Source of the DNA: a virus
Direction: 5' to 3' (one strand)
UHGV virus genome: UHGV-0133287
Length of the DNA: 45,624 bases
A model generated the notes under the pieces. It had not been told where the DNA came from. It ran no database searches and saw only the letters and a program-made list of their open reading frames with translations. How positions within the stretch are numbered: position 1 is the first letter of the stretch; each line of letters begins with the position of its first letter. This document shows, one piece after another, positions 1 to 45,624 of the stretch. The position numbers and the translations under genes are program-made.

Positions 1-1501
1 TTTTAAATCCAATCTTCGCCAAGTCAGTATTTCGAATCCAGGCAAGGATTGAGTCATTTTCAAAAGTAAGCCCACCGGACAAAGTATCGCCATTTTTTTG
101 CACGGCGTTACCAGCCCTGTTTACCGTTTCCTGTAAACCGAGGTATTCGATAACGGCGGCAACGGTCGATTTCGCAAGAATATCCCGCCCGACTTTTGTC
201 AGAGTTGCCAGGCTGGCGACATCATTCCCCGTAAAATACGGAAACCTGTCTGCCGCAGTAGCAAGCCCGGCCAGCGCCGTCAGGGTGGCATCTTTCGGTT
301 GCTTACCCGCAAGCGCGTTAGTCATGGTGGTCGCAAAATTCGGGTCGTTTCCCAGCGCCGCCGCTAACTCGTTCAGCGTATTCAGTGCGTCAGGTGACGA
401 ATCTACAAGGGCGGCAATCGCAGCCATAACATAAGCCGTGCTTGCGATCTGAGTATTGTTAGTACCTTTTGGCGCAGTTGGTGTTGTTGGTGTTCCGGTC
501 AGCGCCGGACTGTTCAGGGGCGCTTTCTTGTTCGTTTCATCCATTACCACCTTTACAGCTTTCGATGTCGCGGCCAGTGTTTCAGACGTGCTGTTGGTGG
601 CACTACTGAGCTGAGTTATTCCCCTTACAGTCAGTGAAGCTACAGGCACATTTGTTATCTGCTCCCACGAATGCGTGTGATTGGACGGAGCCTTTCCGGC
701 CGCAAGATCATACGCTGCCTTAACAGCCTTTGGTGTTGCTGCCAGCGTTTCAGACGTGCTGTTGGTGGCACTACTGAGCTGAACAATCCCTTTTCGCGCT
801 GTGGTAGCGTCCTGTGCGGTGTATTTAGCATTAGCCAGGTCATATGCTGCCTTAACAGCCTTAGGCGTCGCAGCAAGCGTTTCAGACGCGCTATTGGTGG
901 CGCTGCTAAGTTGAACAAAGCCTTTTGAGGTTAAAGTTGCATCAGGATGATTACGTGATTGCTCATGTTTCACAATGGCTTGCTTAAGCCGTTTTGCTGA
1001 AACAGCAAGGGAATCATCTGTACCTGCATCAATTTCTTGTTCATTAGCAAATCTTGCCACCCCAACAACAGTTTCGGTCGCGGGAGGATTAATAAACTCA
1101 ATATCACCAAATGTAATATTTTTAGTATCAAGAGTTTTAATTGCTATATCACTTGATATTAAAGCGATAGTAGATGATGCTTTATTTATTATTGCTTGTT
1201 CTTGTGAGTATACAGCAAACAACGTACCCTTATTCGTATACAATCCTATTGTATGGACAACATACTCATCTTTACTATCATCCTTCGCTGTTACATGAAT
1301 TGTATCAGGGGAAACAACTTTGCCACCTATTGTGGTAAGTCGTTTTATTTCGTTTGTTATATTTGTTTGTGAAGTTGACGTGACATAATATCTACTACCT
1401 AAACCAACAGAAACAATCTCAACTTTATTTGTTCCTGTTTTGTTGGCATTAACCAGCTCCTGACGCCCGGCGTCAGTCATCGTAAATAATAATTTACTCA
1501 C
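1..1501 (-). CDS. tail fibre protein, constant N-terminal part (3' end runs off window start)
   Basis: Minus-strand ORF absent from the ORF track because it has no in-window stop. Start is GTG 1501 (AAGGA 7 nt upstream) or ATG 1480. My translation contains three tandem ~50-aa repeats GIVQLSSATNS(T/A)SETLAATPKAVKAAYDLA, typical of phage tail-fibre repeat domains. It follows the baseplate I-like gene. Confidence 0.75.
   Translation of the reverse strand, partial: MSKLLFTMTDAGRQELVNANKTGTNKVEIVSVGLGSRYYVTSTSQTNITNEIKRLTTIGGKVVSPDTIHVTAKDDSKDEYVVHTIGLYTNKGTLFAVYSQEQAIINKASSTIALISSDIAIKTLDTKNITFGDIEFINPPATETVVGVARFANEQEIDAGTDDSLAVSAKRLKQAIVKHEQSRNHPDATLTSKGFVQLSSATNSASETLAATPKAVKAAYDLANAKYTAQDATTARKGIVQLSSATNSTSETLAATPKAVKAAYDLAAGKAPSNHTHSWEQITNVPVASLTVRGITQLSSATNSTSETLAATSKAVKVVMDETNKKAPLNSPALTGTPTTPTAPKGTNNTQIASTAYVMAAIAALVDSSPDALNTLNELAAALGNDPNFATTMTNALAGKQPKDATLTALAGLATAADRFPYFTGNDVASLATLTKVGRDILAKSTVAAVIEYLGLQETVNRAGNAVQKNGDTLSGGLTFENDSILAWIRNTDLAKIGFK
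125..150. other. gix/hix-like invertase crossover site inside the tail-fibre gene
   Basis: Minus-strand sequence TCGAATACC-TC-GGTTTACAGGAA resembles the Mu gix half-sites as I recall them. A similar copy in inverted orientation lies at 45367-45392 next to the invertase gene. It encodes LGLQET in the fibre reading frame. Confidence 0.5.
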
Positions 1502-1531
1502 GCTTAATTCCTTGAATTAACAAATTGCGAA

Positions 1532-2113
1532 TTAGCACTCGCCAATTAATCGTACATAAGACACAGGCTGACAAGCACCAACAATACCGACACCACCAGA
1601 AACATTGGCTGCTTGCGAAAATGTAAATAATGTTCTTGCCGACTTTGCGCTCTTGATACTTCTTAACGTATCTTCCAACATCTCTTTCGAAGGAACGGCA
1701 CCATCAAAAGAGTTAATCGAAGCAACAATTGAGGCTGTATATGGTTCGCCAGGTGGTGATGTTTCAAACCATTCTGTTATGTTTACCTCTCCACCCAAGC
1801 TATTTACTACATCTTCAACCGCTGCCCTTGTACCCTTTATTCGCTTTGTTCGTATTATTGATTTAAAAACAGAACGCTTTAACGATACAGGCCAACTATC
1901 CCTCCATGTATCAGCATTCCATTGCCAAGCTAAATGATCGAGAACAACTGAGTCCAGGTTATCAACAACGCTATATATTTCTGTCTTATATATTAAATTG
2001 TTAATTGCTTGTAGTTCATCATCAATAGCTTTCGACATAGCTATCACGTTGGGATCTCTAGCTAAGTTAGGAGGTAAAACATCCAACAAGCTAACATTAA
2101 AGATATCAGCCAT
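1532..2113 (-). CDS. baseplate/tail protein, P2 gpI-like
   Basis: 193-aa ORF between the baseplate J-like gene and the fibre gene, the position of gpI in P2/Mu-type tail modules. Family assignment from position and recalled similarity. Confidence 0.5.
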   Translation of the reverse strand: MADIFNVSLLDVLPPNLARDPNVIAMSKAIDDELQAINNLIYKTEIYSVVDNLDSVVLDHLAWQWNADTWRDSWPVSLKRSVFKSIIRTKRIKGTRAAVEDVVNSLGGEVNITEWFETSPPGEPYTASIVASINSFDGAVPSKEMLEDTLRSIKSAKSARTLFTFSQAANVSGGVGIVGACQPVSYVRLIGEC

Positions 2114-3230
2114 CCTCTAACCCCGCATACTGGCAATTTATATTTCTCTCTCTGGCGACCTGCGTCTCTCCAACTACAGTAAATACAGGACTTGATATTT
2201 CTAATCTTTTAGCCCCGGCATTTTTTAAACGTTGAATAATTTCATCTGGATTTATATCTCTTCCCATAACCGAACGTTGCCATTGTTTATACTCATCAAG
2301 AGCTTTCTCAACCTCACTTTGAATTAACGTTGTTCTGTTTTTGTCCGATGAGTTAATCCAGTATTTAATTATTATATCGTATTCAATGCTCTCTGGTTTC
2401 TTAACAAGAACTTTATCTGTGAATGGTCGAATATTAGTTGCAGAGAGAACGCTATTTATCTGCTCTAATAGTTCATCAGAAGGTATATCCCCGTTCTCTA
2501 ACAAAGAACGGATTTCTACAGTTCCGGGCGATGGTGTATATACATTCACATCTTTTATATTCTGATTGGCTGTTCTTGTCCAATATTTATAAGAATCCTC
2601 CGGCCCTGCTGTAGACAGTTTTTCCGGCGACAGTTTTATTCTTTCAGCATAATTATCATCTGACTCTGTATCAGCACCAGAATTAGATGTTGTTAGATTC
2701 CTTACGCTGGAAACATACGGCAACGGAGTCACCAACTCGTTTATTTGCCCAGGTAAAAACCCATTCCCCGATAAGCCAGGTATAACAGCATATCCTGAGA
2801 CTGTACCAACTGTTTTCCCAGCTGGTATTTCCAACAAAACATCTGTTTGGAAAATAACACTATTTCCAGTTGAAATTTGAGTGCCAGCAGGTATTGTATA
2901 TATCCCCGATAATTTTGTTGACAGATTAAACTCAAATGTAGTCAAGGCAGATTGAGCTTCCAGCCTAGGCGTATCCGTCAGATAGCCTATATGGTCGAGA
3001 TATTCACCCCCACCATATGTAAGAAGGTTTTGTTTTGCAGAAAAATCGATAGCTTTTCTTTGCTGTATAATAATCTCACACAATGACAAGATGAATAATC
3101 TACGTGGATCAGCAGGTGCTAATGTTTCACCTGTTATACTCTCAAAAGCCCTGATTGAACGAGTTGTTATATCAGTCGGGTTAGAATCTGCGAAAGTAAT
3201 ATCTGGCAAACCACCGCGCGGCAACGTCAT
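2106..3230 (-). CDS. baseplate protein J-like
   Basis: 374-aa ORF downstream of the gp25/W-like gene, translationally overlapping its neighbours; size and position fit the baseplate wedge protein J family. Confidence 0.6.
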   Translation of the reverse strand: MTLPRGGLPDITFADSNPTDITTRSIRAFESITGETLAPADPRRLFILSLCEIIIQQRKAIDFSAKQNLLTYGGGEYLDHIGYLTDTPRLEAQSALTTFEFNLSTKLSGIYTIPAGTQISTGNSVIFQTDVLLEIPAGKTVGTVSGYAVIPGLSGNGFLPGQINELVTPLPYVSSVRNLTTSNSGADTESDDNYAERIKLSPEKLSTAGPEDSYKYWTRTANQNIKDVNVYTPSPGTVEIRSLLENGDIPSDELLEQINSVLSATNIRPFTDKVLVKKPESIEYDIIIKYWINSSDKNRTTLIQSEVEKALDEYKQWQRSVMGRDINPDEIIQRLKNAGAKRLEISSPVFTVVGETQVARERNINCQYAGLEDG

Positions 3231-3547
3231 TCTCTAACTCCTATCACAAGTTTTGGCCTAATAAAACCATCAGAAACGTCCGTTCTTTCAAAAGTAACAG
3301 AATGGATAATCGCTCTAGGCTCAAACTCACTAATTTTTTGAATTATTTCTCGTGTTGCTGTAGCAATAAAAATTGGGCTAGGGCTATCAACAAGACTTGA
3401 ATTAACTCCTAATTTTCTGGCATATGGTACAGTGCCAATCTGAGTATTAATAATAGTAGAGACATTTTGCAAAACTTCTTCTACAACTGTTTTGGGCGAC
3501 CAATCAATCGAGTAAGAAGGTGATGATATGGTAAACGTATTATTCAT
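3227..3547 (-). CDS. baseplate protein gpW/gp25-like
   Basis: 106-aa ORF between the spike region and J-like gene; size and context fit the gp25/W family. Confidence 0.55.
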   Translation of the reverse strand: MNNTFTISSPSYSIDWSPKTVVEEVLQNVSTIINTQIGTVPYARKLGVNSSLVDSPSPIFIATATREIIQKISEFEPRAIIHSVTFERTDVSDGFIRPKLVIGVRE

Positions 3548-4011
3548 AATAATTTACCTAACGCACTTCTAGTTTTTGACTCTATATTGCCAGCAATATC
3601 AACTAATGCTTCTTTCAGAGAGGTCTGTCCGACTTCCTGTAATTTAATACCGACGATAATCACTCGTGGATTCCCAGTTGGACCGAAATAAGTCCATGAT
3701 TCCTCTATATCTGTAATTATAAAATTACCAAAATACTGAATACCAATTACAACAGGATTTACTTCCTGAATTGATTGCATTGTCCTAAGTAATGAAAGCG
3801 CAGCCAATGGAACAATGCCAAGTGTTGTATCCAACCGCATATTAAAACTAACTTCATCCAGATCTGGACCTATATCCTCCAGAACAGGTTTAAGCCCAAT
3901 AACATCATGGCGCGCTACACGACGCTTTGACGTCCTTTTAAAATTGTTGAACGTATTCACCACTATTGATGAGGCAACAAAAGGCATTGTACCAAGCATA
4001 CCCACAATCAT
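3544..4011 (-). CDS. hypothetical tail/baseplate-associated protein
   Basis: 155-aa ORF with start/stop overlaps to its neighbours inside the baseplate cluster; no motif recognised. Confidence 0.35.
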   Translation of the reverse strand: MIVGMLGTMPFVASSIVVNTFNNFKRTSKRRVARHDVIGLKPVLEDIGPDLDEVSFNMRLDTTLGIVPLAALSLLRTMQSIQEVNPVVIGIQYFGNFIITDIEESWTYFGPTGNPRVIIVGIKLQEVGQTSLKEALVDIAGNIESKTRSALGKLL

Positions 4012-4628
4012 GCCTGAGCCTCCGTTGTCGGAGCGTATTCCCCCTGAGCCGTGTGATGGTGGCCTTTAGATTTAATCCCATCAACATCTATATCACCACC
4101 AACAACCTTAACATCCCCAGAAATTGTAGCTGCAACACCTCCAGCAGAAGATCCTTTCATTCCACCTTTGAAGGTTAGTAATCCTTCAACTGTAGCATTT
4201 CCGGTAATGATGGTTTCTGGAGCATCAATAGTTACGGTTCCTGTAGCCTTAACGGTTACATCTCCGACAGCATCAACAAGGAGTAAATTAGATTCTCTGT
4301 CTACCTCAATACGAGTTCCGTTATTAAATCTAATGACGCGTTTATTAACAGTATTAGATGGCGGCTTCTGTGTTTCATCATAAAAACTACCAAGAATAAA
4401 ACCTTGTTGCGGCCCTGCGGGATGAAAGATACACAAAACTTGCTCACCAATATCTGGCATCCAGTAATCAGCATTCTTATCCGTATTTTTCACAATAACT
4501 GATAACTTTGCCGAAGTGACGTTATCCTGATCATCGAAAGTAACTCTTGCTGTAACATCACCATCATCAATATCAGAAACAACGCCAACTCTTATAGTCT
4601 GACGTAATAATGTTTCTAAATCATTCAT
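4008..4628 (-). CDS. baseplate spike protein, gpV-like
   Basis: 206-aa ORF whose N-terminal half (VGVVSDIDDGDVTARV...EQVLCIFHP) looks like the OB-fold of gpV/gp45-type spikes, followed by a Gly-rich C-terminal region. Confidence 0.55.
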   Translation of the reverse strand: MNDLETLLRQTIRVGVVSDIDDGDVTARVTFDDQDNVTSAKLSVIVKNTDKNADYWMPDIGEQVLCIFHPAGPQQGFILGSFYDETQKPPSNTVNKRVIRFNNGTRIEVDRESNLLLVDAVGDVTVKATGTVTIDAPETIITGNATVEGLLTFKGGMKGSSAGGVAATISGDVKVVGGDIDVDGIKSKGHHHTAQGEYAPTTEAQA

Positions 4629-4630
4629 AA

Positions 4631-5632
4631 TTAATACCCATTAATTACTCTTCGGACATCAATCGAGGTGGTATAACCACTAGCCCCAATTGAATGCACA
4701 GCTTTCGATATAAGATATTTTCCAGAAAATGAACCGAATCCGTCCAGATTTATAGTTACACCAGCTACCAATCTGGTGTCTCCAACCAATACTAAAGATC
4801 CTGTATTTTGATATCTATTTTTAAGCCGCAAAGCAGCCTTTGCCTTACGTTTTGCTTCATCTAAATTAGCTACCAGTTTTCTTATCTTAAGATTCGCCCC
4901 TTCTTCTACGGATGGATCTACCCAAGTATACGAAAGCGACTTTCTTTTTTTAGGTACGCGATATTTGCACGTGCAACTTTTATACAAATCTGTAGATTGT
5001 GTGCTAAAGCTATATCTGATTATCTCATCAATACCTAACGTAAGCGTAGCGATAGGATCTTTTTGCTCAAACATCTCTTGAGCAAATATTATTAATTGGC
5101 TATCAGTGACCTTTAACGACAACCCTTCATCCTGGCATAGTCGATGGAGAAATTTTAAATCGCTTTCCTCCATTTGATCTTCACGCGCATAATATGGATT
5201 ACTATCACCATCAATAAGAAACAACAGTTCAAGGTTAGCTAATTTAGCTATAGAGGTTGCTATATCTTTAAGAGTTGTTTTTTCCCATGCATTACTTTTT
5301 AAATCACGTCTAATGCCTGATGAAACAGGAACAGAAACAGCAGTCACCTCAACAACAGAAGGTGATCCAGAGCAAGTTATGCCATCTACCTGGAATTTCC
5401 CGCACTCAAGGACGATTTGATTTATAGGCTTAAAGCTCAAATCAATAAAATCACCCTTTTTAGGTGTCCAGTCTCCAGACCATTTCCCATCATCATTTTT
5501 TAATATAATAGAAATATCATCGACCTGACCATCTTCATTATCTGTATAAGACATTGACAAAACATCAGGTGACATATGAGCGGTAATATTTACATTCTGA
5601 TATATAACATCAAAAAGCGTTTTACGTAACAC
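4631..5632 (-). CDS. tail protein, gpD-like (late control D family)
   Basis: 333-aa ORF between the X-like and V-like genes, the context of the D protein in P2/Mu-type tails. Confidence 0.45.
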   Translation of the reverse strand: MLRKTLFDVIYQNVNITAHMSPDVLSMSYTDNEDGQVDDISIILKNDDGKWSGDWTPKKGDFIDLSFKPINQIVLECGKFQVDGITCSGSPSVVEVTAVSVPVSSGIRRDLKSNAWEKTTLKDIATSIAKLANLELLFLIDGDSNPYYAREDQMEESDLKFLHRLCQDEGLSLKVTDSQLIIFAQEMFEQKDPIATLTLGIDEIIRYSFSTQSTDLYKSCTCKYRVPKKRKSLSYTWVDPSVEEGANLKIRKLVANLDEAKRKAKAALRLKNRYQNTGSLVLVGDTRLVAGVTINLDGFGSFSGKYLISKAVHSIGASGYTTSIDVRRVINGY

Positions 5633-5840
5633 TATTGCGTCTCCACGGAGGCAAATTGTTTACTGATATTGGCATAACCGGAGCATCAGGAACTTTAAGA
5701 ATAATTCCCGCAGAAAAAAGCACCGTAAAGCGGTGCTCAGTATTAGCATCAATAAGAAGATAAGACAGGTACTCATTACCATACAACTTTAACGCGATAC
5801 TATCCCATGAGTCCCCTTGAACCGTTCTATAATCATCCAA
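5622..5840 (-). CDS. tail protein X-like (LysM-like)
   Basis: 72-aa ORF immediately after the tape measure gene; N-terminus DDYRTVQGDSWDSIALKLYG is LysM-like, as in P2 gpX. Confidence 0.45.
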   Translation of the reverse strand: MDDYRTVQGDSWDSIALKLYGNEYLSYLLIDANTEHRFTVLFSAGIILKVPDAPVMPISVNNLPPWRRNSVT

Positions 5841-8625
5841 AACTTAATCTCCGTTGTTGGAACATATGAGCACTCAATTTCTTCTCAAAATCAGAATATC
5901 CCGCATCTAATGCTCTTTTAGCTGCCGCCTCAGTTTTCTTTGGTGAACCAGCCGGAAGATTGATTACAGGTGAATAGGTTATTCCACCAGTCACAGCATT
6001 AACGTTCTGGCGAGGTCCAGAAGTCCCGGCGGCAGATATCCCGTGAGGTGATAAATTTGATTGCCCGAACTTGGTTGCTATTGCATTCTGTAAGCTGTTA
6101 TTTCTGCTAACGCCTGATGCCAGAGTAGTCATTATTGCACCACCTGACTTTGTTAGCTGTGAGAATGGACCTTTTTTCGCGTCAGAGAACGGTAAATACT
6201 CACGTACAGAAGAAAAAACGCCTTTCACTTCATTAATTAAAGCATTTGCTTTTGATTTTATCCCAGTGATTAACGTCTCAATTATTTTTGCGCCTGACTC
6301 ACTCCAGTTTATTCCAGACAAATAAGCCGTTACAGATTGGAATGCTCTTATAAAGAGTCCAACTGGTGAAAAACGCATAAAAACAGATACCAGTGTATCT
6401 ATGATTTTCTTTCCTGTTTCGCTCCAGTTAATACCAGAAAGGTAATTTGTTGTAAGTTTAAATGCTTTAATTAAGAACGGAAGCGGAGACATCCATTTAA
6501 AAGCACTAATTAATGTACTGTAAATTCTTACTCCTGCCGAACTCCAGTTTATGTTGGAAAGATAATCCCATGCTTTACCAAACATAGATATAATCCATCC
6601 ATTGAGATCAAAGTTTAAGATAAAGTTTTTTATAGCTTCAAACGATTTAACTGTATATTCCTTAACAGAAGGCCAAACTCTGACAGCATAATCTCTGATC
6701 TTATCCCAGTTCTGATAGAGCAATATTCCTGCGGCAACCAGCGCAGATATAGCCATCTGAATCCACCCGAAGGGTGTTAGCTTTGTCGCTACAGATAAAG
6801 CCAGCATAGCTACCCTACACGCTATAACCACACTTTTCATGGTTAGAAACGCACCTGCCGCCATCACAATCTGAGACACAAAATTGGGGTTGTTAGCTAC
6901 AAATTCACTAATTTTTGTAATCAGCGGAACCAAAACACTAAGCGCGGCATTCAAAGCAGGTTGCAAGGCCTGACCAAAACTTAATGATGCATTGCTAGCC
7001 TGAATACGTAATTGTTTCAATCGCTCCGCATTGTCTTTCGTTATGTTGGCAAAATCGCGGTCAATAACAGCACTTCCAGCACCAAGAGATGTTGCTTTGA
7101 TTCTCTGGTATTCCTTCCAGTTTTGAATCATCGGACGAACAAAGTTCTGAACCTGCATATCGCCAAATAGCTCACCAAGTAACTTCTGATCTCCGTTCTT
7201 AGTCATTTTCATGACAGAATGCATTGCAGCTTCGAATGGATTCTTCCCTTTTTTCTGCGCTGTTGTGACAATTTTATATAAATCTACACCGAAATTTTTC
7301 TTTGCTTTTTTTAGTGTTTCAGGGGAAAGTATTTTCGCCAAAAAGTTGTTCATATTATTAGCAGCCTCATCCGAAGTTGCAGCACCTTTGCGAGCTATCT
7401 GCAAAGCTGCCCCCATCGTCGCGGCGGCTTCTTTACCTCCCATTTTTAATGCCTGGAACTGAGCACCAAGCACAGGAAGATTTTTGGCCATATCTTTAAA
7501 TTCAAAGTTTCCCTCTTTCCCTGCCTGAACCAGAATCCCCATTGCAGACTTCATTTGAGATGGATCAATCTTCAATGAGTCACTTAATGTAAATGATGCT
7601 TTCGAGACATCGAGGATATCAGAGCCAGTAGCTGTAGCTGTTCGCCCAATAGTTAGTAGATTCGCCTGAGCCTCTTTATAATCCTGCCCAGCAGCGACGA
7701 GAAAACCCTGAGCGGCCTGAATATCAGATGCAAACTGGTTGGTGGCCGTTCCGGTAACAAGCATCGCCTGCCCCATCGCCTGAACTTCTTCTGGCTTCAT
7801 ATCTGCCGTAAGACCAATCATTTTGTTTTCACGATTGAAATTTGCTGCATTGTTAGCAGCAGCAAATGCACCAGCCGCTACAGCACCAGTTTGTAATCCT
7901 GACCTTACAAGTTGACTCTTTGCCTCACCAAGATGCTCTCGCTTCAATTCACGCTGCCTTTCCAACGCGCGGTTTAACTCCTCCTGAGCACGTTTTACTG
8001 CAAGAACATTTTTCCGTGCTTCAGCCAACGCATTTTTATAGCTGTTAATTTTATCAATACGTTGTTTTTCTAATGCCCGGTTAAGTTCCTCCTGCTGTTT
8101 TTTCACTTGCTGAACATTTGCTCTGGCTAAAGCCAAAGCCGTTCTGTAGCGGTTAACCTGCTCAACGCTACGGACCTGAGCCTCACGATTACGATCAATG
8201 CTGGCTTTAAGCTCTTTCTCTCTTGAGGCCAAAGCTCTGGCAGATGTATCAGCTCCCTGATAGGCAGACTTTAAAGCGGCCAGTTCTTCACGCTGAGAAC
8301 GTAGTGATGCTCGTAAATTCGATGAATGTGTTTTTGCCTTCTCAAAGTCACGAAGCATCGCTCTGGTTGGATTGGCCGTGTTTTTTATTTGCTTCTGTAA
8401 CTCTTCAACGCGAGCGGCAGCTTTATGATATTCGAGGGCAGTCTGTCCAACCTTTACTTTTACAGATTGTAGCTTTTGAATTTCCCCATGTTCTTTCGTT
8501 AATCCAGCAAGCTCGGCATTTAATTTAGCAACAGCCTGATTAGCTGTAGTAAAACTTTTGGGGAGAGAGGCGGCAACTTTGCCGCCAATTTCAAAAGCCA
8601 GCTTAAAGTTCTTATTGCTGGCCAT
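5833..8625 (-). CDS. tail tape measure protein
   Basis: 930-aa ORF directly after the frameshifted chaperone pair; N-terminal half is Ala/Lys/Glu-rich coiled-coil-like with repeated segments, C-terminal half has hydrophobic stretches. Confidence 0.8.
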   Translation of the reverse strand: MASNKNFKLAFEIGGKVAASLPKSFTTANQAVAKLNAELAGLTKEHGEIQKLQSVKVKVGQTALEYHKAAARVEELQKQIKNTANPTRAMLRDFEKAKTHSSNLRASLRSQREELAALKSAYQGADTSARALASREKELKASIDRNREAQVRSVEQVNRYRTALALARANVQQVKKQQEELNRALEKQRIDKINSYKNALAEARKNVLAVKRAQEELNRALERQRELKREHLGEAKSQLVRSGLQTGAVAAGAFAAANNAANFNRENKMIGLTADMKPEEVQAMGQAMLVTGTATNQFASDIQAAQGFLVAAGQDYKEAQANLLTIGRTATATGSDILDVSKASFTLSDSLKIDPSQMKSAMGILVQAGKEGNFEFKDMAKNLPVLGAQFQALKMGGKEAAATMGAALQIARKGAATSDEAANNMNNFLAKILSPETLKKAKKNFGVDLYKIVTTAQKKGKNPFEAAMHSVMKMTKNGDQKLLGELFGDMQVQNFVRPMIQNWKEYQRIKATSLGAGSAVIDRDFANITKDNAERLKQLRIQASNASLSFGQALQPALNAALSVLVPLITKISEFVANNPNFVSQIVMAAGAFLTMKSVVIACRVAMLALSVATKLTPFGWIQMAISALVAAGILLYQNWDKIRDYAVRVWPSVKEYTVKSFEAIKNFILNFDLNGWIISMFGKAWDYLSNINWSSAGVRIYSTLISAFKWMSPLPFLIKAFKLTTNYLSGINWSETGKKIIDTLVSVFMRFSPVGLFIRAFQSVTAYLSGINWSESGAKIIETLITGIKSKANALINEVKGVFSSVREYLPFSDAKKGPFSQLTKSGGAIMTTLASGVSRNNSLQNAIATKFGQSNLSPHGISAAGTSGPRQNVNAVTGGITYSPVINLPAGSPKKTEAAAKRALDAGYSDFEKKLSAHMFQQRRLSFG

Positions 8626-8630
8626 TAGTA

Positions 8631-8813
8631 TTAATCCTCATTAAACACATCAATCCATGCGACGATTCGCCTCAACCGAAGCGAAAGCCAGTAGGATATA
8701 GGTGTTGATTGAGATGATTGAGATAGAGAACTCGCGGCCCTCATTATTTGCTTATCAATAGGTTTTTGCTCATCAAAACCTACGAGAGCAAAAAATTCTG
8801 TACCTTTTGACAA
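8631..8813 (-). CDS. tail assembly chaperone -1 frameshift extension (gpE+E'/GT-like)
   Basis: ORF in the -1 frame overlapping the 3' end of 8780-9061. After a -1 slip at TTTTTTG the reading continues FFALVGFDEQKP..., which matches this ORF's translation. Its own ATG is probably not used. Confidence 0.5.
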   Translation of the reverse strand: MSKGTEFFALVGFDEQKPIDKQIMRAASSLSQSSQSTPISYWLSLRLRRIVAWIDVFNED

Positions 8814-9061
8814 ACTTTAATAAAGTCTTTCGCTGGCAATCCATTCAGATACTCTATTGGACGGCCAATACAGCGAGCAGCCAAGGCTGCATGGACTTTA
8901 TTATCAAGTGATGTTTGAACTGAAACATGCCCTTGAGATTGCAGTAAGTCCGATACCTCTAAAATATCACTGCCTTTTAGGTTGTCTAAATCAAGGTTGA
9001 GTTCAGTCACCGGCTCAAAGTCTTCAAAACGATATTCTTTACTTAATTTAACGGTTTCCAT
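8780..9061 (-). CDS. tail assembly chaperone (gpE/G-like, frame-0 product)
   Basis: 93-aa ORF between the tail tube and tape measure genes; carries the T_TTT_TTG slippery heptamer (minus strand, 8789-8795) near its 3' end. Confidence 0.55.
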   Translation of the reverse strand: METVKLSKEYRFEDFEPVTELNLDLDNLKGSDILEVSDLLQSQGHVSVQTSLDNKVHAALAARCIGRPIEYLNGLPAKDFIKVCQKVQNFLLS

Positions 9062-9070
9062 TTTGTCACC

Positions 9071-9592
9071 TTATAAACCTAAATCATCACGAACGCTTTT
9101 TAATATATCTTCACCATCAAAGATACAAATAAAGTTCAACTTATCAATTTCCAAGACTTCTTTTCCATCAATAAATAATTTGATATAGAGAACTTCAAAT
9201 TCATTCTCTGAATCAGTAGCCTTTGCCACCTGTAGCGAACCTAAATCCAGTTTTTTAGGGTTTAGCTTCATTGAAGCCCGAATAGGAACCGTTTTATATT
9301 TTCCTGTTCCTGCATCATAAACCTGCTGGCTACCGCGAAAATCTACCTGATGCGATGAGGATAGAAATAATTTTGTACCAGCAGAGGTCAGAGTTCGCCA
9401 TTTAAGAGAGACAGTCATTGGTTTGAAATGCCCCAGCGTTCCGCTCTCAAGCTCTCCAGCGATACCTGCACCACTAACAGTTTCTGTCATCATCTCAATT
9501 GATGGCAGCTTTGCGTCAGCAACACCGATAATACGGTTTCCCTCACCGTATACTGTAAAGTTAATAAGTCTCTCAGGAATTTGATTGCTCAA
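9071..9592 (-). CDS. tail tube protein (FII-like)
   Basis: 173-aa ORF immediately downstream of the sheath gene; size and position typical of contractile-tail tube proteins. Confidence 0.65.
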   Translation of the reverse strand: MSNQIPERLINFTVYGEGNRIIGVADAKLPSIEMMTETVSGAGIAGELESGTLGHFKPMTVSLKWRTLTSAGTKLFLSSSHQVDFRGSQQVYDAGTGKYKTVPIRASMKLNPKKLDLGSLQVAKATDSENEFEVLYIKLFIDGKEVLEIDKLNFICIFDGEDILKSVRDDLGL

Positions 9593-9608
9593 AGCAACCT
9601 CCTATTAT

Positions 9609-11072
9609 TTATTCAGAAAACAAGTTCAGCAGATAATCAGGATTATATTCCATGACGAACTCTATATCTCTGGCAGGTGAGAATGGTGTCATTTTTACAT
9701 GGAATTTAACAATCCCGTCCATCAATGACGTAATCGTGTTTTCAGACTGATCAAAGGTAACAACACCACCTGCAATATCCTGATTACCTGTGAGGCCGTT
9801 AAGCCAAATATTCGCACTTGTAACAATCGATTCAATTAATCGTCGGTTTGCAGGATTGTCTATTTTTGACCAATGCGAAAGAATTAACGTATTACCCACC
9901 CAGTTAAACATACGTCGGCAAACACGAAATGCGTCTTTGGGGTCTGTAGATGTTGGATAAATAGCATTACGATTTCCCCATGATTTCCAACCATCAAAAT
10001 TAAGGCTTGTTACAATCCCCTGTCCATTTAAGTAGTTTGCCTGGCTAATGTTAAGCCATACTTCACTGCCATCTTTACGTACAGCACCGTCCATCTGTAG
10101 TTTTATATTTGACGGAGAACGTGATGGAATATCACCATACTGACTATCCAGCAAGCATGTTGCGGCCGCTAAATGGGTTGAGTGATGGTAAATATTGTCA
10201 CCAAGTTTCACCATCGGCCAGCACACTGTCTGGTTAGCGGCCATGTGATTATTGTTCTGTTTCCATTCAGGAACAGCCGAGTAATCACTGATAGTAGATT
10301 TATCGGTCGGTGCATCAGTTATGGCTTCTGCTTTGAACAATTCACTAATCAACGCGGCTTTAGCCGCCATTAGCTGACCAACTTCACTATCAGAACTAAA
10401 TCCAGGCGCAATCACTTGTCCAGGAACCAACTTGAAGCGGGGATACACATCAGACAGTAACTCAAGCCCTGTATTGGCTTTAGTGTTGGAATCCACACCA
10501 CCGATAATGTCATTTTTAGTTACGGCACCGGGATCAAGATGCGTATAACTAACCTTAAGAGTAGCGTCTTTTTCGGTAATTTTTCCTCCGCTAATAGCGG
10601 TAATGACCGTATAGCCATTATCATCCAGCGCCAGCACATAATCGGTATCAACCGTTAATCCTGCCGAATCACCATCTGCTTTTTTCACAACAACAGATTT
10701 ATATAAGACACCATCGTTAGAGAGCGTACCTTTCCCGCCAGAAAGTTTTACTACCTCATCAGTTACGTCTTTCTTATGCTTTGCTGGATCAAGCACATTA
10801 ATAAATACAACTGGCGCAACACCATATATTCCAAATGCGACTTTAATTACTTCGCTTAAAGTATATTTCTCGAAGTTTGTGCTATATCCTATTTTAGATA
10901 CGGCCTCTGCGTATGTATAAGCAATGATAGGTTTATTTACCGCTGAGGCTGGATCTTCTAACTGATTAACAGGAGCTGTACCAAATGCGACAATCAACCC
11001 AGCACTAACTTGTACTGGAGGAGTTATAGATGTAGCCAGCTCAGATATATAAATACCGTGGCGATATCCCAT
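9609..11072 (-). CDS. tail sheath protein (FI-like)
   Basis: 487-aa ORF opening MGYRHGIYISE..., a characteristic sheath N-terminus; followed by the tube gene. Confidence 0.8.
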   Translation of the reverse strand: MGYRHGIYISELATSITPPVQVSAGLIVAFGTAPVNQLEDPASAVNKPIIAYTYAEAVSKIGYSTNFEKYTLSEVIKVAFGIYGVAPVVFINVLDPAKHKKDVTDEVVKLSGGKGTLSNDGVLYKSVVVKKADGDSAGLTVDTDYVLALDDNGYTVITAISGGKITEKDATLKVSYTHLDPGAVTKNDIIGGVDSNTKANTGLELLSDVYPRFKLVPGQVIAPGFSSDSEVGQLMAAKAALISELFKAEAITDAPTDKSTISDYSAVPEWKQNNNHMAANQTVCWPMVKLGDNIYHHSTHLAAATCLLDSQYGDIPSRSPSNIKLQMDGAVRKDGSEVWLNISQANYLNGQGIVTSLNFDGWKSWGNRNAIYPTSTDPKDAFRVCRRMFNWVGNTLILSHWSKIDNPANRRLIESIVTSANIWLNGLTGNQDIAGGVVTFDQSENTITSLMDGIVKFHVKMTPFSPARDIEFVMEYNPDYLLNLFSE

Positions 11073-11362
11073 TATTTAATCTCCATGATAGAAGAAGAAA
11101 CTCTAGAGTACATTACATACTCGACACTGGTTTTATCAGAAAGTCTTTTTTCTGCATCTGCAAAATCACTGGTTGCCACAAACAAACACTTTGCACCAGG
11201 AATATGTGATATTAATTTTTCACACTCTGGAGATAAACCATTCTTAAATAGTTTATGCTTCAAAATTGAGAGTTGAGGGATTGTTGGTCCTATATATACA
11301 AATGTTTGAGCAACATCTTCCTTCTTTTCTATATCTTCTTTACTACTTTTCTTATTAGCCAT
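11072..11362 (-). CDS. hypothetical protein (head-tail joining region)
   Basis: 96-aa ORF between capsid and sheath genes; no motif recognised. Confidence 0.3.
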   Translation of the reverse strand: MANKKSSKEDIEKKEDVAQTFVYIGPTIPQLSILKHKLFKNGLSPECEKLISHIPGAKCLFVATSDFADAEKRLSDKTSVEYVMYSRVSSSIMEIK

Positions 11363-11848
11363 TTAGATAAACTCCTGAGACTGAATATTCTGAGGCTTTA
11401 ATACTAGCCACGTTCCAGTTGCTTCCGTTATCCAATATGGATATGGTTGATCATCAAACATTCGCCATCTGATATCACCCTGAAAGAGAAATTTCTCTTC
11501 AAGTAAAGGCTTCTCCTGAAAATGAAACATCATCCTTTCAAGAAGAGCCATTACCCATTCATATCCAGTATGGTCCTCACAAAAACCACCTAGAAGAAAC
11601 TTAACCTTAACTTCATCCGTTTCAGGCTGCATTCCTCCTTCCGTGGGTCTGATGATCACATGAGGAAATTCTGGCGGTTTATCTGGAGATGGTTGTGATT
11701 TAGGAGGCAAGTACCCTTTAAATATTGTTGGAACAAACAATTTAATATCGCTGTCTGTTTCATCATAAGGAGGCCCCTGCACTAATAAATCATGGAAAAG
11801 CTCATGTTCCAACCGATTTTTTATTGCATCTATCAAAAGATTAATCAA
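11363..11848 (-). CDS. hypothetical neck/tail completion protein
   Basis: 161-aa ORF in the head-tail connector region; function by position only. Confidence 0.3.
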   Translation of the reverse strand: MINLLIDAIKNRLEHELFHDLLVQGPPYDETDSDIKLFVPTIFKGYLPPKSQPSPDKPPEFPHVIIRPTEGGMQPETDEVKVKFLLGGFCEDHTGYEWVMALLERMMFHFQEKPLLEEKFLFQGDIRWRMFDDQPYPYWITEATGTWLVLKPQNIQSQEFI

Positions 11849-12189
11849 ATCGGCATTCCTCTGTTAGTATTAACAGTGAGAGTTATTTCCAATACACCAA
11901 CATTATCTGATACTTCATCAACAATATAATTTTTACCGTTGATTTTCATTGACTGGTCTTTGACAGGGATAACAGGAAAATCTTTTCTTGAAACAAATAA
12001 TATTATTTGTCCCTGATTTATTCCCTCTGCAAACTCAGCATATGAGCGTTTATTACGCTCATGAATAAGGTCTGTATCAATAACGGCAAGGATATCCTTG
12101 CCGTCTATGTTATATGTATCGGCAAACTCTTTTTCATTGAGGAATATTGCAGAAATATCTTGCGCTATAACCTCTTTGAAGGAGTTCAT
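11845..12189 (-). CDS. hypothetical head completion protein
   Basis: 114-aa ORF with 4-bp overlaps to both neighbours in the connector region. Confidence 0.3.
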   Translation of the reverse strand: MNSFKEVIAQDISAIFLNEKEFADTYNIDGKDILAVIDTDLIHERNKRSYAEFAEGINQGQIILFVSRKDFPVIPVKDQSMKINGKNYIVDEVSDNVGVLEITLTVNTNRGMPI

Positions 12190-12581
12190 TACTTCTTATT
12201 ACCTTTTTTTTGCGTTGATTTTTTCGCATTACTGGTATCAGAAGTAGCTACAGATTCAGATGAATCATCAGCAACCATTTCCTCATTGCCGCCATCATCC
12301 TCAAACTCAACCTCGAATACACAGCTACCCGCCTCCGTTCGCGTAATCAACCCCGCGTCCACAGCATCATTAACAGCAGATGCGTATCCGTGCTCAAAAG
12401 CTAACTTAGCAGCATCATAGCCCCCAGCCGATGCCAAATCACCATCCTCTTCGGTGGCAATAGCATGTCCTGACGCAATCAGTTCGGCAATTCTGGAGTT
12501 ATCCATTAGCCCATTAAGCAAACGGCCCGCTTTTAGCGAGCCGTGGCTTATCGTATCGATGTTTTTAACCAGTCTGGCCAT
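12189..12581 (-). CDS. hypothetical protein with acidic C-terminus
   Basis: 130-aa ORF directly after the major capsid gene; C-terminus is Asp/Glu/Ser-rich then Lys-rich. Confidence 0.3.
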   Translation of the reverse strand: MARLVKNIDTISHGSLKAGRLLNGLMDNSRIAELIASGHAIATEEDGDLASAGGYDAAKLAFEHGYASAVNDAVDAGLITRTEAGSCVFEVEFEDDGGNEEMVADDSSESVATSDTSNAKKSTQKKGNKK

Positions 12582-13625
12582 TTAAACCACCTTAGCCACC
12601 AGATAGGCGTCAGCCACGCCAGGATTAGGCAGTGGAGACGACTTCATGGCAACATAACGACCTCCCGGCTTACGAGATACCCAAGTATCTGGAACTCGTG
12701 GTGACTCAACAATCGTCAGAGTCTTTTCAGCTTCATCTACAAGCTCTACAGCACCATACAACATAGTTCCCCGCCCCGGAGAGCCAAGGAGAATCTTATC
12801 CTCCGGCACTAATGGTTCTGGTTTTCCTGTTTTATCACTAAGAATAAGTTCGTCGTAACCATAAAAATCGAGCCCCTCAATATTACCATAATGAGTAACT
12901 CCTTCTTCTAAGTCCTCTGGCTTAATATACCCAAACTCTTTTCGACGATTATCAAGATATTTAGTTACTGCTTCATTTTTAACGAATGCATCAACAACTT
13001 TTGCACCCATTACAGCAGTACGAGGTGTAAAACCTGATGTTAGTGATACCCGGCGCTTCCAGTTGCGGATATTGACCAACGGATCTGATTTTGCGGCACT
13101 CCATAAATCATCACCTGTCAGTTCAAGGTATGGTTTATCACCTTCCTCTTCAGGCCAAAAATAAACTGTGTCATCTACTCCTTCACCAACAATATCAACC
13201 TGTCCCGTAAACAAGACCTGTGCACACATCCATTCTTCACGGCGGTTAACCATTTCATCAAGCTCAAGCAAATCTTTACCTAATTGCTCGGCGGCTCGTT
13301 CTGCTGGCGATTTTGCGTTGTAAATATTCTCACCCGGAAGCCTGTTTAAAAGCAGTTCGGCTGTTGTTACCAAATCAGGTGCAACAAGTGGTGGCTCCAG
13401 AGTTCTCGTTACAAAGCCGCGTCGCTCAACGGTTTTTGAGCCAAAACCTTTACCAACAAACGGAGCCATAGTACGGCCACCGCGAACAAAATCCAGATCA
13501 ACTTTCTTTGTATTAAAGGTCTGAACACCAGGGAAAAAGGTACGAAGAAGAAAACGACGAGCCTTGAAATTCTGAATAACAGGCTCAAGCATTGTACGTC
13601 GTTCAAAAATATCAATATTCGGCAT
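12582..13625 (-). CDS. major capsid protein (lambda gpE-like)
   Basis: 347-aa ORF opening MPNIDIFERRTMLEPVIQNF..., preceded by decoration-like and protease genes in lambda-type order. Confidence 0.75.
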   Translation of the reverse strand: MPNIDIFERRTMLEPVIQNFKARRFLLRTFFPGVQTFNTKKVDLDFVRGGRTMAPFVGKGFGSKTVERRGFVTRTLEPPLVAPDLVTTAELLLNRLPGENIYNAKSPAERAAEQLGKDLLELDEMVNRREEWMCAQVLFTGQVDIVGEGVDDTVYFWPEEEGDKPYLELTGDDLWSAAKSDPLVNIRNWKRRVSLTSGFTPRTAVMGAKVVDAFVKNEAVTKYLDNRRKEFGYIKPEDLEEGVTHYGNIEGLDFYGYDELILSDKTGKPEPLVPEDKILLGSPGRGTMLYGAVELVDEAEKTLTIVESPRVPDTWVSRKPGGRYVAMKSSPLPNPGVADAYLVAKVV

Positions 13626-13645
13626 AAAAATACGACCTCTTTATA

Positions 13646-14029
13646 TTATGCAGATGGATTTTGTTGTGCGGTATTAAGGAATATTCCAACCTTCCGGCAA
13701 GCCATATATACATCGGCAACTTTTGCTGATTCAGGAAGGATAACCGCATGTGCATTGAACATTCCGGTCAGCCATGCTGTTCCGACTTGCGCTGAATCAG
13801 TCGCATCAATATTGTGTTGAGCGATACAATACGGTTCTTTTGCCTCCCCTTCACCAGAGAGATTTATTGGCGCCACAGTGACAACATTTGTTGTCTGATC
13901 AATACTGACAAAAGCAAGTAACTCACCCCGTTTTACTTTACCGCTGGCAAGTTTAATACTTGTTGGAATTGCTGGCATACCACCAGAAATAATCAGATTA
14001 TCTGGTTCAAATGAAAAAGACTCTCGCAT
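13646..14029 (-). CDS. head decoration protein (gpD-like)
   Basis: 127-aa ORF between the protease and major capsid genes, the position and size of lambda gpD. Confidence 0.5.
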   Translation of the reverse strand: MRESFSFEPDNLIISGGMPAIPTSIKLASGKVKRGELLAFVSIDQTTNVVTVAPINLSGEGEAKEPYCIAQHNIDATDSAQVGTAWLTGMFNAHAVILPESAKVADVYMACRKVGIFLNTAQQNPSA

Positions 14030-14038
14030 AAACTCACC

Positions 14039-15127
14039 TTAATTTTTATCGCGGTTTTTAAATACTGACCCAATAACATTTTTTACTGCTTCAGCCTGTT
14101 TGTTGCCGTTGTTTTCTGGTTGATTAACATCAACTGAATCATTCACCTCACTTGCGTCTTCTTGCCGTTGATTAAGAAAGTTTTTGTTACGCGCTCGCTC
14201 TGCATTCATAATTTCCAAAGCAAGTTCAGCCGCAGAAACTCCTGTTTTGAATTTTGCATTCTTAACCAGGTCGTCATGACCAGGAATCACGCTATTCTCG
14301 ATTGTTTCAATGCGCTCGCGTTCTGATTTAACGCCCTCGTCTTTACCAGCATTAAAAACCTGATTGTATAATTCTGGATATTTATTTTTTAATTCATCAA
14401 GAGTCACAATATCGTCCTCATTTTGTTCATTTGATTCAGTAGATAACTCATTTTTATTTTGCGGCAACTTTGCGAGTGAATCAGGTAATTTTGAAAACCT
14501 TGATGCTTCAAAAGTTATTCCATTAAGCGAAAGCATCCCTTCCTTTATAGAAGCGGATAAGCGCATTGGTTTTTCAACTTCGTCAGCAAATCCAAGCTCT
14601 ACAGCCTCTTCTGCATTTAGCCATGTTTCCTGATCCATTAGTTCAATTAATTTATCCTCAGAAAGCCCTGTTTTCTCCTTATATGCAGATAAAATACTAT
14701 TGCGTATCTTATCCATCATCTCAGCAATATCACGCAATTCATCCGCATCGCCAGCAGCAAATGTCCACGGATTATGGATCATCATCATAGCATTAGATGG
14801 GATAATAATTTTATCACCCGCCATTGCAATAATAGTTGCAGCCGATGCAGCAATCCCGTCGATATAAATCGTAATATTCGCCTTATGACGCTTTAATGAT
14901 GAAAGAATAGCTTGAGCAGTAAAAACAGACCCACCATAACTATTAATTTTTACGTTGATAGTATTTGATGAAATATCCTTTAATTTATTAACTATGTCAG
15001 AAGAAGAAACCTCATCAAATTCACCAATATACCCGTAAATTAAAAGTTCAGCCGGAGAGTCATCTTCACCCGTGCTATTTTTTATTTCCCACCAATTAGG
15101 CATCATCAGTCTCCATATTTTGTTCAT
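14039..15127 (-). CDS. prohead protease (ClpP/S49 family) with scaffold-like C-terminus
   Basis: 362-aa ORF with a ClpP-like core (INSYGGSVFTAQAIL...IDGIAASAATIIAMAGD) and a charged C-terminal half; sits between portal and capsid genes. Confidence 0.7.
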   Translation of the reverse strand: MNKIWRLMMPNWWEIKNSTGEDDSPAELLIYGYIGEFDEVSSSDIVNKLKDISSNTINVKINSYGGSVFTAQAILSSLKRHKANITIYIDGIAASAATIIAMAGDKIIIPSNAMMMIHNPWTFAAGDADELRDIAEMMDKIRNSILSAYKEKTGLSEDKLIELMDQETWLNAEEAVELGFADEVEKPMRLSASIKEGMLSLNGITFEASRFSKLPDSLAKLPQNKNELSTESNEQNEDDIVTLDELKNKYPELYNQVFNAGKDEGVKSERERIETIENSVIPGHDDLVKNAKFKTGVSAAELALEIMNAERARNKNFLNQRQEDASEVNDSVDVNQPENNGNKQAEAVKNVIGSVFKNRDKN

Positions 15128-16670
15128 TTACCTCAGAAACAGGAGGTGTAATAAGCCCCAACTCACGGCGAGCATTCTCTTCTCTGCCACAGATTTGTGC
15201 GGTTTCTTCCCAGTTAAGACCTGACATTTCAGCCGCTTCCTTTTCACGGGTAGAGAATGTTTCCTCAACACGCAGTTTTGCAGCTTTAACTTCTTTAAGG
15301 GGATCTAATTGGCCTTGTGATGGGCCATACCATTGGGCGCCGCTCCATGCAGCGCGATATTCAGGACCATAAAAAAAACCAGGGGCAATAACACGGCCTT
15401 TTGCAACGGCTTCGGCCAACCATTCCTCATAGATCGGTTGGCAAAATGACTGAACCATCCAGTCACGTCGCATACGGAACATTTTCCAGGCTTCAAGTAA
15501 TGCGGCCCTGCTAGCGCTATAACTTGCTGTAAAATGCTTTACCAAGAGTTCGTAAGGGAGTTCTAAAGCAGCCCCAATTTGACGGCATATGGCGACAACA
15601 AAACCATCAAATGCCGTATTTGGTCGCCCGGGATTTGCTGTATCTATCGACTCACCTTCACCCAAACTTACTATGGAGCCATTCCCCATTTCTTGGGTGT
15701 TATCATCATGGTTATCGATCTGCTCGTACTGAGGGATACCCGATTCACCGACTGGTCCATCAGGAGCGTCTGTTTTAATAAAGACAGTAAACATCCCTGA
15801 CACAACCGCAGCAACCAATTCAGCATCGGTGTATCGTCCTAACTGCTTCAATGCTTCAATTACAGGAGCAAGGACAGGAACGCCACGGCGTTGCCCAGGC
15901 CTTTCAAAATCCTGCATGACATGCAGAATATTTCTTCTTCCTGTTTTACTCCCATATGCGGGAATACGTTCCCACTTGCGGGTTACAAAATCAGAAGTCC
16001 CGGCTGGGTGATGTTTTGCAACCCAGTACGCCACAGGCTCGCTAAATTCACCAACCTCTACGCCACCGTAAAGATTTGGTATAAAACGATCCTCTGGATT
16101 GCAAACACGATCACCTTCAATTAAATAGACGCACAAATCATATATAACACCCTTACGCTTAATAACTGGTAGCGCAGCAAATATATCGCCAGATGTTAAC
16201 GCAGATATTTGGACCAATGATTGCAATTGTCCAAAAGTACACATTCTTGATGCATCACAATTTGGAGAATCAGCCCATAATCTAAACTCACGCTCAACAT
16301 GCTTTTCCCATGCTCGCGCTTCTTCCTGCGTCATCCCCAAGAAATCGGCATCAATGTTCGCATTTAGTTTTAAACCGGAACCAACAACGTTTGTCCTGAT
16401 AGTTTTTATTGCGCCAACCGATAGCGGGTTTCCCATGAAGAGATCACGAGAACGCTCACGCAATTTATCTATATTTTTAACAATATCATCATCAGGAGAA
16501 CCAGCTTTACTAAACCAACCCCTTAATGATTTTTTATGAGTGCTTGCACCATGACGTGAATATCCAAGGTTATTAATACCTTCAAGTGCTTCTAACCGTT
16601 TTCTTGCCAAAGCTCGATTTAATGCCCTCTGAGGTGAAAACGGCGCAATAACTCGATCAAGAATATTCAT
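15096..16670 (-). CDS. portal protein (lambda gpB-like)
   Basis: 524-aa ORF following the gpW-like and terminase genes in lambda head-module order. Confidence 0.7.
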   Translation of the reverse strand: MNILDRVIAPFSPQRALNRALARKRLEALEGINNLGYSRHGASTHKKSLRGWFSKAGSPDDDIVKNIDKLRERSRDLFMGNPLSVGAIKTIRTNVVGSGLKLNANIDADFLGMTQEEARAWEKHVEREFRLWADSPNCDASRMCTFGQLQSLVQISALTSGDIFAALPVIKRKGVIYDLCVYLIEGDRVCNPEDRFIPNLYGGVEVGEFSEPVAYWVAKHHPAGTSDFVTRKWERIPAYGSKTGRRNILHVMQDFERPGQRRGVPVLAPVIEALKQLGRYTDAELVAAVVSGMFTVFIKTDAPDGPVGESGIPQYEQIDNHDDNTQEMGNGSIVSLGEGESIDTANPGRPNTAFDGFVVAICRQIGAALELPYELLVKHFTASYSASRAALLEAWKMFRMRRDWMVQSFCQPIYEEWLAEAVAKGRVIAPGFFYGPEYRAAWSGAQWYGPSQGQLDPLKEVKAAKLRVEETFSTREKEAAEMSGLNWEETAQICGREENARRELGLITPPVSEVNEQNMETDDA

Positions 16671-16906
16671 AAATCTCTTATCACCACTCGTTTAATTCGT
16701 GGGCCTCGGCGTATACTTGCTGATAATCTTTCTACTTCATTACGCCAGTAATCCATCTCTTTTCTGACTTCTGATAAATCCGCACGAGTTAACTGCCGCG
16801 TACCAAATTTATATGACTGACCGCCAATAGCAATAGCGCGATATGCTTCCCGCCAGACAGATAACATCTCTCTGGCTTCAGTCAGAGAAAATGCTTCATT
16901 GTTCAT
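16667..16906 (-). CDS. head-tail joining protein (gpW-like)
   Basis: 79-aa ORF between the terminase large subunit and portal genes, the position of lambda W. Confidence 0.5.
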   Translation of the reverse strand: MNNEAFSLTEAREMLSVWREAYRAIAIGGQSYKFGTRQLTRADLSEVRKEMDYWRNEVERLSASIRRGPRIKRVVIRDL

Positions 16907-16917
16907 TTATATTTCCT

Positions 16918-18774
16918 CTATATGGTTACGCCTTTACTTATAACTCTACGGCGTCTTCTACGTATACCTGACGAGTTCTGCACATACACATTACCTCGCA
17001 TTTCCTGTTCGGCAAGCCAGTTAAAATTAGGGTTCAGAATTTCCATCGCAGCAGTTGCATAGTTACGGCAATCAAGAGGCTCGTTACGCTCGTAGACTTT
17101 CACCCACTTTTCTTTTGTCTGCCCATTTTTATATTCAAATATTTTTTTCTCTGATAATAATCCTTTAAAGTATTCGGTATCATATCCTCTGTCAGAATCT
17201 AATGGGAAATGCATATAACCAGGACCAGGATCATGTAGTTTAATTCTTGCCATGATGGTCCCTTTACCATCATCAACCCCCAAATTAAACAACATAGCAC
17301 CCACACGGTTATTATTACTTGGCTTTCCTATAAATGGTAAACCTACCCCACCACGCCCCCTGATAGAGTATATTCGCCTTGATTCTCTCGGCTTAGTAAA
17401 GCGATATACCTCTGTCGTAAAATGCCCACCAGAGTCAATACAAACGGAAGAAATCTGTAATTTTCTACCGTCACGGAATGACCAGCTACGGAGTAAGTAT
17501 TCATCAAGTTGTTTCCAGACAACATCTTGTGCGGGATCACCTGGGAATATTTTATATTCTATCCCCCATGACTCCTTACCTTTTCCCCAACCGACCAATT
17601 CACAAACTAAATACGTGTCCTGTACGTCAACACCAGCACTTAACAATAAAACATCATCTGGTAAAAACTCTTCAAACCTTATTCTGCGTTGCAACAAGTA
17701 TTCAGGATCGATATCGTCTTTAGCATCCTCTTTCCATGGCTCACCCAGCTTAAGGTTAATAAACTCCATTAATCCATTTTTATCGCGGTTTCTGGTTGCT
17801 TCCGTAAACTCTTCAACCAGCTCTGACAATGCAACCCACGGGGAGTAAAGACTGTTAATATGAAAACCAACAATACCTTTAATTCCAGTATGTTCAGCTA
17901 TCCATACCCCCTTCGCCAACCAATCAACGTCTGGTTTACCAGATCCGCGCATAATCCCGCCGCACTCACAGCACTCATATCTGGCCGTTTCCGGTAACGC
18001 CTCACCTGAATCGCTCTTATCCCATCTGACTTGCGACCATTTCATCACCTGCATGGTGCCACAACATGGGCAAGGAACATGGTAGTAACGCTGATCGGAG
18101 AGCTTAAACCACTTGTGGATTTTGCTCGTTTCCTCCAAAACAGGAGTAGAAACAAAAACTTTCTTACGATTATGAAAGTTGGTAGTACGCTGAATACCTA
18201 GTTTTAGTGGGTCGCCCTCCTGCGTCACACCGTAACGATCAATCTCATCAGCTAACAGTATTCGAATTGGCCTGGATGCAAGACCTGCTGGGGAATTAGC
18301 ACCAACAAGTGCTATATATCCACCAGCGTAATGCTTCATACGTATAGTCGTGCTGGACTTTTTGGCTGCACCGCGCCCCTCTTTCCCTTCATGCAGCTTG
18401 TGTTTCAAACCAGGGGAATATTTGAACGTCGGATCAATACGCTCTTTTGAAAAAGCCTCAGCCGCCTCTACCGTTGGATAAATCATCAACTGAGGAGATG
18501 GCTCCTGATCTGCAAAGTAACCCATAACATTTAGCTGTAATTCGGATTTACCAATTTGCGAGCTACATTGCATCACTACTGTTTCTGTATCAGCGTCACC
18601 AATAACATCCATTGGTTCACGCAAATATGGCACTCGGCTTGTACGCCACGGCCCTGGCTCTGGAGACGTTCCCGGCGCTACATGACGATACTTATCAGCC
18701 CATTCGGAAACAGTTAGCCGTGATTTAGGGCGAAGCGCACGGAAAAAAGCGGTGCTCCATACTGTTTCGCCCAT
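16918..18774 (-). CDS. terminase large subunit (lambda gpA-like)
   Basis: 618-aa ORF with an ATPase region containing a Walker-A-like QIGKSE and a C-terminal nuclease-sized domain; preceded by a small-subunit gene. Confidence 0.85.
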   Translation of the reverse strand: MGETVWSTAFFRALRPKSRLTVSEWADKYRHVAPGTSPEPGPWRTSRVPYLREPMDVIGDADTETVVMQCSSQIGKSELQLNVMGYFADQEPSPQLMIYPTVEAAEAFSKERIDPTFKYSPGLKHKLHEGKEGRGAAKKSSTTIRMKHYAGGYIALVGANSPAGLASRPIRILLADEIDRYGVTQEGDPLKLGIQRTTNFHNRKKVFVSTPVLEETSKIHKWFKLSDQRYYHVPCPCCGTMQVMKWSQVRWDKSDSGEALPETARYECCECGGIMRGSGKPDVDWLAKGVWIAEHTGIKGIVGFHINSLYSPWVALSELVEEFTEATRNRDKNGLMEFINLKLGEPWKEDAKDDIDPEYLLQRRIRFEEFLPDDVLLLSAGVDVQDTYLVCELVGWGKGKESWGIEYKIFPGDPAQDVVWKQLDEYLLRSWSFRDGRKLQISSVCIDSGGHFTTEVYRFTKPRESRRIYSIRGRGGVGLPFIGKPSNNNRVGAMLFNLGVDDGKGTIMARIKLHDPGPGYMHFPLDSDRGYDTEYFKGLLSEKKIFEYKNGQTKEKWVKVYERNEPLDCRNYATAAMEILNPNFNWLAEQEMRGNVYVQNSSGIRRRRRRVISKGVTI

Positions 18775-18779
18775 GAGGT

Positions 18780-19340
18780 TTATTCTTCCTGCTTAATAAA
18801 TCGGGATTCCTGGAGCGCCTGAAGCGCAAAATTAATCTCGTCTTCAATAATGCGTTCGATCTCCCTGGCTGTTTTGCCTTCACAACGGGGAGCTGCTCTT
18901 GGAGCAATACTAAATAAGCGGCTACGCAATTCATTAGCTGCCAGAAATGCATCATCCCTGACCGCATCTTTAGCGATGAGAGAGCCTTCCTTTTCTTCAA
19001 ATTCAAGGCGTTTCAGCTTTGCCTGATAAATTTTTTCTGCGGTCTTAGCCTTGTTGAATTGCACCGCAACACCGGAAGTACCACCAGCTAATCCGGCATC
19101 ATCAGCGGGTAACTCTGGTTGTTCCGAAGATATCCCATGCCCTCTTTTTCCATTTTCAGCAGATACCTCACGACCAACCTGTCGGCTCGCTTCATAAGCC
19201 GCACTAGCTTTATCAAAATCCAGCTTGCCGCTTTTCAGCACTGGAATGCGACCGGAACGACAGAGCTTCGTAACCATTGCCGGAGAAATACCTTTTCGGC
19301 GGGCAAACTCTGACTTACTGACGATGGCCATTACTTGCAA
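18780..19340 (-). CDS. terminase small subunit (Nu1-like, N-terminal wHTH)
   Basis: 186-aa ORF immediately upstream of the large subunit; N-terminus KSEFARRKGISPAMVTKLCRSGRIPV is a winged-HTH like Nu1. Confidence 0.55.
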   Translation of the reverse strand: MQVMAIVSKSEFARRKGISPAMVTKLCRSGRIPVLKSGKLDFDKASAAYEASRQVGREVSAENGKRGHGISSEQPELPADDAGLAGGTSGVAVQFNKAKTAEKIYQAKLKRLEFEEKEGSLIAKDAVRDDAFLAANELRSRLFSIAPRAAPRCEGKTAREIERIIEDEINFALQALQESRFIKQEE

Positions 19341-19921
19341 CCATTAGCAAGATACTGAACAAATCCCTCATGCGTTTCATGCGCGTCGTGGTACTGACGA
19401 TAAACATCCAGCAACAATGCAATTTCCATATCCGTCGCGGGAATACGTTCTTTATCAATAGCCAGGTACTTAATTTGAACAACAGGGGAAGAATTATCGT
19501 CTTCTTCCTGCGGCTGTTCATCGCTTAACATTTCGTCAAGCTCTGCATCATTAAACCCAAGCAGATCAATATCAAAATCATCATCCATTAACGCTTTGAC
19601 TTCTTCGGCCAGAAGCTGCATATCCCAGCCAGCATTTAAGGCCAGCTTGTTATCTGCAATCCTGTAAGCCTTCTTCTGTTTTTCAGAAAGGTTACTCAAC
19701 CGAATCGCTGGAACTTTATCCATTTCCAGAATTTCGGCTGCTGCAAGCCGCCCATGCCCCGCAATCAGTTCATTCTTTTCATCGATCAGCACAGGATTAG
19801 TGAAACCGAACTCACGGATACTGTTCACCAACTGTTCAACTTGCTCATCTGAATGAGTCCGTGAATTTTTGGCGTATCTGAGCAGCTTACCGACTGGTAA
19901 ATATTCGATTTTTAGAGCCAT
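19331..19921 (-). CDS. ParB-like nuclease domain protein (paralog A)
   Basis: 196-aa ORF with the ParB/Srx motif IAGHGRLAAA; overlaps the terminase small subunit start by 10 bp. Confidence 0.65.
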   Translation of the reverse strand: MALKIEYLPVGKLLRYAKNSRTHSDEQVEQLVNSIREFGFTNPVLIDEKNELIAGHGRLAAAEILEMDKVPAIRLSNLSEKQKKAYRIADNKLALNAGWDMQLLAEEVKALMDDDFDIDLLGFNDAELDEMLSDEQPQEEDDNSSPVVQIKYLAIDKERIPATDMEIALLLDVYRQYHDAHETHEGFVQYLANGCK

Positions 19922-20478
19922 TTTTTAACCGCCATAACACAACAGGTTAAAGAAAACTGTTTAACTTATTGATACTAAAAGAGAAAAATGACGATCTTTT
20001 TACTCATAAAAAATCACACAAACCAGCATAATCATCTGATTTTATTAAGTTTTTATAAGTAAAAAGGATCTTGATATGGTGTTTTGGTTAAAAGATTGGA
20101 TGTATTTGCATGATTTATAACGATTTTTATCAAAACAGCCTTACATTGGTTAAAGATCTGCGCGTATCTTGATGATCTAAAAGAAAATTCTCTACTTTCT
20201 TTTCACCATCACAAGCACAGCAAAAAATCACGTTTTCCCGATGTTTTTCAATGAGATGAGTAAATTTCTTTTACCGAAACTTTTAACCTAACTTTTTTCA
20301 CGTTTAGCTAGCCGAACATCGGGGTTCGAATGACCCGCATCCAACGCTTTTGGCCAGAAGGACCCAATTCTGCCGGACGATGAAACGATGCTCGTGCTCC
20401 CCCACAGACAGCCAGCGAGCGACGCTACAGAACACAGTGAATACACTCTGCATAACAACACCATCAACCACACGATGA

Positions 20479-21198
20479 TTAACGAGAGAAGGTCTTAGAA
20501 AGAATGTCATCAATAGCCTTTGTGACTTCATCAGCAAACGCATCCTCACCAGCACGCAGCGCCACGCCATGCCAATCAAGACGCTGCGAATAGTTAGGTT
20601 GCTGGATAAACGTAAGGATCAACGTAGGACGCCGCCCAACGCGCTGCCAGACGCCTGGTTGAAGCGGGTTACTTGTACCAGGTCGAACAACAAAAAACTC
20701 CGTAGGCTTGCCCTGACGGCGATTTTGATGCGCATCTCGCTGAACTCTTAGGCCAGATAAGACCTGCTGTAATTGCCCCCGCGAAATATTCCCGTATTTG
20801 TCCAGCTTTGCGCCGGGACCAGGAGCAAGCTGCCAGCCGTTAGGCAAATATCCACCAGCCCTTAGCGCCCCTTCTGAGCGTTTGTACTGTCGTTGGCCAC
20901 CTTCGATTTGCGGAGTCAACGTTACAGGGGCTGGCGTTCCTCCCCATTCACGAGCATACACAATGGCTGTAGGATCACTCTTCTTTGCGGCCAAAACGTA
21001 AGTAGAGTTCTGAATCCACGGCGTGGGCCTGTCAAATACCCGATTAATTTCATTCTTAATCGCAGCCTGAGAAGCCTTTGCCGTTCTGGTTGCCGCAAGC
21101 GCCATTGCGAACGGCAATTCGCGTTCTTCAAGGCGCTGGAGTTGTCGTTGAATATCCTGAGAAGAAAAATCCATCTTTATCTCAATTCTGTCAGCCAC
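20479..21198 (-). CDS. hypothetical protein
   Basis: 239-aa ORF between the ParB-methyltransferase fusion and the 556-bp AT-rich intergenic region; no motif recognised. Confidence 0.35.
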   Translation of the reverse strand: MADRIEIKMDFSSQDIQRQLQRLEERELPFAMALAATRTAKASQAAIKNEINRVFDRPTPWIQNSTYVLAAKKSDPTAIVYAREWGGTPAPVTLTPQIEGGQRQYKRSEGALRAGGYLPNGWQLAPGPGAKLDKYGNISRGQLQQVLSGLRVQRDAHQNRRQGKPTEFFVVRPGTSNPLQPGVWQRVGRRPTLILTFIQQPNYSQRLDWHGVALRAGEDAFADEVTKAIDDILSKTFSR

Positions 21199-21214
21199 CA
21201 GCGCCTCCTACACA

Positions 21215-22594
21215 CTACTTAATCAACGGCCGGAAAGCCGCCAGCACATCATCAGATCGTCCGATTGTTGAACCACCAGGCAACGGCAACTCAAACTCAA
21301 AACGAACAGCTTTCTCCAGACTCGCCCAACTAAGGGAATCATCGTTAATGACGTGCAAATACCAGCTCTTACAGTTGAATATTGACCGCTTAATCCTGAA
21401 ACCATGTACACGACACAACTGCTTCACTTCCTCATCAGAGTGAAACTTCTGGTAAAACCAGTGCCCCTTCCGGTACAACGCGGTAAAACCGTTATGATCA
21501 ATAAAATAAAGCCGGCTTTTGGAACTCGCCGCTTGTGTCTGCTTCAGGACTGTTTCCAGCTCTCCACGGCTACGGCCAGAAAAGAATATTGACCCACCAG
21601 CTTTACACAGCCCTTTCAGAACCGTCAGAACGGACCATTCAGCCTCGACACTATCGACCGAGTTCAAAACGCTATCGCAAATCACGTAGTCGTAACGCCC
21701 TCGCGTTTTTAAGTCGTCCACCAGCGTATCAATCATCCGGTTTGTTGCGGTCCTATCCAGAGTGTTTCCAGCGCCCTTACGGCGGAAAAGCTCAAGATCA
21801 TGCAGGTTATATCCCTTTGCCCTGAGCATTCGCGCGTAGTCTCCCTGACCCGAACCAAAATCAATTCCTCTTGGCGTCTTGGCAATGATCGGGAGGATCA
21901 ACGACTCATACAGGTTTGATTTCAGGCTGCCACCATTACGCAACCGCATAAGCTGCGCATACGTCTGGATGTATGTTGTTTTCTCCAGATGAGAATACTC
22001 AAATACACCATAAGTTTTATTCAGATAACTTTGGTATTTTTCCTTCTCAACATCAGGGATCACAAACACCGTTAGCGGTGTGCGCGTCATCTTCGCTGCT
22101 AATGCATACTGAGCACAGTGAATAACCTCGCCAGACTGCGTAGCAACACAACCACCCCACGGACCATACTTGATAACCAGTTCCGCTATGTTCTTTCGAA
22201 CATATGCCATTTTCGCGCGCATATTGCCTGAGATCTGGCTTGCCGATACCTGAACAAAACCATGCTTATCTTCCAGACCGGACACCCTGCAACGCTCATC
22301 TCCGCTATCAAAATCCGTTCCGTTATGCAGTTGGTTAAACCGTACTTCGTCGTATACCGTCGTTTCACAGGGCAACACATACACCGCAGCACGCGTTATT
22401 CCCAACTTACGTAGCGCCTTCGTCCTTTGGTGTCCCGCCACCAGCAAATCGCCGCGCACTATCAATGGCTTCACAAGCCCCAGCTCCCTGACGCTTTCCG
22501 CCAGCCTCGCAAGATCATCCTCACCGATAAAACGCGGGTTATATTCCGCACCGCGTAGGTGCGTTATGTCGTAATTGAGGTGAAGCATCAGCAC
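21215..22594 (-). CDS. ParB-like N-terminal domain fused to class-I SAM-methyltransferase-like domain
   Basis: 459-aa ORF. N-terminus has LVAGHQRTKALRKLGI (ParB/Srx GxxR motif). C-terminal half has a glycine-rich IDFGSGQGDYA (SAM-binding motif I-like) and YDYVICDSVLNSV. No DPPY/NPPY or PCQ motif seen, so it does not look like a classical DNA amino- or C5-methyltransferase. Confidence 0.55.
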   Translation of the reverse strand: MLMLHLNYDITHLRGAEYNPRFIGEDDLARLAESVRELGLVKPLIVRGDLLVAGHQRTKALRKLGITRAAVYVLPCETTVYDEVRFNQLHNGTDFDSGDERCRVSGLEDKHGFVQVSASQISGNMRAKMAYVRKNIAELVIKYGPWGGCVATQSGEVIHCAQYALAAKMTRTPLTVFVIPDVEKEKYQSYLNKTYGVFEYSHLEKTTYIQTYAQLMRLRNGGSLKSNLYESLILPIIAKTPRGIDFGSGQGDYARMLRAKGYNLHDLELFRRKGAGNTLDRTATNRMIDTLVDDLKTRGRYDYVICDSVLNSVDSVEAEWSVLTVLKGLCKAGGSIFFSGRSRGELETVLKQTQAASSKSRLYFIDHNGFTALYRKGHWFYQKFHSDEEVKQLCRVHGFRIKRSIFNCKSWYLHVINDDSLSWASLEKAVRFEFELPLPGGSTIGRSDDVLAAFRPLIK

Positions 22595-23211
22595 ACCTCC
22601 CCAGCCAGCAATGCGGATACAAATCCGATATAGCTGCCATTATCATCAACATAACGAGATACCGCGCAGTCAAAACGATCCGCTTCCTCATCCGTTGCCG
22701 GGATTTTATGACCTCCAAATGACAGGTACTGAACTTTTACGCCTGATTTGGCCTCATCCTTCTCAAATGGGATATCCATACCCTCTGTGTCATCGTAGAC
22801 CGCCGCACTCAATAAGTTATCCAGTTCGCGCTGAGTAAAACCAATTGAGTCCAGAGCAAAATCATCGGCCGCAAGATCTGCAAGCTCCGCGCTTAACAAC
22901 TCTTCATCCCAACCAGCATTCAGCGGAATACGGTTGTCGGCCAGACGATATGCCTTCTTCTGATTCTCCGTTAGCCCAGCCAGAACAATGCAGGGAACAT
23001 CATCCATCCCCAACTGAGTGGCCGCAGCAATTCGACCATGACCAGCAATTACAACGTTGTTCTCGTCTATCAGGATCGGATTAGTCCATCCGTACTCCTG
23101 TATGCTGGCAACAATCTGATCTACCTGCTCCACGGAGTGTGTGCGAGCGTTCTTTTCATAACCAATCAACACAGAAAGTGGTAAAGAAACCACATTAAGA
23201 TGTTTTGTCAT
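22588..23211 (-). CDS. ParB-like nuclease domain protein (paralog B)
   Basis: 207-aa ORF with IAGHGRIAAA; colinear with paralog A over about 200 aa (roughly half identical by eye); overlaps the downstream fusion gene by 7 bp. Confidence 0.65.
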   Translation of the reverse strand: MTKHLNVVSLPLSVLIGYEKNARTHSVEQVDQIVASIQEYGWTNPILIDENNVVIAGHGRIAAATQLGMDDVPCIVLAGLTENQKKAYRLADNRIPLNAGWDEELLSAELADLAADDFALDSIGFTQRELDNLLSAAVYDDTEGMDIPFEKDEAKSGVKVQYLSFGGHKIPATDEEADRFDCAVSRYVDDNGSYIGFVSALLAGEVC

Positions 23212-23445
23212 GCCGTTTATCCGCTAAAATCCCCTCGCTTGTGCAAGCAAGTGGGCCTCGGTTTGTATCCACGGCACCCTGTGGGTATGAATGACTGTCG
23301 TCAGGTCGCAACTGACGGCGGTCGCCCACCTTCCAGTAATAAAAAAGCCACCAGCATTAACTCCACAGCGAGCTGGAGTTAATGAGGCAGCTTTGGTTTG
23401 CGCATTATCGCAGCCCCTGATAGGCACAAGAGCTGCTGTAATGCG

Positions 23446-23925
23446 TTACGCAGGGATCAAACGGAGGCAGCCGTTATTTACCTCAATACGAGAGTATTCC
23501 GGCTTACCATCAACGATTCCGGTAATGACAAGTTCGCCATCAGACGAGCATTCTTCTTTGTCGTCTTCAAGTACCGCGCCTTCTGGCAAATCAACACAGG
23601 CAAAAACAGGGCAGCCAGGATAACGATCATCTTCCATCGCAATCAGCATCGACTCACCGAACCACTCTGTGGTAGCACGGCCATCAGCCGCCTGATAGTG
23701 AATCAGATACTGGTTTTCGCCATTTGCATACTGAGCACGGGCTTTAACTTCTCCCCATTCGTCACTGATACGCATTGTTACCAGTTGGGATAATTCAAAC
23801 TTAAACGGAACAGCATCTGCACCAATGGCAATCGGTTTATCTTCTTTCTTTTCCATAACATCACCTGAAAATAAAAAGCCCCGCGACACCGCGAGGCTGT
23901 AAGAGTTACTTTCGATAGAAATCAA
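23446..23925 (-). CDS. hypothetical protein
   Basis: 159-aa ORF; an internal Met (MEKKEDKP...) may be the true start. No motif recognised. Confidence 0.3.
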   Translation of the reverse strand: MISIESNSYSLAVSRGFLFSGDVMEKKEDKPIAIGADAVPFKFELSQLVTMRISDEWGEVKARAQYANGENQYLIHYQAADGRATTEWFGESMLIAMEDDRYPGCPVFACVDLPEGAVLEDDKEECSSDGELVITGIVDGKPEYSRIEVNNGCLRLIPA

Positions 23926-24054
23926 GGCGCAATTGCTCCCGCTTACGCCGAAAAGCTCTCTGCGCCACTAAGATGCGCCACAGGACACCAGCGATAACCA
24001 CCAGCGAGATACAAAAACACACGGCCACAACCATCAGAAAAATGCCAACACCAT

Positions 24055-24261
24055 TCATGAAACTATCCATTCTTCAATGAATATCTCCAGTAATGTCAAG
24101 AGATACGCCGTCCCCAGCGCGGTTCCTACCGATATAGCTAAGACAAACCTCAAAGATAACGAGGTGTCTTTCGCTTTTCTCCAGACGTAAGCGCCAGCCA
24201 GAAATACCAACAAATCTCTTATTGGAAGCGGAAACCAGAACAAATCACTCGGCAAGTCCAC
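24055..24261 (-). CDS. hypothetical small membrane protein
   Basis: 68-aa ORF with two hydrophobic stretches. Confidence 0.3.
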   Translation of the reverse strand: MDLPSDLFWFPLPIRDLLVFLAGAYVWRKAKDTSLSLRFVLAISVGTALGTAYLLTLLEIFIEEWIVS

Positions 24262-24263
24262 GG

Positions 24264-24719
24264 TTATATCCTTCCATTCATTTTTATCGGATGACCAGAT
24301 AGCCTTACGCAGTTGAGCTGTAAAGCTCCGGTATCAACTAACTGATCAACTAACATGATTAGAGCTTCATATTCAGAGTGATAGCTAACCTGACGCATTC
24401 GACCGCCGTTGTTCTCCAGAATGTCGGCCACCTTTGCAGCCAACTCGCTTAGACAGGAGAACTTATTCCCATATATCGTTTTATACTCGCGCTTCTGGCA
24501 TTCTTCGGCTTGAGGCTGGTTATCGAGAGCTATCAGCGACCGATGGCTATCAATGAAGTCCACAATCTCATTCAGGCACTCTTTGGCTGCCTCGTCGTGA
24601 CTTTTTCCGTATGCTTCATGGAGGACTTTCATCCTCATCATTGCTCCGTCACACATAATCGAAAGCGCGTAAAGCACATCACTAATCGCCATTTCTTTTT
24701 TGGTGCTTGTCGAAGGCAT
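24264..24719 (-). CDS. hypothetical protein
   Basis: 151-aa ORF packed tightly in the same-strand operon. Confidence 0.3.
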   Translation of the reverse strand: MPSTSTKKEMAISDVLYALSIMCDGAMMRMKVLHEAYGKSHDEAAKECLNEIVDFIDSHRSLIALDNQPQAEECQKREYKTIYGNKFSCLSELAAKVADILENNGGRMRQVSYHSEYEALIMLVDQLVDTGALQLNCVRLSGHPIKMNGRI

Positions 24720-24793
24720 CCCATGTTCTCCTTTGTCTGGATGTAAAAAAGCCCCGGCAATTGCCGAGGCTCGTTGTTCGTTATCGTTACGGT

Positions 24794-24994
24794 TTAATGC
24801 TCGCGTCGTCCGGCGACAACTTCGGATTTGTATTTCAGGTCGCCCAGCAAGAATTGCAGTTTAAGCATCTTTGCCGCCGTGTAGTTCCCTGATTCCACAA
24901 CCTCTTTCATGAGGTCATAAACGGCCGCTACATCATCAGCCAGGAACTCTTTGCGTTGCTGCTCAGTCGCACGTTTGAAGGAAATACGCATCAC
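24794..24994 (-). CDS. hypothetical protein
   Basis: 66-aa ORF overlapping the upstream gene stop by 4 bp. Confidence 0.3.
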   Translation of the reverse strand: MMRISFKRATEQQRKEFLADDVAAVYDLMKEVVESGNYTAAKMLKLQFLLGDLKYKSEVVAGRREH

Positions 24995-25260
24995 TCATCA
25001 TCTCCTGCCGCACATACAACCTCACAAAAAACATCAGCGGAATGTTTCTCCTTGAACGAATGACGCTCAAAACCGCACTCAATATCAGGCGCAAAAACAT
25101 CCACCACATACGGTCTTTCAGAATGTTCGTTTTCCCAACGATAAACCGTAGTGACGTTGAAATGTTTTAACGCTTCACGGAACTCAACGCTGCCCGTCAG
25201 GTTTTTTGAGGTCAGGTATTGCAGGAGGTTTTTTACTACTTCACGGTCTTGTACTTTCAT
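24991..25260 (-). CDS. hypothetical protein (first gene after leader copy A)
   Basis: 89-aa ORF whose ATG follows GGAGATAACCCG at the end of the conserved leader cassette. Confidence 0.35.
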   Translation of the reverse strand: MKVQDREVVKNLLQYLTSKNLTGSVEFREALKHFNVTTVYRWENEHSERPYVVDVFAPDIECGFERHSFKEKHSADVFCEVVCAAGDDE

Positions 25261-25377
25261 CGGGTTATCTCCGGTTTAACCAGGGCGGGTATCGCTCGGT
25301 TTCGGGTATAACCATAGGAAATTTTTTCCCATCCGTAAAGCGCTTTTTATATAAATCTATAATTATATAATTCTATG
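25261..25377 (-). promoter_or_regulatory. conserved promoter/leader cassette, copy A
   Basis: About 115 bp nearly identical to 32437-32557 and 41314-41430. In the minus-strand sense it carries an AT-rich palindromic block (TATATAATTATAGATTTATATAAA), a TTTAC(G/A)-N17-TATGGT promoter-like pair, then a ~45-nt leader ending GGAGATAACCCG-ATG. Confidence 0.5.
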
Positions 25378-25960
25378 CCACTTGCCAGAGAGCATCATGC
25401 AACTGGATACCTCCATTGCACTGGTTGCCCCAGCCATGCCAGCCATCAGGTAAATCACCGCGAGCAAACAGCTCAATACGAGGAACATCACCTAACAGCT
25501 TTACCAGCTTGTCACGGACCACATCAGGCTTCCGAGAATGCTCCAGACGAGGCGATGTAAACGACTGAATGATCCCCGCATCAAGACGGGTCGGCAGTTT
25601 GCCTTTTACCGCAAACAAGCAATCTTCACTGTTTGCACGAGTCATATGCCCCATCCCCATCACCAGCTTATCTGGTTGTCGGCTACCACATTTGTTCCAT
25701 GTGAAGCCCTTCATGGTCATCAGCCTGAATCCCCATGCTTTAACCACCAGCAACGCTTCTTCTGGCTGAGTCGGAACCCACCACATGGCCAACAAACACG
25801 ATTCAGGATTAGCAAGCTGCCAGACAGGAATACGAGCAATCTCCTCAGCTTTCATCGTTGGATACTTAAAACCAGCTCCACGATTCCCATCCTTACACTT
25901 GTCTTTGTATTCCCAGGGGGGATCTGCATAAATCAGATTAAACAATGCAATTGCCTCCAT
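25373..25960 (-). CDS. DNA N6-adenine methyltransferase, MT-A70 family
   Basis: 195-aa ORF with N-terminal LIYADPPWEY (the DPPW catalytic motif). Confidence 0.7.
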   Translation of the reverse strand: MEAIALFNLIYADPPWEYKDKCKDGNRGAGFKYPTMKAEEIARIPVWQLANPESCLLAMWWVPTQPEEALLVVKAWGFRLMTMKGFTWNKCGSRQPDKLVMGMGHMTRANSEDCLFAVKGKLPTRLDAGIIQSFTSPRLEHSRKPDVVRDKLVKLLGDVPRIELFARGDLPDGWHGWGNQCNGGIQLHDALWQVA

Positions 25961-26267
25961 GTTAATTGTGCCTCCGGCGCTTATCTCCGGCAGTCATAAC
26001 GCTGGCCAGCTCTACAGCAAACACAACGAAAAGGGCACTAACCAGACTGATTAATGCCCTTGCCTGTTGTGTGCCGGATATCGCCCGACAACGCTGTTTT
26101 GGTAACACGGCTACAGTTCCGTGCCGCTCCAGCTTTTACCCCTTTGCGGATAACAGGCCCTGCCTGTAACTTAGCCCCACGTTCGCCCGAAATGCGCACT
26201 AGGCACGCATAAAGATGAGCACGAAGAAGTAACTCCACCGCGCTTATCTTTATGTGTGAGAGTGAAT

Positions 26268-26343
26268 TGGTGGCCCCTACCGGATTTGAACCGATGACCG
26301 TGCGATTATGAGTCGCCTGCTCTAACCACTGAGCTAAGGGGCC
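26268..26343 (-). tRNA. tRNA with CAU anticodon (Met or lysidine-type Ile2)
   Basis: 76-nt minus-strand sequence GGCCCCTTAGCTCAGTGGTTAGAGCAGGCGACTCATAATCGCACGGTCATCGGTTCAAATCCGGTAGGGGCCACCA folds by hand into a cloverleaf: 7-bp acceptor stem, GCTC/GAGC D-stem, CUCAUAA anticodon loop, TTCAAAT T-loop, encoded CCA. The 5' half resembles E. coli ileX as I recall it. Confidence 0.8.
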
Positions 26344-26512
26344 ATATTTGATTTGTTTGTCTGGTGTGGCGCCGCGCACGAAAATCCCAGCCAATAAATT
26401 CAGGATTTTTGGGCGCGGCGGCATATCAGACAAACATGGTTGATGCGTGCGCCCATGAGAAAAGCGCATAGAATGTTGTAACTATATATTTATATAATTA
26501 TAGAAATATATA

Positions 26513-26722
26513 TTACTTTGGACAGTTGATTTCCCATGCCCTGTTATGAGCCAGAATATCTTTCTTTGTCTGTCGGTCCATAACATCGATGTCGTGATCA
26601 GTCAGGTAGATGGGCTTTACCCAATCACAGGCGGTATCAACCACCACCGGGACGCTTCCACGACTCCCGCAGCTCGCGATCAACATCGTCATCAGCCATA
26701 TGGTTAACACTCTGCTGTACAT
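26513..26722 (-). CDS. o-spanin (Rz1-like lipoprotein)
   Basis: 69-aa ORF with signal peptide and lipobox LIASC; overlaps the 3' end of the Rz-like gene in another frame. Confidence 0.5.
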   Translation of the reverse strand: MYSRVLTIWLMTMLIASCGSRGSVPVVVDTACDWVKPIYLTDHDIDVMDRQTKKDILAHNRAWEINCPK

Positions 26723-26915
26723 TCCCCACCTCTTTTGTCACTTCTATACGCCGCTCCGCAGTGGCTTTTACGGCGGCTGCATTCTCATTAATGCGCTGCT
26801 TTTCAGCTTCATCTTCGGCCTTTTCTCGCCCCTTCATACGACCAAAACCAAACGCGCCAAATGCAACCAATATAATTGTGCCAATAAATGACAAAACAGC
26901 CTTCAAACCAGTCAT
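26637..26915 (-). CDS. i-spanin (Rz-like)
   Basis: 92-aa ORF with an N-terminal TM helix then a charged coiled-coil-like region; directly downstream of the endolysin. Confidence 0.5.
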   Translation of the reverse strand: MTGLKAVLSFIGTIILVAFGAFGFGRMKGREKAEDEAEKQRINENAAAVKATAERRIEVTKEVGNVQQSVNHMADDDVDRELRESWKRPGGG

Positions 26916-27454
26916 ACCACCACTCGCTCTTTCATCCAGCCGTAGACAAACGACTCATTAGCCTCGCGCTTCTCCGCCAACTCCAGATAGCGTTCGCCCT
27001 GCGTACAGTTCAGCGACGTCAGCATCACCCGTTCGCCGTCTTTTCCCCGATTCCCAAGATAAGCACGCAGCGCATTAATGGTACGTGGACCGATTCGTCC
27101 GTCTGCATCCAAATCGGGATACAGCTTCCCACGCAGGTTGAACACATTCAGCCAGCGTTGAAGCATTTTTGACGCCACTGTTGGCCCCATGTTGACGCCC
27201 GTGTCGCACAGTTCTGCGGCAATATCCGGCGACAGAGTTGCTATCTGGTCAAAACGTGGGCCGTACCAGTAATCAGCCTCAAGGATTTCCAGAGCCTGTT
27301 CGCGAGTTAAATCGCGCATATCGCCACGGTATCCATGAGCACGGGCAGTGTTCTGAGTAATGCCCCACTTTGTTGGGCCTCCCTTGTCGTCAGGGTGATC
27401 CACATAGCCGCCCTCTTTTCCAAGAACGCTGTTAAAAATCTCATCTTTGGTCAT
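26912..27454 (-). CDS. endolysin (GH108-type muramidase with PG-binding domain)
   Basis: 180-aa ORF with LGKEGGYVDHPDDKGGPTKWGIT, matching the GH108 EGGY...DPGG.T.YGIT signature. Confidence 0.7.
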   Translation of the reverse strand: MTKDEIFNSVLGKEGGYVDHPDDKGGPTKWGITQNTARAHGYRGDMRDLTREQALEILEADYWYGPRFDQIATLSPDIAAELCDTGVNMGPTVASKMLQRWLNVFNLRGKLYPDLDADGRIGPRTINALRAYLGNRGKDGERVMLTSLNCTQGERYLELAEKREANESFVYGWMKERVVV

Positions 27455-27773
27455 GATTAAACCCTAATGCGTCAACTATCCGCGCCAGATTGCCCCTGAA
27501 ATACAGAACAACGATGCAGATAATCAGATTTCCAATAACCACCAGCCAGTGGGATTCTTGATAAAGACCGAACACATAACGGAAGGGAACATTGGCGTAT
27601 ACAATGACGTAGATATAAGCCAGAAAGGAAACAAATGGACGATGCCTGGAGTCTTTCCGTCGATAAAGCATCAGCGCCATTACTATTACTGTGCAAAGCA
27701 CCGCATTAATCAGTGCTGACGGGTCACTGCTTACCATTTGAACCCCCTCCACGTAAGCGGGAAAGCATTCCAA
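27441..27773 (-). CDS. membrane protein in lysis cassette (possible holin/antiholin partner)
   Basis: 110-aa ORF with about three hydrophobic helices; overlaps holin 3' end and endolysin 5' end. An internal Met (MVSSDP...) may be the start. Confidence 0.4.
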   Translation of the reverse strand: MECFPAYVEGVQMVSSDPSALINAVLCTVIVMALMLYRRKDSRHRPFVSFLAYIYVIVYANVPFRYVFGLYQESHWLVVIGNLIICIVVLYFRGNLARIVDALGFNHDQR

Positions 27774-28119
27774 AGATGCTACCGAGATCCTGGCTGTTTA
27801 CGAACGTGAGGATTTTAATGGTCAATGCAGCCACAATAACCGCACCAAGCGCATCCAGAGGACGATCGTTGTAGCTGGTCCATTTGGCAAGAAATGAGCC
27901 AACTAACGGCGCTCCAATCACTCCAACAATGAACGATGTAAAGAAATAGCCAATCAGCTTGAGACGGCTAATATTCACCGCTGTAGCAACATAGAAAACA
28001 GCGCCAGCAAATGCCCCGAATACAACGCCGTAATCAATACCAGTTGCAATACCAAAAACGCTGGCACCCATCAGGCCACCAGCAGCAACGGCCGTACCGG
28101 AAATTGGTTCTGCTGACAT
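27724..28119 (-). CDS. holin
   Basis: 131-aa multi-TM Gly/Ala-rich ORF heading the lysis cassette; GAGGA RBS. Confidence 0.55.
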   Translation of the reverse strand: MSAEPISGTAVAAGGLMGASVFGIATGIDYGVVFGAFAGAVFYVATAVNISRLKLIGYFFTSFIVGVIGAPLVGSFLAKWTSYNDRPLDALGAVIVAALTIKILTFVNSQDLGSIFGMLSRLRGGGSNGKQ

Positions 28120-28130
28120 TGAAATCCTCG

Positions 28131-28164
28131 TTAAAAAAAAAGCCCCGCCGAAAAAGGCAGGGCT
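28131..28164 (-). terminator. intrinsic terminator 12 nt upstream of the holin start
   Basis: Minus strand: AGCCCTGCC-TTTTTC-GGCGGGGCT hairpin followed by nine U residues, ending 12 nt before the holin ATG with only an RBS between. Confidence 0.55.
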
Positions 28165-28309
28165 TCATAAAGCAACAAATTACGCGGTAATCGCTTAACG
28201 CAGTTTTACTACGTTAAATGAAACACTACACCCAGTTACCACCTAAAACAAGGTTTCTCCATAAAAAAACCTTCAAAACGTGGTTAATCGATCAATAAAA
28301 AAACAATTC

Positions 28310-28585
28310 TCACAGTAGTGCAGAAAAGAATAGCGGCTTAACTGCTTTCCTCACCTCACTAGCATACATCCCCGCAGCTATCTCAGTTGTGAACAAACGC
28401 CCTCCAACTAGCCATGCAACAGGTGCAGATGCCAGGGATGCCAATGCAATTTCATCGGTAGCAAGCTCTCTTTCAAGATACTCACGAAATCCGGGGTTAA
28501 TAGTTACCGTATCCAACATTCTCTGGCGCGCCACCTTACGTTCACGAATATGGGCGATCAATTGCTCTTTGGTACAAGTAGCCAC
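28310..28585 (-). CDS. hypothetical protein
   Basis: 91-aa ORF upstream of the pre-holin terminator. Confidence 0.3.
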   Translation of the reverse strand: MATCTKEQLIAHIRERKVARQRMLDTVTINPGFREYLERELATDEIALASLASAPVAWLVGGRLFTTEIAAGMYASEVRKAVKPLFFSALL

Positions 28586-28588
28586 AGG

Positions 28589-29089
28589 TTATCCCTTCCC
28601 ATCTTTGACTGTGCGATCAGCTTTTTCGCGTTTATGGCTCTCATAAAACCATCGGTGAAGCTCCATTAGCTCTTTATCAATAGGCTCATATTCACGGTCA
28701 AAATATGCCTGAGCATCTTTTTCATCTTCACTCGGTAACTCACCAGGACCAAACAAAGTGTTATAAATCCACATCAGTGCATTTTCTGCATTACCAGTTT
28801 CTCTCCATTCAATAATGGCAGCACGCATAACCAGGAGGTTTTTGCCAAAGAACAGATCGAGTTCTTTAAATCGCTTACGAATATATTCGTTTTCGCCTTC
28901 AAGAGCTGCGATGCGCTTATCTTTGCCTTCCTGCTCGTCCAGTAGTGCCAGCATAGCCTCTGGAGTTGCTAAATCCTGCCAGTTATCTGACGTGTCGCTT
29001 GCAGTTCGCAGCATAATTTCTTCTTCTGCTGCCTCACGCAGCGCCAGTGTGTCGATGTTGCTCATTGTGCCTCCTCGATTTCGTCCCAT
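28589..29089 (-). CDS. hypothetical protein (Ea22/Ead-like N-terminus)
   Basis: 166-aa ORF; internal start MSNIDTLALREAAEEE... shares its N-terminal pattern with 29292-29777. Confidence 0.35.
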   Translation of the reverse strand: MGRNRGGTMSNIDTLALREAAEEEIMLRTASDTSDNWQDLATPEAMLALLDEQEGKDKRIAALEGENEYIRKRFKELDLFFGKNLLVMRAAIIEWRETGNAENALMWIYNTLFGPGELPSEDEKDAQAYFDREYEPIDKELMELHRWFYESHKREKADRTVKDGKG

Positions 29090-29295
29090 TCCACCCAGGC
29101 ATTCTCTCCATCAGCATCGATTTCACCTTTGTGACCGCATTTGGAACAGACGGCCTCATCACCCGCCCACAAAGAATCTTTGGTTACCGACCATCCTGTT
29201 ACCTTGGCTTTGCCGTGCTGGCACTTAGGGCAATCATCAAGCCATTCGACTTCGACCGTTAACGGACCAAATCCATGTTCAGTTCGGATGCTCAT
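29062..29295 (-). CDS. small zinc-ribbon protein
   Basis: 77-aa ORF with CPKC...CSKC cysteine pairs. Confidence 0.35.
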   Translation of the reverse strand: MSIRTEHGFGPLTVEVEWLDDCPKCQHGKAKVTGWSVTKDSLWAGDEAVCSKCGHKGEIDADGENAWVEWDEIEEAQ

Positions 29296-29777
29296 AACTG
29301 AACTCCTTTGCGAATCTGGGCGGCTAACTCGTCACATATGTGCGTCAAAGAGCAAAGTTTGATTGATGGATGTTCTCGCATCATCTCTACCCCCTGTGCC
29401 CGCACTTCAGACAGGAAAGCATCAGTGGCTGGCATATTTCCTGTTGCCTTCATGGCCTCCAAAATAACCAGAACGCCATCTCTCCCAATCTCCTCACAGA
29501 TAACCTCGGTGCTGTCGCCAACAACATCGCAAAATGCCTGAACTGCTTTACGAGCCAGCTCACTCTCCGCCGACAGCGCCGCGAGATTAGTCTCAAGCTC
29601 TGCAATTCGGCACATTGCATCAATATTTGTGTCCTCCAGCCGCTTAATTTCATCCAGTAGCGCCAGCACAACCTGCGGTGTGACCTTCATACGAAACGCA
29701 AGCAATTTTTGCGGCGTTGCCACGACTTTTATTGCTTCTGCTGCCTCACGCAGTGCCTGGTAATTAATTTCGCTCAC
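29292..29777 (-). CDS. hypothetical protein (Ea22/Ead-like N-terminus)
   Basis: 161-aa ORF opening MSEINYQALREAAEAI..., a paralogous N-terminus to 28589-29089. Confidence 0.35.
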   Translation of the reverse strand: MSEINYQALREAAEAIKVVATPQKLLAFRMKVTPQVVLALLDEIKRLEDTNIDAMCRIAELETNLAALSAESELARKAVQAFCDVVGDSTEVICEEIGRDGVLVILEAMKATGNMPATDAFLSEVRAQGVEMMREHPSIKLCSLTHICDELAAQIRKGVQL

Positions 29778-30463
29778 TGGTTGCCCTCCTGAATACGCTT
29801 AAACTCAATTACCCATACCCACGGGTTAGATAGCCAGTTATCCTGCCCGTAAATACCGCGCCAGATATCACCAAAGCCAACGCGATAAACAGCTTCCGGC
29901 GGTGTAATCTTGTACGTCGCCGGAGATGCGCCTTCCGCTTTAGCATCTGCCTCGCTCATGTCATGCAGCCGTTCCACACGCACGTCGGTAATTTCCAGCA
30001 AAATACGCGAAGCCCAGCGCGGCATGTGAATTGATGGACGCCACCCGCCATCAAACTTTTCATTCACAGTGTGAGGTTTCCAGTCGGCATCATCGGGTAT
30101 CGACCATAAGCCGTAATCACCCGGCTTTTGCTCACAACTGGCCCGATAAATCCTTGCTGCGTTCTTCTCATCGCCACGACAAAGGTTGTCGTTCCAGTCC
30201 ACACTGCAACCATCCTCATTGCCTAATATCGCCCACGCCTCACGGACCCATATGCGATCACCAACGTTACCGAACGGGCATAAACCATGTTCAGGTGCAT
30301 CCATAACGTGGGTATAGACACCATTGCGTTTCTTTGTCGGTTTACGGATAACCAGGCAGTTATCGGCCCTGACATTTTTTACAGGTCGGCGAGTCTGCGT
30401 CTTCCTTCCTTCGAGGATGGCCCTAACCATATCGTCATTAAAAACAACACCACGTTCTTTCAT
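29774..30463 (-). CDS. ASCH/PUA-like domain protein
   Basis: 229-aa ORF with N-terminal AILEGRKTQTRRP and C-terminal WVWVIEFKRI, resembling ASCH-domain proteins such as YqfB. Confidence 0.4.
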   Translation of the reverse strand: MKERGVVFNDDMVRAILEGRKTQTRRPVKNVRADNCLVIRKPTKKRNGVYTHVMDAPEHGLCPFGNVGDRIWVREAWAILGNEDGCSVDWNDNLCRGDEKNAARIYRASCEQKPGDYGLWSIPDDADWKPHTVNEKFDGGWRPSIHMPRWASRILLEITDVRVERLHDMSEADAKAEGASPATYKITPPEAVYRVGFGDIWRGIYGQDNWLSNPWVWVIEFKRIQEGNQ

Positions 30464-30714
30464 TTAGAAGCCACCTTGTTCAATTTCCGGCGACAAGACA
30501 CGCAATCATCAGGACTCTCAAAAGTGTCTGGCTCACGGTAATCACCAAAATACATCCAACGGCCGCAAATGCTGGTTACTTCACCTTCATTAAAATAATG
30601 ATGTTTATTCGCCTTCATTGGCCTGACCCATCCGGCATTTTTCTTGCTCACTTCAACTCCTCCCGACGACGTTCCTGAAGCTCTAGCATTGCGGCTCGGA
30701 AATCCTGCCACCAT
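30460..30714 (-). CDS. hypothetical small protein with CxxC pairs
   Basis: 84-aa ORF; the real start may be the internal MKANKHHY. Contains CGRW and CVSC. Confidence 0.25.
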   Translation of the reverse strand: MVAGFPSRNARASGTSSGGVEVSKKNAGWVRPMKANKHHYFNEGEVTSICGRWMYFGDYREPDTFESPDDCVSCRRKLNKVASK

Positions 30715-31013
30715 TCCTCATCTGCAACGGGGGTGTTCCGCTCCAGCACCTTGTCCGCATCAGCGATCAGGTTTGCCAGACTCTTGTCTGAAATCTTCGT
30801 TACCGGAGTCGTTGGTTGCTCAACCTGCCCGATAGGTTTTATCGTGCTCAAAAGGAGGCGACGGCGGGAAAGTGGTGCCCCACAACGACGGCCATCTTCC
30901 TTGCGATATGTTTCTTTCGGACCAACACACCATGTTGTCGGCGTTTCGCGCAACTTCACTCTTTTCTCACCATCAATGGTGATGATTATTCCGGTATGGG
31001 TTTTGATGCTCAT
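30648..31013 (-). CDS. hypothetical protein
   Basis: 121-aa ORF in the same-strand operon; no motif recognised. Confidence 0.3.
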   Translation of the reverse strand: MSIKTHTGIIITIDGEKRVKLRETPTTWCVGPKETYRKEDGRRCGAPLSRRRLLLSTIKPIGQVEQPTTPVTKISDKSLANLIADADKVLERNTPVADEEWWQDFRAAMLELQERRREELK

Positions 31014-31312
31014 GCCACAGCCCCTCTCAACGGCTTAACTTTGGCTAATAAGGTGTTAAACAACATGGAGTTAGGATTCATGCCAAATGGCAATTCCGGT
31101 TTAGCGGAGTAGTACAGGCAACCATTTATTTTCCTGGTTGTTATCTGTCCTTCGGCAACCATGCTTCTCAGTCTGCAACGCATAGAGTTCTGCGACACAC
31201 CAATGTGCTCCGCGATTACGTCCACTTTTGAACATGGGTGATCGGTCAGGAAATTAATCACATCTTGGGGGTTAATAATTTTGCGTTTCATTGTCGAGGC
31301 GTCCTTATACAT
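31010..31312 (-). CDS. hypothetical DNA-binding protein
   Basis: 100-aa ORF preceded by the AT-rich palindromic motif at 31311-31337. Confidence 0.3.
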   Translation of the reverse strand: MYKDASTMKRKIINPQDVINFLTDHPCSKVDVIAEHIGVSQNSMRCRLRSMVAEGQITTRKINGCLYYSAKPELPFGMNPNSMLFNTLLAKVKPLRGAVA

Positions 31313-31336
31313 TTATATAAATATATAATTCTATAT

Positions 31337-31358
31337 ACGGCGGGAGACATCCCGCCGT
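31337..31358 (-). terminator. hairpin (possible attenuator) after the 355-aa gene
   Basis: Perfect 9-bp stem ACGGCGGGA-GACA-TCCCGCCGT followed on the minus strand by an AT-rich run that merges into the palindromic promoter motif. Confidence 0.35.
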
Positions 31359-31368
31359 AGGCTTACTG

Positions 31369-32436
31369 TCAGGCTTTCAATAGCGATTCTTTCAGATATC
31401 GGGCATCAGCCAGGGCGTTTGGAGTAATCTTGCGAACCCATGCATTACGGGTTGGACTCCACTTAAAGGCGCGTGATTTAAGCAGCGAACGAATGTTTGC
31501 CTCTGGTTTGCCAGGGAAATAAAACAGGATGCGGTTATCCTCTGGATCTATCTCCATAGAAAAGCCGTCGTATTCTTCGCGCTGTGCTCCTGTTACAGAC
31601 TTGACCGATTCAAGCTCCTTAATACGGCTCTGTAGTCGTTTGATTTCGGCGTTATTGTTGCTCAGTGCGTATGAAGGGAATCCGATGCGCCCACAGAAAT
31701 CTCCGGCCAGTAACTCTTTGGCTTCGCTTTCTGTAAACCTGAGATCGATTAATGCAGAAAGCTGCTGTAATTGGTCTTTTTTGTATTTGCGAATGGCCTT
31801 ATTTGCGGCCTTCATTTTGACGTGTGACTTCATGCAGCCTTGCAGCTTACGAAGCAACTTAAATAGCGCATCAGGATCATCAGACGAAATTCCATTACGA
31901 CCAACACCTGCGGCTTTGCTCTCGTAGTGTGATGCTTTACTTTCGCATTCAACAAACGCTTTTCTGAATAACGCATCAGCTTTAGACAAACGGCGGCGAT
32001 GGCCTTTCGCGCTATAATGGTCAACTAAAATCGGCTGGCCTAACGGGATCACATCCAACAGGTCATGCGCTCGCTTATGCGCTACCGCACCTTCTTTTCT
32101 GGCTTTTTCTGCACGAGCAATATATCGGGCAAGACGCGCGTTCTGGCGTTCCTGATAGGTGTTTACGTAATCATCTCCGCGCTGCTGCTGTTCAAGCCAT
32201 GCTTTGCGCAGATCTTCTGTTACGTCCACCAGCTCCGCAGGGATACAACCAGTTTGGGCTTCATAAGAGTAACCATCCTCATAGATACGCCCATCGTCTT
32301 CAACAAAGAAAAAGGTTTCGTGCTCATCGCTTTTGACCATACGACCATTAACATGGCGTAATAGGTAGCCAGTATCAGTGCTTAACAGGCTGTTAGGGTT
32401 GTTGATCCAGTCAGAAATAATTACTTGTTTATTCAT
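31369..32436 (-). CDS. hypothetical protein, first gene after leader copy B
   Basis: 355-aa ORF with a charged coiled-coil-like central region; possibly a DUF3560-like phage/plasmid protein (uncertain). Confidence 0.4.
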   Translation of the reverse strand: MNKQVIISDWINNPNSLLSTDTGYLLRHVNGRMVKSDEHETFFFVEDDGRIYEDGYSYEAQTGCIPAELVDVTEDLRKAWLEQQQRGDDYVNTYQERQNARLARYIARAEKARKEGAVAHKRAHDLLDVIPLGQPILVDHYSAKGHRRRLSKADALFRKAFVECESKASHYESKAAGVGRNGISSDDPDALFKLLRKLQGCMKSHVKMKAANKAIRKYKKDQLQQLSALIDLRFTESEAKELLAGDFCGRIGFPSYALSNNNAEIKRLQSRIKELESVKSVTGAQREEYDGFSMEIDPEDNRILFYFPGKPEANIRSLLKSRAFKWSPTRNAWVRKITPNALADARYLKESLLKA

Positions 32437-32557
32437 CAGATTTCTCCGGTTTAACCAGGGCGGGTATCGCTCGGTTTCGGGTATAACCTTAGGAAATTTT
32501 TTCCCACCTGTAAAGCACTTTTTATATAAATCTATAATTATATATTTATAGATTTTC
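32437..32557 (-). promoter_or_regulatory. conserved promoter/leader cassette, copy B (directly downstream of the Q-like gene)
   Basis: Near-identical to copies A and C over about 110 bp; begins 49 bp downstream of the Q-like gene stop. Confidence 0.5.
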
Positions 32558-32605
32558 GATGTTCCCGATGTCTACACACCATCAAAACAGCTCAAAATGA
32601 CACTT

Positions 32606-32983
32606 TCACTCTCTTCGCTTTTTCAAATAGTCGACAACATACGCCCTGGCTTTTGCCAGCTTCCGGCGATACTGTCTGAGACTAAGAGAAAGGGCGTGGG
32701 CTTTATCAATATGCGGTGCATTTATGTCGAGGCCCCGAATCTCCCACGCCCCGTATTCAATTCGGACAACCAGCGCCGCAGTCTCATCAACTACCGTGAG
32801 GGCCGTCACCGCTCCCTCGATACTGGTTTCCAGTGAGTCATTTGGTGCGCCGCCCCCTCCGGTAAACTGGCAACGCGTAACCATCATCATTTCTAACATC
32901 GACGCGAAACCGCTACGGGCGTTGCAGCCATTGCGCACCCACAGCGCCCATAGCTCAAACAAGCTATCCAGATCGCGTCTCAC
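32606..32983 (-). CDS. antitermination protein Q-like (QuuD-type)
   Basis: 125-aa ORF; N-terminus DLDSLFELWALWVRNG resembles the LERWGAWAANN pattern of small Q antiterminators such as DLP12 QuuD, and it sits after nin-like genes as in lambdoid phages. Confidence 0.5.
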   Translation of the reverse strand: MRRDLDSLFELWALWVRNGCNARSGFASMLEMMMVTRCQFTGGGGAPNDSLETSIEGAVTALTVVDETAALVVRIEYGAWEIRGLDINAPHIDKAHALSLSLRQYRRKLAKARAYVVDYLKKRRE

Positions 32984-32986
32984 TGT

Positions 32987-33319
32987 TCAGATCTCCCGTA
33001 TCGTGACGGGATAAAGCGCCTCTACCTGCTTTTTCTTCATGATGTAGACGTCTGTTCGCACACCTTTAGTGTCGACACAATCAATCGTCCCATCGTCATA
33101 AAACACCATGAAATCAAGTTTATAAACGACACCACCTGGCAGATGAAAAGGCACCTGCATAAGAAACGTCACAACGCGGCCAGCTTTTCTCAGTAGCTTC
33201 AGTTCGCAGTAGTAATCAGCCTCTTTTTTGCTATCAAAAGCGATATCATCGACAACAGTTTTTTTATTGCCGTATTTGCTTTTCCTGGTCGCTGGTTTGC
33301 GAAAGCCGGTATATCTCAT
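32987..33319 (-). CDS. conserved phage protein (nin-region-like)
   Basis: 110-aa ORF opening MRYTGFRKP...SKYGNKKT, a pattern I associate with small lambdoid nin-region proteins. Confidence 0.35.
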   Translation of the reverse strand: MRYTGFRKPATRKSKYGNKKTVVDDIAFDSKKEADYYCELKLLRKAGRVVTFLMQVPFHLPGGVVYKLDFMVFYDDGTIDCVDTKGVRTDVYIMKKKQVEALYPVTIREI

Positions 33320-33720
33320 TTGGTATCCCCTGGTACTTCACCAAGACTAAGATCAAACCCAATTTCGTCTTTAACTGACTGCGGCAACAGCTCCCACGTC
33401 TGCGCACACAAAAATTCATCGGTGCCATAACGCTCAACAAAGCGAGCACAATTACTCAGGGGAGGGTGACGAACGGCAATATGCGGAGGCACGCGCCCAC
33501 CACCAGGCACAACACCGCGATGATGTGGTGCGCACAACCCAAAGCTATGGAAGTGGCAATTCTCATCAACGCTGCCGTAATCAGGATCGTGATGTAGCTC
33601 CGTCCACAGCTCTGGATTCTCAATTTCACGGCCATCAATAATGCAAGCTATGCAACCCACGTGAGTGAGCACCGCTTGTATATAAAGTTTCTCTTTCTTC
33701 GTTGGTGTACGTCCGTTCAT
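33316..33720 (-). CDS. putative zinc-binding recombination nuclease (NinG/Ref-like)
   Basis: 134-aa ORF with GCIACIIDG, HHDPDYG, CHFHSFGLCAPHH Cys/His clusters resembling NinG/HNH-type proteins. Confidence 0.3.
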   Translation of the reverse strand: MNGRTPTKKEKLYIQAVLTHVGCIACIIDGREIENPELWTELHHDPDYGSVDENCHFHSFGLCAPHHRGVVPGGGRVPPHIAVRHPPLSNCARFVERYGTDEFLCAQTWELLPQSVKDEIGFDLSLGEVPGDTK

Positions 33721-33953
33721 CAGCGCCCCTTACCATTGATAAAGAGGTTGAACTCGTTGATTAACTGGACATACATGCTTCTGGCCGCGTAGTTCTTTGC
33801 CAGCTCTTTACGGGATGAGATCCCGCAAAACTCACGCAGAATCACAGAGGCCTCAGAACTGTTTGAAACGTTCTTCCCTGTTTTACTGGTCAGAAAGCGC
33901 CAGAATTGGGGATTCTGGCAATGCATCGCAGCACCGCGAACATAACTACTCAT
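33720..33953 (-). CDS. hypothetical protein
   Basis: 77-aa ORF in the nin-like cluster. Confidence 0.3.
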   Translation of the reverse strand: MSSYVRGAAMHCQNPQFWRFLTSKTGKNVSNSSEASVILREFCGISSRKELAKNYAARSMYVQLINEFNLFINGKGR

Positions 33954-34465
33954 TGATGGCCCCCGTCATTTCTGGTGCTTTTCACCGTGCGGCTTCTTAA
34001 AAACCTGCCATCACGAACAACAGACACTTCTCGTTTACCCAACCTCATTTCACGGCGGTAACATTCAGAAAATGCCTCGTCCGGCATCATATAAATGCGA
34101 CGCTTCGCCTCCGTATCCAGAAGGGAACGGCTTGGGGTTACATATAAAAACGACTCATCAATAGGGACAAAACCACGAGCAAGAATTGCTGGCAGAATGC
34201 CAGGAAGAACGCAGAAAACAGCTCCACGATGCAGCAACATCTGGTACTCCATGACCTCCGTTATCCCCGTGACTACTGTTACGGTGTCACGTCTGTTACG
34301 GCTGGCAACCAGTCGCTGCACACGTCCAATTTTCTGATCTACAGATAGATGTTTGCTATCGTTATCAATATGATCGATAACAAATCCTTTAATCGTTTGA
34401 TCAAGGTAGTGCACCACCTGCGATTGAATCTGGTGATTATCACCAAAGAAGGCCAGAATCATCAT
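33950..34465 (-). CDS. hypothetical protein
   Basis: 171-aa ORF following the Cro-like gene; no motif recognised. Confidence 0.3.
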   Translation of the reverse strand: MMILAFFGDNHQIQSQVVHYLDQTIKGFVIDHIDNDSKHLSVDQKIGRVQRLVASRNRRDTVTVVTGITEVMEYQMLLHRGAVFCVLPGILPAILARGFVPIDESFLYVTPSRSLLDTEAKRRIYMMPDEAFSECYRREMRLGKREVSVVRDGRFLRSRTVKSTRNDGGHQ

Positions 34466-34956
34466 TCCTCAAGCCTCCCAAGTGCTGAACGCCGGGCGTT
34501 GCTAATCTCCTTATGAATCAGCTCGATATCGCTGGAATCTTTATTCTTAAGCTCCAGCACGGTAATCGCATCACGAACCTCTGAAACGGTTACGTGTGAG
34601 TGTTTCCAGCGAGCAATGAATCGCGGACCGCGTAGATTGCAACGCTCCGCAGGCATCCCCAGCTCAGAGAAAACCGCTTTCAGCCTTGATAAGCAGTTAA
34701 CAGGGAGATTCCCTTTGATCTTGTTCTGCCGAACCGATGTGCCATCGCTACGCTGGCGCTGACGTTCGGCAAAATCTGCCGCCCATTGCTGGACGTTAAT
34801 CCGGCCTTCCGAATACGCCACCAGCAGCGTCAGGTTATCCGCACGAGGGAATCTCTCGAAGCGATACCAGGCACCAATCAGTGATGACGTAAAGCCAAAC
34901 TTTCTGGCAACACCAATTTGGCCTCCATTTTCGTCAACCCACTCCTGAAAGGTCAT
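34462..34956 (-). CDS. Cro-like HTH regulator (YdaS-like) with C-terminal extension
   Basis: 164-aa ORF divergent from the CI-like gene; N-terminus GGQIGVARKFGFTSSLIGAWYRF...RINVQQ resembles YdaS/Cro-type HTH proteins. Confidence 0.5.
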   Translation of the reverse strand: MTFQEWVDENGGQIGVARKFGFTSSLIGAWYRFERFPRADNLTLLVAYSEGRINVQQWAADFAERQRQRSDGTSVRQNKIKGNLPVNCLSRLKAVFSELGMPAERCNLRGPRFIARWKHSHVTVSEVRDAITVLELKNKDSSDIELIHKEISNARRSALGRLEE

Positions 34957-34975
34957 TTAACGAACTCCAGTTAAA

Positions 34976-35093
34976 ACCACGATATGTGGTATTAAAACCA
35001 CATATCGTGAGTTTTTCAATGGGCGAAACAAAAAATAACCTTCTATTTGTGGTCCACCTCTCGTCTTACCATGTGAAAACCACTAAATGTGGT
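34976..35093. promoter_or_regulatory. immunity operator cluster (ACCAC-N5-GTGGT)
   Basis: In the 174-bp divergent intergenic region: accacgatatgtggt (34976-34990), accacatatcgtga (34997-35010), inverted gtggtccacc (about 35048-35057), accactaaatgtggt (35079-35093). A fourth site accacattttgtggt lies at 35830-35844. Confidence 0.55.
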
Positions 35094-35130
35094 AATGTAT
35101 AAATAACCCACCATTCACGATTGATGAGAC

Positions 35131-35787
35131 ATGAAAAGCAACGACGAGAACATCAAGAAAGAAATAGGTCTGCGCATTCAGACTCTACGGAAACAATCCG
35201 GCATGACTGCCGGAGATCTCCAGCAAGTCACTGGAATAGGCTTAAGCACCTTGCAGAACTATGAGGCCGGATTAAGACAACCATCTATACCTGCCATCAA
35301 GAAAATCGCGCACGCCCTAAAAGCATCAGCGCCTTACATCGCGTGCTTAACAGATAACCCGTTCCCACCCCAGAATACTAACGCTCCTGTTATTCCTGGG
35401 CTTGTAGCTATAAAAAATGACATAGCATCGCACGCCGGAGAAAAGCCTGTGCTGGCGATAGAACAGGAGATTTTACGAAGCAAGAACATCAACCCATCGT
35501 CTCTGTCAGTTCTCCAGAGCAACGATGAGTTAATGTCACCAACAATATCCCCTGGCTCCCAAGTCCTGATTAATACAGACGATACAGAGATTCATGAGGG
35601 GATCTATGCCCTTGAAGACAGAAATGGCCTAGTTGTTTTGAGGCACTGTAGAGTCATACCGGGTGACAATGCTGTTATGCTGTCAACCGAAAGGGATGCT
35701 GAAATGAACACTAAGCATCTGAATAACGAGGAATTTAAGCGTTATAAAGTTCTTGGCCGCGTAGTTAGTGTTGTCAACTGGTTATGA
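35131..35787 (+). CDS. CI-like repressor (HTH-XRE plus S24 LexA-like peptidase domain)
   Basis: 218-aa ORF with an N-terminal HTH (LRKQSGMTAGDLQQVTGIGLSTLQNYEAG) and a C-terminal S24-like domain. Confidence 0.75.
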   Translation: MKSNDENIKKEIGLRIQTLRKQSGMTAGDLQQVTGIGLSTLQNYEAGLRQPSIPAIKKIAHALKASAPYIACLTDNPFPPQNTNAPVIPGLVAIKNDIASHAGEKPVLAIEQEILRSKNINPSSLSVLQSNDELMSPTISPGSQVLINTDDTEIHEGIYALEDRNGLVVLRHCRVIPGDNAVMLSTERDAEMNTKHLNNEEFKRYKVLGRVVSVVNWL

Positions 35788-35879
35788 TACACAGCACGGC
35801 GGAAGCCGTGCATTTCTACGCTCAAAAAAACCACATTTTGTGGTTTTGACAACATGTAAAAGTATAAAAGAGGCTACGC

Positions 35880-36254
35880 ATGGAATTACATACAGCCAAT
35901 AAAAACGAAACTCTGATCACTGCTGGAATCGAAATCCAAGCGTTGAACATAGCGATTGAGTGTATGTTATGCCAAATCATTGATAATGAGAAAGATATCG
36001 ACTGGATAGAATCTATCCTTCATCTGGCATCAGAACAAAAAGTCTGCCTCAAAACGGCCTTACAATACGATGTGCCAGCGGTATCGAAGCTGTGCCAGCC
36101 ATTGATGGCATATAACAGAGCTATTATTTCTGTATGCCTCATGATTCTCGATGAAAACACCCCTCTTAGCGACCGCTCAGAAGCTGCTCTAACCCTCTCA
36201 CGTAAACAGCGACAGCTAGCAAATCAACTGATATCAACGATAGCTGACCTCTGA
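35880..36254 (+). CDS. hypothetical protein downstream of repressor
   Basis: 124-aa ORF with AAGAGG RBS; an operator-like site overlaps its promoter region; followed by a hairpin at 36259-36278. Confidence 0.35.
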   Translation: MELHTANKNETLITAGIEIQALNIAIECMLCQIIDNEKDIDWIESILHLASEQKVCLKTALQYDVPAVSKLCQPLMAYNRAIISVCLMILDENTPLSDRSEAALTLSRKQRQLANQLISTIADL

Positions 36255-36389
36255 CTGCAAGCGGGCTAACGCCCGCTTATATGATTATAGATTTATATAA
36301 TTATATAAAACGCTTTTCATCCGCCAAAAAGTTGGTTATGCTTACCTCGTTCTATAAATATAGATTTATAGAATTATATAATCAAACAC

Positions 36390-37058
36390 ATGGAGTCTCG
36401 ACAAATGACTATCTCTGTAGGTATTTTCAACGGAAAAGGCGGCGTAACCAAATCAACAATTGCCCGTGCTTTAGCAGTTGCTTATGCAAAGGCTGGCTGG
36501 AATGTATGCCTGATCGATATGGATGTGCTTAACGGAACGGTAACGCGTTGGGTACAACGCAGAATGGCCAACAATATCGAACCAGCAATCGCGGCGCAGC
36601 CGTGCGGCACACCATCACAAGTCCAGAAAATCATCGAATCAGAAGTATACGACCTGGTTATCGTCGATGGCGGTGCCTACGCATCTGAATCAGTACCGAA
36701 GCTATCTGAATTTCTGGATATGGTTATTTTGCCAACCCGATTCTCTACCGATGACCTGGAAACCACCGTTAACACTGCTCACGGCATCGTTAAAAAGGGT
36801 GTACCAATCAAGAAAATTTGCATGGTGTTTTCCGGCGCGGCTGAAAACGAAGCTGACTATATTGAAGCCCAAGAGTACCTGGCTAATACGCCATACTTTG
36901 TTGTCGATAAGTACATTCCCCACAAGCCAGCTCTGAGCAAAGCTCAGGATAAGGGCTTAAGCCTCATTGAGTGCTCATACGTTGCACCACGCAAAAAGGC
37001 AGACGACGTTATTCAGGGGATTATCAACCAGCTTGAGGCTCTGACTACTGCCGCGTAA
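36390..37058 (+). CDS. parA: ParA-family partition ATPase (small ParF-like)
   Basis: 222-aa ORF with a deviant Walker A (GKGGVTKST). Alternative start at 36405 (MTISVG...). Confidence 0.8.
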   Translation: MESRQMTISVGIFNGKGGVTKSTIARALAVAYAKAGWNVCLIDMDVLNGTVTRWVQRRMANNIEPAIAAQPCGTPSQVQKIIESEVYDLVIVDGGAYASESVPKLSEFLDMVILPTRFSTDDLETTVNTAHGIVKKGVPIKKICMVFSGAAENEADYIEAQEYLANTPYFVVDKYIPHKPALSKAQDKGLSLIECSYVAPRKKADDVIQGIINQLEALTTAA

Positions 37059-37093
37059 TATATAATTATAGATTTATATAAGAGGGGATACAC

Positions 37094-37342
37094 ATGGCCG
37101 CACCATCAAAACCACCAAAGAAGAACAGCAAAGGCGTACCGCCATCGATCGAACAACCGCAGGTTTTCGACCCGACTGAAACGCCAACCAGAACCAAATC
37201 AGGTGGGGCACAAATGGCGTTTAACGTCGACCCTGAATTTAAACGCGAGTACAAAACGTTCGCCAGCTCAATGGATATGTCATTGAAAGAAGTGCTGACA
37301 AAATCTTTTGAGTTACTCAAGGCTCAATACAACCAGAAGTAA
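37094..37342 (+). CDS. small partition DNA-binding protein (ParG-like, RHH)
   Basis: 82-aa ORF 36 bp after parA; basic disordered N-terminus, C-terminal AFNVDPEFKREYKTFASSMDMSLKEVLTKSFELL consistent with a ribbon-helix-helix fold. Confidence 0.45.
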   Translation: MAAPSKPPKKNSKGVPPSIEQPQVFDPTETPTRTKSGGAQMAFNVDPEFKREYKTFASSMDMSLKEVLTKSFELLKAQYNQK

Positions 37343-37371
37343 GAGAAGGTGACGGCCTCCAGCGCCAACTG

Positions 37372-37554
37372 TTGGCCGTCGCGACACAACAAGGGGAATT
37401 TGTTATGTCCGAGCAACAATATACACGGTTACTGAAAACTCGTCTAACCGACCTCAAACGGCTGCAAGCTGGTCGCTTATTTGCCCTGCTATCCACCAGG
37501 CCAGAATGGGTACGTGAAGCAGTTCTGAAAGGCTTAATGCGCTCCAGCGTTTAA
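37372..37554 (+). CDS. hypothetical small protein
   Basis: 60-aa ORF; internal start with AAGGGG RBS; ends at the 37563-37586 hairpin. Confidence 0.25.
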   Translation: MAVATQQGEFVMSEQQYTRLLKTRLTDLKRLQAGRLFALLSTRPEWVREAVLKGLMRSSV

Positions 37555-37562
37555 ATTCAGCC

Positions 37563-37586
37563 ATAAAAAAGGCCCCCGAAGGGGCC
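37563..37586 (-). terminator. intrinsic terminator (minus-strand; convergent transcription stop)
   Basis: GGCCCC-CGAA-GGGGCC hairpin preceded on the plus strand by an A run, giving a U run on the minus strand. Confidence 0.45.
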
Positions 37587-38456
37587 TAATCGCTACTTGC
37601 TGCTAATGTTTATCGTCACATTCAGAGCGTTATCAGTAATCTTCCAACCCTCCCCATGTGGCGTAAACAAAGCTCCAGTAACAACGATAAAAATACACAT
37701 ACAGTATTTTTTCATTGTGTGGCCCTTACAGGCCGTTTCACGGCATCTCCACCGACGAAAATGACGCGAGAGCAAGCACTCCGCTTGTGCTTGCGTGTAC
37801 GGCAAGTGGATGATCCTTTCCTTAAAGTCGGTGCCCGGGTGCGAATCGGCGAAAAGGCCCCAAGCCATATTACACGTCCTCGCCTTCATAATGAAGGAAT
37901 AACAATTGCTTTTATTACATGTAATTACATCCGAAGAAGTTAAAAAACTTCATTCTGCATGAACTAAGGAACTAAATTTCTTTATATGAATAGTGGACTA
38001 TTCACCTCAGTTGAGTAAGAATAGATACGCCGCTTGTGCTTGCGTGGTTGTTTACACAACGACGTTATGCTGAAAGGACCGCGAATCCGATCAGCACGAA
38101 AGAACCGTCCTCAATAGGGCGGTTTTTTTGTTTCTGCCTACCAATAAACCCACGCTATGTGGTTGTCTCTGTTAAAATCCCGCCGTATTGACATGAATGC
38201 GCCATTGGTGGACACTTTCCGAGCCGTAGCAAAATCTACGGTCGGGATTGGCGTCCCGATTGCACAATGGCGCATACCGCGTTAGCGGTTTTTTTATGCG
38301 TAAAGCACTGCTACACCCGAATTATGGTGGGGCGTGCGGGGGCGGAGAAATCCGCGCCGGTTTGTCATTGTGCCGGTTACGCCAACCCTGTACGTCTCAC
38401 CACCATATTGATTGGCGTCATTGGTGGTGATAGTTCCTTTAATCGGAGATATCACA

Positions 38457-38648
38457 ATGACAAACCTACCCCATGACTATTACGTCAACCTCGTAAAGAT
38501 CCTTCTCAAGAAAGCCTCATATGCCGATAAATTCCGCCTGGCTGAAATCATCGAGCGCGAAGCTATGCGCATCGCCAGCAACGATAACGCTGTTTCTGAC
38601 GCAAAAATCTCCCTCGTAACCAAAGTAGTTATGGGAGGTGCAAAATGA
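38457..38648 (+). CDS. small ORF translationally coupled to antirepressor (icd-like position)
   Basis: 63-aa ORF (ATG 38457, GGAG RBS) whose stop overlaps the start of the next gene (ATGA); the ORF track shows a longer version starting 38412. Confidence 0.35.
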   Translation: MTNLPHDYYVNLVKILLKKASYADKFRLAEIIEREAMRIASNDNAVSDAKISLVTKVVMGGAK

Positions 38649-39787
38649 AAACGCTTCCGACCGTTAACACCCTACAGCCTATCCTGCATAACCAGATCCC
38701 CGTTATCACTAGTGAACTTCTGGCGCAGTTATACGGAACAAAAATCAAAAACATTTCTGATAACTTTCTGAACAACACGACGCGATTCGTAGCCGGAAAG
38801 CATTACTTTAAAATTGAAAAAAACGAATTACGCGAGTTCAAGAACAGACCCGAAACAATCGGGTTAGTTGGTAAAAATGCCCGCTCCCTAATTCTCTGGA
38901 CCGAACGCGGGGCTGCACGTCACGCTAAAATGCTCGAAACCGATCAGGCGTGGGATGTATTCGAACGGCTGGAAGACTGCTATTTCAGCCAGAACGCGCA
39001 AACGGCCGCGACCGTAACCGTCTCGCCAAACAATGCTCGTGAGGTTGTCGATACGCTCAACGCCAAACCGATGTTTTACATTAAGGTGTGCAATAACGAG
39101 CCACTCACAACCTCAGCCGATGTTGCCCAGGCATTCAGCACCACAAACAATTCCATCGTTATGGCCATCGATGCGTTACGCATTCCTCGCACAGCTGCGG
39201 CGCGTCATTTCTTTAAAGAGCAACGACCGTTGGAAGGAAGCGACCGCGAAATAACAATCTATCGCATGACAAAAGACGGATTTACCTTGCTCATGGAGAG
39301 CATCGACGGTCCCGGCGTGAAAGATATCAAGCTGGCCTACATTGAAGCCTTTAACGCTATCAGCAGCGTGTTAAAAACACAGTACGAGCGCGATCTGGCT
39401 AAACGACTGTACCAGGAAAAAACGATTATCCGCGCGGCAACAGAGCATAATCGGCTATTAACGGAACCGAACTACAGGAAGGAACTAATCAAGGAGTTTG
39501 ACAAGGCAACAGGGAAAACCAAAGCGGCGCTAAATCTGCCAGCAATGACTCAGGAAAATGTGATATCAGCCTTACTTCTTGATCTACTCAGAAACGCCAG
39601 AGCACTTATCAGCTTTGACGAAAACCTGAATCCTCAACTCAAGCTACTACCACCGACAGGCAAAGTAGTCGACCAGGCTGATCACAACAGCATACTCAGC
39701 GTACTGGATGCAAACCTGCCAACCAGGACACTACAGGATCTGATAAAAACATGTGCTGATAAGCTGGCACAGAAAAGCAGACCATAA
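38645..39787 (+). CDS. putative antirepressor / phage regulatory protein
   Basis: 380-aa ORF whose N-terminal ~110 aa (ITSELLAQLYG...GAARHAKMLETDQAWDVFERLEDCYF) resembles anti-repressor N-domains; preceded by an about 700-bp structured leader. Confidence 0.45.
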   Translation: MKTLPTVNTLQPILHNQIPVITSELLAQLYGTKIKNISDNFLNNTTRFVAGKHYFKIEKNELREFKNRPETIGLVGKNARSLILWTERGAARHAKMLETDQAWDVFERLEDCYFSQNAQTAATVTVSPNNAREVVDTLNAKPMFYIKVCNNEPLTTSADVAQAFSTTNNSIVMAIDALRIPRTAAARHFFKEQRPLEGSDREITIYRMTKDGFTLLMESIDGPGVKDIKLAYIEAFNAISSVLKTQYERDLAKRLYQEKTIIRAATEHNRLLTEPNYRKELIKEFDKATGKTKAALNLPAMTQENVISALLLDLLRNARALISFDENLNPQLKLLPPTGKVVDQADHNSILSVLDANLPTRTLQDLIKTCADKLAQKSRP

Positions 39788-39791
39788 CTAC

Positions 39792-39822
39792 AAGGGGCTA
39801 CGGCCCCTTACTCTTTTCTCTC
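39792..39822 (+). terminator. terminator after antirepressor gene
   Basis: AAGGGGC-TACG-GCCCCTT hairpin followed by a CT-rich run. Confidence 0.4.
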
Positions 39823-40523
39823 TTATCAACGCCAGAGACTTTCTGAAAATCCTTTCGAATAGCGTCAGCATCACGCGCCAAGCCCATACTGGAATGCGTC
39901 GCCATATGACGAAAATGATCAACTGCCGGAAACAAAGAAATAATGGACCCAATAGCTTGCAGCAAACTCGCTTTTCTACGCATCATAATTCCACCATAAC
40001 CGATAACCACCCTTCAGACACAACCCCCCCTCCCCCCATACAGGGTGCCCTTTACCGGAGTTCCGGCCCCTTCTCAAAAGCATCAAAAAAAGCTCGAGAT
40101 CGAGTACCGGAACTCATGCCACCAGATAGCTCCACATCGTTTCCAATGCTTCGCCGCCGTGTGCGCCCTGTGGCCCACAATCATGCCATTGGTCGTCTGA
40201 TATACCTTCTTCTGCTCATAGAGCACAGGCGAGTTGTCGCACTCCTGCCTTTCTCAGACTCGACTTAGTTTAGATCGCTGTTCCTGGCTTGCGTCAGCAC
40301 ACTTTCCCCTTGTACGCATACCCGCGCGCCACTTCGCCCAAAAACACCGAACCCAACGAAGTGGCAAAGACAACGACGCGAGCGTGAGTCTGAAATGGGC
40401 ACCAGTAAAAAAGGGGTTGCAGGCGCAAAAAGATTTGATTATCTTTAGACGCAAGAAAGCCGCCCCAATCAAGAGGTGTCTTTTTAAATCCAGCCTACCA
40501 AGCAAGATTTAAATTTCAGACTG

Positions 40524-40556
40524 AAAACCGCCCGGCAAGGCGGTTTTTGTCTTTCT
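40524..40556 (+). terminator. intrinsic terminator (possibly bidirectional)
   Basis: AACCGCC-CGGCAA-GGCGGTT hairpin followed by TTTTTGTCTTTC; lies 40 bp downstream of the minus-strand HTH gene stop. Confidence 0.5.
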
Positions 40557-40596
40557 GGCGCTTACATTACACCACCATAAAACGATCCGTAAAGGA

Positions 40597-40869
40597 TCAT
40601 TTGATCCCTTGTTCCAATTCTGACGACACTTTAACCTTTTCCCATACAAGGGTTTGCAGCCTTAACAGAATCGCATCTTTATCAAGGTGTGAAAGATCCT
40701 TAACCATATCGTCAAACGACAGAACGCGAATGGCCATCTCAATGACCCTCGGCGGCTCCCCCTTCTCATATCGCTTATATGTAGCCAACGATATCCCAAA
40801 TTCTTCGGCGGCTCGCTCCTGCGTCCAGTTCATCCCACGACGCCATAATTTCAATTCATAACCCGTCAT
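40597..40869 (-). CDS. HTH-XRE family transcriptional regulator
   Basis: ORF track gives 40597-40902; the internal Met with an AGGAGG RBS is the likelier start. HTH motif TQERAAEEFGISLATYKRYEKG. Confidence 0.5.
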   Translation of the reverse strand: MTGYELKLWRRGMNWTQERAAEEFGISLATYKRYEKGEPPRVIEMAIRVLSFDDMVKDLSHLDKDAILLRLQTLVWEKVKVSSELEQGIK

Positions 40870-40897
40870 AGCATCCTCCTCGCACAATATTAACACT

Positions 40898-40924
40898 CGC
40901 AAAGTGTCAAAATGACACTTTGCG
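40898..40924. promoter_or_regulatory. perfect 12-bp inverted repeat (candidate operator)
   Basis: cgcaaagtgtca-aaa-tgacactttgcg immediately upstream of the HTH regulator RBS. Confidence 0.4.
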
Positions 40925-40932
40925 CATTGTGT

Positions 40933-41313
40933 TTACTTAACGAGGAATAAAAATGGTTTATTGTTCGGCGGTGTAATCGGGGCTGGCTCGCTTTTGCTCA
41001 TGCGGTCAGTGTACCAGGCCAGCTCCTTGTCAAAGTAAGCCTGATTAAAATAGGCCATGAATGTGGTTTCAAATCCATAACGACCGCTAATACGCAGCAT
41101 CTGATTGCCGTTCTCTGTTTCCAGATATACCTGGGCACGCTCCTGATTCTCCTTCAGCCAGGTTAAAGCCTCATCGCACGAGGACACACGATACTCATCA
41201 TCGTAGCCATCATCGATGCGGCTTGAAGAAGAACGGCAAATCACGCCAACAGAACCAGCCAGGATAGTTTGAATTTTAAGGAAAGCGTTTTTGCGGATTT
41301 TAATCATGCTCAT
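40933..41313 (-). CDS. hypothetical protein, first gene after leader copy C
   Basis: 126-aa ORF following GGAGATAACCCG-ATG. Confidence 0.35.
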   Translation of the reverse strand: MSMIKIRKNAFLKIQTILAGSVGVICRSSSSRIDDGYDDEYRVSSCDEALTWLKENQERAQVYLETENGNQMLRISGRYGFETTFMAYFNQAYFDKELAWYTDRMSKSEPAPITPPNNKPFLFLVK

Positions 41314-41430
41314 CGGGTTATCTCCGGTTTAACCAGGGCGGGTATCGCTCGGTTTCGGGTATAACCATAGGAAATTTTTTCCCACCTGTAAAGCACTTTT
41401 TATATAAATCTATAATTATATAATTCTATG
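41314..41430 (-). promoter_or_regulatory. conserved promoter/leader cassette, copy C
   Basis: Near-identical to copies A and B, including the identical RBS/start context of copy A. Confidence 0.5.
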
Positions 41431-41432
41431 AG

Positions 41433-41461
41433 CACAAAAAAGCCCCTTTGCAACAGGGGCT
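41433..41461 (-). terminator. intrinsic terminator after toxin-antitoxin operon
   Basis: AGCCCCT-GTTGCAA-AGGGGCT hairpin followed on the minus strand by TTTTTTG. Confidence 0.45.
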
Positions 41462-41476
41462 TATCATTCGTTCTGA

Positions 41477-41776
41477 TCAGATGTTAAACGCTATTCTTTT
41501 TCCTGTGGGAAGCTCAACATCCAGGCTTAATTTGCCTCCCATAGCTTCAACGTAACGCTTTAATGTCGCCAGCTTTAAATCATTTCCGCGCTGCTCCAAC
41601 TTTGTTACTGCTGGCTGACTAATACCCATCGCCTCAGCAACCTGTTTTTGTGATAACTGGAGTTCTTCACGCATCATCTGCAAGCCGACCTCAAGAATCA
41701 TCTCATCTGCCATTTCTTTAATTCGCGCCTGGCTTTCCGGTGAACGGCTGGCAATCACCTCATCTAATGTTCTCAT
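41477..41776 (-). CDS. HTH-type antitoxin (HigA/XRE-like)
   Basis: 99-aa ORF with HTH LSQKQVAEAMGISQPAVTKLEQ; start overlaps the upstream toxin-like gene stop. Confidence 0.55.
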   Translation of the reverse strand: MRTLDEVIASRSPESQARIKEMADEMILEVGLQMMREELQLSQKQVAEAMGISQPAVTKLEQRGNDLKLATLKRYVEAMGGKLSLDVELPTGKRIAFNI

Positions 41777-42129
41777 TACTTGCTCTCCAGTGTGTTCAGA
41801 TGTGCTGCAAACTCATCCTCAGCTATACGCACCAGTTTTTTATAAAACCGCTTATCGTTACTTTTGTCTCCTGCACAAAGAACGATAGCCCGGCGAATCG
41901 GATCGAACGCATAAAAGGCTCTTATAGGACGGCCAGAAAACTGAACGCGAAGCTCTTTCATATTTTTGTACCGAGAACCTTTTACGGTATCGGCATATGG
42001 CCTGGGTAACTCAGGCCCGTAAACCTGTAGATTTTTCAAATCAGCCAAAACCTTTTCCTGAAGAGCGTCTTCTTGCTCATTTAGCCAGTCGTCAAATCGC
42101 TGGCTAAAAAGTACCGTCCACATGATCAA
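41776..42129 (-). CDS. RelE/ParE-superfamily toxin (Gp49/HigB-like)
   Basis: 117-aa ORF upstream of and overlapping the HTH gene, the toxin-first order of HigB-HigA-type modules; sequence pattern resembles Gp49-like killer proteins. Confidence 0.5.
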   Translation of the reverse strand: MIMWTVLFSQRFDDWLNEQEDALQEKVLADLKNLQVYGPELPRPYADTVKGSRYKNMKELRVQFSGRPIRAFYAFDPIRRAIVLCAGDKSNDKRFYKKLVRIAEDEFAAHLNTLESK

Positions 42130-42367
42130 TCCTATAACCTGTAGTTTATATCACTAACTATATAACCCGTAGGTTATAATTTCAAGAAAAACGAGGCTAT
42201 TTAACATAATGGACGTTATCAGCACCACCGGATCACCGTTCATTGTCGGATCTAAAAAATCCGCTCAAAAGATCATGTTTTCCTGGGCGTTTTCCACCGT
42301 TTTTTATGTTGCTTATTTGTTAATGAAATCTCGTTTTCAGTTTCGCCTCATTTTCGACGCGAAAGCC

Positions 42368-42658
42368 CTATTTTTGTGACTTTACTCCTGGCATATGGAC
42401 TTCCCAGCGACGAATCCCCATAGCTGCGCAAAAATCAGCCACATAATTCAATCCCGCCCATTCGCGGATACCACCACGGGCTTTTTCAATGAAAACGGCA
42501 ATCCCTTTTTTATTGAGAGCAAAAAGCCGCCAGCTTTTTGTCACTTCGTCCTGGGTAGCCACAACACAAGTGAAAGCTCCCATGCGATACAGGTCCAAGA
42601 ACTCTTTGCGTGTTTTGCGTACAAGTTCCATAACAAACCTCATATTTGCATGTTTCAA
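42368..42658 (-). CDS. hypothetical protein
   Basis: 96-aa ORF between the TA module and the replicon. Confidence 0.3.
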   Translation of the reverse strand: MKHANMRFVMELVRKTRKEFLDLYRMGAFTCVVATQDEVTKSWRLFALNKKGIAVFIEKARGGIREWAGLNYVADFCAAMGIRRWEVHMPGVKSQK

Positions 42659-42954
42659 ACATCTGTTTTGTTATCAATGAAGATTAACCCTAACCCAGCG
42701 AAGTAACACAGCAGCGCCCAGGCTGCATACGGAATGCTGGATCTGGATGTGGACTCCTTTAACATCTGCCAGTTGCGAACATTGCGACTATCTTTTAAGC
42801 CTAGTTTTTTGGCTAACTGCGAGCCGCTCATTCCGGTCAGGCCAATGACTGCCCGAACTTCTCCACATGTAGGAGATTCCCATTCATCCGCTTTTTTTAA
42901 ACAAGCCGGATTCAACATTTTTAAAACAGTATCTTTATCCATAACCATCTCCAT
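42655..42954 (-). CDS. hypothetical protein with C-terminal hydrophobic segment
   Basis: 99-aa ORF; possible HTH (GMSGSQLAKKLGL) and a C-terminal TM-like stretch. Confidence 0.3.
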   Translation of the reverse strand: MEMVMDKDTVLKMLNPACLKKADEWESPTCGEVRAVIGLTGMSGSQLAKKLGLKDSRNVRNWQMLKESTSRSSIPYAAWALLCYFAGLGLIFIDNKTDV

Positions 42955-43435
42955 TTATTATATCTACGATGGTAGGAAATCTTTTCCTATGTGGCAATAG
43001 AAATTTACTACATTGCGTATAAGACAAGTTTTCTATGTCTAATAGGAAATGATGTTTCTTACGTTTTATCGCGTTCTGATGGCTACTGTGTGCGTATTTA
43101 TCGACGTTTATTGATAAGGCTCGCCTCTTCCTCCTGCAAAGCCCGGCCGTAGGCCTTATTTCGGCCTTATATAAATTGATTTTGTATAGTTCGAAACGCG
43201 CCGTTTCGAAAAGGATGATCAGGCTGCTCCATGCCTCCGGCAAGTGCCGGAGGAGGTATATTTGAGCGTAGCGACTCGAACCGGCGCGAGCTTTAGCTCG
43301 CTGCAAGGGCGAACATATTCACAGGCAAAGCCTGCGTAAGTTAAATAAAGAAAGTCTTAATAAAAGAAAGTGATTTTGCATTTATTTGTTTAGTGCATCT
43401 ATTATAAAAAACCATTTGCATATACATATCAAAAC

Positions 43436-43444
43436 TGTGGATAA
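43436..43444 (-). promoter_or_regulatory. DnaA box in candidate replication origin
   Basis: TGTGGATAA, the reverse complement of consensus TTATCCACA, about 145 bp downstream of the repA stop within AT-rich sequence. Confidence 0.5.
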
Positions 43445-43585
43445 CTTTATTAGCCGATGCCTGTAAAGGCGATATTTTTGCTGTGTTCAGGTTTAGAGAA
43501 AATTAATTTAGATTGTTTTTTGAACAGATATTTTATTGCGACGTAGATAATCCTCCGGTAAAACCGGATTCATCATTCAGGTGGG

Positions 43586-44563
43586 TTAATGTTGGAGTGA
43601 TTTCCAAGTCTTTCTTAACCTGTTATAACGCTGCTCAACGAGGGATCGTAAATATGCAAGGTCAGCTCCAGGATACATGCCATCAGCAAATTCCTGGCTA
43701 ACCTCTCTAGTGATTTGATGACGAAGTTCGGCCTCTCCCTTTTCCCGAACAAGACGCGCAGCTCTCTCCGCTGCTTTCTGTTTTGCCTTTATCTCTCTGG
43801 CCGTCTTCCTCTGACGCCATACATTCTCCATCTGCTCCTGAATAACAATACGCTTATAATCAGCCTCCGTTATCGCTTTTTTAAGCCGTTCGCTATTCTT
43901 CGCATTGAAGTAATTAAGTTTCTGGCTAACCGCACGTCTCCATGCTTGTTCAGTAATACCAACGGTTTCCAGCAGTTGATCACGAATCTCTATTTTCGCT
44001 GGCCAATACTGTTTATTCACCCGATCCCAGCGACGTTCATAATCAATAAAACCTAACGCTTTCAGTTGCGACAACGCCCTTGTACAGCGCGTTATAGACT
44101 TGTTCCCAGCTTCGGATACGGTAGACAGACCGCAAAAATCAGCCAACGCCTCAGCACTGGCCAGAACCCGCTTAGAAATGATGTTTACATGGTGCAAAAT
44201 CGCAGCAATCACAGCATTAATCGCCCGACGACGATGCTCGTTTATCCGGCGTTTCCGCTCTGACGGTTGATTAACGTAGAACGCAACCTCACACGTAAGA
44301 TCACGACCATTAATGCGCTGTAAAGCATCAGATAACACCAGCGGCAGCTTGTGCGTATGGTGCTTTGGAGGCTGGAACTCCGGCGACAAATTACAAACGT
44401 AAGCTGAACGTAGAGACGGCATTGGTCTATCCATATGTTCGCTCTTGCGTCCACGGAAAACCAACGTATAATGGGAGTTGTCGAGGCGCCCATGGTTAAT
44501 TGTTGGTTTTCCGTGGATGTCGCAAGAAGCCCGCAGATTTATCTGCGGGCTTTTTGTTTCCAT
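43586..44563 (-). CDS. repA: replication initiator RepA (IncFII RepA1-like)
   Basis: The central region (GLSTVSEAGNKSITRCTRALSQLKALGFIDYE) resembles IncFII RepA1 (...SITRATRALTFLSELGLITYQTEYD...) as I recall it. The true start may be the internal ATG at 44434 (MDRPMPSL, about 283 aa), because the first 43 codons overlap a putative antisense RNA and hairpin. Confidence 0.75.
   Translation of the reverse strand: METKSPQINLRASCDIHGKPTINHGRLDNSHYTLVFRGRKSEHMDRPMPSLRSAYVCNLSPEFQPPKHHTHKLPLVLSDALQRINGRDLTCEVAFYVNQPSERKRRINEHRRRAINAVIAAILHHVNIISKRVLASAEALADFCGLSTVSEAGNKSITRCTRALSQLKALGFIDYERRWDRVNKQYWPAKIEIRDQLLETVGITEQAWRRAVSQKLNYFNAKNSERLKKAITEADYKRIVIQEQMENVWRQRKTAREIKAKQKAAERAARLVREKGEAELRHQITREVSQEFADGMYPGADLAYLRSLVEQRYNRLRKTWKSLQH
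44479..44560 (+). ncRNA. candidate CopA-like antisense RNA to the repA leader
   Basis: Plus-strand promoter -35 TTGCGT (44445-44450), 16-bp spacer, -10 TATAAT (44467-44472), then about 80 nt ending in a perfect 12-bp hairpin AAGCCCGCAGAT-TT-ATCTGCGGGCTT plus TTTGTTT (44527-44560), antisense to the repA 5' region. Confidence 0.5.
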
Positions 44564-44598
44564 ATCTGGTCGCTTTCCAACCAGACACCCACAATCAT

Positions 44599-44615
44599 AA
44601 CCACGTTACGTGGTT
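44599..44615. promoter_or_regulatory. 17-bp palindrome upstream of repA
   Basis: AACCACGT-T-ACGTGGTT perfect inverted repeat in the repA promoter-proximal region. Confidence 0.3.
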
Positions 44616-44744
44616 TTAAGAGAACTCTACCACAACACTTTCGGTCATGCACGAAGTCTCTCACTGATCGAACGATAATCCACCAGTAAAAGGATCTAAA
44701 TTGGATCTCGTTTTGCGAGCATCATACTACTGGCCTAACTCCAG

Positions 44745-45299
44745 TCAATGATTCCCAGCCGGAAACCTGCGGTAAAGCGTGGATAAGGTAACATCGAAGA
44801 TAATCGCTATCCGCTTACGTGAAACACCATTCGCAATAAGCCTTCCGATCTGTTCCCATTGCTCTGGTGCCAGCTTTGAGCGGCGTCCTCCTATCCTGCC
44901 GTTAGCCCTTGCCACCGCCAATCCTGCACGCGTTCTTTCAATCATATTTTCCCGCTCCATCTCTGCGACTGCACTCAGCATCGTGTAGGCAAAGCGGCCA
45001 ATTGAAGTGCTAATTTTTATCCCTTCCGTAATCGAAATAAACTCAATGTCGTTTGATAAAAAATGGTTAAGTAAATCAACAAGATGAATCAGAGAACGCC
45101 CCATTCGGTCCAGCTTCCAGACAATAACCGTATCGCCCGGTCGTAACACCTTCAGTAGCTTATCAAGTCCTGGTCGTTTTGATTTAGCACCGGATATTTT
45201 ATCTTCAAAAATCCGGTCACATCCTGAACTCCTGAGCGCCTCCAGTTGTAATTCCAAATTCTGGTCAAAAGTTGACACCCTCGCATAACCATATTGCAT
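44745..45299 (-). CDS. serine recombinase, DNA invertase (Gin/Hin/Cin/Pin family)
   Basis: 184-aa ORF opening MQYGYARVSTFDQNLELQLEAL..., with the conserved catalytic Ser region and a C-terminal HTH; strongly resembles Gin. Confidence 0.85.
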   Translation of the reverse strand: MQYGYARVSTFDQNLELQLEALRSSGCDRIFEDKISGAKSKRPGLDKLLKVLRPGDTVIVWKLDRMGRSLIHLVDLLNHFLSNDIEFISITEGIKISTSIGRFAYTMLSAVAEMERENMIERTRAGLAVARANGRIGGRRSKLAPEQWEQIGRLIANGVSRKRIAIIFDVTLSTLYRRFPAGNH

Positions 45300-45308
45300 A
45301 CTTTCTAA

Positions 45309-45624
45309 ACCACGATTGTTGCTAAAAGCGGGAAAAAATATCGTTCAGACGACACAGAGGCAATTCGCAAAAACCTCGGTTTGCAGGAAACGATAAACAA
45401 GGCTTCTGGCGCATTACAGAAAAACCAGAACGGCGCAGATATTCCTGGAAAAGATACCTTCACCAAAAATATTGGTGCCTGCCGCGCATATAGCGCATGG
45501 GTGGATATTGGTGGCGATAGTCAGGTCTGGACAACTGCGCAATTTATTTCGTGGCTGGAGAGTCAGGGGGCATTTAACCATCCTTACTGGATGTGCAAAG
45601 GCTCATGGGCTTATGCAAATAATA
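45309..45624 (+). CDS. alternative tail-fibre C-terminal segment, start-less (runs off window end)
   Basis: Open frame with no ATG/GTG start from the stop at 45306-45308 to the window end; encodes ...AIRKNLGLQETINKASGALQKN..., paralleling the ...EYLGLQETVNRAGNAVQKN... junction of the fibre gene at the window start on the opposite strand. Confidence 0.55.
45367..45392. other. gix/hix-like invertase crossover site
   Basis: GCAAAAACC-TC-GGTTTGCAGGAA, an inverted copy of the 125-150 site; 68 bp from the invertase start codon. Confidence 0.5.

Follow-up and report, generated by a model that had tools for sequence, protein, structure and literature searches.

The locus in front of the holin gene of this viral genome (UHGV-0133287; the window, by which we mean the whole 45,624-nucleotide stretch analysed) raises the question of how the lysis genes are transcribed when a strong terminator ends almost at the start codon of the first of them, and from which promoter the late genes behind it are read. 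In this study, we propose that the 190-nt intergenic gap before the holin gene (28120-28309) is probably a compact lambda-type PR'/qut/tR' cassette, at which a Q21-like protein would load and from which readthrough into the late genes would follow. The features at the start of the holin gene are the following:

28142-28163, minus strand: stem-loop of the terminator, with an 8-bp stem and a 6-nt loop
28133-28141, minus strand: U9 tract of the terminator, read from the sequence
28125-28129, minus strand: GAGGA, Shine-Dalgarno of the holin gene, 5 nt before the ATG, read from the sequence
27724-28119, minus strand: holin, first late gene (PF16931 Phage_holin_8, E 1.7e-37; phrog_198 'holin')

The core stem of the terminator is formed on the minus strand by GCCCUGCC (28163-28156) pairing with GGCGGGGC (28149-28142) through seven G-C pairs and one G-U pair around the loop UUUUUC (28155-28150); it is extendable to 11 bp (28166-28139), and the hairpin energy is -16.2 kcal/mol. 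With a GC-rich hairpin and a U tract, the site is by sequence criteria an intrinsic (Rho-independent) terminator. The hairpin and nine U residues that the initial annotation had placed at 28131-28164 on the minus strand are thus borne out, with the limits corrected to 28163-28133 and a score d of 54.4, d being our own implementation of a d'Aubenton-Carafa type score that combines hairpin energy per nt with a weighted T tail. This value was the highest in the 45.6-kb window, whose two strands together gave 15 sites with d > 0, simulated DNA with the dinucleotide transitions of the window reached a maximum of 21.8 (44 sequences of 10 kb, 440 kb), and an independent terminator scan of 25000-35000 again ranked the holin-proximal site first. 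A 44-aa ORF starting at 28168, inside the terminator, was rejected as spurious; it has no RBS, and its ATG is missing in the relatives L092 and L093.

Between the U tract and the holin ATG (28119) lie 13 nt, AACGAGGAUUUCA (28132-28120), whose sole content is the GAGGA Shine-Dalgarno. The earlier statement that only an RBS separates terminator and ATG therefore holds, and the distance given with it, 12 nt, does not. It was also correctly noted that there is no room for a promoter after the terminator, as 13 nt are too short for a promoter and an RBS. Because no promoter fits into these 13 nt, transcription of the holin gene must cross the terminator.

The surrounding gene order suggests where such transcription would come from and how far it would have to go. 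Nearly every credible gene between 34956 and ~1500 is encoded on the minus strand. First comes a short early operon, the last two genes of which are a DUF1064 gene and the Q-like gene; some 4.3 kb of accessory genes (DUF3560, a winged-helix regulator, ASCH, Ead/Ea22-like) separate it from the lysis cassette, which is followed by a tRNA, a methyltransferase and small variable genes and then by ParB-like, terminase, portal, tail sheath and further tail genes. The features behind the holin gene are:

26513-27773, minus strand: rest of the lysis cassette (PF05449, PF05838, PF09374)
27441-27773, minus strand: second holin-family gene
26912-27454, minus strand: GH108 endolysin gene
26637-26915 and 26513-26722, minus strand: ORFs in spanin position, called by position and lipobox-like sequence only
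26268-26343: tRNA-Met
26018-26059, minus strand: weak terminator-like hairpin after the tRNA-Met (d = 6.4)
24745-24770, minus strand: strong intrinsic terminator in the late direction (d = 35.5)
23868-23897, minus strand: strong intrinsic terminator (d = 40.0), its T tract ending 11 nt before the ATG at 23856
23341-23391, minus strand: intrinsic terminator upstream of the ParB-like and terminase genes (d = 21.6)

There are therefore four further minus-strand terminators (26032, 24750, 23877 and 23346) between the lysis and the packaging genes, and their presence in the late direction fits processive antitermination. Q-loaded complexes remain blind to terminators for thousands of base pairs (PMC9388147). 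Parts of the window share 97-99% identity with the Yersinia phages vB_YpM_39/41/44, whose annotation consists of hypothetical proteins throughout, and the window also matches ~48-51-kb circular, non-mobilizable E. coli plasmids (e.g., pMB9272_3, NZ_CP103524.1). These matches to plasmids as well as phages indicate that the element behaves as a phage-plasmid. Placement in the pSLy3 phage-plasmid group was rejected, since that group is part of the SSU5 supergroup, and SSU5-type elements, which are ~100 kb in size, are in our judgement unlike this ~48-kb element.

Upstream of the terminator, within the same 190-nt gap, the following features were found:

28246-28251, minus strand: TTGTTT, candidate -35 of a late PR'-like promoter (matrix scan and compound-motif comparison)
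28223-28228, minus strand: TAGTGT, candidate -10, 17 nt after the -35
28211-28216, minus strand: TAACGT, a -10-like hexamer separated from the -10 by exactly 6 nt and taken as a candidate sigma-dependent pause element (about +1 to +6)
28196-28216, minus strand: predicted 5' hairpin of the late transcript, UAACGUAG-UAAAA-CUGCGUUA (fold energy -9.0 kcal/mol)

The sigma-dependent pause at which Q proteins load is defined by a -10-like element in the early transcribed region (PMC9191641; 10.1101/651190), and pause elements in general have been defined together with the +16/+17 pause (PMC9191641). At the level of sequence, the window has a -35 and a -10 with a -10-like hexamer in the first transcribed bases, that is, a predicted promoter and pause site, and the pattern TAG[TA]GT-N3-10-TAACGT occurs a single time on its minus strand. 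The U tract starts 75 nt after the pause element, so that the predicted terminated leader RNA would be ~84 nt long (28216-28133). The late core promoter is a poor match to the consensus (5.2 bits with our own matrix vs 6.2 bits for the 99.9th percentile of random positions), and it was not called by a separate promoter scan of the 25000-35000 region. A T7 tract at 28263-28269 occupies -47 to -53 of the candidate late promoter, as read from the sequence, which by the UP consensus is the position of UP elements, and it might act as the UP element of this promoter. The best candidate for a Q-binding element is GGTG, repeated 11 bp apart in the promoter spacer and not kept in all lineages; TAGGTG is conserved between the window and L099, whereas the Vibrio lineages share TGGCGGTTT instead, and comparison of direct repeats and shared motifs found no Q-binding element common to all lineages. 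Rfam gave no family in the 190-nt region; its only matches in the window, to ryfA, isrK, C4 and tRNA, are all elsewhere.

The arrangement of these elements recurs in relatives. As a compound motif we used a -35-like element, 17 nt, TAnnnT, 6 nt and TAnnnT, and we required it to fall within the 260 nt that lead up to the first strong terminator behind the Q-like gene. This motif was present once in each of five independent lineages, and the spacings were always 17 and 6 nt (-35-like, -10 and -10-like element on each line):

Window: TTGTTT, TAGTGT, TAACGT
L092 and L093: same core as the window
L099/L113: TTGAAT, TAGTGT, TAACGT
Vibrio phage VPHZ6: TTGTAA, TACCTT, TAACGT
PhiPS02/K303: TTGAAA, TATGTT, TATTGT
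10N.237.312.C11_PE002A: TTGACG, TATTGT, TATCGT

The -10 of the window, TAGTGT, is identical in L092, L093 and L099/L113, and takes the form TAnnnT in the Vibrio lineages. With a background rate of 0.015 per 260 nt, five matches in ~8 lineages have by our own arithmetic a binomial probability of ~5e-8. The strict motif was absent from the L095/L096/L102 lineage and from L098, the latter a near miss, and an exact-pattern scan of viral contigs for the promoter core re-found only the same contigs. In L092 and L093 a block from about -75 to +21 is conserved with the window, while the terminator sequence and the holin family differ; the predicted 5' hairpin forms the end of this block. Hairpins with other stem sequences are found at the same place in L099, VPHZ6, L114, PhiPS02 and lambda, and the first ~20-35 nt of the predicted RNA are a hairpin in all fitting lineages and in lambda. 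The 190-nt gap itself travels with the holin gene as a mosaic unit, the upstream gene being variable.

In the relatives, 2.4-6.3 kb separate the Q-like gene from the first strong terminator, which in turn stands 13-50 nt ahead of the first late gene. The individual distances are 13 nt to the annotated holin of PhiPS02/K303, 13 nt in VPHZ6 to a gene whose product is a single-pass membrane protein, 15 nt in the 10N.237 phage to its first late gene and ~49 nt to the phrog_20 holin of L092 and L093. A recognisable holin is the first late gene in three lineages, the holin families being phrog_198, phrog_20 and phrog_785. In view of the lambdoid gaps of ~45 nt and ~400 nt, spacings of 13-15 nt point to the tight fusion of terminator and start codon as a recurrent trait of this phage group.

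If the cassette is of the PR' type, a Q protein should be encoded in the early region, and the candidate and its neighbours are:

35131-35787, plus strand: CI-like repressor gene (phrog_4 match)
34991-35019, minus strand: TTGAAA-17-TTTAAT, best sigma-70-like minus-strand promoter (top matrix score in 22000-35300), likely the early promoter for the Q-like gene
32987-33319, minus strand: DUF1064 gene directly upstream of the Q-like gene (PF06356, E 6.8e-19)
32606-32983, minus strand: gene for the Q21-like protein, 125 aa, putative late antiterminator, last clearly early gene
31337-31358, minus strand: GC-rich hairpin followed by an AT-rich palindrome, without a U tract

Transcription from the early promoter would run away from the CI-like repressor gene, and a 13-bp inverted repeat, CACGATATGTGGT/ACCACATATCGTG, overlaps this promoter. 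A DUF1064 gene always precedes the Q-like gene, in the Vibrio phages VPHZ6 and 10N.237.312.C11_PE002A as well, and the pairing is thus conserved. From the Q-like stop at 32606 to the candidate promoter at 28251 there are 4.4 kb with nine ORFs, and gene and cassette are likewise separated in the relatives.

The Q-like protein is a 'hypothetical protein' in RefSeq, with a small, unannotated close family; it has no Pfam match (E <= 0.01), falls into a PHROG of unknown function and has no functional NCBIfam match. A profile built from close relatives only (A1) found nothing in PDB or Pfam and a single locus in a scan of genome contigs, and the remote links needed a broader profile (A2), built from 110 of the 130 clusters at 50% identity that an exhaustive profile search returned. 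With these 110 representatives, hmmsearch against PDB retrieved the phage-21 Q protein (6JNX/6JNY, 6P18-6P1C) at E 3.6e-5 over residues 5-91, a stretch that includes the LELWxxW (LExWxxW) motif, and hhalign against a small Q21/PF06530/DUF1133 alignment gave a probability of 86% (E 4.9e-6). The Q-like protein does not reach the PF06530 gathering score; this Pfam family was matched by 1 of 24 close relatives at E 0.074 and by 10 of the 110 family representatives (best 1e-4), and the identity to Q21 is ~16-22%. Judged from its sequence profile, the protein is a remote member of the Q21 superfamily that fails formal Pfam membership. The antiterminator that had been assigned to 32606-32983 consequently gains a homology to Q21 (E 3.6e-5; hhalign 86%), although it carries no Pfam, PHROG or NCBIfam annotation.

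The family has a distinct, highly conserved GFASMLEMMMxTRCQFxGGGG segment with a low-confidence model, the most conserved residues, 23-46, being modelled with pLDDT below 50, and a putative sigma-R4-like helix-turn-helix domain at the C-terminus. Foldseek E-values were only 0.3-0.9; at this level the fold searches were in agreement with the phage-21 Q link.

Taken together, the most likely role of the terminator, as far as the sequence can tell, is that of the tR' of a PR'-type cassette which ends the early operon too, because a conserved promoter-like site and a pause-like element lie ~75 nt upstream of its U tract. Early transcripts from ~35019 would express the Q-like protein and the accessory genes and would stop at 28133-28141, as no other minus-strand terminator between the early promoter and 28141 scores above 1.5. 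Polymerase starting at the late promoter would, without the antiterminator, make an RNA of ~84 nt and stop at the same place. Once made, the Q-like protein would load on polymerase paused at the late promoter and convert it to a terminator-resistant form, which would read the holin-proximal terminator as well as those at 26032 (weak), 24750, 23877 and 23346; this readthrough would switch on the lysis genes and then the packaging and morphogenesis genes. We infer promoter activity, pausing, Q binding and Q-dependent readthrough from the arrangement and recurrence of the elements described above.

It was initially suggested that a single Q-dependent late transcript starts from the Q gene. The late genes would then form the distal part of one long transcript begun at the early promoter or in the gap behind the Q-like gene, Q would act far upstream, and the terminator would be an attenuator. 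No strong terminator lies between ~35019 and 28141, so such transcripts reach the terminator, and a promoter-like sequence, TTTACA-17-TAAGGT, is indeed present where the canonical order would place it, within the 170 nt that follow the Q-like gene and behind an AT-rich palindrome. However, this module is one of three ~94%-identical promoter-leader copies (starting at ~41420, 32550 and 25375) that stand before unrelated genes, it lacks a second, -10-like hexamer 6 nt past its -10, and it is missing in L092/L093 and in those Vibrio phages, in which the following gene adjoins or overlaps the stop codon of the Q-like gene and leaves no room for a promoter. For these reasons TTTACA-17-TAAGGT was rejected as the late promoter; the conserved promoter and pause motif adjoins the terminator instead, ~75 nt upstream of the U tract, and a late transcript that begins at the Q gene is unlikely. 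The hairpin at 31337-31358, which had been put forward as a second attenuation point on this transcript, was not borne out: its energy is -16.9 kcal/mol (31358-31337), but the next bases, AUAUAGAAUUAUAUA / AUAUAGAAUU, hold no U tract, d is -25.9, and it is not a canonical intrinsic terminator.

The weakness of the core promoter and the small size of the protein (125 aa) would also suit a sigma-R4-like activator, or sigma appropriator, of a weak late promoter, with the holin gene expressed through strong initiation and partial leakage of the terminator. Activation alone would be very inefficient, however, against a U9 terminator with d = 54 and four more before the structural genes, the profile links the protein specifically to Q21 in its N-terminal two thirds, outside the helix-turn-helix, and it is Q proteins, not activators, for which a -10-like element at +1 to +6 serves as the loading signal, so that we regard such an activator as improbable. 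It is even conceivable that the terminator does no more than close the early/accessory operon, give it a stable 3' end and keep the lysis genes insulated, with lysis arising from a constitutive leak or a host-dependent mechanism. This is compatible with the sequence, the site being the first strong terminator after 6.9 kb of co-directional genes, yet it seems highly improbable, as it leaves unexplained the conserved promoter and pause motif ~75 nt upstream, the spacing of 13-15 nt that recurs ahead of the first late gene in phages of E. coli and Vibrio, and the co-occurrence with a Q21-like gene.

A Q-loaded PR' cassette in front of the holin gene remains the reading that we prefer. The system is then a lambda-type Q antitermination switch, a variant of a known system whose mechanism is textbook, and the variations appear, from the sequence, to be a divergent and unannotated Q21-like protein, a Q gene displaced by 4.4 kb and a terminator fused to the holin RBS. 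We suggest only tentatively that there is an unrecognised, widespread Q21-like branch in which the cassette no longer adjoins the Q gene but has become fused to the first late gene, and in which the spacing of ~13 nt, shared by Vibrio and E. coli phages, is itself functional. This branch would range over ~48-kb E. coli phage-plasmids (including that of ATCC 25922), other enterobacteria and Vibrio temperate phages, and perhaps PA0613. The terminator hairpin and U tract might, for instance, stabilise the 5' end of the holin message or enhance its translation, or they might guarantee zero basal holin.

If the preferred reading is correct, it would add a fourth recognisable sequence group of Q-type antiterminators, now listed as 'hypothetical protein' in RefSeq, GenBank, Pfam and PHROGs, and it would mean that a Q gene and its PR'/qut/tR' target need not adjoin. 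It would also bear on the annotation of late-gene control in phage-plasmids and Vibrio prophages, and on predicting the expression timing of lysis genes and downstream cargo genes. Among 5,426 complete E. coli genomes, 70 carry the cassette, nearly always on a plasmid of 46-57 kb. One of them is the reference strain ATCC 25922, whose 48,488-bp plasmid has it at 97-98% identity (NZ_CP117232.1, 16383-16573), which makes the proposal directly testable.

In the canonical arrangement, the Q gene is followed by PR', a sigma-dependent pause element, a terminator and the late genes (10.1101/651190; PMC9388147). The lambdoid Q gene lies directly before the PR' unit, in contrast to the window, where nine ORFs and 4.4 kb intervene, and in the Vibrio relatives an integrase gene stands between the Q-like gene and the cassette, unlike the lambdoid order. 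To our knowledge, the Q gene is adjacent to the cassette in every characterised Q system. The window also differs from the lambdoid cassette in having several further strong terminators within the late operon, and from lambda itself in that the lambda terminator is ~400 nt from the holin ATG and that of the window 13 nt.

At least with regard to the protein, the closest known system is the Q21 family (PF06530; 6P18, 6P19, 6P1A, 6JNX, 6JNY), to which residues ~5-90 of the window protein show remote profile homology. The two proteins are of similar size (162 aa for Q21 vs 125 aa), whereas the QBE of Q21 consists of two 8-bp direct repeats, none of which was recognised in the window cassette. A further, weak resemblance over the full length is to the PA0613 family (NCBIfam NF051483), a small protein encoded just upstream of the R-pyocin holin PA0614 of Pseudomonas aeruginosa and thus likewise in pre-holin position. 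The Q-like protein matched NF051483 with 21.3 bits (E 2.5e-4, residues 1-123), far below the 100-bit cut-off, and the literature searched yielded no functional study of PA0613.

In lambdoid prophages whose holin is 82% identical (L011-L081, IMG/VR), the Phage_holin_8-type gene is likewise directly preceded by one or two intrinsic terminators. Their Q genes are recognisable (PF06530/DUF1133 or PF03589) and, unlike in the window, next to the holin gene on its upstream side, Q stop and holin start being only 152 nt apart at the closest. Between the last terminator and the start codon there are ~45 nt, and a CCCCTC...GAGGGG structure comes after this terminator.

In other respects the window follows the lambdoid cassette (lambda, 21, 82). 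A strong intrinsic terminator precedes the holin gene and separates the PR'-like promoter from the late genes, the lysis and then the structural genes follow downstream on the same strand, and the antiterminator gene ends the early operon after a nuclease/resolvase-type gene. Both have a short terminated leader, ~84 nt in the window; the lambda leader RNA is 194 nt. The lambda PR', read from NC_001416, is TTGACT-17-TAAATT-6-AACGAT. Its spacings of 17 nt and 6 nt are the same as those of the promoter and the -10-like hexamer of the window. The AACGAT of lambda PR', which we take to be its pause element, would have its counterpart in the TAACGT found in front of the holin gene.

Promoter-like sequences are markedly depleted in the co-directional gene block at 25000-35000 of the window, where a consensus promoter scan returned 1 sigma-70-like site against 12.8 ± 3.6 expected from shuffled sequences. 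The region of the early promoter (34991-35019, minus strand) carries, at 34975-35020, a perfect 13-bp inverted repeat, CACGATATGTGGT / ACCACATATCGTG, that brackets the -10 element TTTAAT; some 70 nt further upstream there is a related half-site, ACCACAT. The CI-like repressor encoded at 35131-35787 probably uses the repeat and the half-site as its operators.

A second type of repeat, distinct from the CI-type operator just described, is a family of AT-rich palindromes with the core TATAATTATA. The family has 6 exact copies, all of them intergenic, where 0.09 would be expected. The sites of the family are as follows.

25348-25383, AT-rich palindrome
26483-26526, AT-rich palindrome
31306-31341, AT-rich palindrome
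32523-32558, AT-rich palindrome
36296-36305, AT-rich palindrome
37061-37070, AT-rich palindrome
41411-41420, AT-rich palindrome

The palindrome heads a repeated module of about 108 nt, present in three minus-strand copies (starting at about 41420, 32550, and 25375), in which it is followed by TTTACA-17-TAAGGT/TATGGT and then by a 45-nt leader; a fourth copy of the palindrome, on the plus strand at 36296, is accompanied by TTTTCA-17-TATGCT. These genes lie downstream of the modules.

40933-41313, gene downstream of a module
31369-32436, gene downstream of a module
24991-25260, gene downstream of a module

In relatives, different AT-rich palindromes are found directly after the stop codon of the Q-like gene. 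The AT-rich palindromes may serve as a dispersed operator or as an UP-like element of accessory-gene promoters.

The fusion of a terminator to a start codon is not confined to the holin in this element, because two other strong terminators also directly precede genes.

23868-23897, minus strand, strong terminator with 11 nt between the end of its T tract and the ATG at 23856
24745-24770, minus strand, strong terminator with about 25 nt between its end and the ATG at 24719

In lambdoid prophages from IMG/VR whose holin is 82% identical (loci L011-L081), strong conservation is seen in the stretch that runs from the last terminator to the start of the holin gene. This stretch, about 45 nt ahead of the holin start codon (for example, 5940-5995 in L046), reads CCCCTC-N7-GAGGAC...AAGAGGGGGC; because its CCCCTC is complementary to the ribosome-binding site GAGGGG and could base-pair with it, the sequence suggests translational control of the holin in these prophages. 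In another lineage, with a Q-like protein 59-65% identical, a conserved GC-rich segment of about 170 nt (TTTGAAACGATGGCGCGG...GCCGGGGCCACTCGCGTTAAGTGGC) precedes the first strong terminator and replaces the short promoter/pause motif. This segment, which may be a structured leader RNA, belongs to the following pre-terminator regions.

L095, about 14500-14720, GC-rich region
L096, about 14470-14685, GC-rich region
L102, about 13480-13695, GC-rich region

The Q-like protein itself (32606-32983) is weakly similar along its full length to PA0613, a family of NCBIfam (E 2.5e-4), at 21 bits and thus below the family cut-off of 100 bits. PA0613 is located just upstream of the R-pyocin holin gene PA0614 and has been counted among the "adjacent regulatory genes" (PMC11871291); a literature search found no functional study of it.

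The element is a circular plasmid of about 48 kb, that is, a phage-plasmid, present in 70 of 5,426 complete E. coli genomes. Its carriers include the reference strain ATCC 25922 / Seattle 1946 (190-nt pre-holin cassette at NZ_CP117232.1 16383-16573), and nearly all records listed have no annotated feature within this cassette. Elsewhere in the window, a tRNA with anticodon CAT (26268-26343), assigned to Met by ARAGORN and with a homologue annotated as tRNA-Ile in RefSeq, has immediately upstream of it a 34-nt inverted repeat (26354-26436) with arms 85% complementary and 15 nt apart. The window also has the following Rfam matches above the gathering score.

37565-37862, minus strand, ryfA
38223-38295, plus strand, isrK
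38320-38407, plus strand, C4 antisense RNA

The isrK and C4 matches are closely followed by an ORF of 380 aa (38645-39787), an arrangement that resembles a P1-type immI (c4/ant) secondary immunity region.

Follow-up and report, generated by a model that had tools for sequence, protein, structure and literature searches.

Conserved operator-like palindromes at the immunity switch, the repA leader and the antirepressor operon of an E. coli phage-plasmid

The DNA analysed, virus genome UHGV-0133287 (45,624 nucleotides, hereafter the window), is a circular, myovirus-type phage-plasmid, that is an E. coli phage of approximately 48 kb living as a plasmid. Two divergent genes lie on either side of an intergenic region at 34957-35130, the leftward encoding a protein of 164 residues and the rightward a CI-like repressor of 218 residues. 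A conserved gene, orf124, follows the repressor gene, and an antirepressor module and repA are found elsewhere in the window (Table 1). The first-pass annotation had described a λ-style immunity switch in which the divergent genes are separated by 174 bp, and this distance is exact.

Table 1. Genes, predicted signals and operator-like sites (positions of the window)
Feature	Position	Strand	Basis and remarks
'Cro-like' protein, 164 residues	34462-34956	-	ORF; first gene of the leftward (lytic) operon
O1, ACCACGATATGTGGT	34976-34990		Exact match; over the predicted start point of the leftward promoter
Leftward early promoter, predicted	34991-35019	-	-35 TTGAAA (35019 to 35014), 17-nt spacer, -10 TTTAAT (34996 to 34991)
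O2, imperfect, ACCACATATCGTGAG	34997-35011		Two mismatches, right half
Block CCTTCTnTTnGTGGT with lone right half-site TTTGTGGT (approximately 35046-35053)	35039-35053		Invariant columns in the six-lineage alignment
O3, ACCACTAAATGTGGT	35079-35093		Exact match; 38 bp before the repressor start codon
CI-like prophage repressor WP_000839976.1, 218 residues	35131-35787	+	Xre-type HTH plus degenerate, non-catalytic S24-like C-terminal domain
Terminator-like hairpin GCACGGC-GGAA-GCCGTGC with T-rich tail	35794-35817	+	Read from the sequence
O4, ACCACATTTTGTGGT	35830-35844		Exact match; between the repressor terminator and orf124
orf124, conserved protein, no function assigned	35880-36254	+	ORF; PHROG 7632
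O6, operator-like, CCCACGCTATGTGGT	38149-38163		One mismatch; 6 nt upstream of the extended -10 TGTTAAAAT (38170-38178)
C4 target-like/isrK-like element	38210-38295	+	isrK, 67.3 bits (gathering 50)
C4 antisense RNA (RF01695)	38320-38407	+	75.2 bits (gathering 45)
63-residue ORF in the position of P1 icd	38457-38648	+	Overlaps the antirepressor start
Antirepressor, 380 residues	38645-39787	+	ORF6N 73.8 bits, Phage_pRha 47.5 bits
IncFII-type RepA	43586-44434	-	PF02387, 150.5 bits (cut-off 22.9)
Putative countertranscript, antisense to the repA leader	44446-44560	+	Two long stem-loops, the second with a T-tail
O5, ACCACGTTACGTGGT	44600-44614		Exact match in the repA leader; with its flanks a perfect 17-bp palindrome
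Upstream repA promoter, TTGACT-16-TATGAT	44721-44748	-	Promoter scan; without an operator

Of 5426 complete E. coli genomes, 71 carry near-identical copies of the phage-plasmid, ATCC 25922 (NZ_CP009073.1) among them; such copies are also present in 58 plasmids of PLSDB and in E. albertii, E. fergusonii and Klebsiella. Isolated, infective Yersinia phages are 99.4% identical to it, so the element is functional as a phage. Remoter relatives are found in Salmonella, Citrobacter, Yokenella and Serratia, the last carrying blaTEM-1. The related records are circular and no protelomerase is present among the annotated genes of the complete relatives. A first scan of viral contigs returned near-identical copies only and scans of genome contigs gave no matches. 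Database labels for the genes are 'hypothetical' or 'XRE family', and literature searches by accession and by ATCC 25922 found no study of this switch. Three literature leads proved irrelevant: the 32-kb phage vB_YpM_HQ103 is a Peduovirus, pSLy3 and its group fall within the SSU5 supergroup and the ETEC phage-plasmids are P1- or SSU5-like.

The palindrome ACCAC-N5-GTGGT occurs exactly four times in the whole window, against an expectation of 0.02 ± 0.14, and none of 100 shuffles reached four. An unbiased repeat finder recovered the same family, for which the extended consensus is AAA-ACCAC-N5-GTGGT-TTT. At least three such palindromes had been claimed for the intergenic region. Two of them, O1 and O3, are exact but the third, O2, is not, and because of its two right-half mismatches the region is better described as holding two perfect sites, one imperfect site and one lone half-site. 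The palindrome reported downstream of the repressor gene, O4, matches exactly. The further statement that the motif occurs nowhere else is incorrect, since an exact copy (O5) lies upstream of repA and a copy with one mismatch (O6) precedes the antirepressor module.

Six lineages, with repressors sharing 60-66% identity, keep five operator sites in position. Divergence between them is 0-5% at the half-sites and 17-49% in the 5-nt spacers. In distant clades, where the repressors are approximately 30% identical and carry the motif PRSTLQNYE, the main cluster uses ACTAC besides ACCAC. The site at repA in these clades, ACTAC-N5-GTAGC, follows the local half-site type, with RepA itself only about 30% identical. 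Distant-clade sites are asymmetric, with strong left and weak right halves, and we caution that the covariation of the half-sites with the repA site is not clean and should be regarded as suggestive. The existence and enrichment of the sites, the conservation of positions and half-sites, the replaced catalytic residues described below and the RNA and protein family matches were computed here; the palindromes are most likely conserved operators of the lysogeny repressor.

In the intergenic region O1 is present in all six close lineages (6/6) with varying spacers. The sequence TTGAAA-17-TTTAAT, the predicted leftward early promoter, has the top score of the region in a PWM scan and the same geometry in orthologous regions; its spacer consists of O2 plus 2 nt. 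The O1-O2 centre-to-centre distance of 21 bp is invariant in all lineages, and the right half of O2 is imperfect in every one, reading GTGGG or GTGAG. The block containing the lone half-site, which the repeat finder places in the operator family (D3), is possibly a weak or auxiliary site, and the half-site becomes GTAGT in the clade using ACTAC. At O3 the half-sites show zero differences among lineages. A candidate extended -10 for the repressor gene, TGGTAATGT (35090-35098), takes its TG from the right half of O3; this putative promoter was read by eye, and the promoter scan found no convincing sigma-70 promoter for that gene.

The hairpin after the repressor gene has, in all lineages, a conserved stem, a variable loop and an adjoining T-run. 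O4 is the most symmetrical of the sites (AAAAACCAC...GTGGTTTT) and lies 751 bp from O3 in the window, a distance of 751-759 bp across the six of six lineages with O4. Just downstream orf124, syntenic in all relatives, has its own terminator-like hairpin and no Pfam match. The promoter scan gave no convincing sigma-70 promoter near O4 or orf124.

The repressor matches PHROG 4, 'transcriptional repressor', with E = 1e-26. Its initial description as HTH plus S24 is secure for the first domain (HTH_3, 43 bits in Pfam) but less so for the second, where the S24 match of 18.4 bits is below the Pfam threshold of 23.3 and the catalytic residues are replaced. Leu134 and Arg171 occupy the positions of Ser119 and Lys156 of LexA, and of Ser149 and Lys192 of λ CI, in multiple alignments that include intermediate homologues and LexA and CI reference sequences entered by hand. 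The leucine, arginine combination is found throughout the family, whilst hhalign of the family against single LexA and λ CI sequences was uninformative. The Ala-Gly cleavage site is not conserved: the window copy has an AG in the linker, and the ATCC 25922 protein has a two-residue insertion inside this motif. A precomputed S24 Pfam domain is present in no member. RecA-stimulated self-cleavage is unlikely because serine and lysine are replaced by leucine and arginine and no Ala-Gly is conserved. No LexA box is found in any regulatory region, and matches elsewhere are at chance level. An AF2 model from a shallow family alignment is poor (pLDDT 56, only the HTH domain being confident), so the S24-like fold is assigned from weak sequence matches and a profile search. 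A PDB sequence search gave matches to the HTH domain only. Throughout the family the recognition helix keeps the sequence STLQNYEAG without change, in parallel with the invariant half-sites.

The 164-residue protein, PHROG 7452, is kept at 38-76% identity in all related phage-plasmids. The label 'Cro-like' finds some backing in the N-terminal 50 residues or so, which weakly resemble P22-type Cro (hhalign, residues 4-46, E = 6e-4, 29% probability), but sits less well with the length of the protein and with the lack of a Pfam match. The C-terminal segment of approximately 100 residues has no function assigned. There was no PDB sequence match, and Foldseek with a low-confidence AF2 model (pLDDT 56) returned nothing significant, the best Cro-like hit having E = 7.5.

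At repA, translation probably starts at an internal methionine, at 44434, the longest ORF extending to 44563; the annotated orthologues of Salmonella and Citrobacter have 277 residues and the Serratia relative is typed IncFII by PLSDB. O5 begins 9 nt beyond a conserved extended -10, TGGTAGAGT (44632 to 44624), which would place it at approximately +4 to +18 of that promoter. The site is conserved with varying spacers in four lineages (L004, L006, L009 and L023), and in distant clades a site of the local type follows TGnTAGAGT by 9-11 nt. An operator at repA is conserved in all lineages and clades examined. The predicted upstream repA promoter is also kept in all relatives, Serratia included. 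The countertranscript region is highly structured, with a minimum free energy of -69.5 kcal/mol (z = -9.7). CopA was not recognised in the leader by Rfam at a permissive threshold, a terminator-like structure there being matched by unrelated Rfam models, and the leader has no nucleotide similarity to other plasmids in PLSDB. Copy control in R1 and R100 combines a CopB-repressed repA promoter with the CopA antisense RNA. Here there is no copB ORF and no room for one, the distance from the recombinase gene to the leader being only about 180 bp, and the putative phage operator sits where CopB acts in IncFII plasmids.

The antirepressor matches PHROG anti-repressor families, down to E = 1e-66, and the order of the module, C4 antisense RNA, small ORF, antirepressor, is that of P1 immI. 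A c4-a1b1 match (RF03163, 38210-38262) of 41.7 bits, below the gathering score of 46.7, overlaps the isrK match. A second predicted promoter, TTGACA-17-GACACT (38188-38216), follows O6. L006, L008 and L009 have an equivalent of O6 with TGGTAGATT after it, and L004 has none.

Several questions bear on how the palindromes should be read. Are O1 and O2 two protein sites or a single structure? Does O5 belong to the replicon rather than to the phage? Which protein binds? Is this a λ switch in the strict sense? A 34-bp hairpin, cruciform or bidirectional terminator made of O1 and O2 would explain the 13-14-bp inverted repeat with T-runs on both sides seen at 34977-35010 of the window, and a terminator scan flags the pair on both strands. 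However, the complementarity beyond the half-sites is lineage-specific, the central 5 nt being non-complementary in L004 and L006-L009, and at three other loci the 15-mer stands alone. We reject this explanation because the complementarity is not conserved, and give it next to no credence. It is very unlikely that O5 is the replicon's own control element, be it a site for RepA autoregulation or for a host factor or a leader hairpin, and that its match to the operator is coincidental. The location in a transcribed leader beside antisense-RNA control elements might suggest as much, and the sequence could fold into a 6-bp stem closed by a 5-nt loop. Yet one exact match is already improbable, at 0.02 expected per window, and the would-be loop varies freely while the half-sites are fixed and compensatory stem changes are absent. 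In addition, O5 of a distant clade turns to ACTAC, as do that clade's main operators, and N15 offers a direct precedent (PMC4997575).

It is unlikely that the main ligand of the palindromes is another phage protein, for example the 164-residue product, and that the 218-residue protein is a different kind of regulator. The smaller protein co-occurs with the sites in every clade, its N-terminus is weakly like the all-helical Cro, and Cro proteins normally use the same operators as the repressor. Against this, the sites flank or overlap the promoter region of the 218-residue protein's gene, as expected of an autoregulated repressor. The HTH of that protein is confidently of Xre type with a recognition helix as invariant as the half-sites, whereas the 164-residue protein has no detectable DNA-binding family match. 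It could bind the same sites, or both proteins could. As for a strict λ-type system, with a self-cleaving S24 repressor inactivated by RecA* after DNA damage, the 164-residue protein as Cro and the distal site equivalent to OL, the weak S24 match and the linker AG of the window copy are in its favour. So are the divergent genes and clustered operators, which, together with a site beyond the repressor gene and half-sites and positions conserved through spacer drift, are the parts of the λ-style description that stand. The loss of the dyad and cleavage site throughout the family, the insertion in ATCC 25922, the want of a precomputed S24 domain in any member, a dedicated antirepressor with C4 RNA, the size of the 'Cro', which has no Pfam match, and operators at repA and the antirepressor operon all depart from it, and we consider the strict version extremely unlikely.

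The reading we prefer, with a probability of about 0.7, is that the palindromes are operators of the 218-residue repressor at the lytic, repA and antirepressor promoters, and that induction is driven by the antirepressor. In this reading the identity of the binding protein, the placing of every promoter and the sign of each regulatory effect are inferred. With dimers of the repressor on O1 and O2, two helical turns apart, the leftward promoter would be occluded over its spacer and start point, and the whole lytic gene set that it is predicted to serve would stay off. O3 overlaps the repressor's own candidate promoter, which suggests autoregulation. At O5 the phage repressor would take the place of CopB on the repA promoter, holding replication at the plasmid level in lysogeny and releasing it for lytic replication. 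The weaker O6 may gate one of two promoters of the operon comprising C4 RNA, small ORF and antirepressor, whilst O4 would either repress orf124 or act as a looping partner of the main operator cluster. The antirepressor would bring about induction, and the C4 RNA would act as a second lock. Operators at the repA promoter and the antirepressor operon suggest that control by the repressor extends beyond the lytic genes to plasmid replication.

On comparison with known systems the best reading is of an immunity system that follows N15/P1 logic but is built of unrelated parts. The CB repressor of N15 and φKO2 binds three OR sites and, at the repA promoter, two OL sites; it reduces copy number and has neither the Ser/Lys dyad nor the cleavage site (PMC4997575). 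In common with immB of N15, φKO2 and PY54, the present repressor lacks the dyad and the RecA cleavage site and is predicted to set copy number, and as in N15 an operator lies upstream of repA, here O5, an exact match close behind a conserved extended -10. Secondary immunity in N15 resides in a region comprising a small processed RNA, icd and an antirepressor, and the antirepressor operon is reportedly gated by the small RNA. The differences are substantial. With the repressor as tblastn query against 50,697 phage records (E ≤ 1e-5), hits came from Yersinia phages, Vibrio, Aliivibrio and a few others, and none from the N15 group. The element studied here is circular and of myovirus type where the N15 group is linear with a protelomerase, and it has an IncFII RepA under predicted antisense-RNA control rather than the multidomain RepA of N15. 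No Q-type antiterminator was identified in it, and the 164-residue 'Cro' and the extra operator before orf124 are further distinctions.

P1 and P7 resemble the element in being plasmid prophages with a non-cleavable master repressor, as is predicted here, and operators scattered over the genome. Their immI also has a C4 antisense RNA (RF01695, 75 bits in the window) upstream of a small ORF and an antirepressor, and the predicted repressor site here is likewise upstream of the antirepressor operon, beside a second promoter. C1 of P1 recognises asymmetric 17-bp operators and controls the lytic replicon repL; it is not known to control repA. In the present element an Xre-HTH repressor with symmetric 15-bp operators replaces C1, the plasmid replicon itself carries an operator and the antirepressor is of the ORF6N/pRha type. 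The c4-icd-ant operon of P1 is repressed by C1 and requires C4 RNA also (PMC8198154).

With immC of λ and P22 the locus shares the divergent layout, clustered palindromic operators over divergent promoters (that of the repressor being a candidate here), an operator beyond the repressor gene and the HTH plus S24-fold architecture. It differs in the lost catalytic dyad and cleavage site and in having two good sites and one weak site where those phages have three graded 17-mers. The Cro protein of λ-type switches, encoded by the first gene of the lytic transcript, is small, at approximately 60-75 residues; the product of the first leftward gene here has 164, of which residues 4-46 give the weak alignment to P22 Cro. 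The element is not integrated and its predicted operators extend to replication and antirepressor genes. With the IncFII plasmids R1 and R100 it shares a RepA of the same family, a pair of promoters in tandem before repA (predicted here), of which the one nearer the gene bears a palindromic repressor site, and a highly structured countertranscript region in the leader. Unlike them the present element has no copB, the palindrome is the putative phage immunity operator, and the leader shows neither an Rfam CopA match nor PLSDB similarity to other plasmids.

We are evenly divided on the broader proposal that, in this phage-plasmid family, transcriptional control of an IncFII replicon has passed from CopB to the immunity repressor. 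A single S24-type repressor, catalytically dead, would in that case hold the lytic promoter, copy number, the RNA-gated antirepressor operon and orf124. Induction would be entirely independent of RecA cleavage and would set off runaway replication by the very RepA on which maintenance of the prophage depends.

The findings extend a known logic and overturn nothing. A non-cleavable repressor would correct the expectation of induction by SOS cleavage. The arrangement would represent a second, independent case besides N15 of a prophage repressor wired into replication control, here on an IncFII replicon. Since the phage-plasmid is common, its set of operators offers a testable map of the choice between plasmid maintenance and lysis.

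The window is a myovirus-type phage-plasmid, since a fully annotated relative is a circular element with P2-like contractile-tail, head and lysis genes on the same strand and a plasmid module encoding ParA, a small ParG-like protein, a RelE/HigB toxin pair, an IncFII-type RepA and a serine recombinase. Three Yersinia pestis phages (vB_YpM_39/41/44, ~49 kb) are 99.4% identical to the window region, with every gene annotated 'hypothetical'. PLSDB holds 58 plasmids (46-52 kb, non-mobilizable) that are >95% identical. Among 5426 complete E. coli genomes, 71 contain elements at this level, and 73 of the 74 locations are plasmid-borne. E. coli ATCC 25922, a reference strain in wide use, harbours a family member with all operators (NZ_CP009073.1).

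Features of the window
Feature	Coordinates	Strand	Remark
tRNA, anticodon CAT	26268-26343	-	
164-aa ORF	34462-34956	-	leftward product
Intergenic gap	34957-35130		
O1	34976-34990		exact
Leftward lytic promoter	TTGAAA 35019->35014, TTTAAT 34996->34991	-	17-nt spacer; predicted
O2	34997-35011		imperfect
O3	35079-35093		exact
218-aa ORF, repressor	35131-35787	+	
O4	35830-35844		exact
AT-rich repeats	36277-36389		5' of parA
ryfA match	37565-37862	-	Rfam RF00126
O6	38149-38163		one mismatch
C4 antisense RNA (75 bits), isrK-like element (67 bits), a1/b1 C4 target element (just sub-threshold)	38210-38407	+	Rfam
Longest repA ORF, 325 aa	43586-44563	-	
O5	44600-44614		exact
Upstream repA promoter, TTGACT-16-TATGAT	44748->44721	-	operator-free; predicted
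Serine recombinase	44745-45299 and beyond	-	resolvase/invertase family

The gap between the two divergent genes is exactly as the first-pass annotation had placed it. ACCAC-N5-GTGGT occurs four times in the window against 0.02 expected, a number reached in none of 100 shuffles, and an unbiased repeat search recovered the same site family plus a conserved lone half-site (~35046-35053); the palindromic sites are therefore real and non-random. The three palindromes described between the genes are exact at O1 and O3, but O2 has two mismatches in its right half. The fourth, downstream of the repressor gene, is an exact match. The motif is not, as had been thought, otherwise absent from the window: O5 lies near repA and O6 near an antirepressor module, and these two overlooked sites are the most informative of the set. 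O1 and O2 are also near-perfect reverse complements, together a 34-bp hyper-palindrome (34977-35010) with a terminator flagged on both strands. A hairpin or terminator role is nevertheless unlikely, because the O1 and O2 centres are non-complementary in other lineages and the hyper-palindrome is confined to that of the window.

Syntenic relatives with repressors at 60-66% identity to that of the window (Salmonella pAR-0407-1 and contigs of Citrobacter amalonaticus, Klebsiella aerogenes, Yokenella and a second Salmonella) all keep O1 to O5, with O5 upstream of repA wherever the contig extends there. The O1-O2 spacing is always 21 bp, O3 is 81-83 bp beyond, the O3-O4 spacing is 751-759 bp and O4 follows the repressor terminator. 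Pairwise comparison of lineages at orthologous sites gave differences of 0-5% for the ten half-site positions and of 17-49% for the five spacer positions; the pooled consensus, AAA(A/C)CCAC-N5-GTGG(T/G)TTT, carries 2 bits at CCAC/GTGG and <0.8 bit in the spacer. All lineages have an imperfect right half in O2, suggesting that this site is weaker by design. The sites occupy the same places in distant syntenic clades, namely Serratia p2 (repressor 33% identical) and IMG/VR contigs L024-L028 (repressor ~30%, 164-aa protein 38-41%, RepA 27-35%). In the L026 clade both ACTAC and ACCAC occur in the intergenic sites, the lone half-site reads GTAGT as opposed to GTGGT in the window, and the repA site is ACTAC-N5-GTAGC. 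The recognition helix starts PRSTLQNYE in distant clades and GLSTLQNYE in the window clade. These differences suggest that repressor, main operators and repA site covary, although the pattern is blurred by degenerate right halves in the distant clades. We consider it highly probable that the sites serve a phage-encoded regulator as functional operators.

The sites bracket and precede the gene for the 218-aa protein, as expected of an autoregulated repressor. This protein has an Xre-type HTH (HTH_3, 43 bits; model pLDDT ~90 over residues 10-60) and matches PHROG repressor families over its full length. Residues T34-G47, including STLQNYEAG, are invariant across the repressor family though overall identity drops to 33%, in parallel with the invariant half-sites. 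The 164-aa product gave no Pfam, NCBI-style or PDB sequence match, a poor structure model and no significant match in a fold search. Residues 4-46 align with P22 Cro at an hhalign E of 6e-4 and 29% probability; 'Cro-like' is plausible for the N-terminus.

Of the proposed HTH plus S24 architecture, the HTH is confident while the Pfam S24 match is sub-threshold (18.4 versus 23.3 bits; homologues 18.6-20 bits), and a precomputed S24 domain is absent from all 13 database clusters of the family. Searching 1.84 billion representatives by profile linked the family to many ~210-aa HTH repressors, which in alignment with LexA grade into canonical G-D-S-M-x-P ... K-R-L proteins. Two alignments were used, a larger with LexA and a smaller with lambda CI, with residues numbered by the established Ser119/Lys156 and Ser149/Lys192 scheme. 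Invariant Leu134 (D-E-L-M) replaces the catalytic residue at LexA Ser119 and lambda Ser149, and invariant Arg171 (L-R-H-C-R) that at LexA Lys156 and lambda Lys192. The linker Ala-Gly of the window repressor is not conserved in the family, and in the ATCC 25922 repressor (22659-23321) two extra residues, KL, interrupt the degenerate DELMSP motif (DEL-KL-MSP), the former active-site motif. It is thus unlikely that the repressor cleaves itself under RecA stimulation. The CB repressors of N15 and phiKO2 are likewise reported to lack such autocleavage (PMC4997575). We found no LexA box in any regulatory region.

All promoter geometry is inferred from sequence. In the best promoter of the region, that of the leftward lytic genes, O2 occupies the spacer, the 6 bp separating O1 and O2 are precisely the -10, and O1 overlies the predicted start point; this geometry is seen again in orthologues. 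The leftward transcript would run through Ref, DUF1064, DUF3560, lysis and then structural genes, all on one strand, and occupancy of O1 and O2 would silence it. The only candidate found for a repressor-gene promoter is an extended -10, TGGTAATGT (35090-35098), whose TG is part of O3, an overlap that would result in autorepression. O4, the most symmetrical site, is separated by 17 nt from the repressor terminator upstream and by 36 nt from orf124 downstream, a conserved gene with its own terminator. Promoter scans assigned no promoter at O4/orf124; O4 may act in repression of, or as a roadblock before, orf124, or may loop at long range to the main operator cluster.

The first-pass account omitted a second immunity region. 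Directly after the C4 RNA region come a 63-aa ORF and a 380-aa antirepressor of the ORF6N/pRha type, the same layout as P1/P7 immI. In P1, C1 represses transcription of the ant operon, and C4 RNA adds a further layer of repression (PMC8198154). A predicted TTGACA-17-GACACT promoter upstream of the module is conserved in all lineages. O6 lies further upstream, 6 nt ahead of TGTTAAAAT; an equivalent site precedes TGGTAGATT in three other lineages and is missing from one. In the otherwise near-identical plasmid NZ_CP173594.1 annotation splits the antirepressor gene into two pseudogene fragments (ORF6N, Rha; 37579-38721), so some copies may be locked in the plasmid state.

Classical IncFII repA has a constitutive upstream promoter and a CopB-repressed downstream promoter. 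The window has no copB, and the phage operator occupies the place of the CopB site: downstream of the operator-free promoter is an extended -10, TGnTAGAGT, kept in every clade even with RepA ~30% identical, and the operator begins 9-11 nt past it. The strand antisense to the repA leader folds as a pair of long stem-loops ending in a terminator tail (-69.5 kcal/mol, z = -9.7), which matches IncFII-type countertranscript control, though not the Rfam CopA model; the leader has no nucleotide relatives in PLSDB beyond this family. On balance we lean towards the repressor at O5 repressing repA and setting copy number. The longest repA ORF (326 aa by PGAP in E. coli) crosses the leader hairpins and is probably over-extended, since annotations of orthologues give 277 aa and an internal Met at 44434 precedes the Pfam domain. 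The recombinase gene directly adjoins the repA promoter.

Other loci deserve comment. The tRNA is called Met by ARAGORN and the phage record but Ile by PGAP in a relative, and could thus be a tRNA-Ile2 of the lysidine type. Four copies of ATAGATTTATAnAATTATATAA, in inverted arrangements immediately 5' of parA, and an 82-aa protein with a basic tail encoded after parA together resemble a type Ib partition cassette complete with centromere/operator. The ryfA match (135.5 bits, gathering score 80) holds a small hydrophobic ORF (MKKYCMCIFIVVTGALF...) and looks like a chromosomal-type small-toxin/sRNA locus aboard a phage-plasmid; in the copies from ATCC 25922 and the Yersinia phages its place is taken by an HTH regulator gene. 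The late region of NZ_CP173594.1 (18486-22366) encodes three ParB/Srx N-terminal-domain proteins and an MT-A70 methyltransferase upstream of the terminase genes. In the window (44745-45299 and beyond) and in ATCC 25922 (10150-12887) a resolvase/invertase-family serine recombinase lies beside tail-fibre assembly genes in opposite orientations, which points to an invertible segment for host range, as with Mu G or P1 C.

Overall, we put at about 70% the probability that this is an immunity switch of N15/P1 logic in a phage-plasmid. The logic agrees almost point for point with N15/phiKO2: a repressor predicted to lack self-cleavage, three operators between repressor gene and cro, and operators at the repA promoter, which in N15/phiKO2 lower copy number (PMC4997575). 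The immI design is shared with P1. The parts are unrelated or differently assembled: the repressor has no detectable homology to those of the N15 group, the element is a circular myovirus genome, its replicon is IncFII with antisense RNA and its first lytic gene encodes 164 aa. Literature searches found no paper on the switch of this family. The switch is real, widespread and experimentally tractable, if only moderately surprising. In a distant family member, Serratia marcescens YL4 p2, blaTEM-1 (22710-23570) adjoins a recombinase gene; phage-plasmids of this family can thus carry resistance genes.

Follow-up and report, generated by a model that had tools for sequence, protein, structure and literature searches.

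Arrays of 8-bp AT-rich units at the parA/parG-like locus and in five further intergenic regions of an enterobacterial phage-plasmid: candidate operator/centromere sites of a ParG-like protein

Results

The partition locus

A small partition locus, in which three arrays of short AT-rich units alternate with parA and a parG-like gene, was found in the window (the whole stretch of 45,624 nucleotides analysed here; GC content 45%). It comprises the following features.

36277-36308, plus strand: array s5, four units, TTATATGA TTATAGAT TTATATAA TTATATAA
36314-36342, plus strand: predicted sigma70-type parA promoter, as read from the sequence (TTTTCA, 17-bp spacer, TATGCT)
36350-36381, plus strand: array s6, four units, TTCTATAA ATATAGAT TTATAGAA TTATATAA
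36405-37058, plus strand: parA, encoding a Walker-type partition ATPase of 217 aa, the type Ib size class
37058-37081, plus strand: array s7, three units, ATATATAA TTATAGAT TTATATAA
37094-37342, plus strand: parG-like gene, encoding a protein of 82 aa

Array s5 stands between a terminator-like hairpin (36261-36276) and the parA promoter, its end being 5 bp 5′ of the −35 element. Array s6 begins at about the predicted start of parA transcription (about 36349), and 23 nt separate its end from the parA ATG. Both arrays carry units in the two orientations (TATAGA and TCTATA) and together bracket the promoter. The parA product, annotated as a ParA family protein, matches phrog_164; Pfam matches to CbiA, ParA and MipZ cover residues 5-186, and the protein has no N-terminal DNA-binding domain. 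The parA stop codon and the start of the parG-like gene are 36 nt apart. Array s7 lies between this stop and the ribosome-binding site of the parG-like gene, 12 nt separating its last base (37081) from the ATG (37094), so that the motif flanks parA on both sides and stands just before the ParG-like start, as the earlier note had described. There is no space at s7 for a promoter, nor for a transcript leader. In a 98.9%-identical plasmid one additional 8-bp unit is present at s7, and unit number differs in 8-bp steps among near-identical plasmids.

Two features of type Ib partition modules were found: a small Walker ParA directly followed by a small gene and, 5′ of parA, short boxes repeated in both orientations. 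The layout 5′ of parA (array, −35, 17 bp, −10, array) is kept in a Serratia plasmid and in the relatives L149, L150 and L152; the Salmonella relative and L154 likewise have arrays upstream of parA.

The element itself is a circular myovirus phage-plasmid of ~48 kb. Of 5426 complete E. coli genomes, 74 carry it, among them that of ATCC 25922. It has also been isolated as Yersinia phages and contains a P1-type c4/ant immunity region.

The array motif

The AT-rich motif is real. All eight loci at which the earlier note had placed it were recovered within a few bases, but what had been read as one 24-mer is an array of 3-4 contiguous 8-bp units (TTATAKAW) in direct or inverted orientation. Positions T4 and A5 are invariant across 31 units and the lag-8 autocorrelation of the arrays is 0.74; in total, ~31 boxes are spread over eight loci across 16 kb. 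With up to two mismatches, TATAGATTTATA gave 44 matches versus 5.1 ± 2.4 expected, and none of 100 shuffles of the window, the comparison that had been proposed for this motif, scored as high. A weight-matrix score of at least 18 over three consecutive units was reached at the eight loci only (observed range 21-35), the highest value in 100 first-order Markov simulations being 16.9; the unit matrix was derived from the scored sites themselves, so that the test is to some extent circular, but the margin is wide. Exactly these eight loci, all intergenic, were recovered with a degenerate three-unit pattern.

The main unit, TTATATAA, reads the same on both strands, and the orientation of an array is set solely by the TTATAGAT unit. 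The suggestion that each site matches its downstream gene in orientation is weak, because the main unit is self-complementary and half of the six oriented sites belong to paralogous copies of a single cassette. The next start codon is 12-96 nt away from each site. The supposed gene after site 2 is a mechanical open reading frame containing a tRNA-Met gene.

Dispersed arrays and promoter-leader cassettes

Besides the partition locus, copies of the array were found in five intergenic regions, in three of which they adjoin predicted promoters. These arrays and the associated cassettes are as follows.

25347-25378, minus strand: array s1, GCATAGAA TTATATAA TTATAGAT TTATATAA, head of cassette copy 1
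25261-25346, minus strand: cassette copy 1, predicted −35 TTTACG (25334-25339) and −10 TATGGT (25311-25316)
26482-26513, minus strand: array s2, ATATATAT TTCTATAA TTATATAA ATATATAG
31305-31336, minus strand: array s3, ATATAGAA TTATATAT TTATATAA ATGTATAA
32522-32553, minus strand: array s4, ATCTATAA ATATATAA TTATAGAT TTATATAA, head of cassette copy 2
32437-32521, minus strand: cassette copy 2, predicted −35 (32509-32514), −10 TAAGGT (32486-32491) and leader
41400-41431, minus strand: array s8, TCATAGAA TTATATAA TTATAGAT TTATATAA, head of cassette copy 3
41314-41399, minus strand: cassette copy 3, predicted −35 TTTACA (41387-41392), −10 TATGGT (41364-41369) and leader

Sites 1, 4 and 8 form the 5′ ends of a repeated 121-nt promoter-plus-leader cassette (family D2). 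In each copy the array ends 7 bp 5′ of the −35 element of a predicted sigma70-like promoter, placing it at about −38 to −70, and this distance is fixed in E. coli, Salmonella and Serratia despite changed box sequences. The same promoter occurs once without an array (42969-42997). Transcription is predicted to start at about 25304, 32479 and 41357 in cassette copies 1, 2 and 3. Array s1 follows immediately on the stop codon of an MT-A70 methylase gene; cassette copy 1 carries an inverted repeat, GGGAAAAAATTTCC, in its spacer and a 50-nt leader with a hairpin (25278-25301) and GGAG, and is followed by an 89-aa gene (24991-25260). Downstream of copy 2 lies a DUF3560/primase-like gene (31369-32436). 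Array s8 is placed after a terminator-like hairpin (41440-41462), and copy 3 is followed by a 126-aa gene (40933-41313).

The other two arrays are arranged differently. Array s2 is found 139 nt 5′ of the tRNA-Met gene (26268-26343); also downstream are a long hairpin and then the MT-A70 gene. Array s3 is preceded by a terminator-like hairpin (31338-31357), and 13 nt separate its end from the ATG (31291) of a MarR-like gene of 93 aa, with a junction, TATAAGGAnCCTCGACAATG, similar to the parA-proximal one. No recognisable promoter was found alongside s2, s3 or s7, and no forward sigma70-type promoter was found inside the arrays. Arrays frequently sit after terminators. In sequence, the dispersed arrays are indistinguishable from those at the partition locus. 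Separate repeat arrays at predicted promoters of non-partition genes, the arrangement of the omega type in pSM19035, are thus present.

The ParG-like protein

An AlphaFold2 model of the 82-aa protein showed a disordered N-terminus (pLDDT 52-67 over residues 1-40), followed by a short segment with alternating hydrophobic residues, predicted as the beta-strand QMAFNV (40-45), and two helices (47-59 and 62-81). In the N-terminal tail, where type Ib proteins have a conserved arginine acting as an ATPase-stimulating finger, residue R33 is invariant in an alignment of seven ParG-like sequences, not in one of 13. Searches of PDB sequences with the single protein and with the seven-sequence profile gave no match. 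With the 13-sequence family profile, the best match among 177,635 PDB sequences was ParG (1P94, E = 0.013), spanning the ribbon-helix-helix domain. The window protein gave no Pfam match at E ≤ 0.1 or E ≤ 10 and does not reach the gathering score of Pfam ParG (PF09274); a distant homologue in L155 clears this cut-off (22.7 vs 21.4 bits). Pfam Omega_Repress gave no match for the window protein, and among the homologues only that in L155 came near (E = 0.21). The link to ParG is borderline or transitive, and the protein is best regarded as a candidate ribbon-helix-helix centromere-binding protein, proposed here to bind the arrays. It is the sole member of its family in the window, which contains no paralogue.

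Box type and beta-strand residues in relatives

Boxes were counted in the 140 nt upstream of parA at ~40 related parA/parG-like loci. Box type tracks the three predicted DNA-facing residues of the beta-strand. With the strand QM[A/S]FNV, seven TATAKAWT and no TAAAKAWT boxes were counted; with xMNFN[V/M] (four loci) there were 4-8 TAAAKAWT and no TATAKAWT boxes; GLNFKV went with CAGAAA boxes. DLNFKV (10 non-redundant loci, GC 0.34-0.59) was accompanied by TAGCGAA/GCGAA and PLNFKV (20 loci) by ACGAA ([A/C]ACGAA), with Mann-Whitney p = 6e-5 and 3e-5 (about 5e-5), for classes that are few and phylogenetically non-independent. Matching box types also stand upstream of parA at ~30 loci outside the phage-plasmid clade that lack the early genes of the clade.

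Dispersal was scored as extra arrays, requiring at least nine hits with gaps of at most 12; this replaced an initial metric (at least four shared 8-mers) that proved too permissive, controls giving 2-11 clusters. Extra arrays numbered six in the window, six in Salmonella, four in Serratia, five in L149, six in L150, five in L152 and three in L154, versus 0.03-0.5 for control seeds. At least three were found in 7/7 members of the phage-plasmid clade and at two other loci; most loci outside phage-plasmids had 0-1, and most keep arrays at par alone. Array positions are syntenic in Salmonella, and the dispersed arrays of L154 (TTCTGGCT) and L151 (TTAGCGAA) contain G/C.

Across seven elements, array k-mer similarity correlated with whole-protein identity at rho = 0.30 for ParG, 0.24 for CI and 0.57 for ParA; the test does not discriminate because specificity would sit in three residues. 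An exact 16-mer was useless for finding relatives: a scan of viral contigs gave at least 120 single chance matches in AT-rich contigs, and multiple matches in two contigs only (L043 and L065). In Erwinia phage LS-2018a, which has a related ParA/ParG pair and 12 iterons of 22 bp, dispersed boxes were not enriched (6 observed vs 4.8 expected); it carries no more than a TAGCGAA box 25 nt before parA. A search of E. coli genomes for par-module swaps and integrated relatives returned near-identical plasmids and one 32-kb deletion derivative only, and hence no natural experiment.

Other candidate binders

The CI-like protein was rejected as array binder. It probably has its own operators beside cI, ACCAC-N5-GTGGT palindromes whose half-site stays constant while the arrays change, and the divergent cI/early control region (34957-35130) contains these palindromes and no array. 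The complete Serratia plasmid has arrays but lacks the MarR-like protein, a 101-aa helix-turn-helix protein, ORF126, ORF89 and the three ParB/Srx-domain proteins of the window, which were rejected as binders on this ground. Analogues of ORF124 are unlikely binders, being acidic, helical and poorly conserved. Common to the whole clade are CI, RepA and six early genes without annotation.

Discussion

Proposed function of the arrays

The arrays are best explained, and we think probably, as operator/centromere sites for a ribbon-helix-helix partition protein (type Ib, of the ParG kind) that have spread to other intergenic regions, where they would also regulate phage genes. Judged from sequence, the 82-aa ParG-like protein is most likely what binds them. 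The earlier note had offered a ParG-type operator/centromere, a site for a global regulator and a phage-specific promoter class. The first two are merged in the present reading, which agrees with the arrays bracketing the parA promoter in every relative, with the 8-bp architecture resembling that of TP228 and with the covariation of box and beta-strand; the third, as worded in that note, is not supported, for reasons stated below.

The protein would probably bind as one dimer per box, adjacent dimers cooperating. At the par locus, with one array on either side of the parA promoter and a third directly next to the ribosome-binding site of the parG-like gene, binding would bring about autorepression and create the centromere on which ParA acts. 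Copies of the array appear to have moved to five further intergenic regions, three of them to the repeated sigma70-type cassette predicted to drive a late-region gene pair, the DUF3560/primase-like gene and the 126-aa gene. In the plasmid state the partition protein might thus be a global regulator of phage genes, most likely a repressor or modulator, and the genome would be the carrier of a distributed centromere. The arrays themselves, their 8-bp period, their positions and the covariation of box and beta-strand are observed; binding by the ParG-like protein, the sign of regulation and the centromere activity are inferred. A single protein may in this way link plasmid segregation to phage gene control.

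Alternative explanations

It is unlikely that the arrays are bound by another regulator encoded by the element, such as a conserved early-operon protein or a late activator, with the ParG-like protein at most sharing the par sites. Candidates do exist in the six unannotated early genes, CI and RepA of the clade; the three cassette arrays occupy activator-like positions (−38 to −70), and the correlation with whole-protein identity is not specific to the ParG-like protein. Yet the ~30 loci that lack these early genes have the same box types 5′ of parA, tracking the ParG-like beta-strand; tandem 8-bp boxes in both orientations are a signature of ribbon-helix-helix partition proteins (PMC3130281), and dispersed and par-locus arrays are alike.

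That the ParG-like protein occupies all arrays as a distributed centromere only, their proximity to promoters being incidental since no free space exists outside intergenic DNA, is quite unlikely. N15 has four dispersed SopB sites (PMC3235114), s7, s3 and s2 have no adjacent promoter, and the position of many arrays after terminators would follow if terminators simply mark operon boundaries. Against this, the distance between array and −35 is held at the three cassettes in three host genera while the boxes change, the parA promoter is bracketed by arrays, and centromere-binding proteins of type Ib double as repressors (PMC5016525).

It is very improbable that the motif is a class of promoter, an UP element or a site for a host nucleoid protein (H-NS, Fis or IHF), with no phage-encoded binder. 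Extreme AT-richness, the many TATAAT-like hexamers and the intergenic positions near gene starts would fit such a site, but the arrays contain no forward sigma70 promoter, the repeated promoter at 42969-42997 stands as a unit with no array, a transcript leader would not fit at s7, and relatives in closely related hosts have different boxes. Moreover, the arrays of L154 and L151, which contain G/C, cannot serve as generic AT-rich promoter or UP elements. Chance low-complexity sequence, suggested by the frequency of the exact 16-mer in AT-rich viral contigs, is refuted by the 0/100 shuffles or simulations matching the observed counts or scores in a window of 45% GC, by the syntenic positions in Salmonella, and by the recurrence of the dispersed layout, with different boxes, in the other members of the clade that were examined.

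Comparison with known systems

In prophage P1, which is maintained as a plasmid, the C1 repressor has many operators scattered over the genome that control separate operons; each is a single asymmetric site of 17 bp recognised by this dedicated repressor. The present element likewise has scattered sites on a plasmid prophage, but its CI-like protein would use palindromes of its own, and the scattered sites are partition-type arrays.

The reading as ParG-type arrays finds a close architectural parallel in TP228 ParF/ParG, with the parH centromere and the OF operator, where a small Walker ATPase is also followed by a small tailed ribbon-helix-helix-like protein and where arrays of short boxes with 8-bp period stand in both orientations upstream of the ATPase gene (PMC3130281). 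One ParG dimer binds each ACTC box there, with 4-bp spacers giving the 8-bp period (PMC3130281). TP228 has 20 ACTC boxes in one region of ~160 bp, whereas here ~31 boxes of the TATAKA type are distributed over eight loci and 16 kb, and the window protein stays below the Pfam ParG threshold.

Omega of pSM19035 (with delta), a ribbon-helix-helix partition protein, binds three separate parS arrays overlapping the delta, omega and copS promoters and thereby combines centromere binding with control of transcription (PMC5016525). Repeat arrays at several separate promoters are shared with the phage-plasmid, for which centromere function combined with transcriptional control is proposed. The omega sites consist of 7-bp heptads, 7-10 to a run, at copy number and maintenance genes of a Gram-positive plasmid; here 8-bp units in runs of 3-4 stand beside phage genes of an enterobacterial phage-plasmid. 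In N15, RK2 and pSM19035, centromere-like sites occur in dispersed form (PMC3235114). N15, with SopAB and IR1-IR4, is likewise a phage-plasmid with partition sites that are scattered (PMC3235114) and lie near phage regulatory regions, and, as cited in PMC11652158, a role of Sop in N15 late gene expression was reported by Ravin et al. (2008). The N15 system is of type Ia, with the large helix-turn-helix ParB-family protein SopB and single inverted repeats, in contrast to the type Ib locus, the 82-aa ribbon-helix-helix-like protein and the tandem 8-bp arrays found here. None of the papers searched describes the motif of this element or a ParG-type global regulator in a phage-plasmid, and no relevant text was found in the paper on vB_YpM_HQ103.

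Significance

A wider scenario is put forward tentatively. A type Ib partition protein might have been co-opted as a genome-wide regulator in an enterobacterial phage-plasmid clade, its arrays copied onto a mobile promoter-leader cassette and to other operon boundaries. Replication, lysis and late gene expression would then be tied to the lysogenic state, possibly also to copy number via titration; the genome in its entirety would serve as a distributed centromere, and the variants among relatives would constitute a code between beta-strand and box.

If the ParG-like protein occupies all eight arrays, a defined cis-regulatory map would be available for a widespread E. coli phage-plasmid, directly testable in the standard strain ATCC 25922. 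In a genome annotated mostly as hypothetical, the arrays would flag operon boundaries and a repeated expression cassette. The ~40 natural protein/box pairs would amount to a recognition table for ribbon-helix-helix proteins (Asp to GCGAA, Pro to ACGAA, Asn/Asn to TAAA, Ala or Ser/Asn to TATA), which could aid the design of artificial ribbon-helix-helix factors. The element would be to pSM19035 omega a Gram-negative, phage-borne counterpart, and to the dispersed Sop sites of N15 one of type Ib, and would support the repeated recruitment of partition proteins as global regulators of mobile elements.

Array structure and the partition locus

All eight AT-rich palindromic motif loci described in the earlier note (s1 to s8) were present in the window. 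The motif was well above its frequency in shuffled sequence, TATAGATTTATA being found 44 times (≤2 mismatches) versus 5.1 expected, and no shuffle reached 44. Following in-register alignment, each locus was resolved into a run of three to four tandem 8-bp units (consensus TTATAKAW), with T4 and A5 invariant across 31 units and a lag-8 autocorrelation of 0.74. A degenerate three-unit pattern matched exactly these eight loci, and a three-unit score of at least 18 was obtained only there (maximum 16.9 in 100 Markov simulations). All arrays are located in non-coding DNA; s5 and s6 overlap only a spurious 83-aa ORF. In the near-identical plasmid L001, s7 (L001 38758-38792, corresponding to window 37058-37081) carries one additional 8-bp unit, TTATAGTT, indicating that arrays evolve by whole units. 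The motifs had also been described as upstream of gene starts in matching orientation. The most frequent unit, TTATATAA, reads identically on both strands, which leaves the TTATAGAT unit as the only guide to polarity, and three of the six sites with polarity belong to a single repeated cassette; matching orientation therefore carries little weight.

The partition locus is arranged as follows.

36277-36308: array s5, after a terminator-like hairpin, ending 5 bp before a sigma70-like promoter
36314-36342: predicted sigma70-like parA promoter (TTTTCA, 17 bp, TATGCT)
36350-36381: array s6, starting about at the predicted start site and ending 23 nt before the parA ATG
37058-37081: array s7, filling the gap from the parA stop to the ribosome-binding site of the 82-aa gene

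The gap filled by s7 is too small for a promoter. The junction array-TATAAGGAnCCTCGACAATG is conserved and common to s3 and the parA-proximal array.

The 82-aa ParG-like protein

The 82-aa protein (MAAPSKPP...GGAQMAFNVDPEFKREYKTFASSMDMSLKEVLTKSFELLKAQYNQK) gave no Pfam match and is not a formal member of Pfam ParG. In the AlphaFold2 model the N-terminal 40 residues were of low confidence and helices 47-59 and 62-81 were confident, a predicted fold with the topology of a ribbon-helix-helix monomer; the strand of this fold is formed only in the dimer (type Ib description, PMC5016525). A profile of 13 family sequences was compared with 177,635 PDB sequences, the best match being ParG (1P94; E = 0.013), across the ribbon-helix-helix domain and with QMAFNV aligned to ParG RVNVNF. 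L155, a distant homologue, scores above the Pfam ParG threshold. Fold searches with the monomer model gave no match. 'ParG-like' is thus a reasonable but not proven assignment.

The probable array binder

Three lines of evidence favour the ParG-like protein as the array binder. Boxes were counted in the 140 nt before parA in about 40 non-redundant parA/parG-like loci (L125-L235), and the box was found to co-vary with three beta-strand residues predicted to face DNA.

Beta-strand of the ParG-like protein and box upstream of parA
QM[A/S]FNV: TATAKAWT, 7 copies; alternative box, 0
xMNFN[V/M]: TAAAKAWT, 4-8 copies; alternative box, 0; four loci
GLNFKV: CAGAAA
DLNFKV: (T)AGCGAA; ten non-redundant loci, 34-59% GC
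PLNFKV: [A/C]ACGAA; twenty loci

Boxes differed between the DLNFKV and PLNFKV classes (Mann-Whitney p = 6e-5 and 3e-5, for loci that are phylogenetically non-independent). Most of the covarying loci fall outside the phage-plasmid clade and are without that clade's other genes, which links the box-strand relation to the par module itself. The array architecture of the window matches the TP228 ParG paradigm, in which each dimer occupies one tetramer box, the boxes are set apart by regular 4-bp spacers and either orientation is used (PMC3130281).

Six conserved, unannotated early proteins are a less likely alternative as binder; the other candidates examined were rejected or judged unlikely. For the CI-like protein, no array was found in the cI/early control region of the window. 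The CI-like gene is flanked by ACCAC-N5-GTGGT palindromes (34978-35009, 35079-35093 and 35830-35844), likely its operators, and the AACCAC half-site is constant in this region of all clade members though their AT arrays differ; the CI-like protein was rejected on these grounds. The MarR-like, HTH, ORF126, ORF89 and ParB/Srx proteins are absent from the complete Serratia plasmid, which still has arrays, and the analogues of ORF124 are helical and acidic. No paralogue of the ParG-like protein was found in the window.

A repeated cassette with a predicted promoter

A repeat search identified a 121-nt cassette headed by s1, s4 and s8. The features concerned, all on the minus strand, are:

25257-25377, 32432-32552 and 41310-41430: three cassette copies
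25278-25301: leader hairpin of copy 1
42969-42997: fourth promoter of cassette type (TTGCCA, 17 bp with TAGGAAAAGATTTCCTA, TACCAT)
26268-26343: tRNA-Met gene, inside mechanical ORF 26038..26469
26354-26436: very stable 85-nt hairpin between s2 and tRNA-Met

In each cassette the array is followed, after 7 bp, by a predicted sigma70-like promoter: a -35 box (TTTACG or TTTACA), 17 bp of spacer in which the inverted repeat GGGAAAAAATTTCC lies, and a -10 box (TATGGT or TAAGGT). A 50-nt leader that includes a small hairpin leads to GGAG and ATG. Salmonella (L123) and Serratia (L122) each have three copies of this design, with the outer stem changed from AACC/GGTT to GGCC/GGCC and pairing kept. The fourth promoter, upstream of a 99-aa gene (42655..42954), has no AT-rich array in front and has a counterpart in L123 near 16342; array and promoter are thus separable modules. 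No recognisable promoter was found beside s2 and s3, both of which follow a hairpin or operon end. The ORF enclosing tRNA-Met is, for that reason, probably not a gene. The 139-nt fold containing the adjacent hairpin reached -49 kcal/mol (z = -4.8).

Relatives and array dispersal

Relatives were recovered by protein-based searches. They comprise a Salmonella plasmid (89% identity in the ParG-like protein, same box type, arrays at syntenic places), a complete Serratia plasmid with lambda-like structural genes yet the same CI/early/ParA/ParG-like backbone (39% identity), the viral contigs L149, L150, L152 and L154 (40-46% identity) and about 70 further loci from genomes and metagenomes. In every member of the phage-plasmid clade, k-mer repetition at the locus is highest in the arrays that bracket the parA promoter, and these recur at three to six places elsewhere. 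The array period is 8 bp in five of the seven elements, with 4/8/12-bp peaks in Serratia and L152. Dispersal was scored with a stringent seed test (at least nine 8-mers in common with the 140 nt upstream of parA).

Boxes and extra arrays in the clade
Window: 6 extra arrays
Salmonella plasmid: 6
Serratia plasmid: TAAATAAATATT; 4
L149: AAATCTTT; 5
L150: AATCTTTAATTAAATAATTA; 6
L152: TAAATAAATATT; 5
L154: TTCTGGCT and TTCTGTAT; 3

Control seeds from the same loci gave 0.03-0.5 extra arrays. Most other ParA/ParG-like loci had none or one, usually just downstream of parG (as in L126 at 10233, L128 at 10247 and L139 at 10205, among many non-phage-plasmid members), the exceptions being L151 (four) and L176 (three). 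Array dispersal is a derived trait. L151, a GC-rich viral contig (IMGVR_UViG_3300046507_000633, GC 59%) with a ParA/ParG-like pair, has nine or more dispersed arrays built from TTAGCGAA/TTCGCTAA units in a 7-kb stretch (244-7338) and is a dispersal case outside the enterobacterial clade. Erwinia phage LS-2018a (L124) has twelve perfect 22-bp direct repeats, iteron-like, at 21921-22185, 1.8 kb downstream of its ParA/ParG-like pair.

The phage-plasmid

The window (45.6 kb) covers nearly all of a circular phage-plasmid (about 48 kb). About 60 plasmids from E. coli, E. albertii and E. fergusonii, among them the 48.5-kb ATCC 25922 plasmid, match it at 97-99% identity, as do Yersinia phages vB_YpM_39, 41 and 44. 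Among 5426 complete E. coli genomes, 74 carry the element, nearly always as a plasmid. Gene content was read from the annotation of L001 (98.9% identical): P2-like myovirus structural genes, lysis genes, a divergent early operon, a CI-like repressor, a small ParA followed by a small hypothetical gene, a RelE/HigA-type toxin-antitoxin pair, RepA, a tail-fibre invertase and a P1-type c4/ant region. Further features of the window are:

37565-37862, minus strand: ryfA, full-length Rfam match (135 bits), just downstream of the parG-like gene
38223-38407, plus strand: isrK and C4 antisense RNA (Rfam matches), directly upstream of an antirepressor-like gene
38645-39787: that ORF6N/antirepressor-like gene
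44745-45299: serine recombinase, beside the 55-nt inverted repeats and tail-fibre genes
93-147 and 45370-45424: 55-nt inverted repeats (78% complementary) at the window ends, adjacent on the circle
534-926: three 93-nt direct repeats (74-83% identical, 132-168-nt spacing), tail-fibre region at the window edge

The isrK/C4 matches and ORF6N gene constitute a P1/P7-type immI (c4-ant) module. The ryfA match may represent a type I toxin-antitoxin-like RNA locus beside the partition genes, and the 55-nt repeats are probably the crossover sites of a Gin/Cin-type tail-fibre inversion switch. A 32-kb deletion derivative of the element, pCREC-544_3 (L156, NZ_CP024829.1), has lost the whole stretch from the ParB-like genes through cI and parA/parG-like; it retains the structural genes, cassette copy 3, RepA and the toxin-antitoxin pair.

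Proposed function

ParG-like dimers would coat each array. At par this coating would close off the promoter on either side, for autoregulation, and would build the partition complex on which ParA acts. On the three cassettes, dimers would lie at about -38 to -70, and the simplest outcome there would be repression or modulation of RNA polymerase binding. Differences among arrays in unit number and quality could allow graded control of the kind described for omega (PMC5016525), and s2, s3 and s7 may be roadblocks or nothing more than additional centromere sites. Since the ParG-like protein has to be there in the plasmid state, the genes under its control would be tied to lysogeny: a late-region gene pair, the DUF3560/primase-like gene and a 126-aa gene, possibly also the tRNA/methylase unit and the lysis-proximal operon. 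In N15, Sop has been reported to affect late genes positively, according to the title of a paper cited in PMC11652158.

The system resembles omega of pSM19035 in its several arrays overlapping promoters, N15 in its dispersed sites (SopB) and TP228 ParG in protein and box design. Points of difference are the 8-bp rather than 7-bp units in short runs, the ribbon-helix-helix-like rather than ParB-type protein, the phage-plasmid context and the joining of arrays to a promoter-leader cassette present in several copies. The literature searched contained no account of this array system. It is a clean, widespread and testable case, and it brings a natural recognition table, beta-strand versus box, for the ParG-like protein family.

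Follow-up and report, generated by a model that had tools for sequence, protein, structure and literature searches.

Two adjoining RNA control modules of known kinds upstream of the antirepressor gene of an E. coli phage-plasmid

The roughly 740 bases upstream of a small ORF and an antirepressor gene (ant) in the viral genome UHGV-0133287 were originally predicted to form one long structured leader exerting RNA-based control over ant. Our analysis of the whole 45,624-nucleotide stretch (the window) leads us to conclude, with considerable confidence, that this "leader" is instead two independent, already described RNA control modules adjoining on an E. coli phage-plasmid, and what identifies them is family membership, structure, complementarity and covariation. 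The host element is an E. coli phage-plasmid of ~46 kb: the window carries a phage-plasmid gene set (repA, parA, a CI-like repressor, terminase and portal) and is 90-100% identical to ~60 E. coli plasmids (46-52 kb) and three Yersinia phages. Both modules are ordinary in kind and are unannotated in the public records of this plasmid family, where the annotation of the 1.29-kb gap is empty.

Each sequence feature listed in the original prediction was checked against the sequence and found at its coordinates; it is their assembly into a single leader that does not stand. The left 570 bases (37565-38133) form a separate divergent toxin-antitoxin module, and the real ant leader is ~234 nt long (38223-38456). 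The 17-nt repeat and the first terminator, both ascribed to ant control, belong to timP/TimR, and the "tandem terminators" are the ends of two different sRNAs. The region is laid out as follows.

37565-38133, ryfA/timP on minus and TimR-like sRNA on plus: module A, a timP/TimR type I toxin-antitoxin pair
38150-38466 plus two ORFs, plus strand: module B, a P1 immI-type switch

A single cis-acting leader of ~740 nt, in which the repeats and two tandem attenuators jointly control ant, is hardly credible given this layout. All of the elements do lie upstream of the ant pair, and the TimR-like sRNA, IsrK and ant share a strand, so that, in principle, transcription running past the first terminator could continue into the ant leader. 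However, the left part makes up a whole ryfA/timP-TimR module whose toxin gene runs on the opposite strand, a conserved promoter precedes IsrK, and IsrK-C4-ant occurs without timPR in other phages. In related plasmids the modules are also split by an insertion of 806 bp, which carries an HTH gene in the opposite orientation and falls precisely after the first terminator and before the IsrK promoter region; the modules on either side of it are 94.0% and 91.6% identical to the window.

The features of the left-hand toxin-antitoxin module are these.

37565..37862, minus: ryfA/timP toxin mRNA, 5' end at 37862, intrinsic terminator at 37570-37587
37593..37715, minus: TimP-like small toxin ORF of 40 aa by translation, MKKYCMCIFIVVTGALFTPHGEGWKITDNALNVTINISSK
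37778..37797, minus: TimR-binding site in the timP 5' UTR (copy 1 of the 17-nt repeat), a 19/20 direct repeat
37867..37872, minus: putative timP -10 element TAATAT, read by eye, 5 nt upstream of the Rfam-defined 5' end
37994..38022, plus: putative TimR promoter, TGGACT-17-nt spacer-AAGAAT, read from the sequence
38029..38133, plus: TimR-like antitoxin sRNA, 5' seed at 38029-38046 (copy 2 of the 17-nt repeat), terminator at 38104-38133

The minus strand matches the Rfam family RF00126 (ryfA) over the full model (1-296) with 135.5 bits against a gathering score of 80, and the terminator of the putative toxin mRNA (AGGCCCCTTCGGGGGCCT and a T-run) was called by a terminator scan. With hydrophobic proteins of roughly 38-41 aa as the criterion for TimP, the 40-aa ORF aligns end to end (1-40/40) with the NCBIfam model NF040796, toxic_TimP, at 23 bits and E 7e-5, under the cutoff of 45. 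The peptide can be aligned with the chromosomal E. coli TimP (MKIRCFCIVLIVSGALLT...), the product of a homologue that bears the name timP in RefSeq, and it keeps the N-terminal pattern MK..C.CI..IV.GAL.T common to E. coli TimP.

RyfA has been proposed to be a non-coding regulatory sRNA in UPEC/APEC, which would make the 40-aa ORF incidental. Published papers do, by their titles, describe RyfA phenotypes in stress resistance and virulence, and the peptide scores under the NCBIfam cutoff. Nevertheless, we regard this explanation as quite improbable here, as the ORF is intact and nearly identical across related plasmids whose ryfA region differs by up to ~6% in nucleotides, the TimP N-terminal pattern is retained, and the presence of an antisense partner whose complementarity covaries is the hallmark of type I toxin-antitoxin pairs.

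That complementarity is what the 17-nt repeat represents. The repeat, CCGCTTGTGCTTGCGTG, is exact at 37781-37797 and 38030-38046, widens to 19/20 identity (37778-37797 vs 38027-38046), and has only these two matches in the 45.6-kb window even when 3 mismatches are allowed (0.11 expected). Although described as a direct repeat, it is the TimR:timP pairing site. The published TimR carries at its 5' end an 18-nt complementarity to the timP 5' UTR and is a divergent sRNA followed by an intrinsic terminator (PMC7667032), and the plasmid site occupies the same position in the timP 5' UTR as the published 18-nt site (PMC7667032). The pairing sequence covaries: where the plasmid has CCGCUUGUGCUUGCGUG, the E. 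coli chromosome has CACUGUGGGGUGCCUGC, and plasmid-to-plasmid differences keep the pairing via G-U.

The TimR-like sRNA (105 nt) folds at -43.3 kcal/mol (z -4.7) with a mostly unpaired 5' end and a terminal hairpin followed by a U-run, and its body is homologous to the chromosomal TimR. The first hairpin-plus-T7 element noticed originally (38104-38133) is real and is this terminal hairpin, homologous to the chromosomal TimR terminator, although a simple terminator scan missed it. The putative TimR promoter has the position equivalent to that of TTGACA-17-GAGTAT upstream of chromosomal TimR. In Rfam, the TimR-like sRNA has no family, with only sub-threshold matches at chance level (RNAI at 26.8 bits, and Phe_leader). 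A whole-RNA duplex fold of TimR against the timP UTR gave no signal over shuffles (z +0.7), which is uninformative because long sequences always find spurious duplexes; the evidence is the exact 17-nt match.

By these features, the minus strand would produce the structured ryfA/timP mRNA coding for a 40-aa hydrophobic toxin, while the plus strand would produce the divergent ~105-nt sRNA whose 5' end (exact over 17 nt, 19/20 over 20) may pair with the timP 5' UTR and, by analogy with Salmonella TimR, block toxin translation. The toxicity of the peptide is likewise predicted from homologues, and on a plasmid-prophage the pair would most likely be an addiction or stabilisation module.

The module shares with the enterobacterial timP/TimR (ryfA/ryfB; Andresen et al. 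2020; PMC7667032, PMC11228461, PMC13000454) a full-length ryfA covariance-model match, a putative TimP-like hydrophobic ORF of roughly 40 aa with a conserved N-terminus, and a divergent upstream sRNA with 17-20 nt of complementarity at the same place in the 5' UTR and then an intrinsic terminator. In contrast to the known pair at the chromosomal sseA-sseB locus, the copy in the window is on a mobile phage-plasmid, its predicted toxin is divergent (23 bits vs the cutoff of 45), and the pair is unannotated in every record examined. A mobile timP was seen only in the phage-plasmid family of the window and was not found in other phages or plasmid types, and we found no description of timPR on a mobile element in the literature searched. 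Since the plasmid pairing sequence differs from that of the host, the pair is probably orthogonal to the host copy.

To the right of this toxin-antitoxin module lies the second one, with the following features.

38150..38162, no strand: operator-like palindrome CCACGCTATGTGG, one of six CCAC-N5-GTGG sites
38170..38178, plus: putative P2 promoter, extended -10 TGT TAAAAT, read by eye with the scan silent
38188..38216, plus: IsrK/C4 operon promoter, TTGACA-17-nt spacer-GACACT, by positional homology
38223..38295, plus: IsrK-type sRNA, the a1/b1 leader, terminator at 38276-38295
38248-38254, plus: a1 TTGGCGT, in a hairpin loop, 7/7 with a'
38262-38269, plus: b1 GCACAATG, pairs with b' over 8 nt
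38320..38407, plus: C4 antisense RNA gene, Rfam RF01695
~38326-38404, plus: mature C4 by homology to P1 (P1 coordinates from the NC_005856 annotation)
38359-38372, plus: b' loop GGUUUGUCAUUGUG, the loop of C4 hairpin 2
38379-38385, plus: a' ACGCCAA, single-stranded in C4
38397..38430, plus: alternative hairpin of the C4 3' strand UCACCACCA with UGGUGGUGA, 9-bp arms, loop presenting a2
38412-38418, plus: a2 TTGGCGT, 7/7 complementary to a'
38445..38466, plus: small-ORF translation start, RBS GGAGA at 38445-38449, ATG at 38457
38453-38466, plus: b2 target CACAATGACAAACC, covering the ATG, 14/14 with the b' loop
38457..38648, plus: 63-aa leader ORF, positional equivalent of P1 icd
38645..39787, plus: antirepressor gene, 380 aa, Pfam ORF6N at 73.8 bits and Phage_pRha at 47.5 bits

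RNA control of ant in the style of either P1 c4/icd/ant or P22 sar had been suggested, and of these the P1 type is upheld, with an Rfam C4 match at 38320-38407 and recognition sequences that match the translation-start sites. RF01695 is matched along its whole model (1-87) with 75.2 bits, against a gathering score of 45. The complementary antisense element that the original prediction could not locate is C4 itself, on the same strand and inside the leader between the GATTGGCGTC repeats (which are a1 and a2), as in P1. In contrast, the P22 comparison is not supported. P22 sar likewise represses ant by antisense pairing, but it is an opposite-strand transcript that crosses the ant RBS, and we obtained no Rfam sar match at E <= 5 and no promoter-like or terminator-like site on the minus strand across the RBS in a scan of 38400-38500.

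The predicted C4 RNA (38326-38404) folds as the family consensus does, with a long closing stem and two hairpins, the b' loop UUUGUCAUUG in hairpin 2 and UUACGCCA unpaired; the minimum-free-energy structure equals the centroid at -47.3 kcal/mol (z -5.2). Beyond the features listed originally, the b' loop and b2 make up a perfect 14-nt inverted repeat (38359-38372 / 38453-38466). In the whole window b2 is the best duplex partner of b' (-22.3 kcal/mol) and b1 is in the top five (-20.9), and b' pairs with b2 in the minimum-free-energy fold of the read-through transcript. Regulation of the neighbouring timP by C4 was considered and rejected; the b' loop matches the timP start region (CACAAUGAAAAA) at 11/12 positions, but this duplex reaches only -12.4 kcal/mol and ranks ~3159 of 30396 windows, and CACAAUGA is also ancestral in chromosomal timP.

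The short repeats that were listed originally differ in their weight. The two copies of GATTGGCGTC, exact at 38246-38255 and 38410-38419, contain a1 and a2, each 7/7 complementary to a' of C4. By count alone GATTGGCGTC is within chance (57/100 shuffles give at least 3 matches at <= 1 mismatch), and its meaning comes from its position and covariation. The 9-bp-stem hairpin has arms at 38397-38405 and 38422-38430 that are 100% complementary, and a GGTGGTGA box follows a2 in all aligned loci. The weakest of the listed items is CATTGGTGG, whose copies at 38204-38212 and 38420-38428 belong to a 12/13 repeat (38199-38211 / 38415-38427); chance alone would give ~0.4 such pairs in 1.2 kb. Its first copy lies in the IsrK promoter spacer and is therefore probably outside the main transcript. 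Also in this spacer is the left arm of an 11-nt inverted repeat (38197-38207 / 38265-38275), which would be transcribed only from the putative upstream promoter. As a conserved helix this inverted repeat was rejected, being confined to the plasmid family of the window.

Immediately upstream of C4, the Rfam family RF01394 (isrK) matches 38223-38295 with 67.3 bits (gathering score 50), Rho-independent terminator included. The second hairpin-plus-T7 element noticed originally is borne out: ACCGCGTTAGCGGT and then T7, at 38276-38295, was called by the terminator scan and is the 3' hairpin of the IsrK covariance-model match. The model RF03163 (c4-a1b1), at 38210-38262, falls just short of its gathering score of 46.7 with 41.7 bits. 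IsrK ends ~25 nt before C4, as in every locus with an isrK match, and its trans-activation and Hfq binding are predicted from its family only.

A promoter TTGAC(A)-17-TATATT/TACACT stands at the same place before the IsrK +1 in other loci, including Gifsy-1, where the IsrK transcription start has been mapped (PMC4825925). In the window the -10 element (GACACT) is weak and was not called by the promoter scan; indeed, the sigma-70 scan called none of the three proposed promoters (0/3), which rest on positional homology or on reading by eye. An upstream promoter P2 is weakly suggested by its extended -10. The palindrome at 38150-38162 would overlap the -35 region of this putative P2, just as in P1 the operator Oc4 overlaps P2c4, a promoter 40 bp upstream of P1c4 (NC_005856 annotation). 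The motif CCAC-N5-GTGG (AAAACCAC-N5-GTGGTTTT) occurs six times in the window against 0.3 expected, a number reached in 0/100 shuffles; all six sites are intergenic (6/6), and three of them flank the CI-like repressor gene (35131-35787). We consider them candidate operators that the repressor may bind.

Downstream, the 63-aa ORF matches phrog_7886 (function unassigned there) over its full length, falls into none of the Pfam or NCBIfam families and does not resemble P1 Icd, and its stop overlaps the ant start as ATGA (38645-38648), as in P1 icd/ant1. The antirepressor matches phrog_8244 and many anti-repressor PHROGs and has no similarity to P1 Ant1. Since neither the small ORF nor Ant is homologous to Icd or Ant1, the cargo is analogous rather than orthologous.

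The P1/P7 immI region (P51a/P51b, a1 b1, c4, a2 b2, icd, ant1/2; Citron and Schuster 1990) nonetheless agrees with the window in the order and strand of all RNA elements, and the P1 annotation (NC_005856) gives the order a1, b1, C4, a2, b2, icd, ant1 with similar spacings. Also alike are the C4 fold with b' in the hairpin-2 loop and a' single-stranded, an a2 that begins a few nt after the C4 3' end, a b2 at the point where translation begins in a small ORF whose end shares ATGA with the antirepressor gene, and a and b sequences that vary between elements and act as specificity determinants; a repressor operator over the upstream promoter is possibly another likeness. In contrast, the a and b sequences themselves differ, a small ORF other than Icd and an ORF6N-Rha antirepressor stand in the places of Icd and Ant1/2, and the master repressor is a CI/LexA-like HTH protein in the window and C1 in P1. 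The b2 of the window forms a 14-nt duplex over the AUG, whereas that of P1 covers 8 nt over the Shine-Dalgarno; most homologues, like P1, have b2 on the Shine-Dalgarno, and the window has it on the start codon.

The Gifsy-1 isrK-orf45-anrP region (Hershko-Shalev et al. 2016, PMC4825925) has the identical a allele, TTGGCGT/ACGCCAA, and likewise has IsrK and a terminator immediately upstream of a C4-family RNA and needs read-through for downstream antirepressor expression. There, the mutants G28A/C162U and G31A/C159U disrupted and then restored repression (PMC4825925), and the pairs G28-C162 and G31-C159 map onto a1:a' of the window's own allele. Unlike the window, where a 63-aa ORF intervenes, Gifsy-1 lacks a separate small ORF and has its b2 right on the anrP Shine-Dalgarno, and orf45 is a reading frame through C4; moreover, Gifsy-1 is a lambdoid prophage with this region downstream of Q, and the window is a phage-plasmid. 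The CI RNA of P4 (seqA/seqC) resembles C4 as a processed same-strand RNA with complementary sites on either side, and the IsrK authors themselves likened IsrK to seqA; P4 CI, however, acts by transcription termination, whereas C4 blocks translation.

Support for the recognition sites comes from their covariation across 19-21 loci. The 15 further phage loci scanned (15/15), Gifsy-1 and a related plasmid all have isrK and then C4 at constant spacing, while in P1 the C4 and c4-a1b1 models reach their gathering scores and isrK stays under its threshold (35.1 bits). Among 21 loci there are 11 a' alleles, and in a fixed register a1:a' is 7/7 in 20/21, as is a2:a' (7/7 in 20/21). Cross-allele pairing has a mean of 4.2-4.7 of 7 and reaches 7/7 in 1/110 cross pairs, and at least 3 Watson-Crick pair types were seen at 5/7 a-site positions. 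Each of 18 distinct b' loops has its own matching b2 and b1, with a non-self b2 match equal to or better than the self match in 14/342 comparisons. Within the plasmid family of the window itself there are three a alleles (a' ACGCCAA, GUUCCAA and AGGCUAA) with triple compensation (a1, a' and a2) in otherwise invariant flanks. We are therefore fairly sure that the a and b sequences are specificity (heteroimmunity) determinants.

Such compensation also weighs against the modules being decaying, non-functional remnants carried passively by the plasmid. The 1.29-kb gap is blank in public annotation and ant is an annotated pseudogene in one near-identical plasmid, as a remnant might lead one to expect; however, with full-length covariance-model matches, triple compensatory changes at a1, a' and a2 within the plasmid family, TimR:timP complementarity exact over 17 nt and the ORFs of the region intact in the window, we hold decay to be extremely unlikely.

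Putting these elements together on the model of the homologues, transcription would start at ~38223, and most transcripts would stop at the IsrK terminator, giving a 73-nt IsrK RNA with a1 and b1. The transcripts that read through would contain C4, and by homology with P1, RNase P and other processing would release a stable ~79-nt RNA; RNase P is known to process the C4 of P1/P7 (Hartmann et al. 1995). Within the precursor (in cis) or once processed (in trans), C4 may then bind a2, just beyond its own 3' end, through its a' segment, and b2, which covers the ATG of the 63-aa ORF, through its b' loop, and this pairing would prevent translation of the 63-aa ORF and of the ATGA-coupled antirepressor. 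With ant translation blocked, the CI-like repressor, the presumed target of Ant by homology, would stay active and lysogeny would be kept. Since IsrK has the same a1/b1 sequences, it could titrate C4 and switch ant on; for Gifsy-1, IsrK has been shown experimentally to switch on downstream expression (PMC4825925).

A purely cis-acting version of the immI-like part would dispense with processed C4: the C4 segment would mask the start region, IsrK would open it in trans, and orf45-like translation would deliver ribosomes. The Gifsy-1 authors proposed such a cis structural switch with orf45 translation through C4 and no trans-acting C4 (PMC4825925), and their data are read in this manner in the structure A/B model (PMC4825925). 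In agreement with it, when 38223-38470 is folded to its minimum free energy (-102.9 kcal/mol, z -4.8), b' and b2 are base-paired within the one molecule, and so are the C4 3' strand and GGUGGUGA. The window also has an open orf45-like frame of 50 aa (38324-38476; Pfam Phage_ASH, 29.6 bits). However, this frame stops within C4 in four loci (sister plasmid, 8 aa; P1, 14; PhiR12_2, 14; phiv142-3, 3), and hence it is no conserved requirement and was rejected as a coding feature kept across loci. Furthermore, the C4 of P1 is a trans-acting immunity repressor processed by RNase P, a processed ~80-nt species (STnc1160) arises from read-through in Salmonella, and the a/b diversity among near-identical plasmids is what would be expected from selection on trans-acting immunity specificity. 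As such, we judge the purely cis-acting version to be unlikely.

Returning to a C4 that may act after processing, we tentatively propose, at somewhat less than even chances for the proposal as a whole, a self-contained three-RNA ant switch in which attenuated IsrK is a decoy, an anti-antisense RNA, for the co-transcribed C4 and the ratio of terminated to read-through transcripts sets the antirepressor level. Under this proposal the orf45 of Gifsy-1 would be the C4 gene itself, the at least three a1/a'/a2 alleles would be mutually heteroimmune types, and the orthogonal mobile timPR would be an addiction module. IsrK and C4 have been treated as separate systems in the literature searched. On our reading, the Salmonella literature on IsrK and the P1 literature on C4 describe two halves of one module.

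No new principle is involved, as the mechanisms are already established in P1, Gifsy-1 and Salmonella. What the analysis provides is the content of a 1.29-kb blank in ~60 E. coli phage-plasmids and three Yersinia phages, filled with four RNA genes and one predicted toxin gene. It also supplies an example of timP/TimR on a mobile element with a pairing sequence unlike the chromosomal one, which bears on how type I pairs avoid cross-talk. Finally, a P1-style antisense immunity circuit appears to control induction in a widespread plasmid-prophage family, and which relatives can share a cell, or superinfect it, may depend on the allelic specificity sites of this circuit.

An Rfam scan of the window at curated thresholds gave three matches inside or touching positions 37713-38456, the interval read in the original prediction as one long leader of the antirepressor gene (ant), and a more permissive scan added a fourth:

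37565-37862, minus strand: ryfA, 135.5 bits (gathering score 80)
38223-38295, plus strand: isrK, 67.3 bits (gathering score 50)
38320-38407, plus strand: C4 antisense RNA, 75.2 bits (gathering score 45)
38210-38262: c4-a1b1 (model for the a1 and b1 sites that C4 targets), 41.7 bits, below its gathering score of 46.7 (permissive scan)

The supposed leader is therefore a set of known RNA genes rather than a single element. The features first named in it were nonetheless all found, at the same coordinates or a few bases off. The 17-mer CCGCTTGTGCTTGCGTG occurs in two exact copies (19/20 identity when extended), and no third match was found anywhere in the window with up to three mismatches allowed (0.11 expected). 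The 10-mer GATTGGCGTC also has two exact copies, a copy number unremarkable on its own, and both hairpin-plus-T-run elements and the 9-bp hairpin at 38397-38430 are real. The CATTGGTGG pair is present as part of a 12/13 repeat, but that repeat is near chance level. An additional feature is a perfect 14-nt inverted repeat (38359-38372 with 38453-38466), the second arm of which spans the start codon of the small ORF.

The ryfA gene is the mRNA of a small toxic inner-membrane protein, TimP, whose repressor RNA, TimR, is encoded divergently upstream (PMC7667032). The 5' end of TimR pairs with 18 nt of the timP 5' UTR and its 3' end is an intrinsic terminator, a rule which homologues in other enterobacteria also obey (PMC7667032), and TimR binding breaks a pseudoknot required for translation initiation (PMC11228461; PMC13000454). 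Point by point, 37565-38133 of the window fits this definition. Inside the ryfA match lies the following:

37715 to 37593, minus strand: TimP-like ORF of 40 aa, MKKYCMCIFIVVTGALFTPHGEGWKITDNALNVTINISSK

The N-terminal pattern of this ORF is shared with E. coli TimP (MKIRCFCIVLIVSGALLT...), and it aligns end to end with the NCBIfam model toxic_TimP at 23 bits, below the cutoff of 45. Copy 1 of the 17-nt repeat falls within the 5' UTR of the ryfA/timP mRNA, and copy 2, on the plus strand where its transcript is complementary to the timP mRNA, forms the first bases of a predicted RNA of ~105 nt that ends at the first of the two hairpin-plus-T-run elements. This RNA is predicted to fold with a largely unpaired 5' end (-43.3 kcal/mol, z -4.7), and its body is visibly homologous to chromosomal TimR. 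The pairing sequence covaries, being CCGCUUGUGCUUGCGUG in both partners in the plasmid and CACUGUGGGGUGCCUGC in both partners, at the same position, in the E. coli chromosome; two differences seen in this site among plasmid relatives both keep the pairing through G-U. The 17-nt repeat, which had been assigned to the control of ant, is thus the antitoxin-toxin interaction site of a timP/TimR module, and is unconnected with ant. This mobile timP variant was seen in 59 plasmids and three phages, all of this one plasmid/phage family, and is never annotated, while chromosomal timP is annotated in RefSeq. We infer a role for timPR in stabilisation of the plasmid-prophage.

The remainder of the interval has the anatomy of the P1 immI switch. 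In the P1 record the order is promoters P2c4 and P1c4, a1, b1, C4 RNA, a2, b2, icd and ant1, with P2c4, overlain by the C1 operator Oc4, located 40 bp upstream of the constitutive P1c4. P1 a1 is TTGACAG and b1 is GTTAGTGC; a2 starts 4 nt past the annotated C4 3' end, b2 lies on the icd Shine-Dalgarno sequence, and icd and ant1 overlap as ATGA. Within P1 C4, b' (UCACUAAC) is the loop of hairpin 2 and a' (CUGUCAA) is the single-stranded segment that follows. The window C4 folds as the family consensus does (-47.3 kcal/mol, z -5.2), with b' in the hairpin-2 loop within GGUUUGUCAUUGUG (38359-38372) and a' (ACGCCAA, 38379-38385) unpaired, and the sites matching these segments are as follows:

38248-38254, plus strand: a1, TTGGCGT, in the loop of the second IsrK hairpin
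38262-38269, plus strand: b1, GCACAATG
38412-38418, plus strand: a2, TTGGCGT (core of GATTGGCGTC), 8 nt past the predicted mature C4 3' end (...CCACC, 38404)
38453-38466, plus strand: b2, CACAATGACAAACC, a perfect 14-nt complement of b' spanning the ATG at 38457

Across the whole window, the best duplex partner of b' is b2 (-22.3 kcal/mol), with b1 in the top five; targeting of the timP start codon by C4 was also considered and was rejected on duplex energy. The 9-bp hairpin proves to be the C4 3' strand paired with a conserved GGUGGUGA box, which comes after a2 in every locus compared, and it displays a2 in its loop. Downstream, the 63-aa ORF and the 380-aa antirepressor gene overlap as ATGA, and the antirepressor has ORF6N and Phage_pRha domains along with many matches to anti-repressor PHROGs. 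In contrast to P1, b2 lies on the AUG rather than on the Shine-Dalgarno sequence and forms a longer duplex, and neither the small ORF nor Ant is related to its P1 counterpart (Icd and Ant1, respectively). The proposal of P1 c4-type RNA control of the antirepressor is thus upheld by the C4 match and its matching a2/b2 sites, and the complementary antisense element that had been reported missing is C4 itself, a same-strand RNA encoded between the two GATTGGCGTC copies. A P22 sar-type control from the opposite strand, the other arrangement put forward, was rejected on the promoter/terminator and Rfam scans.

An 11-nt perfect inverted repeat (38197-38207 and 38265-38275; ATGCGCCATTG and CAATGGCGCAT) encloses both IsrK hairpins and overlaps b1. 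Because its left arm falls in the spacer of the IsrK promoter, only the use of an upstream promoter would place that arm in RNA; the repeat is kept across the plasmid family and is not found in other phages, and it was rejected as a conserved helix.

To compare this arrangement more widely, we fetched 15 diverse phage loci, including P1, a distant member, from the 289 phage records (for the most part Stx and other lambdoid phages) in which a sensitive search found the IsrK-C4 region. C4 is present in 15/15, and a gathering-level isrK match lies ~25 nt upstream in all but P1, where C4 and c4-a1b1 reach gathering level and isrK matches weakly (35 bits) over the a1/b1 leader. Gifsy-1 and the plasmid of E. 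coli ATCC 25922, scanned separately, have the same isrK-C4 pair. Across loci the C4 stems are conserved, in contrast to a hypervariable b' loop and a' segment. The 21 loci have 11 a' alleles between them, and in a fixed register a' pairs 7/7 with its own a1 in 20/21 loci and with its own a2, which always starts 4-10 nt past the ...CCACC end, also in 20/21. Pairing across alleles averages 4.2-4.7 of 7 and reaches 7/7 in just one of 110 combinations, and five of the seven positions show at least three Watson-Crick pair types. Similarly, each of 18 distinct b' loops has its own matching b2 and b1; the b2 matches are 6-14 nt long and lie on a Shine-Dalgarno sequence or start codon, and a non-self b2 does as well as or better than the self b2 in only 14/342 comparisons. 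Even within the plasmid family there are three a alleles with triple compensation and otherwise invariant flanks.

Compensated a alleles in the plasmid family
Window: a' ACGCCAA, a1 TTGGCGT, a2 TTGGCGT
ATCC 25922 plasmid and AR_0067 plasmid: a' GTTCCAA, a1 TTGGAAC, a2 TTGGAAC
pGPT24-02-C: a' AGGCTAA, a1 TTAGCCT, a2 TTAGCCT

This is the pattern that would be expected of a functional immunity-specificity determinant, like that between P1 and P7. Phage PPyecE_EH1910 (locus L017, 151-339 and 807-995) carries a tandem pair of IsrK-C4 modules separated by 656 bp, each 5' of its own ORF and with different a and b alleles (CTGCGAA vs ACGCCAA), i.e., two immunity specificities in one genome. In PhiR47_1, SfV, and mEp460 (loci L013 521-1669, L015 521-1357, and L019 475-1626), a CDS annotated as "Rha" or "transcriptional regulator" crosses IsrK and C4; the likely true start comes after b2 and the Shine-Dalgarno sequence, and the annotated starts are therefore probably too far upstream.

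Experimental work on Gifsy-1, whose a allele is identical to that of the window, provides an anchor for this pairing. There, IsrK mutations G28A and G31A release anrP from repression, and C162U and C159U bring back the inactive conformation (PMC4825925). G28 and G31 map to a1 (+26 to +32) and C159 and C162 to a' (+158 to +164), pairing exactly as G28-C162 and G31-C159. In addition, the start of Gifsy-1 "orf45" (+107) is an AUG within AUUAUGGUGG, the 5' end of the C4 match. The mapping and the position of orf45 together identify IsrK as the a1/b1 leader of the C4 module. Gifsy-1 IsrK stops at its own terminator while a fraction of transcripts reads through to downstream genes, an ~80-nt RNA, STnc1160, is processed from the read-through transcript, and IsrK in trans raises anrP translation ~140-fold (PMC4825925); the simplest reading of this trans-activation is that IsrK titrates a' and b'. 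In the papers found by a literature search, IsrK and C4 are handled as separate systems, and a preprint on APSE phages places both families in each APSE phage genome with no functional link drawn.

A conserved orf45-like coding frame through C4 was considered and rejected. The frame through the window C4 gene (38324-38476, plus strand; also L006 1018-1131 and L010 964-1137 among the comparison loci) has a 29.6-bit match to Pfam PF10554 Phage_ASH (cutoff 26). This frame is annotated in other phages as "ash family protein" or hypothetical protein, and in several homologues it is closed. The Phage_ASH family and the annotations derived from it may largely be translations of an RNA gene.

From family identity, folds, covariation, and the Gifsy-1 and P1 homologues, the following mechanism can be proposed for the window. 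Transcription would start at ~38223 from a TTGACA-17-GACACT promoter, the position of which is conserved in the loci compared, and the majority of transcripts would terminate as the 73-nt IsrK. Read-through would yield a precursor and then mature C4 (~38326-38404); for P1 C4, the maturation enzyme is RNase P. C4 would cover a2 and b2 both in trans and in cis, the latter based on the minimum-free-energy fold of the precursor, and this masking would stop initiation at the 63-aa ORF and, via ATGA coupling, at ant. Surplus IsrK would lift the block, and Ant would presumably inactivate the CI-like HTH/S24 repressor encoded at 35131-35787.

Candidate operators for that plasmid-prophage repressor are suggested by a CCAC-N5-GTGG palindrome (extended consensus AAAACCAC-N5-GTGGTTTT), which has six copies in the window (0.3 expected); a count of six is reached in 0/100 shuffles. 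All six sites are intergenic:

1323-1335, 34977-34989, 35080-35092, 35831-35843, 38150-38162, 44601-44613: CCAC-N5-GTGG

The promoter region of the CI-like gene has a site on either side, a third site comes after the gene, and another is upstream of the probable repA. The site at 38150-38162 is 26 bp 5' of the -35 of the IsrK promoter. If TGT TAAAAT (38170-38178) is an extended -10 promoter, its -35 region would overlap this site, recalling P1 Oc4 over P2c4; the promoter scan made no call at 38170-38178, and we therefore offer this overlap only as a hypothesis.

The element holding the interval is a phage-plasmid of ~46 kb. Across the timP-TimR interval the window is 99.8% identical to plasmid pGPT24-02-C (46,125 bp), which has genes for repA, parA, an XRE/CI-like repressor, terminase, portal, and holins. 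Over 1.2 kb around the finding, 67 non-mobilizable plasmids are 89-97% identical to the window, mostly 46-52 kb in size and mostly from Escherichia (four from Salmonella, one from Klebsiella), including the 48.5-kb plasmid of ATCC 25922, and three Yersinia phages are ~92-93% identical. The RefSeq annotation has no features in the 1.29 kb from the gene after parA to the small ORF. The antirepressor ORF is complete in the window (38645-39787, 380 aa, ORF6N and Rha), whereas in the annotation of its pGPT24-02-C counterpart (L022 21084-22226) a truncated ORF6N pseudogene precedes a distinct Rha-family gene. The tRNA gene at 26268-26343 (minus strand; anticodon CAT) is called tRNA-Met by ARAGORN, versus tRNA-Ile in RefSeq at the corresponding pGPT24-02-C position. 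AT-rich repeated/palindromic motifs, TTATATAAT and TATAGATTTAT, common to 36284-36380, directly upstream of parA (start 36390), and the intergenic 41398-41425, may be partition (centromere-like) or regulatory sites.

The timP/TimR and IsrK-C4 modules are independent of each other. An 806-bp insertion (L001 3139-3945), absent from the window but present in the ATCC 25922 plasmid and many relatives, falls exactly between window positions 38135 and 38146, directly after the TimR terminator and before the operator-like palindrome and IsrK operon promoter region, and carries a gene for a 190-aa HTH_3 regulator in the opposite orientation. Other phages have IsrK-C4-ant without timPR. Each of the two modules is a member of a known, curated family, and the novelty is confined to their unannotated presence in this phage-plasmid family, the mobile timPR with its own pairing sequence, the three immunity alleles inside one plasmid family, and the link between IsrK and C4 made explicit.

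Follow-up and report, generated by a model that had tools for sequence, protein, structure and literature searches.

Phage P1 is a phage-plasmid with two origins, namely the plasmid oriR, which operates with RepA, and the lytic oriL, which operates with RepL; one replicon serves the maintenance of the prophage, and the second origin is transcription-dependent. In antisense-controlled replicons, it is the loop region of RNAI and RNAII in which specificity diversifies. ColE1 origins work without a plasmid-encoded initiator: the hybrid of the RNAII pre-primer with the template is cut by RNase H and the primer is extended by Pol I. RNAI and RNAII have three stem-loops in Enterobacterales (PMC8683028), and an rG stretch in the RNA together with a dC stretch in the template is essential for the ColE1 R-loop (PMC4412123). 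In human mitochondria, CSB II, which has the sequence GGGGGAGGGGGGGTTTG (PMC4176368), stops transcription and anchors the R-loop of the replication primer by means of an RNA-DNA G-quadruplex (PMC4176368, PMC3488243).

Here, we describe a conserved non-coding block of 586 bases (positions 40011-40596 of the window, which is the whole stretch of 45,624 nucleotides that was analyzed). Judged from its sequence, the block is probably a diverged, RNA-primed and Rep-independent origin of the ColE1 family, and it belongs to the core of a myovirus-type phage-plasmid of 48 kb. It is best filed as a deep-branching ColE1-type origin that would follow the classical mechanism, with an unusual host element and one unusual conserved feature. 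A literature search returned neither a report of a ColE1-type origin in phage-plasmids nor a description of this family.

The Host Element and Its Distribution

The window represents most of a circular phage-plasmid of roughly 48 kb. A fully annotated relative, NZ_CP070025, encodes P2-like tail genes, a terminase, portal and capsid module and a CI-like repressor, as well as ParA, a HigB/HigA toxin-antitoxin pair and an IncFII-type RepA (Pfam, 1.3e-43), and is devoid of phage replication genes. To the left of the block lies a P1/P7-type immunity module, comprising an isrK-like RNA, a C4 antisense RNA and an antirepressor that ends at 39787, and to the right a gene for a 90-aa HTH protein (40597-40869, minus strand). 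A ryfA-type locus is located 2.5 kb from the block, and the neighborhood is rich in regulatory RNAs (isrK-like, C4 and ryfA-like).

The 831 bases around the block match 72 of 5,426 complete E. coli genomes with 95-100% identity, 75 of the 76 matching places being on plasmids, and matches with ~98.7% identity are found in three infectious myoviruses of Yersinia (vB_YpM_39, 41 and 44). The block is present in 62 PLSDB records (58 Escherichia, 3 Salmonella and 1 Klebsiella), and the terminase gene is found there with the same count (62) and the same host make-up, hence the block can be regarded as a core feature of the phage-plasmid family. When the block was searched by blastn against 72,556 plasmids, matches were confined to this family, a member of which (NZ_CP037450) is carried by the reference E. 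coli strain ATCC 25922. Relatives of the HTH protein were found among 185,579 genomes only at Serratia and Providencia loci, and at the one such locus that was looked at (L016, Serratia) the block is absent downstream.

A Discrete and Constrained Non-coding Module

Neither RefSeq nor GenBank holds any annotation from 39987 to 40596, a gap that is bounded by a small ORF (end at 39986) and by the HTH gene (start at 40597). The initial annotation had seen no convincing ORF in 40011-40596, and this was borne out, as the region is unannotated in relatives, its ORFs are not preserved and a PHROG search of them gave zero matches. Six of the seven mechanical ORFs tested contain a frameshift or a stop in Salmonella-type relatives, while the seventh (40083-40226, minus strand) is uninterrupted by stops and is thrown out of frame by a 1-bp indel. 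Substitutions in the ORFs are spread evenly across the codon positions (11/8/10, 10/12/9 and 11/8/8).

Both strands of the block fold more stably than shuffled sequences (z-scores of -3.7 and -4.4) and conservation is far above that of the neighboring genes, hence region 40011-40596 is not random sequence. E. coli-type and Salmonella-type copies of the block share 87-88% identity, compared with 69% for the HTH gene, 67% for the next gene (126-aa) and 77-78% for higA and higB. This identity is unevenly distributed over the block: it reaches 97-98.5% between lineages in segment 40261-40327, 95% between E. coli and Salmonella types in 40406-40467, 94-96% in 40514-40596 and 94-98% in the promoters and stem-loop 3 described below, and it falls to 67-70% in 40468-40513. 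The left boundary is sharp at 40010/40011, conservation stopping right after the G tract; relatives share the sequence rightwards from 40011, but their left flank has been swapped, and consists of a 636-bp ORF, a directly abutting antirepressor terminator or a Rha gene (one relative each). The block is a discrete, constrained module.

With respect to repeats, the block contains hairpins alone and no iterons. The heptamer TTCAGAC, with three copies in the block and 12 in the whole window (5.2 expected), was considered as a protein-binding iteron and rejected, as an 8-mer version shows no enrichment and the copies are not regularly spaced.

Homology to ColE1-Type Origins

The idea of a ColE1-type origin came from the combination of a three-hairpin RNA on the plus strand, a long RNA on the minus strand and a G tract ~520 nt further on. 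An nhmmer profile of seven diverse ColE1-like origins from PLSDB, which were aligned for this purpose, gave a single match when both strands of the 45.6-kb window were searched (E=6.6e-8; 40617-40524, minus strand), and this match spans the RNAII promoter and RNAII stem-loop I. In the profile alignment, the -10 element GTAATCT of the family corresponds to GTAATGT, the upstream repeat GGATCT..AGATCC to GGATCA..TGATCC, and RNAII stem-loop I (ACCGCC...GGCGGT) to the complement of the plus-strand terminator. The match recurs in the five relatives tested (E=1.3e-8 to 1.4e-7), all Salmonella-type copies included (~1e-8).

Single sequences were also used as nhmmer queries. A pMB1 origin sequence with 100% identity to a natural plasmid retrieved >5,000 ColE1-like plasmids. 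Positions 51-674 of the pMB1-type sequence (origin at 676) align collinearly with 40625-40051 (E=7.8e-5), a second origin used in the same way gave E=0.0024, and the origin of a small ColRNAI plasmid (L036, see below) gave E=2.2e-5 on its own. The islands of the pMB1 alignment comprise the internal G-run ACGGGGGGTTCGTGC, which is paired with ACAAGGGGAAAGTGTGC where conservation of the block is highest, a further island GCGCAC...GGAAACG, and an origin-proximal island, TTTTTGTGATGCTCGTCAGGGGGGCGGAGCCTATGGAAAA against TTTTTTTGATGCTTTTGAGAAGGGGCCGGAACTCCGGTAAA; those adjoining the ColE1 origin include TGATGCT..GGGG..CGGA..GG.AAA. The homology was detected only by profile/HMM methods, and a blastn comparison of the block with pMB1 was not significant.

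The geometry agrees with that of the family. The -10 element lies 533 nt from the G tract (500-544 nt in the ColE1-like set). Measured from stem-loop I, the G tract is 507 nt away (473-517 nt) and the end of the block 533 nt, where the family has 499-543 nt to its origin. With the origin at the position that we infer for it, the putative pre-primer promoter is within the ~500-555 nt upstream that are expected of the family, and the landmarks are in collinear order.

An Rfam scan, which the initial annotation had suggested as a check, yielded no family for the block, either at gathering threshold in the window or when the block and a Salmonella copy were scanned permissively. The RNAI model (RF00106) gave a weak signal of 17-18 bits (18.1 in the window and 17.2 in the Salmonella copy, against a gathering score of 47), with the terminator stem alone being aligned. 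Six older plasmids of the family are not in the published list of 1,035 ColE1 plasmids (S2 table), a census made with order-specific HMMs plus PlasmidFinder, and no replicon type is listed for them in PLSDB/MOB-suite.

Compared with ColE1 and pMB1, the block has an RNAII promoter, four 5' stem-loops, a predicted ~105-nt antisense RNA with three stem-loops that ends at the RNAII start, an internal G-run and then a G-rich stretch (C-rich in the template) ~20-25 nt before the end, and both order and spacing agree. The block differs in that its sequence has diverged beyond the reach of blastn and of the Rfam RNAI model, in that it comes without Rop, mob or cer, and in that the homologous origin-proximal G-run is G4 instead of G6 and is followed by an extra G6AG7. 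Its carrier is also not a small multicopy plasmid, but a phage-plasmid of 48 kb that has a second replicon, dependent on RepA. No Rop homolog was found, and the 62-aa ORF at 39798-39986 is without a Pfam match and missing in many relatives. Rop/Rom is an optional accessory protein in the ColE1 family.

The RNAII start is most similar to that of small enterobacterial ColRNAI plasmids of rep_cluster_2373 and ColRNAI_rep_cluster_1987 (MOB-suite), such as CP056477 (L036) and NZ_CP075260 (L033), which read GTAATCTCATGCCCTGTAAACGAAAAAACCGCCTTGGCGGGCGGTTTT where the block reads GTAATGTAAGCGCCAGAAAGACAAAAACCGCCTTGCCGGGCGGTTTT. Past stem-loop I, however, only scattered islands can be aligned, and these plasmids are 3-8 kb in size, with the ColE1-type origin as their sole replicon.

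The Predicted RNAII and RNAI

An RNAII-like pre-primer RNA is predicted from homology and geometry on the minus strand (40011-40555), with its start near 40555 placed by homology. Its promoter (40564-40593, minus strand) was assigned by homology to ColE1-like origins in the nhmmer profile and consists of the -10 element TAATGT (40569-40564) and a weak -35 candidate, either TTTACG (40593-40588) or, by homology, TACGGA. The promoter abuts the stop codon of the HTH gene, hence read-through from the HTH promoter into the block is likely. In a scan for consensus promoters, neither the RNAII nor the RNAI promoter passes, the -35 elements being poor.

Alignment folding gave an energy of -193.7 for the minus strand versus -133.1 for the plus strand, and the covariation term is larger on the minus strand. 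In the minimum-free-energy fold of the minus strand, four 5' stem-loops are formed (40423-40552), of which I-III are complementary to RNAI and IV comes after; stem-loop I is aligned with stem-loop I of the ColE1 family. The near-invariant core of the predicted RNAII (40261-40327, minus strand) contains AAGGGGAAAG, which is aligned to the ColE1 G-run ACGGGGGGTTCGTGC, and its GGGG (40309-40306) is located 235 nt past stem-loop I, compared with 272 nt in pMB1. Next to the core, an inverted repeat (I7) forms a 9-bp hairpin, GCCACUUCG...CGAAGUGGC (40328-40365, minus strand), in which relatives show double changes that keep the pair (CG to UA and UA to CG). Among its single changes, three keep a G-U pair only on the minus strand and one only on the plus strand; on the helices common to both strands, the asymmetry of G-U versus C-A is 4 versus 3, at few informative sites.

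On the plus strand, an RNAI-like antisense RNA of ~105 nt is predicted (40451-40556), with stem-loops at 40455-40484, 40485-40511 and 40518-40552. The candidate promoter, TTGCAG-17 nt-TATCTT (40417-40445, plus strand), was read from the sequence, lies in the 95%-identical segment 40406-40467 and is below the threshold of the promoter scan. In silico, the predicted RNA thus has the features of the family's antisense RNA (~100-108 nt, complementary to the 5' end of the pre-primer, three stem-loops and its own terminator), and its length and its position relative to the RNAII start are those of ColE1 RNAI. The three-stem-loop fold is present in every sequence variant except the L015 copy and the low-quality copy of ATCC 25922 (L027); in the MAFFT alignment, gap placement misregisters the stem of stem-loop 2. 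Stem-loop 3 is an intrinsic terminator (40518-40556, plus strand), 94-96% conserved and aligned to the ACCGCC...GGCGGT hairpin of the ColE1 family, and its complement is RNAII stem-loop I. The terminator scan places a hairpin of 11 pairs at 40522-40549, followed by TCTTTCT, and the strong plus-strand terminator of the initial annotation was thereby confirmed. It had been described as lacking an upstream plus-strand gene, but a short antisense RNA would begin ~100 nt upstream.

The fast-evolving part of both RNAs (40468-40513) covers the loop of RNAI stem-loop 1 and stem-loop 2, and the changes affect loops and the upper part of the stem in stem-loop 2. This region is presumed to be the determinant of copy-control specificity and incompatibility.

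The G6AG7 Tract and the Candidate Switch Points

The homopolymeric tract CCCCCCCTCCCCCC is found at exactly 40024-40037, with C7TC6 on the plus (template) strand. The non-template strand, which is that of RNAII, has G6AG7 here and then continues with TTGTGTCTGAAGG as far as the end of the block. The tract lies outside any reading frame or promoter spacer. On the RNAII-sense strand the tract reads GGGGGGAGGGGGGGTTG (G6AG7TTG), and 16 of the 17 bases of CSB II are matched contiguously, the window having an extra leading G and one T fewer. As in CSB II, a G5-6AG7 tract is thus present in the sequence on the non-template, RNA-sense strand downstream of the predicted priming promoter of what would be a transcription-primed origin. 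The two have no common ancestry, however, and the polymerase is POLRMT in mitochondria and a bacterial multi-subunit RNAP here. The resemblance may reflect a general need for an rG:dC stretch, and a CSB II-like role for G6AG7 should be taken as a lead suggested by the sequence rather than as a result. An exact search for G6AG7TTG in IMG/VR gave ~19 other contigs, none of which is homologous to the block or to ColE1.

Two candidate points for the switch from RNA to DNA can be named. Candidate A is an A-run (40053-40051) in the origin-proximal motif TGATGCTTTTGAGAAGGGGCCGGAACTCCGGTAAA (40051-40085, minus strand), which was identified in the pMB1 alignment; the pMB1 counterpart is TGATGCTCGTCAGGGGGGCGGAGCCTATGGAAAA and the Salmonella type has GGAAAAGG. 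This is the best-supported stretch of the alignment, with posteriors of 7-9 at TGATGCT, and its GGGG (40070-40067) is aligned to the G6 of ColE1. Candidate B is near 40012-40016, past G6AG7; the tract starts 26 nt before the end of the block, and in pMB1 the G-run motif CAGGGGGG is equally far from the origin. The switch would take place somewhere in 40011-40053, and its position is ambiguous, with homology pointing to ~40051 and geometry to ~40012. An rG/dC stretch adjoining the origin would be supplied by GGGG (40070-40067) and by G6AG7 (40037-40024).

Alternative Explanations

The block could be derived from a ColE1 origin that no longer fires and has been kept for another RNA-based role: RNAI and RNAII might, for example, determine incompatibility with or exclusion of related elements, or they might be a 3' UTR-antisense pair that controls the HTH operon. 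We consider this unlikely. A silent origin would fit with the presence of a RepA and ParA replicon, which is presumably sufficient, with promoters that are weak by consensus and with the likely read-through from the HTH gene, the stop codon of which abuts the RNAII promoter. However, conservation spans the whole 545 nt to the G tract and the origin-proximal motif, beyond the ~105-nt overlap of the two RNAs, the most conserved segment (40261-40327) is located far outside the sense-antisense overlap, and the ColE1 geometry is kept to within a few nucleotides. A locus for an independent sRNA, which would run on the plus strand to the terminator and act in trans on mRNAs of the host or the phage, is very unlikely: the strong terminator, the conserved promoter-like element upstream of it and the surroundings rich in regulatory RNAs would suit such an sRNA, but it would account for merely ~105 of the 586 conserved bases, its loops are less conserved than any other part of the block, contrary to what would be expected of a seed, and the homology points to a replication origin. 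The two overlapping non-coding RNAs would thus be parts of a ColE1-type origin, and not a free-standing regulatory sRNA.

The initial annotation had offered the region as a non-coding RNA or as a phase-variable control region. The former was right in kind, with two overlapping RNAs, whereas the latter, in which slippage in C7TC6 would switch the expression of a neighboring gene, is highly improbable. Homopolymers of 6-7 C are slippage-prone in principle and the tract differs in 4 of the 22 relatives (two with C6TC6, one with C7TC5 and one in which an A-to-C change gives C8), but C7TC6 is unchanged in the other 18, including all four Salmonella-type copies, which are merely 87-90% identical overall, and phase variation is disfavored by this constancy of length across diverged copies. 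The variants that differ by one base are in assemblies with other homopolymer differences, the C7TC5 assembly being that of ATCC 25922, which carries further homopolymer indels. In addition, the tract is outside ORFs and not between promoter hexamers, and it is the left-hand neighbor that varies among relatives, while the tract does not. Equally improbable is that the block was once a gene and has decayed, or that it is a type I toxin-antitoxin system in which a toxic peptide encoded on the minus strand is repressed by the plus-strand antisense RNA. The sense-antisense layout with a structured RNA of ~500 nt does resemble hok/sok, and the ryfA-type locus is only 2.5 kb away, yet no ORF is kept in frame across the lineages, there is no codon periodicity, no candidate peptide is obviously of the membrane type, and the architecture is accounted for by the homology to ColE1 origins. 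Coding, pseudogene and type I toxin readings were rejected on the basis of the breakage of the ORFs, the even substitutions and the lack of PHROG matches.

A Model for Replication From the Block

As a ColE1-type origin, the block would act through an RNAII that begins near 40555 on the minus strand, from the promoter just past the HTH stop codon (-10 at 40569-40564), and that would form four stem-loops at its 5' end, together with a conserved body. The G-rich segments at its 3' end (GGGG at 40070-40067 and G6AG7 at 40037-40024) would remain hybridized to the C-rich template, RNase H would cut the R-loop between 40053 and 40011, and Pol I would extend the primer leftwards. RNAI, from ~40451 to the terminator at 40556, would be complementary to the first ~100 nt of RNAII, and loop-loop contacts between the two RNAs would block primer formation, by which the copy number would be set. 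We infer the transcription of both RNAs, the position of the switch and the dependence on Pol I and RNase H, and also that the origin is active in an element that has the IncFII RepA replicon as well.

With an IncFII-type RepA (Pfam, 1.3e-43) and ParA already in the element, a second origin is not obviously needed. A speculative and rather doubtful possibility is that the two replicons divide the labor, with RepA and ParA maintaining the prophage at low copy number and the ColE1-type origin serving for amplification from an R-loop locked by a G6AG7 quadruplex. Amplification might then be released, for example, by transcription from the adjacent HTH-controlled promoter that overrides RNAI, and G6AG7 would stop RNAII and lock the R-loop via an RNA-DNA G-quadruplex. 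P1 would differ from such an arrangement, as its second origin needs its own RepL, whereas the second origin here would need no element-encoded protein.

Implications

Genome annotation, Rfam, replicon typing and a published census of ColE1 plasmids have all overlooked the ColE1-type origin proposed here, which amounts to a gap in detection. Its recognition as an origin would explain the largest unannotated stretch of the element, and it predicts control of the copy number by an antisense RNA and possible incompatibility with other ColE1-like plasmids or vectors. The CSB II-like tract could provide a simple bacterial system for studies of G-tract-dependent R-loop priming, and if G6AG7 does lock the R-loop through a quadruplex, a bacterial virus and mitochondria would have arrived at a convergent solution for primer formation. 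For the phage-plasmid family itself, the block provides a testable hypothesis of how an element without phage replication genes may be replicated in both of its life styles.

Surroundings of the Proposed Origin Block

The non-coding origin block (40011-40596), interpreted as a diverged ColE1-type origin, has to its left a P1/P7-type immI module (38223-39787, plus strand), in which an isrK-like RNA and a C4 antisense RNA are accompanied by an ash-like ORF and by an antirepressor of the ORF6N type. In relatives, both this module and a 62-aa ORF (39798-39986) are replaced by other cassettes, and the cassette junction coincides in every case with the block's left edge, at 40010/40011. On the right, a perfect palindrome with 12-bp arms (CGCAAAGTGTCA-AAA-TGACACTTTGCG, 40898-40924) is located just upstream of the gene for the 90-aa HTH protein and is likely an operator; read-through from the HTH promoter could also reach the promoter of RNAII, the predicted minus-strand pre-primer RNA.

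Recurrent Motifs and Homopolymer Runs

The heptamer TTCAGAC occurs 12 times in the window, as compared to 5.2 expected, a count that was reached in none of 100 shuffles. Three copies lie within 581-887 and three within the origin block (40013, 40388 and 40515), with another at 45344. The G-tract 17-mer of the RNAII strand, GGGGGGAGGGGGGGTTG, was also found in ~19 unrelated viral contigs from IMG/VR, four of which (L037, L044, L048 and L049) have flanks in common (..caggc.. GGGGGGAGGGGGGGTTG gacag..ggccccccct), and this shared sequence suggests a recurrent element carrying the 17-mer in another phage group. The phage-plasmid is present in the reference strain E. coli ATCC 25922 (NZ_CP037450), but several homopolymer runs in the sequence deposited for this strain do not match those of the other copies: the C tract reads C7TC5, and the T run at 40481 is shorter. 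Assembly error seems a likelier source of these differences than true biological variation.

Further RNA Loci

A tRNA with the anticodon CAT (26268-26343, minus strand) was assigned to Met by ARAGORN, while the same tRNA is annotated as tRNA-Ile in a RefSeq relative, and it is probably a lysidine-modified tRNA-Ile. A strong match to the ryfA RNA family (135 bits, E=1e-34) was obtained at 37565-37862 on the minus strand. At this position RefSeq relatives carry the annotation 'helix-turn-helix domain-containing protein' (190 aa), possibly a wrong gene call covering an RNA or a type I toxin locus.

Replicon Typing

RepA is encoded at 43586-44563 on the minus strand (Pfam IncFII_repA, 1.3e-43). 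Despite this match, PLSDB/MOB-suite give no replicon type for any of the related plasmids recorded in PLSDB, and hence both replicons of this phage-plasmid family, the proposed ColE1-type origin block and the IncFII-type RepA, are missed by current typing.
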